NCBI GenBank assembly: GCA_036785375.1
Contig: JAWMAR010000026.1
Span: 7,254,001 to 7,318,000, forward strand
DNA from: Leucoraja ocellata
Lineage: Eukaryota
Direction of reading: 5' to 3'
DNA: 64,000 nucleotides
Part shown: positions 1 through 64,000 of the stretch, piece after piece
How positions within the stretch are numbered: the stretch's first letter is position 1
How the letters are laid out: each line of letters begins with the position of its first letter
The notes under the pieces: model-generated
What the model saw: only the letters and a program-made list of their open reading frames with translations
Database searches by the model: none
What the model was told of the DNA's origin: nothing
Made by a program: the position numbers and the translations under genes

Positions 1-419
1 ACCCTGCTGTGATAGTACTCTGCGTGTCACTCCGGGACAGCCACACAAGCGGAGTGTTTCTCATTTACCCTCACTCTCTAAGCACCAACGGCGAGCTACA
101 CAGCCTGTCCTCCAGATTAACCCTTCAAAACCAACAGTCTATTTCCTGTCTGCTGCCTCCACAAATATAATTATTTGCTTATGTGCTTACATTGATCAAC
201 AGGGGACTTTGTTTCCAGCCGAAGCACCTGAACTAAATTGTGTCTAATGTTGTGGAAAATTACTTGCATCCTGCTTCCTTTCTTCATGCAAGCAGCGTCC
301 GGATGATGGAGAGGACGGTGGAGGAGTCTACGACAGTGGCCAACACTGACAAACCGGAGCACAGCGAGCTCCCACACTAACCCAGCAGTCTGGTCAGCTC
401 CCCACTGCCAGCACCTGCC

Positions 420-830
420 CCACAACACACACACACTCACACTCTACACATACACTACATACACACACTTTACACACACACACAAAAACAACANNNNNNN
501 NNNNNNNNNNNNNNNNNNNNNNNNNNNNNNNNNNNNNNNNNNNNNNNNNNNNNNNNNNNNNNNNNNNNNNNNNNNNNNNNNNNNNNNNNNNNNNNNNNNN
601 NNNNNNNNNNNNNNNNNNNNNNNNNNNNNNNNNNNNNNNNNNNNNNNNNNNNACAAACACAACACACAAACACACTACACACACACACACACACTCCACA
701 CACACAACTTCACATACACAACTTCACACACACTCCACACAATCCATACACAGGCACAAACACATATTCCACACACAAACATTCACACACACATACATTG
801 ACATGTACACACATGCACATTCCACACAGC
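420..830. repeat. Degenerate (CA)n microsatellite
   Basis: Direct inspection. Confidence 0.9.
494..652. other. Assembly gap (N run) within a (CA)n tract
   Basis: 159 consecutive N flanked by CA-rich repeats. Confidence 0.99.
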
Positions 831-975
831 GCAGAGCACGGACACTCCTCCTGCCAAGACCTGGTTAGAGTTTTCTGCCACTAACTCGTGCTTGCTGTAC
901 ACTTGATTACTATTCCACAGCCACATACACCATAGATGTTTTAATCACTGTAAACTCCTTTGGGAATAATGACAG

Positions 976-1088
976 GCAGTGTAGAGGGAGCTTTACTCTG
1001 TATCCCACACTGCTCCTGCCCTGGGAGTGTTTGCCAAGACTGTACTGAAGGAGGTTTACTCTGAGTATGCCATGGAGTACCTGCCCTA
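976..1088 (+). repeat. Degenerate two-unit satellite-like repeat (CAGTGTAGAGGGAGCTTTACTCTGTATC...CCTGCCCTGGGAGTGTTTG)
   Basis: Two imperfect units of about 60-65 bp. The motif resembles a tandem repeat I recall from elasmobranch genomes. Confidence 0.45.
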
Positions 1089-1882
1089 GATGTACATGTG
1101 TGTTTTGTGGAGATTTACTTGTTGTCTAACCCAAGCTTTCTGATGGGACAATGGTGGCAGAAATTGGGAGGATTCCAATCGCTCGTCTTGTGAGCTCCTT
1201 TTTAATATCCCTGGTCTGGAGCTGAAGCAGTGATTTATGGCTGAACTAAATTCATTGTTTAAATATATCTGTGCAAGACCTGCTTTGCAAATTGTGCGAC
1301 GTATTTTAAAGGGAACATGCAAATATGGGTCAGTTAAGGTTGGCAGCGGGCACAAAGCTGCCCGGGTCACAGCCATTCATTTACCAGCATCTGGCCTCAA
1401 TGGGCAGCGATTTCACTCCAAGTAGCCACCTCCCACACAGCTGTGACCCCCGCGCATGTCACCTACAACCATTGACCTGTATCCGTTTCTATAGCTTTTT
1501 CTGGCAACTCATTCAAGATACGGGCTACCCTCTGAGTGAAAAAGTTGCCCTTGAGGCCCCTCATTAATCTCTCCCCTCTCACCTTCAGCTCGTGCCCTTT
1601 GGTTTTAGAACCTTCTATCCTGGGAAAAAGACTGGGTTCACTTTATCCATGCTCCTCATGATCGTTTACACCTCAGTAAGGTCACCAACACTCCTACACT
1701 CCAAAGAAAAAAGTCCCTGCCTATCCAACCTCTCCCTATAACAGTATCGCTCCTGGGTCCATTGCCCCTGTGAATAGTTTTTGCTACTTAATGGGATTAC
1801 ATTTTCTCCCAAACACCTCAGACTTTAGGGAAGCATTCAGATAGTCACAATCTTTCGGGTAATCCCCTGGTTTCCCTGCTAT

Positions 1883-2331
1883 ATAGAAACATAGAAACAT
1901 AGGTGCAGGAGTAGGCCATTCGGCCCTTCGAGCCTGCACCACCATTCAATATGATCATGGCTGATCATCCAACTCAGTATCCTGTACCTGCCTTCTCTCC
2001 ATACCCCCTGATCCCTTTAGCCACAAGGGCCACATCTAACTCCCTCTTAACTATAGCCATTGAACTGGCCTCAACTACATTCTGTGGCAGAGAATTCCAG
2101 AGATTCGCCACTCTCTGTAAAAAATGTTTTTCTCATCTCAGTCCTAAAAGATTTCCCTTTTATCCTTAAACTGTGACCCCTTGTTTATGGACTTCCCCAA
2201 CATCGGGAACAATCTTCCTGCATCTAGCCTGTCCAACCCCTTAAGAATTTTGTAGGTTTCTATAAGATCCCCCCTCAATTTTCTAAATTCTAGCGTGAAC
2301 AAGCCAAGTCTATCCAGTCTTTCTTCATATG
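1883..2331 (-). mobile_element. Young CR1-type LINE 3' fragment with (GAAACATA)n tail
   Basis: Octamer tail at the left end. The reverse strand encodes the FTQRVVNLWNSLPQ-type CR1 RT C-terminus. Near-identical to copies at 17140, 52146 and 55377. Confidence 0.85.
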
Positions 2332-2639
2332 TCCCTTACTTCAAAATAATTTATCTGCAGCCATTGGAAACAGTTTCTCTCCTTCTGCCTCCCCCTTGCG
2401 TGCGTGTGGCCTGTTATCTGAGCAAGCTGAGTGTAAAGGCTACGAGCTCAGTGGCGCCTCCCAGAGGAGCAGAGAGACGTTTACGCACTGACCTGTGGTT
2501 TCTTGGCGGGAAACATCAATCAGATCCTGAACGTGGAGGAGGAACAGCACTCCCAGCAATCCGAACAGCAGGATGAAGGAGAACAGGTACGAGAGCCTCA
2601 TGGTCATCATAGCTCCACGTGGCAGTAGGTCGGGAACTC

Positions 2640-3430
2640 ACTGCTGCACCGCCACCTCTCACTCCCCCTCCCCGTCTCCCACCTCTCTGACCCTCCCTTT
2701 GGCTTACTCTCCTCTCACGCACTGTCTCTCACCTTCTCGGTCTCTCTCCTGCTCTCTACCTTCCCCTCTCTCGCCCACTGAGATTCCTTCTCTCCACACC
2801 CACCCCACCTCTCCTTCCCACTCCCACTCCCACTCCCTACCTCTCTCTCCCCCTCTTTGCCTCTCTCTCTCCACCACTCCCTCTTTGCCTCTCTCCCTCT
2901 GTTTCTGTGCCACTCTCTGCTTGTGTCTTTGCTCACCTACTCTGTCTCTGCCTTGCTCTCCCCCACTCCTTCTCTACCTCTCCCACCTATTCTCCCTCTC
3001 TTCCCTTCTGCTTCTTGTTCTCTCCAACTCCCTCTTTTATCCCTCCCTTTCTCAGTTTCTCACTCCCCTATCACCACCCCAACTCTCTCAGCTGCCCTCT
3101 CTCAGGCCGCCTGGTACTATCTCATCCTCTCTTTGTCTTTCACTGTTTTTACTCTAACTTTGTCTAGTTCCTTTTTGCTGCCGCTTGTGTTCTGTCTCTC
3201 ACTCTCTCTCTCTTGCGGTTTTGGCTCTCGCTTTGCTCTCCCAGTCGCTCATGCTCTCTCGCTGTCTCCCTCTCTCCCTCTCTTCTTCTCCTCTCACTCT
3301 CTCCCTCTCTCCCTCTCTCACTCTCTCCCTCTCTCACTCTCTTCCTCTCTCCCGCTCTCTCTCTCTCTCACTCTCTCCCTCTCTTCCTCTCTCCTTCTCT
3401 CACGCTCTCCCTCGCTCCGTCTCTTCTTTG
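2640..3430. repeat. CT-rich low-complexity/(CT)n tract
   Basis: Polypyrimidine strand bias; it produces the spurious Leu/Ser/Pro ORFs. Confidence 0.9.
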
Positions 3431-4344
3431 GCTCTTGGTGTCTCCTGCACAAAATGCAAAAAAGAAAAGGAAAATTAAATTCTCACACATCAGTGCCGGC
3501 TGTGCGTCACTGGATCTGCATATGATGCACTTGCACTTTTCTAAACTGAATCTCATTATTCTAATTTCCTGCTGCTCGAAAACTGCAAAAAATCTCTCCA
3601 ATTCCGGCATCATCCCCCTGTTCTTCTCACTGCTCCGGACGGCAGCTCCGACAAATTGCTGGGAGTGGCTGCAACAGCGCCAAACTGGGCAGTACGGTCA
3701 CTCACATCTCAGCCCATTCCCAACACACGAGGTGGAGATCATATGGGGCAACTGGCCGTTCACACTCAACCTTCTACAGTGGTTGCTTGATCATCACCAG
3801 CCACAGAGCTTGTGATCAAAGTTCACACCGGAGCCTCCTTGACCCCTGCCCAGTATTTCCTGATGTTAGATTCAGCGGATTTCAAGTCTATTTCGCTCAT
3901 TCAGGGTGAGTGGGGCCAAGGGTCAATCACCCCAGGGGTCAGAGGGTGAAAGGGTCAATGATCTTCACCCCAGAGGTCAGTGGGTTAGGGTCAGGGTTGC
4001 AGTCAGATGCTGTGAACACCAGTGGGTGGTTCCAAGTTACAGTTGACTAATAAACAGAGTTGTCACCTTGTCGAACTGTTTTAAAGGACTGTGATTTGTA
4101 GTGAGCTGAGGGTTGGGCAGTTGCTGGACTGTGTGAAGTCGGTGATTAATGCCAGTCTAACCAGTCATTGATCTCATTATTCAAAGCCACTTAAATCATG
4201 GATTCCAAACCCATTTCAATATTAAGACCATTTATCTGAATTGAATATTGAGCCGCAGAAAGACTTAATTATCAATCATCGCAGCAAGTGAAGGAAAACG
4301 CGTTGTTGACACACAGTCCCTGGTCAGTATAGGAAAACGCTGTG

Positions 4345-5280
4345 TTATAGAGTCATACAGCTTGGAAACAGGTCCATCTGGTCCTCAATTCCCCCACTCT
4401 GGTCAAGAGACTCTGTGCGTCGACCCGATCTATTCCTCTCATGATTTTATACACCTCTATAAGATCACCCCTTCATCCTCCTGTGCTCCAAGGAATACAG
4501 TCCCAGCCTACTCAACCTCTCCTTATAGCTCAGACCCTCGAGTCTTCTCTGCTCCCTTTCCAGCTTAACAACATCTTTACTATAACACGGTGCTGAGAAC
4601 TGAACACAATACTCTAAATGCGGCCTCTCTCTAACTTCTACAGGTGCACAGTAGAGAGCATGCTGACCGGTTGTATCGTGGCTTGGTTCGGCAACTTGAG
4701 CGCTCTGGAGAGGAAAAGACTACAAAAAGTAGTAAACACTGCCCAGTCCATCATCGGCTCTGACCTTCCTTCCATCGAGGGGATTTACCGCAGTCGCTGC
4801 CTCAAAAAGGCTGGCAGTATCATCAAAGACCCACACCATCCTGGCCACACACTCATCTCCCTGCTACCTTCAGGTAGAAGGTACAGGAGCCTGAAGACTG
4901 CAACAACCAGGTTCAGGAATAGCTACTTCCCCACAGCCATCAGGCTATTAAACCTGGCTCGGACAAAACTCTGATTATTAATAACCAAATATCTGTTATT
5001 TGCACTTTATCAGTTTATTTATTCATGTGTGTATATATTTATATTACGGTATATGGACACACTGATCTGTTTTGTAGTAAATGCCTGTGTGCTGAAGCAA
5101 AGCAAGAATTTCATTGTCCTATCAGGGACACATGACAATAAACTCACTTGAACGAACTTGATCATTAACGTCTTATACAACTGCATCTTGAACTCCACAG
5201 TTCTATACTCTATACTCTGACTGATGAAGTTCAACGTGCCAAAAGCCTTTTTGACCACTCTATGTACATGCGACTCGACC
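4345..5280 (-). mobile_element. CR1 fragment interrupted by a Rex1/Babar insertion
   Basis: CR1 sequence ...tactctaaatgcggcct (4625) resumes as cattaacgtcttatacaac (~5163). Confidence 0.7.
4626..5160 (+). mobile_element. Rex1/Babar-type LINE 3' fragment (RT C-terminus + 3' UTR + (GAACTT)-like tail)
   Basis: [23 protein letters not shown]...HPGHTLISLLPSGRRYRSLKTATTRFRNSYFPTAIRLLN, the characteristic Rex1 C-terminal motif. Confidence 0.85.
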
Positions 5281-5631
5281 GTGGGTTGACACAGTCCCTG
5301 GTCATTACAACATGGGGGAGGGACAGGCACACTGGGCTGGGACAGATGCCCAGGCTGAGGCCTCATGTGACAGATACATGCAGGGTGGTGAGCTGTCACC
5401 CAGGGGTGGGGGTTCAATGGACAGGATCTGGTCCCACCCCAGGGTGGTGGGTGTGTATTACAGGCTCAGATCCCACCCAGGAGTGGGCTCATGTTGTGTG
5501 GGACTGGCTCCTGGGGAAGATCCCTGGACCTAGCCTCACACTCGACCCTCCTCGACAGCATGGGTCTCACGGAGAGAATGTCTCTGTCCGCCAGGGGGAG
5601 GAACGCTCCAACTGAAGACGACCAATATGCA

Positions 5632-5815
5632 TTTAGTTCAGGTTAGTTTAGAGATACAGCGTGGAAAGAGGCCCTTTGGCCCACCGCGTCCGTGCTGACC
5701 AGCACTCCCTGCACACTACGCTATCCTACACGCACTAGAGACTATTTTTAATTTTGTGCCTGCAAACCTGTATATCTTTGGGGTGTGGACAGTAACTCTA
5801 CCGCTGCACCACCGT
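5632..5815 (-). mobile_element. tRNA-derived V-SINE-like element, internally deleted
   Basis: (TTTAG)n tail followed by agatacagcgtggaaagaggccc. Shares sequence with the SINEs at 33525, 49990 and 62110. Confidence 0.6.
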
Positions 5816-5919
5816 ACAACCCTTTATAATAAACCCATCCAAGGTTTGCGTGGATATCATTTACAGACCGTGCTGTGTTACCTGTGATGCCACTTCTCAA
5901 GTGTCTCAGAACCCCTGCC

Positions 5920-6300
5920 TCTCCAATATCCCCTCCTCAGCTCTGCCTTACCTTTCCCCCCTCAGCCCTCCTTCTCTCCCTTTCTTTCCCCTCTCTGCCT
6001 CTTCTCCCTCCCTCTGTCCTTCATTGCCTCTCCTTCCCTTTCTCTCCACCTTATTCTCTCCCCTCCCCTGCATCTCCTTCCGTTCCTTGCTCTTTCCCAC
6101 TCTCCTCCTTCCCACGCCCTTCATTCTCCTTTCCTCCCTTTCCCCTTTGCTGTCTTTTCTCGCCTCCTTCCCTTTGTATGGAGGAGAGCTCCCTCTCCTC
6201 TGCTCTCTCTCATTCTCTCTCCTGCCCCTCCCCCTCCCTGTCTCTATCCCTCCTCTACCCCACCCCCTCTCCCACTGGAGTCCATCTCCAGCTGAATTCC
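5920..6300. repeat. CT-rich low-complexity tract
   Basis: Direct inspection. Confidence 0.85.
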
Positions 6301-6737
6301 CTTCCACTCGCATTTCAAATATTTCATCTTCAAAATGAGATCTGGAACTGCCAGCTGCTGCCATCCTCTCCAGTGACATTGAGACTTCTTGCATCCTCTG
6401 AGTTTTAATCAGAGCTGCTCAGCGTTGAATCCTCCTGCTCCATCAGTGGAAGCACTGATTACACACCACCTTTCATTTAGTGGTGAAATCAGATGAGGTT
6501 TCAATATCAATAAATTCATGGCTTTGCGCTACCGTAGCAGCCGTCCTGGCAATGTCAAGGCACGCGGAGTGTGTGCAGACGGTGGGGCCGGTGTGAAGTG
6601 TTGGAAAGGCGGAGACGGAGCAGCAGTTGTACCGAGCTGCCGCCAGCATCAGTTCCTCATGAGCGAGTGATTGTTGGCAGCCCTGAGATGGGCCACAGGC
6701 ACTGGGCAGAACCGCTCCATTCTACCTCCAAACTCTT

Positions 6738-6952
6738 AACCATATAACCATATAACCATATAACAATTACAGCACGGAAACAAGCCATCTCAACCCTTCT
6801 AGTCCGTGCCGAACACATAATCTCCCCTAGTCCCATATACCTGCGCTCAGACCATAACCCTCCATTCCCTTCCCATCCATATAACTATCCAATTTATTTT
6901 TAAATGATAAAAACGAACCTGCCTCCACCACCTTCACTGGAAGCTCATTCCA
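6738..6952 (-). mobile_element. CR1 3' end with (ACCATATA)n tail
   Basis: Three octamer repeats followed by a 3' UTR nearly identical, in reverse complement, to 25661-25781. Confidence 0.75.
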
Positions 6953-7134
6953 TTCCTTCTTTCTAGGATCATCTTTCTGGGATCTCTTCCACCCAGAGCC
7001 CAGCGTGACATCTCATCTGGTTTAACAAGGCAGCAATCCCTCAGCACTGGACGCTCAGCCCCGACGACAGGATCAAGTCTTACTAAACAGTTTGCAATAG
7101 GAGCACTCAGACCAGCTCCACCGCTTAGTAACAT

Positions 7135-7252
7135 GAGTGAAGAAGGGTCTCGACCGAAACATCACCCAGAGATGCTGCCTGTCCCACTTAGTTACTCCAG
7201 TATTTTGTGTCTCTCTTTGGTGTAAACCAGCATGTGCAGTCCCTTCCTACAC
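7135..7252 (+). mobile_element. Short Penelope-type hammerhead-core element with 16-bp TSD
   Basis: GTGAAGAAGGGTCTCGACCGAAACATCACC...TTCCTACAC, flanked by CACC(G/T)CTTAGTAACAT at 7119-7134 and 7253-7268. Confidence 0.7.
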
Positions 7253-7284
7253 CACCTCTTAGTAACATTACGACCGCACTTAAA

Positions 7285-9125
7285 GAGTATTATGTTCAAT
7301 TTTGGTCACATTTAATGGAAAGATGCCATTAAGCTGGAAAGAGTGCAGGGAAGATTTACAAGGATTTTACCAGATTTACGGGGAGAGGTTGGGCATGCGA
7401 TGATTTTATTTCTTGGAGTGGAGGAGGCTGAGGAGTAATCTTGTGGAGGTGTATAAAATCATGAGGGGAATAGATAACCGAATGTAAGGAGTCTTTTACG
7501 CAAGGTTGGTGAATCAAGATCCAGAGGGCATAAGCAAGAGGGAAAAGACTTAATAGGAATCTGAGGGGCAACGTTTTCACACAGAGAGTGGTGGGTATAT
7601 GGAACCAGCTGCCAGACACGAACATTTAAAAGACATTTCGAGAGGCACATTGATAGGAAAGAGTTAGAGGGACATGGGCCAGGGGTGGACAGCTTGGACT
7701 AGCTTAGATAGAGCATCTTGACTGGCATGAACGAGTTGGGTCGAAGGGCCTGTTTCCGTGCTGTACGAATCTATGACTCTATCTCATCTCCTCATTCCCA
7801 ACTACCCCTACCTCCAGTAACCTTTTACCCTTGTTTGTCAAATAAAAAACATTCAAATACCATTTCCACTCCATTTGAAGACAATTCCAAAGACACACAA
7901 TCCTCTGGGAGAAATAAATTGTCTTAGCTCTGCCTCAAATGGGCAAGTCTCTCGTGTCTTCCCTGACAAGACTTCTTAAGATTGTGGATGTTTCAAACAA
8001 ATGGCTTCTCACTGTTCAACACTCCAGCATTATCCAATCTCTCCGCAAAAGACAACCTGCCCATTCCTGAAATTAGGCAGTAAATCTTCTCTGACCTGCT
8101 TCCAATGCATTAACAACCTTCCATAAATAAGAAGGCCAATGCAGGATGCAGTATTCCAGATCTGGTCTCACCAGTGGCCTGCATAACTGAAGCATCACCT
8201 CCCCACTTCTGTACTTAATTTGCCGATAACTAACGATAACATTCTGTTAGATTTTTTAATTGCTTCTCTACTTGCACGCCAGCCTTTGTGAGTCATGTGT
8301 AAGGGCATCTCAGACCTCTGCATACTCACATAATAATGTATCTTCTTTACTGTCACATCACACAGTCCCAGGGCAGGGACAGCACTGGATAAACAGAGTG
8401 AAGCACCCTCTGCACATGCCAGTCGCACACTGTGTAGGCAGGAACTACCGATGCTGGTTTATACCAAGGATAGACACAAAATGCTGGAGTAACTCAACGG
8501 GTCAGGCAGCATCCCTGGAGAAAAGGACCAGGTGACGTTTCGGGTCGGAACCCTTCTTCAGACTGTCACACACTCCTGTGGCAAGATTGCATGGGTTAGA
8601 ACATAGACAGCGCAGCACAGGAACAGGCCCTTCGGCCCACGATGTCCGTGCCAAAATGACGCCTATTTAAATGAATGTCCTCTGCCTGCACGTGATCCAT
8701 ATCCTTCCATTCTCCTGCATATCCATATGTCATCTAAAAGCCTCTTAAATGTCACTATCATATCTGCCTCGACCACCATCCCTGGCAGCACATTGCAGAC
8801 GTCTGTCACTCTCAGTGTAAAACACATATCCTGTACATCTTCTTTCAGCTTTGTCCTTCTCACCATAAAGTTGTGTCATCTAGTTCTTGATGTTTCCACC
8901 CTGGGAAAAAGGTTCTAACTGTCTACCCTATCTACACCGCTCATAGTTTAATATACTCCCAGTAGGCTCCCCTCAATCTCCAGTGTTTCAGAGAAAACAA
9001 TCCAAGTCTGTCCAAACTCATCTGATAGCTGGTAACCTCGATCCAGGCAGCACCCTGTTAACCCCTTCTGAATCCTTTCCAAAGCCCCCCCATCCTTCCT
9101 GTAACGGGGCGACCACAACTATACA
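7285..9125. mobile_element. Cluster of older CR1 3' fragments (7285-7780 +, ~7900-8330 -, ~8597-9125 -)
   Basis: Recurrent CR1 RT C-terminal and 3' UTR motifs (ttcacacagagagtggtgggtatatggaac; gaagggcctgtttccgtgctgta). Confidence 0.65.
8432..8564 (-). mobile_element. Short Penelope-type hammerhead-core element with 10-bp TSD
   Basis: Reverse complement starts AGTCTGAAGAAGGGTTCCGACCCGAAACGTCACC. Flanked by GTC(G/A)CACACT at 8422-8431 and 8565-8574. Confidence 0.75.
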
Positions 9126-12100
9126 CAGCCGGACAGAATCGGTCTTTGTTTCAAACCAGCATCTGCAGTTCCTTCCTACACATAGAATTCTATACAGCTG
9201 CAGTTGTATAATGGGTTAGGTAATGTTTTAATTTGAATGAAAATCAAATATTGTGAATATATTAATATTAGACTGTGTATGAGCCTGTCCTGTCCCAGTT
9301 CCCCAGCTACTGGTGAGGGTGGAGGGGTTGAGTGACTGGGAGCTGGAGCCTGGTACATGCTGCCGATAATCCCCCTCTGGGTGACACTGTGGAACTCAGC
9401 CTTGGCTGTTATCTCCACATTTACCTCATCAAAACATTCAGACAGGTGAGTCAAACAGGATTTGCTTTTAATAAATCTCTGCTGGTGCTGTTTTATTAAA
9501 TCTGACTTCTCCAGATTCCTGTTATTTGTTTTCCTGATTAATGTTTCTAAAAGCTTTCCAATCTCACAACGTGCTCCCTGAAACCTCTGCAACTAAGCTG
9601 AGCCACCTCGCCCAGACTGGTGGGGCCACACACTGTGTCAGGGCCATGACGGGATCAATGCAGTCCTTGGGCCAGTGTCTGGTTCGGATTGACCCCGGTT
9701 GGAGTCAGTATCAGTGCAGGTGTTCATTTTATACGTGCCCAAGGGATGAAGACCTAGTCTGTTCAAATATCAGAGTCACAGCACAGAAACATGCCCTTCG
9801 GCCCAACTCATCCATGCCGACCAAGATGCTCCATCTACACTAGTCCAATTTGCCTGCGTTTGGTCCATATCACTCTAAACCTTTCCTACCCATGTACCTG
9901 TCCAAAGATAGACACAAAAAGCCAGAGTAACTCAGTGGGTCAGACAGCATCCCTGGAGAAAAGGAATTGGTGACGTTTTGGGTCAAGACTCTTCTTCAGA
10001 CCTGTCCTAAGGTCTTTCACATGTTGTTACTGTGCCTGCCTCAACTCCCTCCTCTGGCAGTTCGTCCATACACTCAACTTTCTATAAAGCAAATCCTAAC
10101 CCAACACACTCTGTGTGAACAAGAGCTCTGTCTTTATAGCAGAATTGAATTATCTTTTAATTCACGCACAGGATGCATCACCATAAACCACGGCTTGGTT
10201 GGGCAACAGCTCTGCCCAAGAGCACAAGAAATTGCAGTTGTGGATGTAGCCTAGTACATCACACAGACCAGACTCCCCTCATCAATTCCACCTACACTTC
10301 ACACTGCCTTGAGAAAGCAACCAACATAATCAAGGACCACTCACATCCCCCCTTCTCCCCTTCCCGTCGGGCAGAGGATAAAAAGCTAAAAAGCACCTAC
10401 CACCAAATTCAAGAGTAGCTTCCTTCCCAGTGTTATCAGACAACTGACTGGTCCACCCATTAGCTGGGGTCTCGACCCTAGCTCCCAACCTACCACATTA
10501 CAGCCCTTGCATTTTTTAAAGGGCACCTTTTCTCTGTAACCCTGCCATAACACTGTCACTATATTTGGCTGTCTGGTATTTTCCTCGATGCATTACCTGT
10601 TGTGCTTGCGTATGGCTTGATTGTCCTCATGTATAGAATGTTTTTTTCCGTATACATGGCCATAACAAACCAGTGCCAATACTAATACATGAAGCTCAGG
10701 ATGAACAGCCATGATAAATACAACAATAAACATTACGACAAGTGCAACAACAGCAGAATGGTGTATGACAGCAGTTCAAAGTGGCCACCACCTTCAATTC
10801 AAGGAGCCTCCCAAACCCCTTCATTCTCTTCCATTTATTTTCCACAGGGACCCTTTCCCATCTTGGGCTCACTCAACATTTAGGAATATAGGAGTAGGCC
10901 GTTTAACCCTCTTTAATCTTATGCACCATTCAGCAAGATCCCAGCTAATTGTCAGTCAACTCATGCACCCATCTTTTCCCATATCCCTTAATCCCTGTGG
11001 TTGACACAAACCTATCATTCACAGGGGAGTACCAAAGAACTGCAGATGCTGGGGCAAAACACAAAGTGCTGGATGAACTCAGCAGGTCAGACAGCACCTG
11101 TGGACAGAATGAACTGACGACAATTTGAGTCAAAACCCTTCTTCATCTGATTACCTATCAATCACACAGGAGGTTCACCTTCATCATTCTCTGTGTTCCA
11201 AACTTCACTCTGAAAACATCAATGTTTAATCACAACTGATGTAAAATCTGCAAATCTTCAAACACATAATATTGTATTCAAATTCTGAAAAACACAGCCA
11301 TGAATGCAAGCCTAGGGAAGGAGACACCATCTGGTGAACCTAAGTTTAATGCAGAGACACATCACAGGGACCATGTTCTAATCAAGAGGCGTCTATTCCA
11401 TGCATACTTTATAACTGCAGATGGCGTGAAATTTGGATCAGTGATGCCCCTATTTGGGGTGATGAATATGCTGCTGGAACACATGGCACAGTTTTGAATC
11501 AATTGAGCTGGTGCCATAGTGTTGAAGGTAAACAGAACACTCATGAATGCAACCAGATGGTGACACCAGTTGGGCGGGCTTTGTTGTGACAATCCCACTC
11601 CCTCCCCTCCCTTGGGCATTGTAATCTCTTCACTCGCCTCTTATGGGTTTGCTGCTGACTGCTGCTTTGTTGTTTCAACTTGCACCAGTGATCAGACCTG
11701 CCCAGAACACAGAGCCCCAAAGGACCCAAACACGGAATAAGCCACTGAACTCGGGAGAGTGACTGCCCTCGGCATCAAGGCAGCCTGCGACTGTGTGGCC
11801 TGAACGAGTGGTAAGGCTGAACGCAGTGGGCAGCAAAAGGGAAAGCAGCGATTAGAGCCATTCTCTCTGTGATCTGCTGACTCCCAGTTCAGCTTCCCCT
11901 CTAGGAGGACAGGCAGATCCACCTGCAGCAACTATCCCCATCCTTTGTATGGCAAAGGCTTGTTGGACCAGTAGCACACTTCACCAGTTGATCTGCCAGC
12001 AACAGTTAATTTTGTTCAGTGCGTCTCCTTGGGAACAGTCTGTAGAGTCCAGAGTTATACAACTCCTTGAGGTGCACCTCGATACACACCCTTTCCAGAT

Positions 12101-13809
12101 GTCTTGGCAAATGCCAAATGCACAGTCCAGGTGCCATCCAAGTCACACATCATCCCGCCTTGGAAATTATCACTGTCTTCACCGTCACTGGGTGTAAACC
12201 CTGGAACTCCCTCCCCGACGGCCCTTTCACCACACGATTGCAGCAGTTTGGGGGAGAGAGGGAGCTCATCGTTAACTGTTCAATGAGGGATGGACTATAA
12301 AAGCTGATACAATCAACGAGGCCCAGATCCACACTGCAGCCACCTCAAGGGCATCAAATGGAGCAAGTACAACTTGGCCTGTAGGCTGTCTGCCCAGAAC
12401 GAACCGGTAGCACAGGTAACTGCAGATGCTGGAATCTTGAGCAAAATACAAAGTGCTGGAGGATCTCAGCAGGTCAGGCAGCATCTGTGATGGGAATGGA
12501 CATAAGATGTTTTGGGTTGAGAGCCTTCTCTGGATTGATCGAGTACATGGGAGAAAGTTGGGAAAGAGAGAACTAGCTGGTCTTCTGGTGCAAGAGGCTG
12601 TCCAGGACTGAACACTGCAGACTGACCGTAAGAAAGCAAGAGGAGTGCGCACTGAGAGACGCGCTGAAGCTTGGTGCAGCCACCTCATGGTCACCAGGTG
12701 CCAAGGTAGCAACCGAGGCTCTCCAGCTACCGGGAACAGAGGAGCTGGGACTTTGCACAAACCACTTGGTATTGCTTGTGCAATGCGTGTGAAAGAAAAC
12801 GATGTCTGACTGACACCGTGCAATGTTGCAAGCAAATGCAATACGCCTTGTGCTGCAAATAGCGACATACGCGTGTCGTGTATTATATATTTGTACATTT
12901 TTTAAGAAAAGATATATTTGGAAAAATGTCCCCATGGTTACTCTGCTGAGGAATGTAGCCAATGAACACTGCGGTCTGCTCCGCCAGAGTAATCGACCAC
13001 ACAGTCGAGGGATCACTGGCAAGGGTCCGCAGCAAACTGCTTCTGGCCTGAGCGCAGCCCAGGAACATTAGATTACCTTACAAATGCAGAGAGACAGCCC
13101 TGGCTACCGAAAACACACAGCCCCACATCCAGTACAAATACATAGCCTAGAGCACTGAGGAAGTATGAAACCCTCTACACTATGTGACAGCTGAGGGGTG
13201 GAGTGGGGGAATACACAACACAAACACAGGGGTGAATGAAGAACTCTGCAAAACCTTGTCAACATTCTGCAATCACATCATTTCAGAGCGTCGTCCGTGG
13301 CCCTAATGGAATGATATTTGATAGGGGTTGGAACCTCCTGCCTCCCACAGCAAAGGACCGACCGTGACTCAGCTGCTCCATGCTGGGCAGCCAGCCGAGT
13401 GGACAAAGCTTTTTTAAATCCCGGGCTGTGCACCGTCTCGCCAGGGAAGGAGTTGTCAGGGTGTCAGTCTCTGGCAGGCAGCTGGTCTATAGATTAGCTG
13501 GCCTGCCTCATCATAAACGGAATGAAAGTGTTCCCCCAATCCCCCAACACCAACCCTACCCCAAACCCCTCCTCGTCCCCATCCCATAGACCCCTCATCT
13601 CAACTCCATCTCTCAGTCCCCTCAACCCCCAGCCCAATCCCTCTCCGTCACCCACCCACCCCAGTCCCAGCTCCTCCCAGCCATCCCTCCAACACCAATC
13701 CTCACCCCCACCTTCCAATCCCAGACTCCAAAGACCAAACCTCAGCCCAAAGTGAGAGGCTGAATGGGTAACCCTGGTGCCAACCTGTATGTGGGGTGTG
13801 TGGCGGGGT

Positions 13810-14540
13810 GGAAATGTACACCCACCCCCACCCTACACCACCCCCACCCCGACACCCACACATACACTTTCATTCACCCTACCCCCACATGCAGACCCTC
13901 ATTTAAACTCTCTCGCAACACAAAACCTCACATACACATACATATACACTCCCACACACTCCCCCCTCACACACCCCCACACACTCTCCACACTCAATGT
14001 GCACACACGCCCAATCCACCCCACACCTACCCTACCCCATACACACTCCGCCCCACAACCACACCACACCCATCCCACCACATCTCCACCCCACACCCAC
14101 CCACCCCACACCCACCCCACACACCCCGCATCCATCCCACAACCACACCGCACCTACCCCACCCTATACCACACCCACCCACACCCATCCCACACCGACC
14201 CTGCCGCACACCCACCCCATCCACACACCCACCCTGCCACATACCTAGCCCGCCACACACCCAGTCCGCTACACCCAGCCAACCCCACCACACGCACCCC
14301 ACACATTCACATACCCCACTCACACAAACACCGTCAGGGAAACCACCCCACACACACCATCACACGTCCAGTACACACACACCCTACACACACACACCCT
14401 CACACTCACCACCCACACCCACTCTCAGATACTCCCTTACAGACAGACTCGCGAACTCTCCCTCACAGACAGGCACACACCCCACAGACAGACACACCAA
14501 TACCTGCCCCACAGACACACACACACACACACCCTGTGGC
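13810..14540. repeat. CA/CCA-rich low-complexity tract
   Basis: Direct inspection; source of the His/Pro/Thr ORFs. Confidence 0.9.
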
Positions 14541-14549
14541 CGGACTATC

Positions 14550-15075
14550 CCACAGCTCACTGACCTGTGCTGAGCGCTGTGAACGGACCTCCCGAAGGAA
14601 GCGCTGAACAAGGTCGATTGCAATCCTCCTGTCCGAACCGCTTGTGCGCGCATCTGCCCGCTAGCCCGGAGCCGCTTTTTGTTATATTCCTTCACAATTC
14701 AATCAAAGTTGCCACCAAAAAACGAGGCAGTTTTGTTCTGGAGCAGGCTGTGCTGATGAGGCGGGAACGCTCCCACCTCACTCTCTCTGGCAGCTCCGGG
14801 CGAGCCGGAGGATCCAACCTTCTCCCAAGAACTGAATGTGTGGCACACCTGACAGCTGAAACCAGGGGCTGAGATTTATATAAACCTGCTCTGTCATAGC
14901 AACCAGGCGGAGGGGAGGGGAGGGGAGGGGTGAGCCGGCAAGGACAGAGCCCGGCGGTTCGGCTCCCCACCCTGCCCCGCTGACCTTCAGCACCGAGCCG
15001 CTGTCCTCCGGCGCTGCCCTGCTCCCCCGGGAGATACCGGCTCCAGCACTCGCTGCCCCGTGGCTCAGACAGCGA
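14550..15075. promoter_or_regulatory. Second CpG-rich promoter-like block (possibly the 5' end of a minus-strand gene)
   Basis: Locally high CpG and GC content, GGCGGAGGGGAGGGG GC-box-like run, TTTATATAAA at ~14875, and a minus-strand donor CTGAAG|gtcagc at 14985/14984. Confidence 0.45.
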
Positions 15076-15850
15076 GTGTGCGGACACAGGTGTGCAAGCA
15101 TCCACACACGCCGGGCTGTCAGTGTGGGCGTGTATGAGTGCAAGTGTGTGTGGGCAGTGTACACACCAGCAGCCGAACTATTCACGCGTGAGCGTGTCAG
15201 CGCGACTGCGTGTGAAAGTGATGGCGTGGCTGAGTGTAAAAGTGTTAGTGTAACTGAGTATGAATTTGTTAGTGTGACTGAATGTGAATATGTCAGTGAC
15301 TGAGTGTGAACATTAAATGTGACTGAGTGTAAACACACTGATGTGATTCGGTGAGTGAATGTCGCTGTAGTGTAAATATGTCAGTAATAGTGAATGTGTT
15401 GGTGAGTTAGTGTAAATGGCAGTACAGTATGTGTGAATGTGCCAGTCACTGTAAATTACTGTGTAAGTCACTGTGTCTTTTGAGTGTAAGCATGTCAATG
15501 TCAGCGTGTGAACATGCATGATGGCATATAATTCAGGTGAGCATGTGAGTGCACGGCAGTGAGTGTGTAAATGAATATGTGAGGTGTGAGTGTGTGTGTC
15601 AGTGAGTGCGAGCACGTTATTCTGGGGAGTGTCCATCAGTGCCCGTGTGACTTGGTGATCAGTTCAAGGTCAGTGTTCGACTGTGTGAGCAGCGTGGTGA
15701 GTGTGAGCGGGGCAGTGAGTAGGTAGTGATTGTGAGCAAGATGGTGAATGGGTGTGAGCAAGGCAGTGAGCATGAGTGGGTGGTGAATGAGTGTGAGCGG
15801 GACAAATGAGTGTGAGTTTGCGCTGAATACTCGGGTGTGATAGTGGCGTG
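15075..15850. repeat. TG/GTGA-rich low-complexity tract
   Basis: Direct inspection. Confidence 0.85.
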
Positions 15851-17137
15851 GGGCCACCTGACCCGGATCGATGCCCAACCACATGCCCTCAATCTGGTCA
15901 GGAGGCAAGTGTTGGGTCGATTGGTTGATGTTAATCTTGCATTTGATGGTCTTGGAGGGAGGAGATGGATGAGCAAAGGGAAAATAATTTGCAGAGGGGA
16001 ATTGCGACTGGGTCCAGGTAACAGTTTTTGAAGGAACAATAAAATGATTTTGTGGGAATGGACTAAAAGAGAGACAGAGAGATGCCAAGAGTACTGAGGA
16101 GAGATAAAGATGAGACATGACAGAACAAGGGACAGAACCAAATACTGATGTGTTGATATCTGCTGCCTGCAGACTGAATTAAATGATGAAATTCAGAAAA
16201 AACGCTGCGATTTTAGCAGGACATCAATCAATTCCTCTCTTTTTAATAAGAAATGGTGAAATGAGAAAGCCAGCAAGAATCCGAATTGAACTATAAACCC
16301 GTAGACGTGTAGCAAGGAAACTATTCACTGGTTAATATGAATTCTTTATAAACTGAGGTGAGAGAAATTATTCTGGAGAATAATAAACTGCCAGAAAAAT
16401 CAAACAAATATTTTCTTTCTGCCTTCAACAAAGGAGGCACAGAAAACTTCCAAGAAGCAGTGAAGGACTGAAGTGAATGAGGAGCTCAAAGAAATCAGCA
16501 GCAATAACAACAATCAGAAGTGAAGAAATGAATGGGAGTGGAAGGCAATACATTGTGGGTCTGCTGCCCGGCAGCCAAGGTTTTGAAGAAAGTGACAATG
16601 AAAATAATGGGTGAAGCACAAAGTACAGGTGAACTCAGCGGGTCAGGCAGCATCTGTGCAAGGTATGGACAGATAATGTTTCGGGTTGGCACCCTTCTTC
16701 AGACTGACGGAGTAGGGGGGAGAAAGGTGGAAAAGAGAGGTGGGGGCAGGACAAAACCTGGCAAATGATAGGTTGATCCAGGTGGGGAGGCTGGGGGTGT
16801 GATTGATAGATGGGTGGAGTATGAGACAAAGGCTAGAGATGAAAAGGAGACAAAAGGATATCAGATGAGGAGGAGTGAATGTAAAGCCAGGCGAAGGATA
16901 TGGGTGGAAGGGGACAGGGGTGTCTTGGTTGTCACCTTCCAAAATTCAGTTAAAAAGCAAATAAAATAAACAAAATATATTGTAATGTATCTACAACAGG
17001 GAATGGTGCTGAGCCTCAGTGGTTCACAATGGTATTATTGATTAGGATGAGAGAACCAGGGACACTATATGGAAGTTTGCTCACGACAATGAAAGTGGGT
17101 TGCCTCATGGAAGCAGAGAAGTGGGAAGGAGGCAGAT

Positions 17138-17390
17138 TAAATTTTCACACAGAGAGTGGTGAATCTCTGGAACTCTCTGCCGCAGAGGGTAGTCGAGGCC
17201 AGTTCATTGGCTATATTTAAGAGGGAGTTAGATGTGGCCCTTGTGGCTAAGGGGATCAGAGGGTATGGATTGAAGGCAGGTACGGGATACTGAGTTGGAT
17301 GATCAGCCATGATCATATTGAATGGCGGTGCAGGCTCGAAGGGCCGAATGGCCTACTCCTGCACCTAATTTCTATGTTTCTATGTTTCTA
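17138..17390 (+). mobile_element. Young CR1 3' fragment, (TATGTTTC)n tail
   Basis: Same family as 1883-2331, in the opposite orientation. Confidence 0.85.
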
Positions 17391-19384
17391 AATGGGCACG
17401 AACATGGCAGATGGAGCATAAAGTTAAACAATCTACGTCTTCCACTTTGGTAGAAGAAAGTACAAAGGTGGACTTTTTAGGGAAGGCAGAAACATAAATG
17501 GTAAGAATGGGGATGAACAGAGGAACCTAGGAAGAGACTGCAGATGCTGGAGTCTTGAGAAATCAAAGCACTGGTGAAGCTCAGAAGGTCAAGCAGAATC
17601 TGTGGAGGGAAATGATCAAATTACATTTTGGATCAGGACCCTTCAGACAGTCTGAAGGCGCGCTACATGCAGCTGCCCAGTAGTGGCAACAACTATCTAC
17701 AGCTGTCATTAAAATAGGTCGACGCAAAGTGGCCTTGGTATCTGAGGAGTAATTCTTCCTGTATGGAGAGTGTCACCGGGTGTGGCTGGTTCCTGAACCC
17801 CTCTCGGCAGAAGGAGTGAAGCTCAGATGTCCAGATGACCCATTCCCTCTCTATTCAACTCTTGGCCTTAAGTAGAGACGCACCCACACTCTAGAAGCAA
17901 GACTGCTGCTTACCTCAGATTTCTTGGTACGGTTGAGACAACATGACTGGCTGGAGATGGTCTTGATTCCACCTGCAGCAGCAAGCTCCGGTTCAGATGT
18001 CCAGGCTCATCGGATTGTCTCTAACACCCCTGGTTCATAGAGTTTGTGGATCTGATGGGAAGCAAGGATAATCTTTAAAAAAAACAGGTACCTTCCAATG
18101 TTTCAATTAGGGTTTGACCCTTTGGTGCTCAAAAACACAGGCTCTCGCTGCCCACTCAGGCTTCTGCAAATATCACAGTCATGATTCAAGCTTCACCTCC
18201 ACCCACCAGCCACACACACATCACACCTCTGGGAACCTGCAGCTCACATACAAGGACACTCCAAAAATAGCACTTCCCAGAATCACAGAATGCTTTCAAC
18301 AGTATTCTTGCAAAGTCGTTAATAGCCTGGAACTTTTTAAATGAATGCTTTATGTTGTAAAAGTCAGCTTCTGTGCAGGTAGAGAGCATACTGACTGCTT
18401 GCATCACAGCTGAGTCACATTCGGTGACTCGAATGAAGGTAGCTGCGGAAAGTGGTAGACATTGCCCGGTTCACAAGTATTGACCTCCACACCATCAAAG
18501 CCATCTACACAAATGATTCTTCAAAAAGGCAGCTGTTTTCATCAAAGACCCACACTACCCTGGCCACACTCTCATCTCGCCATTACCATTGGGAAGAAGG
18601 TACAGGAGCCTGAGAGCTATGATCTTAAGGTTCAAGAACAGCTTCTCCCCAGCAAACATCTTTGAACCAACCAGTGCACAACCCTAACCACCACTCTATC
18701 TTCGCAACAATCTTCTATGGATTATATGTAGGTTGTACTAAGCACGTCAATTTGCACTATTCTGTTCCGGTTACCTAGTTTGACAGATAAACCATTGTAT
18801 TATTGATTATTGTATATTTATTTGTTGTGTTGTTGCATTAATGAGCTGGGAAATCTGTAGAAAGTAGGAATCTCTTTATTCGACTCTTGCCCTCCAGCAT
18901 CATAAACACCCCTCCCATCTCTGCTCCCTCTCCACCATAACACCCTTCATTGCAGCCCATCTCCCCCATAACCCCTATCTGTTGTAACCCTCTCTACTAA
19001 AATAACCCATCTAACGCAATCCCTCTTCTCCACTGCAACACTCTCTCCATCACAACAACACATTCCCTCCACTGCACCCTCTCCATAGAGCTCTCTCTTC
19101 ACTACAATTCCCCACCCCCATTGCAAACTGTTGTTGCACCATAAACCTCCTCACTTGAGAAAATTCACTGGGATATTATCCAGGATGGATATTTTCAGTA
19201 ATGAGGGAGGGCTGTGTAAACCGCATCAACCACATCAATATAATTAGCTTTTTAGCTACACAAAATTCCATTAAATTATTCAGATAGGATCTGCCACAAA
19301 ACAATTCAGTGCTGACTATCCCTCATCAATCGTTGTGTTTCTAAATGTAGATTAATTATCAGGATTATTTCCCAATAACCAATG

Positions 19385-20315
19385 TTCCAATTGAATGAGG
19401 GGATGGAAGGCTTTGTGGCCAAGTTTGCAGATGTTACAAAGATATGTGGTTGGGCAGGTAGTGTAGTGGGAGCAGGGACCCTGCAGACGGATTTGGACAG
19501 GTTGGGAGAGTGGACAGAGAAGTGGCAGGGGGAGTACTGTATGGTGCAGCAAAATGTGGAGTCAGGCATTTTGGTAGGAGGAATAAAAGCATAGACTATT
19601 TTCTAAATGGGGAGAGAATCCAGAAATCGGACTGTGCAAAAGGGACTTGGGAGTGCTAGTGTAGGATTTCCAAAAAGTCAATTTGCAAGTCAAATCGGTA
19701 GTAAGGAAGGCAAACGCAATGCTAGCATTTATTTCAAGAGGACGAGAATACAAAAACAGGGATGTACTGGCCAGGCTGTATTTGGAGTATTGTGAGGAAT
19801 TTTGGGCACCATATCTGAGGAAGGATGTGTTGGCTCCCGAGAGAGTCCAGAGGAGGTTTACGAGAGTTATCCCAGGAATGAGTGGGTTAACACATGATGA
19901 GCATTTGACGACACTATGCCTGTCCTCGCTAGAGATTAGAGGGTGAAGGGGAACCTAATTGAAACTTACTGAATAGTGAAAGGCTTGGATTTGAGAGAGT
20001 CTAAGACTAGAGGTCATAGCCTCAGAATTAAAGGACGCTCCTTTAAGAAGGAAATGAGGAGGAATTTCCTTAGTCAGAGGGTGGTGAATATGTGGAATTA
20101 TTTGCCACATTAGGCTGTGGAGGCCAATGGATATTTTTAAGGCAGAGATTCCGTAGATACTGTAGATTCTTGATTAGCACAGGTGTCAGGGGCTATGGAG
20201 AGAAGGCAGGAGAATGGAGTTAGGAGGGAAAGAGATAGATCAGTCATGATTGAATGGCAGAGTAGACTTGATGGGCCGAATGGCCTAATTCTACTCTTAT
20301 TACTTTTGACCTTAT
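19385..20315 (+). mobile_element. CR1 LINE 3' ~0.9 kb (degenerate RT)
   Basis: Peptides KFADVTKI, KANAMLAFISRG.EYK, LEYC..FWAPYLRKD, ERVQRRFTR.IPG. Confidence 0.9.
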
Positions 20316-20949
20316 GTAAGCGCTCCAGCAATCTCTTCCAAAGCATCAAATACCTCCTAATTTTTAATCTTGTGCTTTAGAATTTCCAACTGAAATCACT
20401 GATTACAACATATTTCTGAAGAGATTTAGTGGCTCTGGCAGCATCTGCGGAAATAAATATTTAGTTTGGTTTAGTTTAGAGATACAGCATTGAAACAGGC
20501 CCCCCTCCACGCCAACCATCGATCACCCATTCGCACTAGTTCTATGTTATCCCAGTTTCGCACCCACGCAATTTACAGGGGGCCAATTAACCTACAAAAA
20601 TGCACAGACAAATTTCCAGGTTGGGTCCCTTCTTCAAACTTCAGAATAATGGAGCGTGCCTTTAGAATGGAAATGAGGAAGAATTTCTTTAGCCAGAGAA
20701 CAGTAAATCTGGAATTCATTGCCACAGATGGCAGTGGAGGCCAAGTCTGTGTATTTTTAAAGCAGACTTGATAAGTTCTTAATTAGTAAGGGTGTCAAAG
20801 GGAAGAAAGCAGAAAATGGGGTTGAGAAGGAAACATAGATCAGCCATGATCAAATGGCAGCGCAGACCTGATGGGTCAAATTTCAGCATCTGCTGGTTCT
20901 TGTGCCTACAATATATTTCTCCTTGGTGAATACGTAAGTAGAAACAGAA

Positions 20950-21330
20950 AAATAGGAGCTATCTGAAATGATTGAATTTGGTATTGATTTCTGATTGTAA
21001 CAGAAGATGAGGTTTTGTTGAAGCCGCAGAAGAAGAGATCAATTGGAGTGGAATACAATGAAAGTAACCAGCACCTGGAAGCTCAGGGTCATCCTTGCAG
21101 GCTGGATGTAGATGCACTGCAATGCAGTCACCCAGTCTGTGTTTGGGTTCTCCAATGCCGAGGAGAAATGCATTGTGAAAACTGACTACCATACACTAGA
21201 TTGGAAGAAGTACAATGAATTGCTACTTCATCTGGAAAGACTATTTGGATCCTTTGATTTTGGGAGAGGGGGCAATTGTTGCCCCCCTATAGTTGCATTG
21301 TAAAATGCTATGAGAAAAGGAGTTTTGGTG
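20950..21330 (-). mobile_element. Penelope-like element, degenerate GIY-YIG endonuclease region
   Basis: IGEPKHRLGDCIAVHL...ELPGAGYFH resembles the Penelope YIGETKRRLGDRFAEHL...DLPVA.HFN motif. Adjacent to Penelope terminal sequence. Confidence 0.6.
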
Positions 21331-21349
21331 GAGATTACTGGTTCATTAT

Positions 21350-21915
21350 TATCACATGTACAAAGATACAGTGAAAAACTTTGTTTTCTGTGCTGTCCAG
21401 ACAAATGAGTATAACAGGTAGTGCAAAAATAAACAAAGCGCCAAATACAGTGTTACAGCTGTAGAGAAAGTGCAGAGGCTGCAACAAGGTAAATTGAAAT
21501 ATTGGTTAATTCATCTTACCAAATGAACAGGCTGTTCAAGACACTGATAACGGTGGGGAAGAAGCTGTTGCTGAATCTGATGGCATGGGATTTCAAGCAT
21601 TTATATCTTCTGCCTGACAGGAGAGGGGAGCAGAACCCTTGTAAGTGCTCCTTGATTATGTTGGATGGTTTCCTGAGGCAGCATGGTGTAGATGGAGTTG
21701 TTGGGGGAGGCTGGTATGTGCAATGTACTGAGCTACATTCACATCTCTTTGCAATTTCTTGAGATTGGATGAGATGCTTTCTAAGTTGCATCTGTAGAAA
21801 TTGGTCAGAATCATTGGAAACATGCCAAATTTCCTCAGCCTTTTAAGGAAGTGGAGACATTGGTGTGATTTTTTGGCCATAGTGCTATTGCCATTGGACT
21901 AGGACAAATTGTTGG
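21350..21915 (-). mobile_element. Rex1/Babar LINE fragment (older)
   Basis: FLKRLRKFGM..MILTNFYRC.LESI and SGRRYKCLKSHAIRFSNSFFPTVI motifs. Confidence 0.75.
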
Positions 21916-22159
21916 TGATACTTCAAAGACACCTGTGTGGAAACATCTCATCATTATTTGAAATGCAACAGAGGCAGAGGAAGGGAGAGAATAGAAGGGA
22001 ATGACTGAAGGAAGCAGAGGTGAAGGAAGTACAGTTGAAATAGCTGTGGGAATTTGCTATGTAATAAATATTAGAGCTCCATGAACAGAGAAATCCGACA
22101 AGGCAAGGGAAGAGTCAGAGAAGGACCATGTGAAAGTGAACCTGGCTGAGGATGTTTTC

Positions 22160-22360
22160 TGCAATTCCCATTGGTTAGTGGTTGGGTCTGCTTTCGCCCA
22201 TTCCCATTGGTCAGTAGTTGGGTCTGCTTTTAACTATACCCATTGGTCACTGGTTGGTCTGTCCTCAATCACCATTGGTCAGTGTTTGGGTCTGTCCTCA
22301 GTTCTCATTGGTCAGTGTTTGGGTCTGTCCTCAGTTCTCATTGATCAGTGGTTGGTTAGT
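22160..22360. repeat. Minisatellite, about 6 x 32-36 bp, with an ATTGG (CCAAT) core
   Basis: Unit CATTGGTCAGTGTTTGGGTCTGTCCTCAGTTCT. ATTGG at 22170, 22206, 22242, 22274 and 22307; ATTGA at 22340. Confidence 0.85.
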
Positions 22361-22777
22361 GCAGGGACCAGGGTTGAGGGAGAAGCCAATCACCAGCCTG
22401 GATTGAGCTCAGCTTTCCCATCCTCCACTGGCCCTCTTTGGTTGCCCCTCAGTTTATGGCTTGTGACACACAGACCACCATCCATGCTGCCTTGTCTGTG
22501 CAGAAAACCACCCACCCATCAACCTCAGCTCAACACTCTCAACTATCCAATCTCAGACAGGATATGCATTGTGTTGCGGTTGCTATGCGGACATGATTCC
22601 CCAGAGTATCTGTTTCTTCGGATTTATTTTAAGATTTTCCTGCGGGAGGTGACTGGGTCTGCTGGCATGCTGCAGACTGGGGTTGCCTTTCCTCACTGGG
22701 GAGTTGCTCACTCGGGAGCTCACGGATGCCAATCCCAAACAGTTCATCCTCCCTATATCTAAGCTGACTATTGCAGC

Positions 22778-22915
22778 GCGGTGGGAGGGGCAGTACCGAG
22801 AGAGACACACACTGTAGGAAGGATGGTACTGAGGGAGACATGCTGTGGGAGGGGCAGTACTGAGGGAGTGCCACACTATGGGAGGGGTGGTACAGTGGGA
22901 GGGCTGCACTGCCGG
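22778..22915 (+). repeat. ~30-bp tandem repeat (GTGGGAGGGGCAGTACTGAGGGAG...), probably derived from a Deu-type SINE
   Basis: About four imperfect units. The core GTACTGAGGGAGTGC resembles an ancient SINE body; a reverse copy lies at ~54150-54250. Confidence 0.5.
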
Positions 22916-23419
22916 TGTTCTCACTCTGACGAAACCTACCTCGCAACCCTATTACCCTCACTCCAGAGATGTTGCCCTTTGCCTCTAATATCACTGCAGG
23001 AGATATCTCTTGGTTGCCAGGAGCAACAGACGATGAAGATGATGTGGAATGGGCCGATGTGAAGTGCATCTCAGTCTAAATCTCGCTATCAGGCTAATGC
23101 TGCAATTTTAAATTTTAATTGAATGCTCAGAGGGATGGAATTTGTTTAAATCACAAATTAATAATTGAAGGAAAGAACCTCATAGTGAGAACGATAATGA
23201 AAAAGTGAAAAGCAATATTTGTATTTAATATATTTCTGAGGCTTCTCACCTTTACTCTATTGCTAACTATGCTGTCCCTAAGCATGGAGTGTGTGACAGG
23301 AAAGAGTACAGCGAGCTCTTCTCTGGAATCAGTTGTATTTCAAATGTCATTAAAATATCTTTACTTACAGCTACAAATAATCAACAACTAAATTTAAATT
23401 AAATTAATTTAAATTAAAT

Positions 23420-23546
23420 CTGAAGAAGGACCTCGACCCGAAACATCATCCATTCCTTCTCTCCAGAGATGCTACCTGTCCCGTTGAGTTACTGCACATT
23501 TTGTGTCTACCTTTGATTTAAACCAGCATCTGCAGTTCTTTCCTAC
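23420..23546 (+). mobile_element. Short Penelope-type hammerhead-core element with 9-bp TSD
   Basis: CTGAAGAAGGACCTCGACCCGAAACATCATCC...TTTCCTAC, flanked by AAATTAAAT at 23411-23419 and 23547-23555. Confidence 0.7.
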
Positions 23547-23739
23547 AAATTAAATTTAAATGTTGTCTCAGCATGGAAACAGGACCATCGACCTATCTTA
23601 TCCTTGCAGCCTTTCTTAAACAGAGGTACAAGATTGGCCACTCTCCTGTCTTCTGGCACTTCATTCGTGTTTAACGACGGTGCATATATCTCTGGTAGGA
23701 TTCCTGCAATTTCTTCTCTAGCTTCTTTGGATATACCAG

Positions 23740-24290
23740 ATTCAATTTTAATTGTCATTGTCAGTGTACAGTACAGAGACAACGAAATGCATTTAGCATC
23801 TCCCTTGAAGAGCGACATAGCAAACGATTTGAATAAAAAATAAATAATAAGTGTCTGGGGGGGGGGGGGTGATTGGCAGTCACCGAGGTACGTTGTTTAG
23901 TAGAGTGACAGCCGCCGGAAAGAAGCTGTTCCTCGACCTGCTGGTTCGGCAACGGAGAGACCTGTAGCGCCTCCCGGATGGTAGGAGGGTAAACAGTCCA
24001 TGGTTGGGGTGAGAGCAGTCCTTGGCGATGCTGAGCGCCCTCCGCAGACAGCGCTTGCTTTGGACAGACTCAATGGAGGGGAGCGTGGAACCGGTGATGC
24101 GTTGGGCAATTTTCACCACCCTCTGCAGTGCCTTCCGGTCGGAGACAGAGCAGTTGCCATACCATACTGTGATGCAGTTGGTAAGGATGCTCTCGATGGT
24201 GCAGCGGTAGAAGTTCACCAGGATCTGAGGAGACAGATGGACCTTCTTCAGTCTCCTCAGGAAGAAGAGACGCTGATGAGCCTTCTTGAT
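23740..24290 (-). mobile_element. Young Rex1/Babar LINE 3' fragment nested in a CR1 fragment
   Basis: Uninterrupted ORF KKAHQRLFFLRRLKK...FYRCTIESILTNCITVWYGNCS...RSRNSFFPAAVTLLN, CpG-rich. CR1 sequence lies on both sides. Confidence 0.88.
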
Positions 24291-25660
24291 CATATACTGG
24301 TCAGGTCTGGAAGATTTAGCCGCTTTGAAGCATGTTAAACCAACCAGCATTTCCTAATACAGACCATCCTCAAGACATTACCATTAACTTAAAAATAAAC
24401 TCTGTCCTGGAGGAATAACTCAGTGGGACAGGCAGCATCTCTGGTGATCATGGATAAGTGACATTTCTGGTCGGGTCCCTACTTCAAACCTGAAACGTCA
24501 CCAATCCATGTCCTGCAGAGATGCTGCCTGGCCCGCTGAGCTACTCCAGCACTGTCATTTATTTGTATAAACCAGCATCTGCAGTTCTTTGTACCACCAC
24601 TAACTAAGTTCCCTACTCTTCATGTTCTTCTCCACACTAAAAACAGAGTAATATTAATTGAGGACCTTGCCCATCTGCTGCGGCTCCACAACACTTTGGT
24701 TTCTGAGGTGCCCTATTCTCACTCTGGTTACCCTCATTCCATTAATGTGAAATCTCTCTGCATCCAGGGTACAATCCACCTCCTTTGGTACTGAGCTATG
24801 CCGTGAGCCAGCCAGGACCATGCTTTCCATGTCTAGGATCACCAAGGCATGAATGTATCCTAGAAAGAGGGGCAGGCAGTCAGCTCGGACAGGCCACCCA
24901 GGATCCTACTGCCTGGGCCTGTGAATGGTCACCATAGAACAGATTACCGAGGAAATCCCTGACCCATCAGTCAGAAGAAGGGTTCATCATCGGTGAAAAC
25001 ATTAACGACGGAGTGGTGCTGGTTTACAACGGGAACAGTGACAGACGCACCACACATCTCTGTCCTCCAGCTCCTGCGGATTTCTGCCGCTGGAGGTATA
25101 GGATTTTGGTGTGTGTGCTTTATCATCATTCCTTACAATGCTACCGTACGACAGTGATCGCAACTTCTACTGAAGTGTGGGTGGCCGTTGGCTCGCTAGA
25201 AGCTCATCTGCCCTTTGACTGGTCTTGTTTTTGGTCCTGCTCTGGGTCCACAGCCTCCTGCTCACCGGGCAAACCAGGTGGGGGAGACAGTTTAGTCGCC
25301 GACTACCCGACCATGGAGCAGGTAGCACGGGATTACATGGTTCCCATGGCGGGGGGAACTCCCCCGACCTGACAAGAAAAGAAGGGCCCTGACATGAAAT
25401 ATCATCTGTCCATTCCATCTGCAGATGAAGGAATGTATGAAACATTATAGGATACCTAGGTACAGTGAAATGGTTTGTTTTGCATACAACCTAAGCCCTA
25501 CGCAAGTGTCGTCACATGTTGCCGCTGACCAAGTTAAAATTGTACCGAAGTCTTCTCCACTATCTGCTGCCACATGTGGGAGGAGCACCATCCTGTTCCC
25601 CCTATGCCCCCCCACCCCACCCCCTGCTGCCCCCCCCCCCCTCCCCCCCCCATTGTTCTC

Positions 25661-25781
25661 GATGGACCGAGCGCAGGTATATGGGACTAGGGGAGATTAT
25701 GTGTTCGGCACGGACTAGAAGGGTCGAGATGGCCTGTTTCCGTGCTGTAATTGTTATATGGTTATATGGTTATATGGACCC
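25661..25781 (+). mobile_element. 5'-truncated CR1 3' end with (TTATATGG)n tail, ATGGACC duplicated at both ends
   Basis: Reverse complement of 6738-6860. ATGGACC occurs at both junctions. Confidence 0.7.
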
Positions 25782-26670
25782 CCACACTGGGTCAACCCTT
25801 TGTACTCAGCGGCTCTCAGCCGGGTTCCGCAGTGCCTTCCCCGGTCCAGCTCACTCTCTGAACCCGCCACGCTCTTTGTAGCTCAATGCCGATTCGGAGC
25901 TCGCTGTGGGGAAGCCGGGCCTTCCAGGCAGGTCCTCTATTATTGGTCCCCGGCGGGCGATCCTCGTTCCTCTTATAGCGGTGGGCGAGTCCTCCGTCGT
26001 GGGCCCACGATGGGCGAGTCGGGCCTGCCCGCCGGGAGCAACCAGATCTTGAGGAGCATTCCCTACCAATACTCAAACAAGGGCTGCAACCTCCTGCAAT
26101 CTATGTACCCACAAAACAAGAATGTGCTCTGTGGGGCAGAAGGTGCCAGGTACGTGTCTGATAGGCCAGGGATTGCAGCTGCCCAAGATAACCAAGAGCT
26201 TCAAAGTTCCTAGATGTAAATAGCACCAGGTTATTGATTAGGAAGGGCATCAAAGGTTACGGGGAGAATGGCAGAGCAGACTCGATGGGCTGAATGCCAG
26301 AATTCTGCTAACATGGCCTAACTCATGTTCATAAGTGATGAGCAGAATTAGTCCATTTGGCCCATCAAGTCTACTCTGCCATTCAATCATGGCTGATCTA
26401 TCCCATACTTCTCAATCCTATTCGCCTGCCTTCTCCCCATAATCTCTGACACCCGTACTAATCAAGAATCTATATCTAGCTATGCATTAAAAATATATAG
26501 TGACTTGGCCTCCACAGCTTTCTGTGGCAATGAATTCCACAGATTAACCACCCACTGACTAAAGAAACCCTCGTCATCTCCTTCCTAAAATTACCATCCT
26601 TTAATTCTGAGGCTATAACCTCTGGTCTTCGATGGCTGAATGGCAGAATTGTGCCCCATGGACTAACTCT

Positions 26671-27053
26671 ATGGGCTGAATGGACTAACTGGATGGGCTG
26701 AATAGACTAACTGCATGGGCTGAATGGACTAACTGGATGGGCTGAATAGACTAACTGCATGGGCTGAATGGACTAACTGGATGGGCTGAATAGACTAACT
26801 CTATGGGCTGAATGGACTAACTGGATGGGCTGAATGGACTCACGCTATGGGCTGAATAGACTAACTCTATGGGCTGAATGGACTAACTGGATGGCTGAAT
26901 AGACTAACTGGATGGGCTGAATAGACTAACTGCATGGGCTGAATGGACTAACTGGATGGGCTGAATAGACTAACTGGATAGGCTGAATGGACTAACTGCA
27001 TGGGCTGAATGGACTAACTGGATGGGCTGAATAGACTAACTGCATGGGCTGAA
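26671..27053 (+). repeat. 22-bp minisatellite, about 17.5 copies (ATGGGCTGAAT[G/A]GACTAACT[GG/GC/CT])
   Basis: Period 22 counted (26671, 26693, 26715 ... 27044), with one 1-nt deletion at ~26891. Confidence 0.95.
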
Positions 27054-27249
27054 AGGAATTAGCTTTAGCTCGTAGGGCTAAAGGAATCAAGGGATATGGA
27101 GAAAAAGCACGAATATTGATTTTGGATGATCAGCCATGATCATATTGAATGGCCTACTCCTGCATCTATTTTCTATGTTTCTATGTCTAACTGGAAGGGC
27201 CGAATGGCCTAATTCAGCTCCTGTGTCCCAGGGTCTCGTGTGGTCCTTG

Positions 27250-27560
27250 CGATGGCCCCGCCCCGTCCACCGCCATTGGGTGCCCGGGCAGGGGGCGTGG
27301 CTTGCATGCACAATAAGATCACATGACCGATCACGTGAAAGAGAAAGCGCTGCAAGATGTCGGCGAATGAACAGTAAGTGGTTACTGGGATCTTCGGCGG
27401 CTGGGGTTTGGCGTCGGGTGGGAGTTGGGTGGGTGGGTGATGGGGAAGAGACCGGGTAAGGGGCGGCCGGAGCCGGGCGGGCGAGCGAGTGACCGCCGTC
27501 TGCGCTCCAGGCAGGGTCCGGGTAACGGGGCCGGACTCGACTGTTAGCCGGGCACTTGAT
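27250..27560 (+). promoter_or_regulatory. PEPD CpG-rich, TATA-less promoter / exon 1 island
   Basis: GC box CCCCGCCCC (27256), reverse CCAAT (27275), SP/KLF GGGGCGTGGC (~27292), tandem E-boxes TCACATGA (27319) and TCACGTGA (27331). High CpG density continues into intron 1. Confidence 0.75.
27357..27373 (+). CDS. PEPD: PEPD coding exon 1 (MSANE-Q), 17 nt
   Basis: AAG-ATG in a GC-rich promoter, then ATGTCGGCGAATGAACA|gtaagt. The 17 coding nt (phase 2) join exon 2 in frame, the same arrangement as recalled for human PEPD exon 1. Confidence 0.85.
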
Positions 27561-28114
27561 CACTCTGTTTAAGAAGGAACTGCAGATGCTGGAACTGAGA
27601 CTCTGGTGCTCAATAAAAGCTTTTAAAACTCCAAGGAAAATTATGGAAGGCTCTTTCTGGAGAACAGGACAGTTTGCCGAATGAAGACCTTGACTCAGTC
27701 TATCACATTTAGTGCTTGGATGCGACGTTTCTGCTCGTTCTTATTGTTTTGCGGACGGTTGAGATATGGTGGAATCGAGAGGAATCTGGAGAGAAAGAGG
27801 GGATGAAGTGCAGGGCAAGTCCTAATGTTTAATTAAGCATAAGTGCCTCTATGGCTGACTGGTGTATCTACTTTGTTCTTCCAAAAGTTAGTAATCCAAA
27901 AGTTAGTAATCCAACAGTTATTGGCTGGCTCCCATGGTATATTGTGGATCTGCAGTCATTTCTGGGTCTAAATTGGATGCGACATCAACAAATTTGTCCT
28001 GAATGCTTTTGATTACATTTGAGGCTATTCAGTGGTTATTTGTGCAGAGTATTCAGATTTAGGGATCTCTGGTGTGGGGTGCTCCAGCTAGTCAGCAGAT
28101 TAAGGGAAAGTGAA

Positions 28115-28710
28115 AATGAAATGAAATGCCTTTATTTGTCGTTGTAAGCACTGCATCCAACGAAATTGTTGTTGCCACTCCATTGGTGCATAACATAAAA
28201 ACACAGGACACAATTTAAAAACAATGTTAAAAACCATGTATTAAAATAAGTAATAGGTACTGTACATGGTGATAGTAAAAGTTCAAGGTGGGTAGCAGCA
28301 TGGAAGAGTGCAGCATGAATAATACTCAGTGTTTTTTCATGTTAAGTGTGAAGATTGCTTTGGGGAAGAAACTGTCTCTGAGTCTGGAGGTGTGTGTTTT
28401 GGCTAACCTGTAACGCCTGCCAGAGGGCAACAGTTCAAAAAGGTGGTGACCGGGGTGTGAGTCTTTGATGATTTTAGTGGCTGAGGTAGCGCGAGGTGGC
28501 AATATCCTCCAGAGTGGGCAGCCGGTGATTCTCTCTGCTGTTTTTACCACTCTGGAGCGCTTTCTTATCTGCAGAAGTGCAGCCTGCATACCACACTGAC
28601 ATGCAATATGTCAGTAGACTCTCAATGGTTACCAGCAGCTTCTTCTTGGTGTTGTGCCTCCTGAGCACTCTCAGGAAGTGCAGTCCCTGTTGTGCTCTCT
28701 TGACGGTTGA
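28115..28710 (-). mobile_element. Rex1/Babar LINE 3' fragment with (CATTT)n tail
   Basis: HPGHHLFELLPSGRRYRLAKTHTSRLRDSFFPKAI; TIESLLTYCMSVWYAGC. Confidence 0.8.
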
Positions 28711-31700
28711 GTAAAGAATGATTTCTAATGATCAACTGCCCCTCAGGAGTGTGAATTACATTAGATTAGGATTCTATTAAATGGTCTGTGTTTCTTGAGG
28801 CAGTATCACCACAGAATGAAGCTAGGTGGAGTGGACTAAAATGGAAAATGGCTGGAACAGTTGACCAGCGATGAGTCGCTAATCAAAAGTGAAATGATGC
28901 AAGGTCCATATTTTAATTAAAAACGTGTGGAAATATGAATGTGGTGGCTTGTTCTCCCATTCAGAATGACATGGGAACAAGATTTGGTATCAATTTCAAT
29001 TATTTACTGCTTTGAAAGATTCCTACTTTCATTTGGATTAAGTGCTGATCCATCCTTATTGTAATTTAAAAAGTATACAGTACTGCAATTCCACCTCTCC
29101 TGTGCAGCAGACAAAACTCTTAACTGCAACTCTCTCTGATCCTCTTCCTTGATAGCTAGTGGAAATACTTTCAAGGGGCTATGGCAGCTCACTGCCATCT
29201 TCATAAGGGCGAAGGATAATACATGCTGGTTGTGATGTCCAGATCATCAGCCATGAAGTAAATAGTTTTGGTTTATTTTGTCATGTGTACAGAGGTACAG
29301 TGAAAAGCTCTGTTTTTGCATGCTCTCCCAGCAGGTCTGATCTACGATACATTATACAATTGATAATAAATAATTATAAATACAAGGTAGACAATGCCAG
29401 AGTAACTTGGTGGGTCAGGGTTATGACTTAAGCTCGTGTATTCTGTTTCTCCCGAAATGCTGCCTGACCCACTGAGTTACTCCAGCATTTTGTATCTATC
29501 TTTGTTTTAAAAACCCACACCTGCAGTTCCTTCCTACACAATCAAGTATATAATAGCAAAGTGAAAGATGTAGAATGCGTTCTGCGAGCAAGATTGAGCA
29601 CACAGTAAACCTCCCCGCTGTGCAACGTGATTGAGTTTTGAGATTGTGGGATGATTCTTGGGTGAGACACAGGTAGCAACTTCTGCATTTCGAATTGTTT
29701 CTTGAAGACGTTACATCCAGGAGACAGCAGTAGTGACAGATTATCATCAATGATAGGCAGCCTTGTCAGAGCCGGAGTGGGGAGCCCGACGGGGGGCCCT
29801 GTGGTAGCTGACACCTTGAGTACTGCTGGGGTGTGCCCCTTGGTGCTGGCACCTCCAATGTTCGGGTGGCTCTGATCCTCCTCTTGATTCCTGCTGCCTG
29901 GATTGAGATTCTTACCAATAGATGCAGTGATTGGTCAGCAGTTGGCCCACCTCCCCAAGTGTCTCTGCTGCCAGATCTGGCTGGAATTCCACCTGTTTCC
30001 TCTACAGAATCGCTTGCATTTTGGCCTTGCTCTACTGCTGTGCTTGGGTGTGCCCTGTATATCTTCTGCTGGTCCCTTGTTCTGCTGAGTAGTCTGCTGC
30101 TCAGCCCTGGTGAGATACTGCACAGCACAAGTGAGTTGCATCAGCATGATTGCAGCAATATAACTTCTGCAATCACTTCAAAATTCCTCCCAGCAGGTCA
30201 ATGTTTAATCTAAACATGAAACTCATTTGCTTGATTGCCTGTGGTGTTTGCCCTGGTTTGGAATTCAGCAAGCTACTTTTAACTAGACACCAACCTCCTA
30301 GGCCACTAGGGGGAGGGGGGGAGGGAGAAAGAAGTGCTTGTCACCAGTTACTGCTCTGTGCTGGGCTGTCCCTCACACTTGCTGCCAATACTCGGATATA
30401 GTCTTCAAGCTGCACCAGAGCCATCTCTCCAGCTCACAAAAATGCTGGAGTAATTCTGGCAGCATCTCTGGTGAGAAGGAATGGGTGACGTTTCGCGTTG
30501 AGACCCTTCTTCAGACTTTCTTACACATCTCTCCGGCTCGTTGGGTTGCCACCAGAAGGATCTTTGGGCAGCATTTATTCCTGGTGGAGATAATTGTCTC
30601 CAATTGAGCTTGAACCCTCTCTTCCCCCATTCTGAGCAGATGTTTGCTGAATAATAAATGTGGTAATCAAGGAGGCCTTCAACTCTCTCGCCCACCCTCC
30701 TGTGGTAAGCTACAATCTCCTGCCACACCATCCTCCAAGCAAGATGGTCACTGCATGGGGTGCTTCATCTTACAATGTGTAAAGCAGCAGAAATCTGCCA
30801 TGGACCATTTCCAACACAAGTGTACAAACGTCAGTAGGGAAGATCATTTGGTTTTAAGAAGCACCTACACAGCACAGCTCCCAATTGTTTTCCCCCATAG
30901 TTGGTGGAGTTGAGGATAGTTAGGAAACTTGTCGAAATATACAACAGGTGGATCCAATGGATCAGTTGGAAATATGGCCAGAAAAATTGTGGGGTTAATT
31001 TGGGCAAGTGACGTGTTGTGCATTCGGAGGTGAAAAGTCAGGGGAAATGACACAGTATATGGCAGGGTCCTTTGGACCATTGATGTCATGGGATCTCTGA
31101 GTGTAAGCCCTAAGTTCCCTGTTAGTGGTGAGCGGTAAAGAAGGTGCTTAGTATGCTTGCCTTCATTGGTTGCGGTATTCAGTTCAAGTCAGAAAGTCAT
31201 GTTGCAACAGTGTGGATTTTTGGCTAGGCTGCATTTGGAGTATTGTTCTGCTTTCCCCATTACAGGAAGGATGTGGAGACTGTGGAGGGAATGGAAGAGA
31301 TTTATCAGGATGTGTAGTCTGGTTTGAACAGTATTAACTATAAGGAGAGGTTGAGTTGCTTTCTCCACAATGTTGTAAACTGAGGGGTAATCTGATAGGT
31401 TTATAAAATTGCAGGGCATAGATTGGAGCGTCATGGTCATACAACATGGAAATAGGTCCTTTGGACCAACTTGCCTCTTCTGTCCAAAATCCCCCATCTA
31501 CCTGCCCATGTTTGGTCCATATTCCTCTAAACTTTACCTATCCATAGATGGTCAGACATTTTTCAGGAGGCATAGAAGCGTCTCAACCTGAAACAGGACT
31601 CCCGGAACTGTGAAGGTTTTCTCCAGGTGCTCCGGTTTACTCCCCCACTCCATAGATGTACAGGCTTGTAGGTTATTTGGCTTCTGTAAATTGTCCCTAT

Positions 31701-32574
31701 ATTGCTAGTGTGCAGGGTGATTGCTGGTTGGCATGGACTCGGTGGGCCGAAGGGCCTGCTTCTACGCTGTATCTCTAAAGTCTAAAGATACGTTAACTAT
31801 CCATGTTCTCCAGAGCTGCTGATGGACCTGCTGAGTTACTCCAACACTTTGTGTCCTTTTGATGCTCGTTTCCAGGGTTCCATAGGTTTATGGTGAGAGG
31901 GAAAGTTCAAAGCAAGCAAGTGTTCTTAGAGTAGTAAGTGCCTGGAATGCGCTGCCATGGGTGGCAATGTTTAAGAAGTATTTAGACAGGCACATGTATA
32001 GGCAAGGGATGAGAGGGGATATAAACAAATGTGCATGCCATTGGGATTATTTTAATTTGCCATCATGGGCAGCACGTTTGTGGTGGGCTGAAGGGCCTGC
32101 CCCTGTGCCCTACTATTTTATACAAATGAGTTTACATTTTTACATTTTTAATAAATGCTGAGCAATTAATTGGTATTGGCCTTCGATTATGCTTTTATTG
32201 GGATCATATGGCACATCATTGCTGATGGATGCAAAATATTTTTTGGCTTCTGCTACCACCAGATAATGAGGCAGTTTATGTCTTTATGATGCCAGGCCTA
32301 GTCACGATGTAGATATGGGCTGATTAACTTGCTCATAACATTCTTGGCACAAGTTCAAGCCATTAACCATCCACTATGAGCATTTACATGTTCCCTTGAA
32401 TTTTGTTGGCATTGTTGTGACTGAGACCCCACTGCCAGCATCCTGATGTTCCACTTGGATACCTTGCAACCCAACCAATCTCCCAATTTCAAGCAATACC
32501 CCCTCTCCTTCCACTGCGTGCAGACCTGCTCCCCGCACCTCAGCACCCATTTCTCCATATATACCCATTCTGTG

Positions 32575-33095
32575 CCGTATAGACAAAGTCTACGGCTTTG
32601 CCCTCATCAACCTTTTTGGTTACTTCAAAACATTCGATCAGATTCATGGAATACGAGCTCCCGCATATAAAACCCTGCTGGATATCCTTCATCAGCCCCT
32701 GTCTTTCCCAATGCATATATATCATCCCTCTGAATCCTCTCCGGTAACTTTCTACCTCGGGTATTAATCTCACTGGTCTATAGTTCCCAGACTTTTCCTT
32801 GCATTGTCTTAAATAGAGGTGCAACATTAGCCACCCTCCAGTCTTCCAGCACCTCAGCTGTGTCTGATGATGATTTCTATATCTCAGCCAGGGCTTCTAC
32901 AATTTCTGCTCTAGCTTCCCTCAAATGTTCTTGGATATATCTGATCAGGACCAGGAGATGTATCTACTCTCATATGCCTTGGGAGATCTACCACACCCCT
33001 ACCTATAATACAGATTGTCTGAAATCTCCATTAACTGTCCAGAGTTTGCCAGTCTTCATGTCTTTCACCATTGTAAAAGCAGTGGTGAAATGTTA
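32575..33095 (-). mobile_element. CR1 RT N-terminal fragment
   Basis: GNYRPVRL...QQGF..G.S...NLIECFE.VTKKVDEGKAVD.VY motif. Confidence 0.8.
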
Positions 33096-33319
33096 ATTGA
33101 GTTAATATTTTGGGCTTCCCCCCCCCCCCCCCCCTCCTAACACAGCATGGCAGTTTCTTTGTTACAAGAGTAATGACAGCTTAGGAAGGTGGGTCACTGT
33201 CATCTTGGGGATAACAGTGAAGAGCAGTAAATGCTTGCGTCTGGTGACACCATTATCCCATTCTTTCTCAGTACTGTCTATTGAAAGCCATTCGGTTCGC
33301 CCCGCTCCCCACTTTTGCC

Positions 33320-33830
33320 AAGAACCCACCATCGAAGGGATCTGCAGGAGGCACTGCCTCAAAAAAGCAGGCAATGGCAAAGACCTATGCCACCCTGGCC
33401 ATGCTCTCATCTCGCTGCTACTATCAGGAAGAAGTTACAGGAGTCTGAAAATCATGACCACCAGGTTCAAGAACAGCTTCTTCCCAGCAACCATTGGGCT
33501 CTTGAACACCCTGCCCAACACTTATTTTAGTTTAGAGATACAACGTGGAAACAGGCCCTCGGTCCACCGAGTCCTCACCAACCAGCGATCCCTGCACATT
33601 AACACTATCCTGCACTAGGGACAATTTTTACATTTATGTCAAGTCAATTAACCTACAAACCTGTACATCTTTGGAGTGTGGGAAGAAACCAAATTTCTTG
33701 GAGAAAACCCACATTGGTCATGGGGAGAACGTACAAACTCCCTACCGACAAACACCCACAGTCAGGATCAAACCCGCATCTCTGGCATTGTAAGGCAGCA
33801 ACTCTACCGTTGTGCCATCGTGCTGCCAAA
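33320..33830. mobile_element. Rex1 fragment (33320-33510, +) abutting a V-SINE-like element (33525-33830, -)
   Basis: SGRSYRSLKIMTTRFKNSFFPATI, followed by a SINE with a (TTTAG) tail and reverse GAGTTTGTACGTTCTCCCC core. Confidence 0.75.
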
Positions 33831-35654
33831 CCTAGGCAACTTTAATCTTCCAATCTAAAGAAACGTTCCTTATCCATGTTCTCCAGGGTTGCTGCCTGTC
33901 CTGCTGAGTTATTCCGGCACTTTTTTTTTGTAGTTCTTTGTTTGTACAACAGTGATTTTCTTTGGGCTGTGACTTTTGAATTGAATAAATGTCATTAGGC
34001 AAGTATGTATACACACAAGGAATTTGCCTAGGGTGCATTGCTCACAAGTAGCATCATGATATACAGTAGACAATTAAAAATAAAACAGTGTAAACTTATG
34101 AAGAATGAAATAAAATAATATATACAATACCGTTTATTTGTCATTTGAACCTCACATGAAGTTCAAACGAAATTTGGTTTCTGCAGTCGTACAAGAAAAG
34201 AACCAAGACACACACCAACACAATTTACACACACATCCATCACAGTGAATCTCCACCTCACTGTGATGGAAGGCAAAGTCTTGTCTCTCCCCTGCTCTCC
34301 ATTCTTCTCCCGAAGTCAAAGTCAAAGCCCCCGGCAGGCGCTAGCAAGTCCGCGGCCATTTAAAGCTGCGCCGGGCGATGTAAGGCCCCGCTCCAGGTCA
34401 CTCTCATACCAGAGCACAAGGAGGCTACAGACGTTTGGCTGTTGAGTAGAGCTACTGCTCATGGGAAAAAAAAGCTGTTTTTATGTCTGGATGTGGCGGC
34501 TTTGACAGTCCGGAGTTGCCTTCCAGAGGGAAGTAATTCAAAGAGTTTGTGGCCAGGGCGAGGGGTCAGAGATGATCTTACCCACTCTCTTCCTGGTCCT
34601 TGCAGTTTGTCGATGGTGGGGGAAGGCTGCAGCCAACAACCTTCTCGGCTGTTCAAATGATGTGCTGATCGAATGGTGCACTATAGTCTTTGGTTTTGCA
34701 CTATTATGGTTACCTAATTACAGTTATTTGTCTCATTTATTATATCTTTACCTATTATTATGGTTATGAATCTGCAGCAAGAAAAAAACCCCCATTGTTC
34801 TGCTGCTGGTACATTTGACAAATAAGCACCCTTGACTCTTTTTCAATAATATTTTTAATTATATTCATGTTGACCTTAAAGGAGATGCTTTATAGAACAC
34901 AGTAACCATCATGCCTGAAAGTTTTTCCCAAGTGATTGATCTTTTGTGTTTTCTGCTATAATTTGTGGGTCATCATCCCCTTTTTCCATTTCAAGTGAAT
35001 AGTGTTGTGCCTCTGGTCCCCACAATGGGTACTGTAACTCAGTCTGATATTCTATTCCCCTCAAGTAGTGTTACTACTTGTTGGTGATTCAGAAGATTGC
35101 TGATGCTGGAATCTAGAGCAAAGCACGAAGTGCAGGAGGAAAACAACGGGTCAGGCAGCATCTATAGAGGTAAATGGACAGATGTTTTGGGTTGCTTCCT
35201 CTTCAGAGGCAGCCTGACCCACTGGGTTCTTCAAGCATTTGTGTTTTGCTCAAGATTTCAGCATCTGTTGTCCCTTGATGACTGGATCAGATTTCAGTAT
35301 CTGATGTTGGAGTGAGTATTGGACAACTCGTTAAGGATGACTCCCTGAGCCATCATGAAATAGGACCATGTGAGTTTCCAGGGGGCCAGGTTTCATGTCT
35401 GCTATGTCAGGTTTACCCAAGTTGAACAAAAGAGAAAATAAACAGAGTGCAGAGTATTGTGTTACATCTTCAGAGAAAATACAAGTAAGAGAAATTTTGA
35501 AAGGTGTGTTTCTGATAGTTCAGTACTCCACTGGAGGGTTGGCGTGAGACTTGAACCCTTTAACTTAAACTCATGGCTGAGAGTAATCCTGAGATGTGGT
35601 TCTTCCAGCCAGGCTGTCTCTTGGAGATTTGGAGATTTCAGAGTTTTTACTGAA

Positions 35655-35842
35655 GATAGACACAAAATGCCGGAGTAACTGAGCGGCACAGGCAGCATCT
35701 CTGGAGAGAAGGAATGGGTGACATTTTGGGTCAGGACCCTCCTTCAGACTGACCCTCCTTCGATGCTGCCTGTCCCGCTGAGTTACTCCAGCATGTTGTG
35801 TCTATCGTTGGTTTAAACCAGCAAATGCAGTTCCTTCCTACT
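35655..35842. mobile_element. Fold-back (inverted pair) of the Penelope-type terminal element
   Basis: GATAGACACAAAATGCCGGAGTAACTGAGCGGCACAGGCAGCATC ... GATGCTGCCTGTCCCGCTGAGTTACTCCAGCATGTTGTGTCTATC. Confidence 0.8.
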
Positions 35843-35894
35843 CATTTGTACTGCTGGGTGTTGATGTATTGCCTGTAATACCTTCCTCTTTTAG

Positions 35895-36078
35895 GCCCTC
35901 CATGTCGCTGGGAAATGAGACCCTCAGGGTTCCCATGGCCCTGTTTGCCTTGAATAGGCAACGGCTGTGTGAAAGACTGCGCAAGAATGCTGCGGTGCCG
36001 AAGAAGTCAGTAATGCTGCTGCAGGGTGGAGAGCAGGCGCAGCGTTACTGCACTGATACCGACGTCGTTTTCCGTCAG
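35895..36078 (+). CDS. PEPD: PEPD exon 2 (184 nt)
   Basis: ttttag|G CCC...CGT CAG|gtaagg. Encodes [61 protein letters not shown], matching the prolidase N-terminus (human [31 protein letters not shown]). Confidence 0.97.
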
Positions 36079-37624
36079 GTAAGGCTGCAATTTGGGCAAC
36101 AGGTGTAGGTAAAGGCAACCTTCCGTTAAACGGATTACATGTAGGTTGGAGCTGATGAAAGGGACGTGTCACAGACACGAGTCTCTCAGCCCAACTGATT
36201 CACACTTCAGAAACACAAGACGGTGGATGCTGGAGCAGGAACAGAGTGCAGGAGAAACAACGTGTCAGGCAACATCGGTGGACGGAGCGGACAAACAATG
36301 ATTTTAAATCGGGACCCATCTTCAGACTGATGAAGTAGTGGGGTTTGGGAGGACTGGCATGGAGTGGGGGGTGGGATGCTTGGCAAGTGATAGATGAATG
36401 CAGGTGAAGATTAACAAATGGGTGGAGTAAGTGATAAAGACTAGAGGAGAAAAGGAGACAAAAGGATGTCAGATAAGGAGACTAGTGAAATGTAAACTGG
36501 GAGGGATGTGGATGGAAGAGGTCACTCAGGGGAGGGGGAAAAGGGTGGATAAAAGGGAGATATGGGGTGGGGGGGAGCATATGGAGGAGGGGAAAGGAAT
36601 GGGGAGATGGGAGAAATGTTTCCAGCTAGTGATTAGGTAAACAGGTCAGCAGTTCCCAGCTCTCAGTCCCTCCAATCCACAGGAACAATGGCATAAAACA
36701 CTTTCAAAGACAATAACAAAAAAAAATTGTTGTATTTATAGCCGTATTTTTCAGAGCTCTGGATTGGGTTATCAGGCCCTTTGTGATTTACTAGCCTTTA
36801 CAAGCTGTTTGAGCGGTTTCAAGTGTTGCTTCATGCTGGATACAGCAGTAGGGCATCCTCCTGATGTTATAGGTTATTCTTGAATCTCCCATAGAACAAT
36901 GTGGTTCCTGCAGCTGTGGATGTTCATGAATCGCCCTCTGCCAATTTATGCACACGCACAATAAACTGAGTTTGTAAAGAGGATAATTAAATTCTGATTA
37001 ACATTGTGTCAACAGCTGGGCTGATGCAAATGGTGAGTGAGAGCCAGGCAGTTCCATCTCATAAATACACACTGTTCTCTCCTGTTCTTCTCCCAGCCTG
37101 CTGGGAGATTTGGAAAAAGCTGATTTGCCAGTGTTGTCTTAGCATGCAGATAACTCTGAACATCGCAGCCCATTAGCATTGGATACTAGGGACGTGCAAG
37201 TTGATGGGAGCAGCGATGGAGAGTTCTGAGCGAGTGTTGATGGAAATGGAGGCAGGCAAGACATGGGAACCATCTGCTTCCTTACTCTGCTTAAATTGTC
37301 ACTACAGTGAGCAGAACTCTTCATTCAAGCGTAGAGATCTCTCCAATGCTACCGGGGAATGGAAAATATTAGTGTGGCAATTGGAAGCGTATGAGACTGC
37401 GGATGCTGGCATCTTGAGCAAAAAAACAAATCGCTGGATGAATTCAGTCGCTAGGCAGCATCTGTAAAGATAATGGACAGGCGATGTTTGGGTCTGAACC
37501 CTTCTCGATCCAAAAGGTGTCTGTCCATTCCCTCCACAGATGTTGCCTGGCACTCTGAGTTCCTCCAGCATTATTTGCAATTCTGTGCAAAAAAACAAGG
37601 GTGAACTCGATTACAGTTCTTTCA

Positions 37625-39275
37625 GTTTAGATATACAGCGCGGAAACTGGCCCTTCGGCCCACTGAGTCCGCACCGGCCAGTGAACCACGCATAATAACA
37701 CTACCCTATACACACTAGGGACAATTTTACATTAATGCCAAGCCAATTAATATCACAACCTGTACATCTTTGGAGGTGTCAAGAGTTCATTGTCATGTCC
37801 CAGATCGGACAATGAAATTCTTACATGCTGCAGCACAACAGAATATGTAAACATAATACAAAACGGAAGATAAAAGTTAATTGTGTCTATAGACCATATA
37901 TGCACAATAAATTAACAGATATAGTGCAATAATAACAATAGACTGTTATTGTTCAGAGCTTATTTGATGTGTTTAATAGCCTGATGGCTGTGGGGAAGAA
38001 GCTGTTCCTGAACCTGGATGTTACAGATTTCAGGCTCCTGTACCTTCTTCCCGATGGCAACAGTGAAATGAGTGTGTGACTAGGGTGGTGTGGGTCTTTG
38101 ATCATGTTGGCATCCTTTTTGAGGCAGCGACTGCGATAGATCCCTTTGATGGTGGGGAGGTCAGAGCCGGTCACAACTTTCTGCAGTTTTTTCCGCTCCT
38201 GGCCTTTCAAGTTGCTGAACCAGGCCACGATGCAACCAGTCAGTATGCTCTCTACTGTGCACCTGTAGAATTTCGAGAGAATCCGTTTGTGGATGGAAAC
38301 TGAAAATCTAAGAGAACCTACATGATTACGGGAAGAAAGTACAAAGTCTGTAAAGACAAGCACCCTCAGTCAGATCAAACCCAGGTCTAGTAGATCTAGG
38401 GAGACAGAGGAACAAAGAAATTTGCATTAAGCGAGAAATAGTATTGGGTAGACTGATGGGACTGAATGCTAATAAATCCCCAAGGCCTGATGGTCTGCAT
38501 CCCAGGGTACTCGAGGAGGTGGCTGGAAATCATGGATGCATTGGTGATCATTTTCCAATGTTCTATAGATTCAGGATCAGTTCCTGTGGATTGGAACCAG
38601 TGACTGAAAGTAAACATGCAGGTATAGCAGGCAATGAAGAAAGCTAATGGCATGTTGGCCTTCATAACAAGAGGATTTGAGTATAGGAGTAAAGTGCTCC
38701 TTCTGCAGTTGTACAGGCCCTGGTGAGACCACATCTGGAGTATTATGAGCAGCTTTGGTCTCCTAATTGAGGAAGGACATCCTTTGCTATTGAGGCAGTG
38801 CAGCGTAGCTTCACAAGGTTAATCCCTGGGATGGCGGGACTGTCATATGAAGAAAGATTGGAAAGACTGGGCTTGTATTCACTGGAAATTAGGATAAGGA
38901 GGATCTTATAGAAACATATAACATTATAAAAGGACTGAACAAGCTAGATGCAGGAAAAATGTTCCCAATGTTGGAGTCCAGAACTAGGGACCACAATATA
39001 AGAATAAAGGGGAGGCCATTTAAAACTGAGATGAGAAAAACGTTTTCACCCAGAGTTGTGAATTTGTGGAATTCTCTGCAGCAGAAAGCAATAGAGACCA
39101 ATTCACTGGATGAATTTAAAATAGTTAGATAGAGCTCTAGGTGCTAGTGGAATAAAGGATATGGGGAGAAGGCAGGCACAGATTCCTGATTGTGGATGAT
39201 CAACAATGATCACAATGAATGGCGGTGCTGGCTCAAAAGGCCAAATGGCCTCCTGCACCTATTTCCATGTTTCTA
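37625..39275. mobile_element. Nested stack: V-SINE (37625-37775, resuming ~38300-38390) split by Rex1 LINE (~37780-38295, -), followed by CR1 (~38400-39275, +)
   Basis: The SINE halves are collinear with 33525-33830. Rex1 [21 protein letters not shown]...RFRNSFFPTAIRLLN. CR1 motifs KSPRPDGLHPRVL and KKANGMLAFITRG. Confidence 0.8.
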
Positions 39276-39520
39276 TAACTAAAACTACCAAGCCCATCTC
39301 TGAGTTGTTCTATCATTTGCCCTCACTGGAATATAGAACAGTTCAGCACAGGAACAGTCTTTTGGCCCTCAATGCTTGTGCTGAACATGATGCCAATACC
39401 AATTCTGATCTGCCAGTATGTGACCCATATCCTTCCATTTCCTGCCCCTATCCAAAGTCTCTTAAATGCCAGAAACCTTTCTGAAGTCATATTTTACATG
39501 CCGTGTATTCCTTATTCCAG

Positions 39521-39648
39521 GAATCCTACTTCCACTGGACGTTCGGAGTGATGGAATCTGACTGCTACGGTGCCGTGGATGTTGCTACCGGCAAGTCCCT
39601 GCTTTTCGTGCCCAAACTCCCCGAGAGCTATGCAGTGTGGATGGGAAC
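39521..39648 (+). CDS. PEPD: PEPD exon 3 (128 nt)
   Basis: ttccag|GAA...GGA AC|gtaagg. Encodes [42 protein letters not shown]. Not captured by the ORF track. Confidence 0.97.
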
Positions 39649-42247
39649 GTAAGGCCATTATTAGTGCTCCTTGTTTGATCTTCCTTGCATTCTCACCCTG
39701 ACATGTTGGCACTGGTTCTGCCAAATTTCCTAACTCATCCTTGTCACACAGCCGAACAGAAACGGGCCCTTTGCCCAAACTGTCCATGCAGACCAAGATC
39801 CCCCAATTAAGCTACTCCCATTTTAGCACATTTAAAGGGGAATAGATCGCGTGAATGCGCAGTCTTGTATAGGTTTTAAGGTGAGGGGGGAAAGATTAAA
39901 ATAGGAATCTAGGAGGCAACTTTTTCATACAGAGAGTGTACTTGTATAGAACAAGCTGCCAGAGAAATAGTTAAGGCCGTTATAGTAACATCACTTAAAA
40001 GACATTGAATAAGTTCATAGATAGAAAAGATTTAGAGGGATATTTTTCAAACGCTGGCAAATGGGATTACTGAGATGGGCATCTTGGTCAGCTATGGATG
40101 GAATTGAGCCGAATTGCTGTTTCTTTGCTGTACGCCTATAAGCACTGGGGGCTGTGTATTTGTGGTTTACTAGTCATACCATTGCAAGATGTTCATGGAC
40201 ATTTGGAGGCCTTTCATTTCTGCTGTACCACACCGGGGTGTGTGGATGTGACGGAACTCCCCTGCGGTTACTCTGTTTCTGATGTTGAGCTTCACCCGCA
40301 GTTTTTACCAACTCGGAGGGGAAGTAAGTCTGGAATCACACCTGAGCTGCTTGCTTGTGACTGTTGGACGGGGACTGAGTGCTGTGCCTGTGCAATTGAA
40401 CAGCTTGCTGACGCTCTCTCCAGAAGAGTCACAAGGGTGAGGTGCTGGAGAAAGCCACTTCACAGCAAGAGTGGCCAACCATGAACGATGGAAATTTGCT
40501 CCCAGCAGCTGTTGTGTTGCGAGCTGTTTCCTGTTCATTGTCTGCTGTGTTGTGGATTTCTGTGGCTATGTACTACAGCCAGGCGTGAGCAGCTTCCCAG
40601 CCGCTAATTGAAGGAGGCTATAATGTAGAGTTTGGCTGCAGGATCAGGCTGGAAGTGGCCAGCGAACATTTTTCCACGTGGTACCATCTCTCAGTGTAAT
40701 TAAAGCTGCACCTGCTCCCTCTTGTTTGACAGCAATTAGTGGCAGTGCTAATTAATATATGGCTCAAATGGCCTCTGTTTTTGAGTTGATCAAATTAGAT
40801 GTGCTCAACTTTATATAAAAAATAATAATAGATCTAAAGCTGACCTCTCCTGCAGTTGACCTGAGGGGTCATTTCTATTTTCATCTCCTCGGAAGGGCAG
40901 ATGTAACGTGACAGCCTAATGTCCTGTCTCTCTCACTGCCTGTTCTGGGCACCACAGTCACAAACGGGAGCAATTTCAGTCCCACTACAGTCAGTTACTG
41001 GCAGACGTATACAATGAAGAACAAGGACACATGGCCATTTTTTCTGATACCGGCACTTTGGAAGGGATCTCCCATTAGCCGCATTCCTCATGACCATCTT
41101 TACTTGCATCCTGTCTAGGGCTGTTTTTGAAGACAAAAAGGTGCCAGTGTGCATATGGTTCCTTGCTGTTATGTCTATGGCAGATCGTCATCCTAGAAGC
41201 TGCTTAAGCTGTTTAGGGGCCTAACTGCCTAATTTCATTAGAGCATTTTTTTGTTTTAAACTTATCTTTTTATAACATTCTAAACATTTTGATGTCTAGA
41301 TTTTAACTTATTGCAGGTGTTGGTACACTGTACCGGTGCGTTCCATCGCTAATAAATCACTGGTCTGGTGTGTTTGGACGGTCATTGTTGAAGCCGCTGC
41401 TTCTGCTGTTTCAATCATGGCCTTTCACGTTATTCTGCTTAAGAAATTCCTTCCCAATGCCCTTCTGGAATTGTTTACCCAAGGCATTAAGTCTTCTGGT
41501 TTGTTTAATTATTTAATTGGACAAAGTCTTTTCTACCGTATTAATAACTTGAGCAGAAAAATTATTGGAAAGTAACCGCACTGGTTCCACTGAAAGTAAT
41601 TCCACTGCCTTTGTCTAATACCAACCACGCCAGTTCCTCGGCACCCATACTCCAATACTGCCCCACAAACCTTTCTCTCCTCTGAGCCGCCTCTTCCGTT
41701 CACGGTCCTGTCCCCCCCCCCCCCCCCCCCCCCACCTCTGACCAAAATGTTGTTCTGCCCATTTCCTCCGTTGAGTTTGTTCAGCACCTGCTCAAGATTC
41801 CAGCATCTGCAGTTCCTGGTGCCTCCAATATTTTGAAAGTGTTAGTTCCTGATCAGTTTAAATTCCATCCAATGTGTCTCTTTGATTGACGTGTATTCTT
41901 TGTCTACTTTCTTCCGCAAATAATCATGTACCTTAATTATAATGTGCAGACCATGATATTTGGAAATTATCAAACTTTGGAATCAGCAAATGTTGCCACA
42001 GCTGCTTGCATAGGTTGGGTTGGGGGGAATGCCCGGTGGGAAGTAAAGACAAAATCCCCAGCTGTAGAGAGGAAAGCTTGGGAATGAGAAGGCAGAGGAA
42101 TGGAGTAACAAACCACCTGCTGGAGGAACTCGGTGGGTCGAGCAGCATCCGTGTGTGGGTGGGGAGAGAGGGAAAATTCATGCTTCTGAAGATAACCTGT
42201 TACATTCTGCTATTAGTTCTCTCCTGACATTCGTCCTCTTCCTGCAG

Positions 42248-42311
42248 GATTCACTCCCGTGACCACTTCAAAAAGAAGTATGCTGTGGATGATGTTCACT
42301 TCAATTGCGAT
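42248..42311 (+). CDS. PEPD: PEPD exon 4 (64 nt)
   Basis: ctgcag|G ATT...GAT|gtaagt. Encodes (T)IHSRDHFKKKYAVDDVHFNCD (human [21 protein letters not shown]). Confidence 0.96.
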
Positions 42312-44779
42312 GTAAGTGTCCCTCTCTGGTTACAAGCTGTGGGTTTGAGACAAAGATCTGGAAGGTCGGAGGAAGAGTTACGGGGCTGTTATTGGGGAAG
42401 GGTGGGATGTTTTGGAAGAGGTTTGCACCCAGGAGTTAGTCCTGCAGCCGACCCGTTGTCCACATCCCAGATGACCAGAGCCAAGTTTAAACACGTACTC
42501 AACAGGGGTCAGATGTCTTACCGAGGGAGGTAAAATGGGACTAGCTCAAAATACCTACTTGATCAGCATGGACAAGGTGGACTGAAGGGCCTGTTCCCAT
42601 GCTGTATAGCTAGGTGAATCTGAATTATTAGCTAATTAAACTGCCGTGCAACAATTCTTGTAGTGCAGGAGGCTGAGAAGTGATCTTGTGTATCTATGTA
42701 TAGTAAGATTTCCTGCATTGTATGCCAATGGAATTGCTGTTATAATAGGTGTGGGAGAGTTACGGACTTCATCCTGACAGTCACGGAGCGACACAGCACG
42801 GAGACCGACTGTCTTGTGTGACTCTGTGATATGCTGCAAATATAATTCCTGATCTTCTAACTACATGGGCACTTTTTAAATCTGTAGTTTCTCTGTAGCT
42901 GTAACACAACGTTCTGCACTCTATTTTCTCATTTACACGACCTGATGTACTTGTGTGTAGTTAGACTGGCCTGGATAGCACACAAAATCATGATTTTCAC
43001 TGTGCACGTGACAACGGTAAATCGATACCAACTCTACATCACCCTCTCGAGTCCTGTAAGAAAGATCAATAAAAGACGGGCACCATAGGAGGGACAGCGG
43101 GAGGGAGGGAGAACGGAATGACGAGATTCTTGGTTTAATGTCTACTTTGAGTGACGATATCTTGGACTGCACTCCCTCTTTAATGGACCGAGTACAGAAG
43201 TTGGATCAAGGGTTGGAGTCTCCGGGGAGCTTTAAAGCACCACATTTCTGCCCCAGCGATGAGGGTCAACGTATTGAGCAGGGCTCCTGTTAAATTCATC
43301 TTCTATTTAAGGGGACCTATGACCTGTGCTTTCCGCTACTCGCTGAATTTTCTGTTCAGGAATGTTACTGACTGCTTCTAAACACTTTGGCAGTGCCTCC
43401 TTAATCTTTTTTTTTTCTTTAATGTGGGATTTAATGCTGTGAAACTCGTAGGATTTAAGGTAGTCAGAATTTTCCCTTCCGAACACAAGACCTTGCAGGT
43501 CCCACTTGGCGTGTTCCAGAATCAGATGCAACCTTTCATGATTCTGCATGACTGACAGTTGGTGTGCAGGCTTCTGTGAAGTGAATGTGTGCGATTCTGC
43601 ATCAAAGAGCTTTATCTCGGCAATGTCCCTGGAGAGTCTCAGTTGAAAATCAGACCACAAAGCCCAGGATTAGTGGCGGTGGTTCAGTAGCTTTCTATTT
43701 GTAAGCACATAAAAACCATCTCTGTCCCTTCCTCTGCCAACAGCTCAAAACGTCTGTGGACTGAACCCTTTCAGAACCAGTGTTTAAGATTGGGGCGCGC
43801 ACTCCCTGCGTGAACTTTACACCTGTTTGGTTTATCCCCTCTCTCCCAGCATGCAGGAGCTTGCTATCCCTTGTCTGTTGGTCTACGCGGTCGTTGTCTA
43901 TCCTCTCTCTTAAAAAATTCTATTTTAACCATCTGCAGATTTGCTGATGCTCCTATCTAACTAGCTGTATGTATCACGCACTGCCTTCTGTCATGTACTA
44001 AGTTAGTTATTGCCATTTAATCAATATAATATCCAGCAAATCCTTTATAATTAACGTTGTTTCTTAATAAGTCGTATGGCATGGAAACGGGCTCTTCAGC
44101 CTAAGATAGACACAAAATGCTGGAGTAACTCAGCAGATCAGGCAACCTCTTCCCCAGAGATGAATAGGTGATGTTTCGGGTCGAGACCCTTCTTCAGACT
44201 GTCAGAGGAGAGAGAAACCAGAGGTTTGAAAAGGTACAGAACAGCCCAATACATCCATGCCGGCCAAGATACCCATCTGAGCTACTCCCATTTGGCCCAT
44301 ATTGCTCTAAACCTTTTCTATCCATGTACCTGGCCAAATGTATTTTTCTGGTAGTTCATTCCATTATCCCCACAACCCTCTGTGTGGAAAAAGTTGCCCT
44401 CCAGTTCCTATTTCCCTCAACTTAAACCTGTGCCCCCTCATTCTTGATTCCCCAATCCCTGGAGAAGAAAAAAAACAATGTATTCACCCTGTCTACTCCC
44501 TTCATGTTTTTATACACCTCCATAATGGTTCAATGGTACTTTATTGGCTCCTGTACCTGGGTACAGGGATATTCCTTTGGCATAACATTCAGGAAATCCT
44601 ACTATACATAGGTACATAAGATCACCCCTCAGCCTCCTGTGCTACAAGAATTGTTGCACAGCAGTTAAATTACTGAGCTAATAATTCAGATTCACAGAGC
44701 TATACAGCATGGGAACAGTCCCTTCAGTCCACCTTGTCCATGCTGATCAAGTAGGCATTTTGGGCTAGTCACATTTGCC

Positions 44780-45907
44780 CAGGCATGTGCCGTGAGTAAT
44801 TATTCAGGGTAGGCAGTCATTCGGCTTTTAAAAAAAATAAAAAATAAAAAAAAATATCTTAAACTGCTCATGCGCAGATTGTTCTCCTCTCCGTAAGCTG
44901 TCAGTCAACTTTTATAAAGTCTTCAAAAACCATATTTCTTAATAAAGTACTGTATTTCCCGGCAATGAAGACGCACCCCCATTTTGAGTTGCTAAATTTT
45001 GGAAAAAAGGCTTGTGGGACATAGAATTTCTCATGCTCAAAAAATAAAAATAACGAAAGTAACAATTCAATTTACCCAAGGCTTCCAAGTCTCCTTCATT
45101 CTGAATTACTGAATGGGGGGGGGGGGGGGGGAGGTGGAGGGGGGGGGGGGAGGTGGAGGGTGACGCTTGGTGGAGAGATGGTGGGGAAAAACTGGAGCAC
45201 ACTGGGACAAGTTGAATAAGTTGTGATCTTATTGAATGACAATACTAGTTCAACTGACTAATTGGGGGGGGAGAATTCCTTTCACAGCGTGTGGGGAGTC
45301 TGGCCAGGGGTTAAGTTGCGGGGAGGGCAGGAGCGTTGAGAAGGAGGGGGTCGGGATCATGCCAGTAACCCACTCACTCACCGCTGCCGCGACACTCTGG
45401 TGAGCCACCTTCGCGAGCCACCTTCAGCCTCCAAGACGCATGTGAATTTTCGTGCCTTATTTTTGGGTAAAAAAATAGCGTCTTCATTGCCGGGAAATAT
45501 GGTATTTAAAAACATATAGCTCAAAGATATCTACTTACCACATGTGTACACAAACTCCATTCTTCTCTCTTTGTTTCTTAAGATACTCTTAAGAAATGTG
45601 ACAATCCATGTTTGAAAAACCTGCCAAGAAACATGCGTTGCTCATGCACAGTCCACGGTTCAAAGGCAGAATTTCAGCTGCCTTCAGCTCCCCTTGTCAT
45701 TGAAGGCTTGAAGTAGCATCGATGGCACGTGAGCTGCACACACTTTTGTGTATTACATGTGCTGCGCATGAAAGGCACGGTGAATTATGTCTACTTTGTG
45801 GGCATAATTCTCCCGTGCCTTTACTATTCATATTTAATAATTACCATTTTATAATTTTAGTCGGGGTAGGCAGTGCCTACCTTGCCTACTCTGACGGCAC
45901 GTGTCTG
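44780..45907. mobile_element. Putative non-autonomous hAT-like DNA transposon
   Basis: Imperfect 17-bp TIRs (CAGGCATGTGCCGTGAG versus reverse complement CAGACACGTGCCGTCAG). Flanks CATTTGCC / CATTTGGC. Interrupts a CR1 3' UTR. Confidence 0.6.
44950..45502. mobile_element. Tc1/mariner superfamily (Tc2/pogo-like) MITE, 553 bp
   Basis: 25-bp TIRs C[TG/CA]TATTTCCCGGCAATGAAGACGC flanked by TA at 44948-44949 and 45503-45504. Confidence 0.85.
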
Positions 45908-47790
45908 CATTTGGCACATATCTCTCTAAACCTTCCTATTCATAATTCAGAATCAAGAGAAGGAACATAACTGTCTGATTGGCTGGCTGCTGGCATGAGA
46001 CGGCAAGGTACGAGCAAGAAATTCAGAATTGAAGTGACCTGGGGACCTTTGCGATCGTCTCGGATAATAGACGAGCGCATTGGTGTGGAGCAATTGCTGC
46101 CTGCAGCAATGGAGCTGAATTTTAAATCCAACTCGAATGTCCCTGGCCTGTTAATTTGACTCGCGTTGTCAACAGTAACTGTTTGAAGCTGGTTCCCCAA
46201 TTGCATTACCAGCATTCAGTAGAGTGATGCGTTGCCCAAGTCTAATTAAAGTATCCAGTGCTGGGTGGCACAGCTCTGAGATTCTGATCTGCCCCAGACA
46301 AGCTTCTGTGTTCTGGCCACTTGGAATTTACGCTGTCAGTCAAGAAACTAATCATCTTTTTATCAGGCCGAGAATGTCGTAACTTCATTCACAAAGATAT
46401 TGCAAGTGTGTGAGAGGCTGAGTACAGGAACAAGCCGCACAATGATCTAACTGGATCCCATCTTCCCCCCCCCCATCAGAAACCCACACAAGTTACAGAT
46501 TGTCTGCCATATTCATTCAGATCGAAAGGTCTGAATGACAAATAAAGGATTCAATTCAATTCAATTCAATATTCCATTTGTCCTCTGGTTTTTGATGACA
46601 TTGTAAACAGTTTGCCTTGTTACATTACCCAGCTAGTGCAGGGATGCTGGTCAGCTGAATCGCCCCTCCCTCTTCCCCCTCCCTCCACGTTACTCCCTCC
46701 CATCTGAGCGCAAGGGTGTGATGGAACACATTTATTTAGGAAGAAAGACCTGCATTTCCGTAGCATTCACAACATCTCACAGCCCTTCACTGTCAGTGAC
46801 AGGTTTTTGACGTGGCCTCTGATGGAATGCAGGTAAAGTAACAGGCAATTTCTGCAGGGTAGTGTGAATGGGATACCAATAGATCCAGGCCAAGAGTCAA
46901 GTCAAAGTGTTTAATTGTCACAGGTGCAACATAATAATGAGATTCTTACTTGCTGCAGCTTTACAGATTGTAAACACAGTAATTCACAGACAAATAATTG
47001 CATTAATTAATAACTAATACTATATGACCATAATAGTGGAAAGCACCTGTCTGCAGTGCAGCCAAAGAAGTCCGTAGAAGATCACAATTGCTGAAGTTAG
47101 TGTTGTACCTTGTTCATCAGCTTGATGGTTGCCGGGACAAAACTGCTTTTGAACCTAGAGGACACGGTTTTCAGGCTCTTCCTGTGATTGCAGGAGTGAG
47201 ATGAGCATGGCCAAGATAGTGAGTGACTTTGATATTAGCTGCCTTTTTAAGGTTGCATCTCATTGTTGATCCCTTTGATGGTGAAGAGGTCAGCACCCGT
47301 GATTGACCAGGCAGTGTCTACCACCATGAAAGATCCATTTCCCTTTCTGAAAAGATGCTGTATGGCTTTCGCTGCCTTTATGAGAGAGAATGCAAGTGCT
47401 CTGTTCAATATTTTATTTGAGGGGGGAGCAGTGCTATCTCAATGACCAACCAAATAGGCAGCCCAGACTATGCTTGAATTTCTGCAGAAGGGCTTGATTC
47501 CACTTCCGTATGACTCAGTGCAATGTTAAGACCCAGACTGCGATAAGATTTTGTGAAGCAAAGCTGTCAAGAACTGGAAATGAGACAGAATTGCATGATG
47601 CTTGGCTTATGGAGCGGCTAAACATTACAGATGCTGGAAATATGAAATAAATCAAAATACTCAGCGGATCACGCAGCAGCGGTGAAGAGAAAACAGATAA
47701 CGTTTATAGTTGATGACCTTTCACGACAGCAGCCCTTGATCTACTGACCACCACGCTGGCTGACAGCCAGTCTGATGAATGGTCCCAATC

Positions 47791-48740
47791 AGCACCTCGG
47801 CACCAAGTCCCCCCCCACCACCCGCCTCTCTCCCATATCAACTCCTGCCTGTCAGCCATCAAATCTTGGATGCAACTCAACTTCCTTAAATTAAACAGTA
47901 ACAAAACAGAATTTTTCATTGGCTCCAAATCAACACTTACCAAAATTAACAACCCCACTCTCACTATTGACGGCACCACTGTCTCCCCATCTCCCCAGGC
48001 CCGCAACCTTGGCGTGATCTTTGACTCAACCCTCTCCCTTGAGCCTCACATCCGCCATGTTGTCAAAACATTTTTTCAACTCCGCAACATTGCCAAAATC
48101 AGACCCTCTCTCACACCCCCCGCTGCTGAAAGACTCATCCATGCCTTCATCTCCTCCCGACTGGACTACTGTAACTCTCTTCTATTTGGCATCAATTCCA
48201 GCAACATCAACCGACTCCAACTGGTCCAGAATGCAGCCGCCCGACTCATTACCCACACCAAATCCTGGCACCACATCACCCCAGTCCTCAAAGAACTTCA
48301 CTGGCTTCCCATTTCCCACCGGATCATCTACAAAATCCTGGTCCTCGCCTACAAAGCCATCAACCACTTGCCCCCCCCCCCCCCCCCCTTATCTCACAGA
48401 CCTCCTCTCCCCCTACCAGCCCTCACGGTCCCTCAGATCCATTTCAGCCGGGCTCCTCTCCGTTCTGAAATCCAACCTCTGCACTTTTGGAGACCGAGCC
48501 TTCTCCAGGGCAGCGCTCTGGAACTCCCTCCCACAATTGATCCGAACTTCTGAGTCCCTCACCATCTTCCAGTCCCGCCTCAAGACCCATCTCTTCACCT
48601 CTGCATACCCTTAGTCCCATGTCCCCCTCCCCTTTGCATCTCTGTCTTACTGCTCTATTTTGTTTTGTTCTTGACTCACCGTGTAAAGCGACTTTGAGTC
48701 CTTGAAAAGCGCTATACAAATAAAATGTATTATTATTATT
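47791..48740 (+). mobile_element. L2-clade LINE 3' fragment, little decayed
   Basis: WMQLNFLKLNSNKTEF...RNLGVIFDSTL...HAFISSRLDYCNSLL...QNAAARL...LHWLP. 3' UTR TGTAAAGCGACTTTGAG...AAAAGCGCTATACAAATAAAATG(TAT)n. AATC is duplicated at the junctions. Confidence 0.92.
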
Positions 48741-49280
48741 AATCTGAAACATTGCCTGGCCATTCCCTCCACAGATGCAGCCTGACCTGCTGAGTTCCTC
48801 CAGCACTTTGACCACTGCTTCCTTGCTATGTTCTTTTAATTTCATAGAATCTGGACTTCACTCGCAAGGCCAGTATTTGTTGCCCATGTCTGATTCTGAA
48901 AAGATTGAGAGCCACATTCATGAACCACTGCAGTCCTCTGGTGATGGTGCTCTCGTTGTGTTGTTGGGAAGTGGGTTCGCCAACATAGATCTAGTGATAA
49001 CCAAGAACTGGTGATGTACTTTCTTGGCAGAGGTTGTGAGTTTGGAGTGGTGGTCTAAGGAGATGTGCCGACGAGTGTGTAAATGGAGGTACAAACGGCA
49101 GCCACAGTGCTGTGGTGGAGGGAGGTATGTTCGGAGGGGTGGGTTGGGTGGGGCAGTCGAGCTGCTGGCTCCTGGAAGGGAGAGAATTCCCTGAGTGCTG
49201 CTGTGCTCTGCTTTTACTCAGTCGTTCCTATGGGGGCCGTTGTTTAATGTGAGAATAACTGAGAGTTGTTCTGCCTGCAG

Positions 49281-49328
49281 ATTGCAGAGGTGCTGAAGAA
49301 GCTGCAACCTGATGTGCTGCTCACCTTG
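49281..49328 (+). CDS. PEPD: PEPD exon 5 (48 nt)
   Basis: ctgcag|ATT...TTG|gtatgt. Encodes IAEVLKKLQPDVLLTL. Confidence 0.95.
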
Positions 49329-49501
49329 GTATGTACTGTTGGCAGCTACCCCCCCTCTGCCCCTCCGTCCAGGGTCCCCATCCCTGCCCGGCCCCACTCC
49401 ACCTGTCCTGAGCACCCTCCCCCACCCCTCACCTTCCGTCCTCTTGGCCCTCCCCTCCCCTTGTATGACCATGTGATCCGTAACTGTGGTTGTAATTCCA
49501 G

Positions 49502-49563
49502 CGCGGCCTCAACACTGACAGTGGGAACATCACTCGAGAAGCCTCCTTCGACGGTATCAGCCA
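49502..49563 (+). CDS. PEPD: PEPD exon 6 (62 nt)
   Basis: ttccag|CGC...AGC CA|gtaagt. Encodes RGLNTDSGNITREASFDGIS(Q). Confidence 0.96.
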
Positions 49564-49984
49564 GTAAGTGCTTGTTATGCTTTTGCCTTGACTAATTATG
49601 CAAGGACTTCACCACTATATCTGTGAGGACCGTGTGCAAGAGTGAAATGCAGGAACGATTTGCCAAAGACAGCTGACTTTGGAGAGACTTTTCTGTGGGG
49701 CAAACAAATGGAGAGACAAAAGACTGGCAGATGCTGGAATCCAGAGCACAAGGCAGAGTGCTGGGAGAGCTTTGAGTCAGGCAGCATCTGTGGAGGGAAT
49801 GGACAGTTGATGCTTTATGTGTAGAGACTGCACCAGTCTTGAGTACAACAACTGCAGTCCCTTGTGTCTGCAACTGTGGGCATACAGGGACTGACAATCT
49901 TTATGCTGAGTTTGCTGGCAAGTGTGGTAAATGTTCCAACACAGTACTGATAGACCACTGCTCTGTTGGACATGAAGGCTTTTT

Positions 49985-50278
49985 TTTAGAGGTACTGTGT
50001 GGGAAACGGGCCCTTCTGCCAACCAAGTCCACGCCGACCATCGATCACCCATACACTAGCTCTATGCTATTACACACTGGGGGCAATTTACAAAAGCCAA
50101 TTAACTTATAAACCTGCAGGTCTTAGGAATGTGGGAGGATTCTGGCGCACCCGGCGAAAACACACGCGGTCACAGGGACAATGTATAAACTCGACACAGA
50201 CAACGGCCGTAGTCGGGATCGAACCCGGGTCTCTGGCGGTGTGAAGCAACAGCTCTACTGCTGCGCCACTGTGCTGGC
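49985..50278 (-). mobile_element. tRNA-derived V-SINE-like element
   Basis: Reverse strand begins GCACAGTGGCGCAGCAGTAGAG...GGGTTCGATCCCG (Pol III A/B boxes) and ends in a CR1-like tail. Confidence 0.8.
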
Positions 50279-51942
50279 ATCTAATAAGGTGGACACACGA
50301 GGATGCTCCTTACAATGTTTAAGCAAGGAGATGTTGGAAGGATGCTTTCTCTGGCTTGTGGGATCTAAACACCATGGTCACAATTTCAAAATGACGGGAT
50401 TTAGGACTCAAATTAGGAGTTTGTAACTTTAGGTTGGCCCTCAGTACCCACAGTGTTTGTTGGCAAGGATTTCCAGGTTTCTGGGCCCTCTATATGGATG
50501 CTGCTTCCTGACCTCTGCTGGGTTCCAGTTTTCAATTTCACCTTCACAGATGCACCATACCTCCCACTGGTGCTTTCTTGTTCAAGGCAACATATTCTAT
50601 CCAATCTATCAGCATTTAAGCCTCAAGCTGGTGAACCCTTCCCCTAAGGCCAGAGCATACATCCTCTGAGATCCAGTGCCTGCCGCGTTGTGCTTTTGAA
50701 CTCAAAAGACTCTCTTAGACTGTTTGTCTTGGCCGGGATCCTGGAGCTTTTGACTGCTGGTCTCAGTGGGCTGGGTTGCCTTTGCTTAAAAACCCACCGA
50801 ATTACCGTTGTTACTTCCAGTCAGATCAGCACAATCCAGTAGTTGGAAGTATTGTTCTGATGTGATCAACAGAAGGCTGCTGTCGTTCTAACGTTAGCCT
50901 TGTTTTGAAGCGGCTGTGTAAAATATCAAAATAGTTCATCTTCGTCACAGAAATTGTGTCCCTAAGGAAAACGTTGCAAACGGGCATGAATTTCATTAAT
51001 GATTTATTGCAGCTAATAAAATCCCAACCAGGCTGATGCAAGGAACTGCAGATGCTGGAATCCTGAGCAAAACGCTGGAGGAACTCAGCAGATCAGGCAG
51101 CATCTTTGGAGGGAATGGACAGACAACGTTTTGGGTTGGAACCCCTTCCACAGACTGATGGAGTTAGTGCGAGAATGTTGGGCAACAGAGGTGGGGGTGG
51201 GGAAAAGCCCAGCAAGTGACAGGTGGATGGTCTGGGTCAGAACATGGTCCAACAACAGGAACCACAGAGGGGGGAGCAGTGAGGGAGGATCACACGGCAG
51301 TGGTGGTTGTGTAGAGAATGGAGAGATGTGGATCTCGTTTGGCACAGACATTGGGCTGAATGGCCTTGTTCTTGTGCTGTATCATTCTATGTTTAAAGTT
51401 GACATACTTTGAGGAGATATTGGGTAGGACTGACAGTTTAAGATAATGCCTGAATCCTCCACTTAATCTGTGGCTGTTGGAAAAACACACTGCATTTAGC
51501 TGAGAGAATAAATAATTTCTTGTGGTTTTAAAAGCTATGTTCAACGATAGCACAGACATGTGTTTTTCACGCCACTGAATGAGTCAGGCGCAGTGAGTGA
51601 AACTTAGATCCTGAGTTGCCGAAATAACTCGGATGTGTGCACATAATCCCACTGGTAACAATGAGGTCATGTTTTGTATTTAGCTTCATCTTTCACATGA
51701 AATGTTATGCTGCGGCTCTCCAGAGTGCACAAAGGTCTCCTTAGAATAAAAAAGAAACCACAGGAGGAGTTCAGCGGGTCGGGCAGCATCTGACCAGACC
51801 TGCTGAGTTCCTCCAGCACTTTGTGTTTTGTTTAAGATTGCAGCATCTGCAGTTTCTTATGTCTCCTTGGAATGTTTTGAAGGGCATGGATATGATCTCC
51901 AGTATGTTGAAACAAGCCACAATCAGTTTTTGTTAGATTGAT

Positions 51943-52073
51943 GTGTAGGAAGGAACTGCAGATGCTGGTTTAAACTGAAGATAGGCGCAATGTTGGAGTA
52001 ACACAGTGGGACAGGAAGCATCTCTAGAGAGAAGGAATGGGTGACGTTTTGGGTTGAGACACTTCTTCAGACT
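51943..52073 (-). mobile_element. Short Penelope-type hammerhead-core element with 7-bp TSD
   Basis: 131 bp, GTGTAGGAAGGAACTGCAG...CTTCTTCAGACT, flanked by GATTGAT at 51936-51942 and 52074-52080. Confidence 0.75.
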
Positions 52074-52145
52074 GATTGATCTTGTTAAATTCTAACTTAT
52101 TCAGTAGATCTTGTTCTTCCATTTTACTGCTCGACTGCAATATCT

Positions 52146-52448
52146 CATAGAAACATAGAAAATAGGTGCAGGAGTAGGCCATTCGGCCCTTCAAGCCTGC
52201 ACCGCCATTCAATATGATCATGGCTAATCATCCAACTCAGTATCCTGTTCCTGCCTTCTCTCCATACCCCCTGATCCCTTTAGCCACAAGGGCCACATCT
52301 AACTCCCTCTACAATATAGCCAATGAACTGGCCTCAACTACCTTCTGCGGCAGAGAATTCCAGAGATTCACCACTCTCTGTGTGAAAAAGGTTTTCCTCA
52401 TCTCGGTCCGAAAAGATTTCCCCCTTATCCTTATGTGACCCCTTGTTC
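52146..52448 (-). mobile_element. Young CR1 3' fragment
   Basis: IRIRGKSFRTEMRKTFFTQRVVNLWNSLPQKVVEA and a (GAAACATA) tail. Confidence 0.88.
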
Positions 52449-53789
52449 TCCTCAAAGTATTCCTAATGTACCATATATAACATTTAAGGGACATTTGGGG
52501 TACTATCATAAAATGTAACCTTTATGAGACGTTTGGCCGGGTGCATGCATAGGTACGGTTTAGAGGGTTATGGACCAAGCACGGGCCCTTACATTATTGA
52601 AATCATGTCCTGGTATAACTGAGCAAAATGCAGCACCTAACTGGCATTCCATTTGGCATTCTTTGGCTCATTTGCCCAGCTGATGAAAACCCCACTCTTG
52701 TTAATGATGATACCATCTATTTTAGTGTCATCTGCAAACTTACTAATGGTGCCTTGTCTGCTCTCATATGAATCATTGATATTGATATCGTTGACATAGG
52801 ATGTGAGCAGAATTAATTATTTGAAACCATTTAACTGCCCACCCTTATTCTCAAGGTTTAAAATTAACTGTGTTACAAATATATTTCAGGAGGAAGAGAA
52901 TGCGATCCATTTATAACCTGCAGAATACATTAGCGTCTGACTCATTCAGCCGATCCTGTCAACGAGTCATATATACCATCTAAAAATCAATGCACTCTCT
53001 GAATGGCCAATATCCAGTATTTATACAGAGATAATAAAACATAATTAGAGCGGGACCCTTTTGTGTGAAAAGGTTAACAAGCCTGGCAGAAAAATTGCAC
53101 GTTGTGAAATTTTTATTGACTGCTAATCCTTTGCCCCTTTACCCTCTAGTGAAATTAGATTTCATAAGTATGCTCATAAAGTGCGGCGGAAAGCTGCTAA
53201 CAAGGCCAGTGCTGACCTGTGCTCTGGACTAGTCGACGTGATGACTGCTTCTGGGGCGATCCGTGCATCTGAGTCCTCTCGTCAGTCCCTACCTACCGCC
53301 TCACTGTTACCGTGTCTTTAACCAGGCCCTGGGTTTCCTCCCGCAAGGTTCCGTATTATAAACGAGGCAATTCCTCGAGTCTACTTTGGTCCACAGAGCA
53401 CATTCTCCCCATCACTTTCCCTACAACTGATTCTCCTCATAATCCTGTCAACTCCCCACCTCCCCCTGGATTCTAGCCCTCGCCTACACACAAGGGACAA
53501 TTTACCGCGGACAATTAATCCACTGTCCCACAAGTCTTTGGGAAGTGGGAGGAAACCTGCTGTGGGAATCCCCCTTGCTCATAGAGAGATGTGCAAATTG
53601 TACACAGACGTGTCACGTTGGGAGTGCTGTGACTTTATTTGCACCCCCTTTACACCAACACCTTCCCCCTCCCTGGGCCGTGCACAACCCAACCCAAACC
53701 TGCTCAATCTTCCCTCGGTTTTAATTTGTTCTGAGGATCGACTTGCTGTAGGCAGAGCTGTTTCAAAGCCAAATTGTGATGCTTCCATA

Positions 53790-54125
53790 TAGATATACAC
53801 AAAATGCTGGAGTAACTCAGGGGGGCATCACTGGAGAGAAGGAATGGGTGACGTTTTGGGTCAAGACCCTTCTTCCGACTGAGAATCGGGGAGAGAGAGA
53901 AATGAGATATGGAATGGTACAAAGAACATGGAAGGTGTGAAAAGAACAGGTCAAGGAAATGTACTCCCGGATGAGGGGAAAGTGATGACGAGGTATACAA
54001 TCCGTAACATTAATAAGGAGGACTGAAACTAGAAGGGTGGGGGAGGGATGGAGACAGAGGGAAAGCAGTGATTTCTTGAAGTTAGAGAAATCAATATTCA
54101 TTCCGCTGGCAATATTCATCCCGAT
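53790..54125 (-). mobile_element. Penelope-like 3' end (ORF terminus GMNIDFSNFK, UTR and hammerhead-core terminal repeat)
   Basis: The minus-strand peptide ..SGMNIDFSNFK is followed by a pyrimidine-rich UTR and the same terminal motif, linking the short element to Penelope bodies. Confidence 0.65.
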
Positions 54126-54611
54126 AGGATGCTTTTACATCTCATGAAGGAAAGTGGCACTTTTGACAATGCAGCACTCCCTCAGTGCTTGTATTGGAAG
54201 TATCAGCTGAGATTATGGACTTGATTTTCCGGTGTAAGGTTTGAATGTATGATCATTCTGGAGAAATTAATTTATTGAGTTGAATGAGAAAATGAAGTGT
54301 AATCCTGCTAGGTGCTGTTGAGGTACATTGCTTTCTAAAGGAAACTGTAGGTGTGTGTCTCTCCGTCACCGGTCCAGACATGGCAACTGTGCACTCTATC
54401 CGTTAGTTATCCTCACTGAAGTTCAATCCTTGAACCATGGCTACAGTTAAGGAATAATGCTTGGCACTGTCATTGTGGGCTGAAGGGCCTGTTCTTGCGG
54501 TGCAGTGCTCTATGTTAAGGAAGGTGATCAGGGTGAACAGAAGGGGAGGCTGTGTACTTTTCTACGATGCACCATAGGTTTCAGTAATATCTATTATTTT
54601 CTCTTCTCCAG

Positions 54612-54656
54612 GTTTAATGTGAATAATGTCTTGCTGCATCCAGAGATTGCGGAATG
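54612..54656 (+). CDS. PEPD: PEPD exon 7 (45 nt)
   Basis: ctccag|G TTT...GAA TG|gtgagt. Encodes FNVNNVLLHPEIAE(C). Confidence 0.96.
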
Positions 54657-55376
54657 GTGAGTATCTGTTTAGAATTCTTTCTGTGACCGCAGTGCAGGTG
54701 AATCGTGGCTTCGGGCCGTACCACACCACTCCATCGGGGCCCCTGCCTCATTCCAACAACAAGCATTCATGCAGCACCTCTAGTAGCTCCTCTTTAGCGC
54801 TTCCCTTGACTCCCAGCAGTGCCCTCAGGACGTGGCCCTCTGGGGAAACAAAAGCTCTGCCCCACTGTGTCCCTCCACTTTCTAGGGTTCAACCTCCAGA
54901 TACGAAAGCCAACAACATCTGTACAGCTACTAAAAAATGACCTCGGTTGGAGAAAAGTGTTGACTGTATTTACTGTGAAACATTCATACATATTTTATGA
55001 GGAAATGTTACACAACCAGGGAGGAGATTAATCACATTGAAGAATGGACAGTTTTAGTTTAATTTGCACTACTTCAGATTGGACTACATCCATTGCACCA
55101 TTCTGTTGCTTTGCATTTGCTGTGGTATTCTTCTATCTATCATGTATACTGTGTACTCTGAGCTTTATGGTGTTTTTATTGCACCCTTATGTATATGGCA
55201 CTAATCTAATCTGAGGTACACTGGATAAGCTTTGGCATTGGTTTATTATTGTCACATGTAACGAGATACAGTTCAAAGATGTTTGCGTGCTATTCAGTCA
55301 AATAAAATCACACTATACACAAGTACAATCAAAAAGAAAATCTCAACGGGTCAGGCGGCATCTCTGGAGAACAATG

Positions 55377-55602
55377 ATAGTGAATCTCTGGAATTCTCTG
55401 CCACAGAAGGTAGTTGAGGCCAATTCATTGGCTATATTTATGAGGGAGTTAGATGTGGCCCTTGTGGCTAAAGGTATCAGGGGGTATGGAGAGAAGGCAG
55501 GTACAGGATACTGAGTTGGATGATCAGCCATGATCATATTGAATAGCAGTGCAGGCTCGAAGGGCCGAATGGCCTACTCCTGCACCTATTTTCTGTTTCT
55601 AT
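55377..55602 (+). mobile_element. Young CR1 3' fragment, inserted within a Penelope-type fold-back
   Basis: VNLWNSLPQKVVEANSLAIF. Penelope terminal sequence lies on both sides (55340-55372 and 55605-55700). Confidence 0.85.
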
Positions 55603-58600
55603 AGCTGTCGCCCGTCCGTGTCCTCCAGGGAAGCTGCCTGACTCGCTGAGTCACTTCAGCACTTTGTGTCATTGTTTGTAAACCAGCATCTGGAATTCCG
55701 TGTGTTTGCACGAGTGCAACCAAGCCATACACGAGTACAATGGGTAGTGCAAAGAGAAAGATGCCATAGTGCAGAATATAGCGTTACTGCGATATAGTGT
55801 TATGGTTGCTGCGAGAAAGTGCAAGGTCTGCTATGAGGTCTGTCGGAAGATCGGATCTACACCATAGCTTATAGGAGCGCTGTTCAGTAGTCTGATAACA
55901 GTGAGAAAGCAGCTGTACCTGAATCTAGTTTTGACAGTGAGCATGCCGAGTGTGATCCCAGACTGACTTCTAATGAGGGAACGTGACACACGTTGTTCCT
56001 CGGTACTTGGTGTGTTATGTGGGGGGAGGGGCGTCTGCTGCAGTGCAGTTTAATCAACGTGTTTGACTGCATTAAACTACTCTGCAGCAACGTTTCTCTA
56101 TATTCAAGCTGCCCAGATTAATTCCCCACGCCCTTTAATATCCCACCTAGTCTGTTCACACTCTCCTCTCATTTCCCCATACTCTTTAATATCCCACTTA
56201 TATCCTGTGCATTTCAATAATTGAATCCAACTCCTGCTCCCACAGGGAGTGCTTGACGTCGAGGGGATGGATGCCTGTAAAGGGGGCTGGTCAAGCGTAT
56301 GAGGGGGAGGGGATAAAAGATCCCACTGATAGATTGAGATGATGAACGACAGATGACAGTAGCAAGGAGTGTGGGCTGAATGGTCTTGTGAAGTGTTGCA
56401 TGTCCTATGGAATGCTTGCTTCATTGCACCTTTTAAAAGTGATTGAAAAGAACAGAATCCATAAGCAGTAACTGGCCTGGAAAAGGGCTTTTGGTCGTCT
56501 TATCTGCAGGAACCATGCAGAAAGTCTCGTCCTCCTTCCACCTCCCTGGAGGCCTTGCAATTCATGTCTTTACTTGCCGTTTTAAGTTTATCTGTCTCTT
56601 CCTATGTTTCTATGTTTCCATCCTATGAGGCAAAGCATGCTCTGATCTTTGAAGTTACGATCCCTTCTCTTGACACTGGACTGCATTAACAGAGTGGGTA
56701 CTGGGTCTCTGTCCACAGTGGACCAGGAAACCCATTAATGTGTGAGCCCGTGCAGATTCTAACCCGGTCCTTGCTCTCTCTGCATTATCCAGCTCCTCTG
56801 CTGCCCATGTTTATCATTCCCTTAAAACAAGAACAAGTCGCCTCTATCCGACCCACCTCGGGGGCAAAATATCCCAGCAGTTCTGTCTGAAGCAATTTCT
56901 GAAGAACACTCTCCTCACTATTTTTTAAATCAATCCCCAGCTGTGCATATCTGGCAGTCAGTTGGTTTAGATCTCCTGTGTATTATTGTGCTCTGCGCTT
57001 CTAGTATTACTTTACATCCATTGAACATAAAATATGATTTGAGTTTTTCCGAATATATGAGATGTCCTCTTTTGGCTGCATTGATTTTGAGAGGTTTCTG
57101 ACTGAATGGCGGGGGATGGAGAGGAAGAATCATCCAAGGTGATTTGATATCTGGATCATGCTGAACTAAGATTGGTTTTCACCACGGAATGCAGCTTCAA
57201 GTCATCCGGGAGCTAATAATTTCAGATTTTTGAGGGACCACTGAGTAGGCCAGTGAACAGGAGATACTTGATCATGTGTGATTGGATGAAATATCACCCT
57301 CTGATTGCTGGACTCCTCTGGTGAATGTCATTAACCCTCCTCCTCCCCCAGAATCAACAGCTGCTTGTTGCTCCCCATTCCTGGCACCCACATTGTACGT
57401 GTTAGTCTAGGCAGTGAATGTCAATGGAAGGTATCAGGCTTTCCAGCAGGGAATCGCTCTTGCCCCAGGGGCTTTTGTTACCTGCCTCCCATCACCACGC
57501 TCCTCGCCTTTCCAAGGGCAGTCATCGAAGCTGAGGAGTTTGATGCAAGATTACAGGCCGCTGGCGACCATACTTAGCCAGCCAACAATGGGCCATTATG
57601 GGGTCCACCCTTCCTGAGGTCGACTGTTGGCTGCCCTGATTTGTGCTGACCCAAAACCTGAATTCACCAGAGATGCTGCATGACCCGCTGAGTTACTCAA
57701 GCGCTTTGTATCTTTGGTATAAACCAGCATCTGCAGTTCCTTTCTACACACCTGGTCTACTGTTATATAGTTTTGGTCCTCTTAGATCAGATATACATCG
57801 AGTCAGTGCAGCTGTGGATTTGTGGGTGAAGGGGTTGACAGAAGAAGGGGAGGTGAACCTGTCGACCCACACTCATTGAATTGCAGATTTATTTAACCAT
57901 ATTCTGAGGGATGCTGGCAAGGTGGATGCTGACATGGGTGGATGCTGACGGGGCATTTTGTCTAGAACCGGCTGGCATCATTTCAGAATCCCGCTTTGCC
58001 CACTTCAGAGAAACAAGAAGGATTTTCTTTTGAGAAGGATGTGAAACTTTGGAATTCTGAGCCGCCCAGATTTTCGGTAGCGGAGTCATTGAATATGTTC
58101 AATGTGGAGGCATAAAATGCGAGGGAGGCGGGTGTGGGGAGAGTGAAGGCCAAGATTGGTTCAGCCGTGATACTGACCAGGTAGAGCAGACTTGTGGCCT
58201 GTTCCTCTTGACCAAGTGCAACCTCGTCCAGTCAACCACTGCCCGAGGTAGAATAGTTCAACTACCTGCCTTCCGTTAACTTTAATTATCCTGATCTAAT
58301 GACCAAAACCTTTAGAGATTGTCTCCTGTTTGAGGGCTATTCTGTTGTTGGTTTCCAGATCTCTAATGAGCAATATATATATTTTTTATAACTGTGATTA
58401 TCAGTGCACTGCTGAGGAATGCTGTGCTGGCAACTTTCTCTTGGCTGAGAAACCAGCTGGCTCTGTGTGTGGCTGTAAATGATTGCTTGCACAGTGGCTG
58501 CTCATTCAGTGCACAGCTGATCCCAGCTGGCCACTTCAATGGGTACCATTACCCCCAACCCACTGCCCCCGTTTCCCCCATTTATTTTCGCACACATGCC

Positions 58601-60917
58601 TAACTCCTCTCTTTGCTAGTTACCTACATTAAGGGGTAACACCTACAGTGAACAATTGTCCAACTTGCACATGTGGGAGGTATCCGGGAAACGGGCACAG
58701 TCACAGGGAGAACATGCAAACTCCACACAGACAGCACACGAGGGCAGGATCAATCCCGGATGCATGTGGTGACATGGCAGTGCCTCTAACTACTTGGCAC
58801 CAATCTATTACTGTTGTTTGGAAGGGGCAGTCCCAATAAACTGTCTATAGTCGGGGATAGTGTACGTTAGATGCAAAGCGAAACCATATCAACACCGTCC
58901 TGTCTCGCACTCCCAGAGAGAAGATGCCAATGGTTAGACTCTGTGTGAAGCTTCCTCTTCTCGGCCCCATCAAAAGCTCGAGTTGCTCAGTTTTACAGCT
59001 GCATTGAGCCCTACTTGCAATGTCTGAAAGATGCTGATTTCTAGTCAAACAGGCCCTTCCACCCAACTCATCCACGCTGACCCTGTGCTAATTCCACATG
59101 CCCACGTTTGGCTCGTATCCCTCAACCTTTCCTATCCATGTACCTGTCCAAATATAATTTAAATATTGTTATTGTACCAGCCTCAACTACTTATCTTGGC
59201 AACTTGTCCCACATACCCACCACCCTCTATCAGAACGTTGCCCCTTTAAATCTCTCCAATCTCATCTTAAACCCTTGCCTTCTAGTTTTATATTTTTCTC
59301 CCATGGGGAAAAAATCTGACCATTCACCTTTTCCATGAATCTTGTGATCTTGTACCTGCACTGCAGCCTGAAAGTTGTTCTATAGAGGAGTGGTCGCTTT
59401 GAAGGATCCAGAGGAGGACTGTTCAAATGCTGGCGATCGATTCACTTTGGAAGCTCCTGTGGGAATGGGTGCTTGCGGAGTTTAAGTCGTGAGGGGAAGT
59501 GTAGAAAGCTGTGGACCTGAGCTTCCCTTATCTCATCTTGCGCTCAATGCGAGACTGTCTGAACTTTAATGCTGCGATTAGTCAATACTTCTATGATTCC
59601 ATTCTGTGATTACCAAACTCAGGGTGACCCTTGTACATTTGTTACCCAAACCTTCCCATCCTGCTGCTTTCTCAGAAAGCTTTGATGTAAATAATTAGCA
59701 TATTATCGATGCAGTGTGGCTGGTCATTGCTCATAACTTTAACTCGTCTCTTGCAAGATTGCAACTCCCCTCGACACCCTCTCTGGTGCGTTGTATCTTT
59801 CCTGCAGTGGGCTGACCAGAACTCCACACAGCACTCCACCTATGGTGTAACCAATGTTGAATGCAATGCCAGCGTTGCCTGCTGCTCTTATGCCATGTCT
59901 CAGCCAGGACTCTTTGTTATGCTGATTGTTATGTACACCAGGGTGTAATGCAATTCCATGAAGCTCAGAGTAAACAGTATACATACCACGGAGACACAAG
60001 GAACTACAAATGCTGGTTTACATGAATCGCAGAAAGTGCTAGAGTAACTCTGGATCAAGCGGGCGTTCCTCACACTGTAATTTCACTACACCCAGGTGTA
60101 TGTGACTAATAAAGAAACCTTTGAACCTGTTAGCTACTTGCCCGTTTTGGTATCATCAGTAATTGTGGCTCATACATTTTGGCTCGGATCATTAATATAC
60201 CACAAAACGTTCAGAGCAAGAAATAAACTGCAGAAGGAAGTCAGCGGGCCGGGCAGCAACTATGGAGCGAGTAGACCCATTCCAACGTCTCGGGTTGGGA
60301 CTCTTCTTCGGACCTAGAAGTAAATGATTGAAGCAGTGGTTGGTTCAGGAAACAATGAGTCTGTCAGGAAGGTCCGGCTTGTGGATTTTGGGAAAGAGAT
60401 AGGGTTGGAGGCTGCAGAGGGGGAGATTGCCAGAGCTGATAAGATCTGTGTTGGTCTGGGATGTAATGACCTGGTGTTCATCACTGGGGACATGGTCATG
60501 GTATGAGAAGGCGTGTGAAGGAAATTCCTGACATAAAATATCACCTGTCCATTCCCTCCAAGATGCTGCCTGACCTCCTGAGTTCCTCCAGCACTTTGTG
60601 TTTTGCTCATGATTTCAGCATCTGCAGTTTCCTGTGTCTACAAACATTCAGAGCCCGATCCCGAGTCCTACCGCACACCATCCTCTGTCACAAGTTCTCA
60701 CTGATAATAACCATCAGCTGTCGCCATGACCCCATTATGAATCCCACTTGCTGCACTCCCTGGGCATTTACTGTCCGGGTCAATCTGCAGTCTGGCTTTT
60801 GTTGAATGTCATGTGTTACAATCCGCTTATATGGAGGAGCTGTGATACCAGGCACCTGTAACTCACACTGACTGTTTTCTCTCTCCCTCCCTCCCTCTCT
60901 CCCCCAAACCTCGGAAG

Positions 60918-60993
60918 CCGTGTGTTAAAGACAGACATGGAGCTGGAGCTTGTACGCTACACCAACCGCATCTCCAGCGAGGCCCACAAGGAG
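60918..60993 (+). CDS. PEPD: PEPD exon 8 (76 nt)
   Basis: cggaag|C CGT...GAG|gtgagt. Encodes [25 protein letters not shown], the start of the M24 catalytic domain. Confidence 0.95.
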
Positions 60994-62109
60994 GTGAGTA
61001 TCTGAAAAGCTTTCCAATAATTCCATGAATCTTGCTGGCAACTGATGGGATGAAGGAAAGGTGAGGACAGGATCGCTCGGAGAGATCCACTGCTGAACGA
61101 GTCCATAGTTCGAGGGTTGTGTTGTAAGCTTGCTGCAAATAAATCCATCATGAGTTTCATTGGTGAGGTTACCACAATTGCCACTCGCCCCTGACCAATC
61201 CTCCTCCTATCCTCCATCACACTCGTCCCAGCAGCACTCTGTTCCATTTGTTCTTAGAATCAAGGAATAATCGAGCTCCAGAGAAAACAATCAAAGTTTC
61301 CCCAATCTTTCCTAACAGCTAATATTCTCTAATCGAAAAAGAAGCACAGCTCTTCAAAACCTCTGCATCCTTCCTATAATAAGGCGACCAAATTGGCATG
61401 CTATATTTCCTAATGCAGCCTAACCAAAGCTAAACTCTACACTGCACAGCCTCACACTCCCTAGAGTGTCCTGTTGATTTAATTGCATTGTGCTGAATGT
61501 CTGAGTCTCTCTTTGCGTCGATGAAGTGTACACGATCACGTGGGGCTTGGATAAAGTGAATGCTCAGTCTTTTTCCAGGGTAGAAAAATCTAAAACTAGA
61601 GGGCATAGCCTTCGGGTGAGAGGGAAACCACAGTTGGAATGGGCTCAGTCTGTGCCCACTGGTCCTTGAGATGAGGGGTTATTTTTTTTTAAACTTAATA
61701 AACATCTTGTAAATTATTTAGGCAAACCCGTCAGGAGGAAAATGCAATTCTTCACAGAATAAACTGGTCCCTCCCTCTTGAGGGGCTGTGCGGGCTGTCG
61801 CCAGCTGTCTGCTGACGGCGAGTGGCAGAGGTCCCTGCAGAACTCGTCCATCAACACTGTCAAGTGGGAGTGGAGACATCGGCTATGCAGTCTGTGTGGA
61901 CCCAAGGGAGGAGCTGTTGCACCTTGTGTGGGAGGGTGTAGCTCACCATCTGCAGCATGGAGCAGAGTCTGCTGCTGTGTGGTGTATCAACACTTGGAGC
62001 CAGCCTGATGCACTAACTGTGCTGTGCGCGCCACAGCCATTATTGGGCCATCAATATTCTATGAAGCTGCCTGCCTTTCAGCCGGGGGTTGGCTGGTGCT
62101 GCTGGATAA

Positions 62110-62405
62110 TGGGCGGCACAGTGGCACAGCTGGTGCCTCGTAGTGCCAGCGGGATTCTGATCACAGGTGCTGTCTTTGTGGAGTTTGCACGTTCTCCCCG
62201 TGACCGCGTGGATTTCTTCTGCGTGCTCCTATTTCCTCCGACATCGAAAAGACGTGTGGATTTGTAGGTTAATCGGCCTCTGTAAATAGTCCCTAGTGTG
62301 TAGGGAGTGGTTAAGAAAGTGAGATGGCATCGAACTGGTGTGAATGAGTGTTTGAAGGTTGGCATGGTTTCAGTGGGCTCAAGGTCGTGTTTCACACTAA
62401 ACACA
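62110..62405 (+). mobile_element. tRNA-derived V-SINE-like element
   Basis: GGCGGCACAGTGGCACAG head, TGTGGAGTTTGCACGTTCTCCCCGTG core, and a CR1-like tail. Confidence 0.8.
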
Positions 62406-62629
62406 GCACAGTCCGGCAACTCAATGGTGCTCCCACGGTGACCACGAAAGGATCTTCTCAACACTGGCTGGTGGAATGTTTCTACTAGAAGGCTGTGGAT
62501 ACTGGGGCCAACTGGAACTTATGACCAAAAATCTGGAGTTTGTTATAGTACCGTATGGGGAAATATGGAGCCATGGCGTTAGGCGAAGATGAGTTACAGA
62601 GTTATTCGTGTGAATGATACAGTGTGTCA

Positions 62630-63110
62630 CACAGCTACAGGAAGGATGTCATTAAGTTGGGATGGGTGCAGAAAAGACCAGGATGATGCTTGGGCTTCAG
62701 TTATAGGGAGAAGTTGGATAGGCAGGGACGTATTTCTTTGGAGCGCAGGAGGCTGAGAGGTGACTTTATTCTGATCCACAAGATTATGAGGAGCATGGAT
62801 AAAATGAACACTCAGTCTTTTTCCCAGGGTAGAGGATTCAACAACTAGAGGCTTAAGGTGAGGGGAATACATTTTAAAAGGCAACTTTTTTACTCTTAGT
62901 TCGTATCTGGAACGAGCTGCTAGAGAAAGCTATAGAATTAATACAATTATGATTTTTAAAAGACTTGAACATGTATATGGACAGAAAAGGTTTCGAGGGA
63001 AATGAGCCAAATGCTGGCAAATGGTACAAGGCCAAAATACCAACTTGGTTGGCATGGATAAGTTGGGCTGAAGGGCCTGTTTCTGTGCTGTAGGACTCCA
63101 TGATTCTCCA
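62630..63110 (+). mobile_element. CR1 3' fragment
   Basis: aggaaggatgtcattaagttgg ... gaagggcctgtttctgtgctgtaggactccatgattc. Confidence 0.75.
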
Positions 63111-63730
63111 ATCCTTTTAGGCAGCAGACTCCAGGTCTTTGCAGCTTACTAAAACTAAAGATCACCTCTCTCGGTCAATATTGAGTCTTTCAGGGAAAGA
63201 TGTGCATTATCACGACTGTGACTTTAAAATTATTGAAGGTGGATTTGGATCTTTGTGTTTGAGATTGATCTGAATTAAGCAGTGCAGGAACCTCGTTCTT
63301 TCTGCCTAGTCTCAGGTGTTCAATAAATCTCCTGCAGTGCTGATGGTAAAAGAACAACCTTCACCCTGCTGCAGATTTTCCAGCCCTTCTCCTTGGTCTG
63401 CCATCTTGCTACGTGCAGCACTAGTAGTATTTGCACGTGCAACTTTGCAGAGTAATTTATTAACCTTGGACTATCTCAGGGTTTCCTGAGAGTTATATAA
63501 TGGGCTGAATCCCCTGCGCTTGCTCTTAAAGAAAGTTTATTGATGGCTCTGGACACTGGTGTTGGTGGTGATTGACAGCAGCTGTATGAAAACCACTTTA
63601 AACCACTAAAGTAAGGACGAAGACAGACCCTCATAATCTCGTTAAAGTCTCTCTTTAATGCAGAGCTGCTGTGAAGTTCTGTGGGAAACACTGATTTACA
63701 CTTGTTTTATTTTCTTCCTCGATCTCCCAG

Positions 63731-63777
63731 GTGATGAAGGCAGTACGAGTGGGAATGAAGGAATACGAGCTGGAAAG
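63731..63777 (+). CDS. PEPD: PEPD exon 9 (47 nt); gene continues beyond window
   Basis: tcccag|GTG...GAA AG|gtcaga. Encodes VMKAVRVGMKEYELE(S). Confidence 0.95.
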
Positions 63778-64000
63778 GTCAGAGCCTCTTACTTCTGTTT
63801 TCAGCACATTAAATCATCTTTACGTGCCCAGCCTGAGACTACAGTTAGAATTCCCTGAGCTAGTGGTTGAAAGATCTTTGTTTTGCTCCCGTCATCTGGT
63901 TTTGTGCGGCCTGCTGTTAGCTGGGGACCAGTTATTAATGCCCATCTCCACTTTGCCGTAAACTACTGATTCAAAATTACCCAGTGGCTGGCAGCGTTAA

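Follow-up and report, generated by a model that had tools for sequence, protein, structure and literature searches.

Short copies of a Penelope-like element terminus in Leucoraja ocellata have 5' ends concentrated at the edge of a predicted hammerhead ribozyme

The window analysed here is a 64,000-nt stretch of Leucoraja ocellata contig JAWMAR010000026.1 (positions 7,254,001 to 7,318,000). A preliminary description, made from the sequence alone, had pointed out an abundant repeat that begins with a hammerhead-like core. The focal copy (Table 1) lies on the minus strand, and its sequence agrees with the preliminary description. The unit was numbered from the first A of AGTCTGAAG as +1, which corresponds to position 8564 in the focal copy. 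Several of the copies listed in that description are not solo units. Among the 15 window copies that reach the core, five run 5' into PLE (Penelope-like element) 3'-UTR-like sequence (16704, 36327, 44199, 51155 and 53879) and two are arms of head-to-head pairs (24489 and 35749). A remnant of PLE reverse transcriptase (RT) was detected in the decayed insertion by tblastn (60584-60348, E 7e-8). The window also holds ordinary tandem arrays at 26658-27057 (22-bp unit x18), 3254-3424 (CT-rich) and 14002-14274 (CA/C-rich).

Table 1. Copies of the unit in the window and parts of the focal copy. TSD, target-site duplication.
Feature	Position	Strand	Basis or remark
Focal copy, complete terminal unit of a putative Neptune-type PLE pseudo-LTR, with tail	8432..8564	-	profile match; version of the unit found 3' of PLE ORFs
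Predicted minimal type I hammerhead	8531..8563	-	sequence
Predicted hammerhead, core	8561-8555	-	
Predicted hammerhead, stem II	8553-8542	-	
Predicted hammerhead, GAAA	8541-8538	-	
Predicted hammerhead, palindrome	to 8535	-	
Predicted cut	between 8534 and 8533	-	stem I of 2 bp
Optional tail of ~30-35 nt between two putative RT start sites	8432..8465 (boundary approximate)	-	bimodal 3' ends; short/long pair asymmetry
TSD of focal copy, copy 1	8422..8431		10 bp, 1 mismatch
TSD of focal copy, copy 2	8565..8574		
Solo, tail, internal deletion	7135..7252	+	16-17 bp TSD
Solo without tail	9902..10001	-	12 bp TSD
Older-subfamily copy, ~180 nt 5' extension	16613..16885	-	extension pyrimidine-rich, common to one other locus
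Solo with tail	23419..23547	+	AT-rich target
Head-to-head pair, one short and one tailed arm	24393..24590		arms 24489-24393 minus, 24487-24590 plus
Solo without tail	30439..30516	-	14 bp TSD
Head-to-head pair	35643..35841		arms 35749-35643 minus, 35757-35841 plus
Copy with short 5' extension	44096..44199	-	extension ~25-40 nt
Older-subfamily copy with 5' extension	51039..51155	-	
Solo with tail	51943..52073	-	7 bp TSD
Copy with ~35 nt 5' extension, without tail	53789..53879	-	
Decayed PLE insertion	60214..60631	-	inverted tailed unit 60513-60631; RT remnant; tail-less unit 60313-60214

A first profile, built on four window copies, gave 39 matches in the window and none in the reversed window. 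The second-round profile gave 41 window matches, about one per 1.6 kb, and the earlier count of roughly 20 copies at one per 3 kb was an undercount. The genome sample consisted of 101 stretches from the largest contigs: the window, four neighbouring and 96 arbitrarily placed 10-kb pieces. In its 1,064,000 bases the second-round profile found 504 matches covering 4.3% of the bases, or one unit per 2.1 kb, and no match was found in the reversed sample. Extrapolation to the 3.44 Gb assembly gives about 1.6 million unit fragments, a rough figure because large contigs supplied the sample and near-identical locus pairs are numerous in the assembly. Such pairs (C26:7262432/C26:6884040, L105/L106 and L203/L204) lie a few hundred kb to 1 Mb apart on one contig, or on different contigs, which suggests that both haplotypes or duplicated segments are present in the assembly.

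The 100-133 bp unit is the 3' terminus, that is the pseudo-LTR (pLTR) end, of Penelope-like elements, which appear by their motifs to be of Neptune type. Some copies extend upstream by over 1 kb and there enter coding sequence. A genome search with that coding piece returned 30 loci, all of which end in a version of the unit. For a second search the query was the ORF end associated with the window-type unit, and 29 of the 30 loci obtained end in that unit; both sets contain near-identical duplicate loci. The unit was thus located 3' of an RT/GIY-YIG ORF in 59 of 60 loci combined, and near-full-length copies have it 5' of the ORF too. The Penelope origin suggested in the preliminary description was confirmed, the unit being the native 3' end of ORF-bearing PLE copies. 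Among 30 loci that contain the 5' region of the ORF, eight (five of them independent) have the unit passing directly into that region, and it is therefore the end of a pLTR.

Locus L135 contains an 895-aa open frame matching RVT_1 (E 2.5e-6) and GIY-YIG (E 0.006), both below the Pfam cut-offs. Its translation shows a DKG motif, a CX4CX2C linker and a CCHH-type endonuclease (EN); the locus has an inverted 5' piece, and only one of its ends bears a tail. The ORF of L135 type has 1,757 homologues at E<=1e-30, and the most identical named ones are from sharks and rays (62-73%). One stingray protein named as a host kinase-domain isoform (P0072) matches the PLE ORF over 71% of the query and is probably PLE sequence absorbed into a gene model. 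Following the definitions in the accessible part of PMC8557442, the ORF would be of Neptune or Nematis type. Features of EN+ PLEs found here were a single ORF of RT with C-terminal GIY-YIG, the CX2-5CxxC linker, CCHH in the EN, DKG, a partial tandem pLTR, an inverted 5'-truncated copy and a 30-40 bp tail at one end.

For the analysis of ends, 263 matches reaching +6 or further with flank were collected and 42 were dropped for poor core match. The remaining 221 core-reaching copies comprised 81 solo, 83 extended, 53 inverted and four tandem copies. Clustering of the 187 copies that reach +88 gave four subfamilies.

At the level of sequence pattern the preliminary description mapped the hammerhead correctly, as the minimal type I form whose helix III is palindromic. 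It matches the minimal PLE hammerhead in the accessible part of PMC4209133, including the extra nucleotide after A9, the G-C first pair of stem II and the palindromic helix III; stem II has 4-5 bp here versus 7-8 bp in the schistosome motifs of that paper. None of 11 core columns differs among the four subfamilies, and the differences in stems I and II change Watson-Crick pairs to wobble pairs. The preliminary description had named a core no more conserved than its flanks as evidence against its proposal, and half of this was found: the core is invariant across subfamilies, yet so is most of +45 to +89. Variable columns numbered six of 45 at +45 to +89 versus four of 30 at +2 to +31, an equal conservation. 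In 16 hand-picked copies 92.6% of stem cells were paired, almost all changes being Watson-Crick to wobble, and the covariation score was 0.202 versus 0.210 in shuffled data (323 of 500 shuffles as high).

In extended copies the predicted stem I gains two more pairs past a 2x2 loop through positions -3 and -2, and these are lost in solos. Just 26 of the 221 core-reaching copies keep core, stem II and palindrome all strictly intact, and the copy at 8432 is the one such case in the window. For the minimal motifs in the literature, cleavage is weak and occurs in dimers or with protein. No hammerhead match at E<=10 was found in an Rfam scan, a scan that is uninformative for minimal motifs without helix III. 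An alternative cut 5' of the core was rejected by hand, as stems I and III do not pair. Rare core dimers, which are 33-34 nt tandem duplications of the hammerhead core segment, were seen at L135:7788-7842 (in RNA reads) and L044:4877-4927. A 66-nt minisatellite (L101:1052-1484, L159:4646-5418 and 6610-6836, L254, L256) represents +24 to +90 of the unit without the first half of the core; it is the best-supported joint among those listed from the RNA reads.

All five target-site duplications (TSDs) named in the preliminary description were present on re-inspection. They measure 16 bp with one mismatch (7119/7253), 10 bp with one mismatch (8422/8565), 12 bp with one mismatch (~9890/10001), 9 bp inside an AT-rich repeat and hence ambiguous (23411/23547) and 7 bp (51936/52074). 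TSDs of 8-17 bp (score >=8) were detected at 21 of 95 candidate solos versus 1% of 400 shuffled pairings, and the variable TSD length noted earlier was borne out. The single fixed 3' end was not: there are two, at about +95 to +105 and about +126 to +133, and the 30-35 nt between them constitute the tail. In all tailed copies a CCAGCA motif lies about 15-20 nt upstream of each 3' end, at +78 to +83 and +108 to +113, and both copies of the motif are complementary to +53 to +58. The duplicated CCAGCA may be an RT start signal.

Inverted pairs were predominantly head-to-head (75 versus six tail-to-tail in the genome sample). One short and one long 3' end occurred together in 48 of 61 classifiable head-to-head pairs, against an expectation of 30.8, and none of 10,000 shuffles reached 48; 14 pairs with one arm ending before +85 were left out of this classing. 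This agrees with the tail at one end only, a PLE trait according to the accessible part of PMC8557442. One arm begins at +6 or earlier in 48 of 75 pairs.

The 5' ends were concentrated at one place. In 130 of the 221 core-reaching copies the 5' end lies no more than about 5 nt from the core's 5' edge, several times the rate at neighbouring positions, and the ends are thus not scattered randomly. When references were extended 150 nt upstream (273 copies, with a stricter scoring that undercounts extension), 93 of the 134 copies at risk ended at -4 to +5, a rate of 0.077 per nt. The rate was 0.031 per nt at +6 to +10, 0.011-0.018 at +11 to +50 and 0.005-0.027 upstream. At the predicted cleavage site (+30 to +35) no peak of 5' ends was found, the rate being 0.008 and 0.011 per nt in the two end maps, and the preliminary description was right in placing the start just upstream of the core and away from the cut. 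In the youngest subfamily 18 of 34 copies end at the hot spot, and only one of the 16 that pass it ends within the next 90 nt. Starts defined by TSDs fall at -3 to +4 in 19 of 21 copies. Where TSDs reach into +1 to +4, nine of 13 share 1-3 nt with the template.

The sequence that abuts this edge resembles a 3' splice site. YAG is found at -1 to +2 in 63 of 83 extended copies and the pyrimidine content upstream of the unit is 0.72-0.81, while the upstream sequences differ among subfamilies in length and letters. The reading as an intron end rests on motifs and analogy, because no intron-skipping joint was found among those listed from two sets of RNA reads (15 of 99 joints and 15 of 596) and no intron-less genomic copy, with ORF-end sequence beside the core, occurred among the 221. 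Such copies are expected to be absent if PLEs retain introns. A short anchored test for spliced-template copies gave two of 81 versus a null of 0.75%, and a donor-like GT that overlaps the stop codon may be a by-product. In the RNA reads the unit was found on both strands, consistent with passive transcription, and read starts and ends were uninformative. In the reads from a related species, between 4,500 and 7,200 per run have loose ends at +1, which reflects the same genomic junctions and not RNA starts.

Some further readings of the 5' ends were rejected. A G-quadruplex stall in the cDNA of the C-rich tract predicts ends at -10 to -30, which is not so in the youngest subfamily. The strength of the competing hairpin does not separate solo from extended copies. 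A stop at the cleavage site is at odds with the lack of a peak there.

We consider it probable that the solo copies are the shortest insertion products of PLEs, with reverse transcription initiated at one or the other of two internal sites and halted where the predicted hammerhead has its 5' edge. By comparison with the Anolis PLE in the accessible part of PMC11167929, the RT/GIY-YIG protein would nick the target and prime cDNA at about +100 or +133 on uncleaved RNA. Priming on either DNA strand would generate pairs with one short and one tailed arm. The cDNA may stop at a barrier to RT where a structured, protein-bound ribozyme domain meets the polypyrimidine-YAG tract, a step to which we assign about an even chance within this explanation; the tract would correspond to a 3' splice site, as in the Drosophila virilis Penelope intron. 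Joining of the cDNA to the target would follow, in many cases through 1-3 nt of microhomology. Solo copies are likely inactive, dead on arrival, because they have lost stem I's outer half and have no dimer partner. The ORF linkage, the TSDs, the two 3' ends, the head-to-head pairs and the hot spot at about -4 to +5 were directly seen. Against the same explanation stands the small number of solos with a detectable TSD (21 of 95), and old-subfamily "solos" whose upstream homology went undetected may inflate the hot spot.

A more specific and distinctly tentative proposal is that the hammerhead 5' edge, at a retained 3' splice site, acts as a programmed strong-stop for the Penelope reverse transcriptase. 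The ribozyme domain would be a structural RNP boundary and not a cutter, and together with two-strand priming at the tail sites this might account for pLTRs, inverted pairs and about a million stubs (about 4% of the genome).

Alternatively, the RNA itself might begin at about +1, through an Inr-like YCAGT start or through 5'-to-3' exonuclease trimming to the protein-protected ribozyme domain, with RT running off to give strong-stop-like cDNA from master pLTRs. The distribution of 5' ends fits such a short RNA, with a peak at +1/-1, a shoulder downstream and a fall-off upstream. The initiator consensus is YYANWYY, and the context of +1 fits it. The in vitro behaviour of PLE RT, which initiates internally and copies to the RNA 5' end, is also as this alternative requires (PMC11167929, accessible part). 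However, copying of a cap would leave an extra G before +1, and the G frequency there was 15-20% versus a background of about 22%. Of the five independent direct 5' pLTRs, just one has its start at the core. These two results speak against a main start site at +1. In addition, the D. virilis start lies 46 nt upstream of the intron and not at the ribozyme (PMC2377424, accessible part), and read starts do not pile up at +1, although fragmented libraries are poor for such a signal. A short RNA made from a minor start or by exonuclease trimming is a real rival to the stop of cDNA synthesis, but on balance we regard the short-RNA origin as rather unlikely.

The preliminary description had proposed independent mobilisation of the module as a non-coding, SINE-like or retrozyme-like unit. 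In such a model the solos would themselves serve as source elements moved in trans by the PLE protein. The ends that look fixed, the TSDs and the very high copy number are in keeping with this, and solos and pairs make up a larger part of the window-type subfamily (56 of 78) than of any other. Non-autonomous PLE derivatives exist, such as MRC1 (PMC8557442, accessible part), and Xenopus retrozymes are related to pLTRs (bioRxiv 10.64898/2026.07.22.740005). However, the unit is the native PLE 3' end, and an independent SINE would have subfamilies without autonomous members, while all four clusters contain solo, extended and inverted copies. Solo or extended labels of nearest neighbours agreed at 0.458 versus 0.496 by chance (p=0.84, n=142), a test with the limited resolution of 88 columns of decayed copies, and a result that is compatible with short transcripts from the same master elements. 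Divergence was similar in solo and extended copies of the main subfamily (0.074 versus 0.070), and the exact 8432 variant is not solo-only, three of its 18 genome matches being extended. A retrozyme consists of tandem repeats, each unit with its own hammerhead, and its monomer is delimited by the cleavage site. Here only four of 221 copies are tandem, the 66-nt derivative lacks the first half of the core, and the ends lie away from the cleavage site. On a promoter of its own at the 5' end, as a SINE would have, the observations point both ways, with an Inr-like context but no cap-G signal. The predicted fold of the monomer is a competing +6 to +43 hairpin, with a stem I probability of 0.00. 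The unit as a separate jumping element is therefore not supported, and we consider self-propagating solos very improbable.

That the hot spot is an ascertainment artefact, produced by random 5' truncation with upstream homology missed as the upstream sequence differs between subfamilies, is extremely improbable and already largely refuted. In its favour, the profile begins at +2, and a second test showed 25 of 107 copies at first classed as solo to be extended. Against it, the TSD-defined boundaries lie at -3 to +4 in 19 of 21 copies, and the hot spot persists both with the references extended upstream and in the youngest subfamily, where the upstream is well sampled.

The GIY-YIG family search of the genome also returned a different PLE family, without this unit (L091:3735-7843, L092, L094-L097, L099, L101 and L103; G000 C353, C922, C1, C2032, C1427, C198, C525 and C3262). 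Its 759-aa RT + GIY-YIG frames, many of them intact and almost the same in sequence, stand in tandem arrays; an upstream ORF of 600-640 aa has a weak GDSL/SGNH match (E 0.0035), and the 3' ends of the family pass into (CCCTAA)n repeats. It resembles a two-ORF PLE with an endonuclease and with telomeric repeats as its target. A literature search found no paper clearly on such an element, and this family is possibly more novel than the hammerhead-edge unit.

The repeat is not a new class of mobile element. Published work already covers PLEs and their minimal hammerheads, single copies that are truncated, inverted pLTRs and tails, and the present family is a further member of this kind with an extreme copy number and one testable feature. 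The hammerhead pattern is the same as that of metazoan PLE pLTRs in the accessible part of Cervera and de la Pena 2014 (PMC4209133). The density is far higher here, although few units are strictly intact (26/221), than the 4,000-9,000 motifs given there for coelacanth and Xenopus, and the sharp 5'-end hot spot is not described for PLE pLTR hammerheads in that part of the paper. The accessible part of Frangieh et al. 2024 (PMC11167929) describes Anolis PAc, a Poseidon element, with two RT start sites about 100-150 nt past the hammerhead, a 30-40 bp tail, uncleaved RNA as insertion substrate and extension of both DNA strands, as in the explanation preferred here. PAc differs in its clade and in an ORF that starts inside the ribozyme; here the ORF has a Neptune-type Zn linker and the frame of the unit is not kept between subfamilies. 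In the D. virilis Penelope pLTR the intron's 3' end abuts hammerhead helix I (PMC2377424; PMC4209133). In the present family the hammerhead is abutted by 120-300 nt of pyrimidine-rich sequence with YAG at its end; splicing has been demonstrated for the D. virilis element, and for this unit it is a conjecture. Non-LTR retrozymes (accessible part of PMC7229834; bioRxiv 10.64898/2026.07.22.740005) are likewise short, non-coding and pLTR-related with a type I hammerhead. Unlike the dispersed, rarely tandem unit described here, which starts away from the cut site, they are tandem with a ribozyme per unit and form circular RNA; pLTR-derived retrozyme monomers are discussed in the bioRxiv paper. Penelope is recorded in the whale shark genome (PMC8455134), and further related literature includes PMC6765202, PMC6155905 and PMC8969392, all as far as their accessible parts go. 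The search of the literature found no paper on this unit family, nor any on a hot spot of truncation at the hammerhead. Repbase or Dfam may well have an entry for the family already, and the coverage plot in Fig. S2 of the PAc paper may already contain a similar 5' pile-up.

According to the accessible parts of PMC8557442 and PMC4209133, the role that the hammerhead has in EN+ PLEs and intron retention by PLEs are open questions. On these, hundreds of thousands of natural insertion junctions point at one boundary on the nucleotide scale, to which the existing in vitro PLE assay is applicable. The asymmetry of short and long arms in the pairs gives genomic support, from a second clade, for the in vitro model of two start sites and two strands. 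For genome annotation, about 4% of the sampled sequence is PLE terminus and is open to mislabelling as SINE or unknown.
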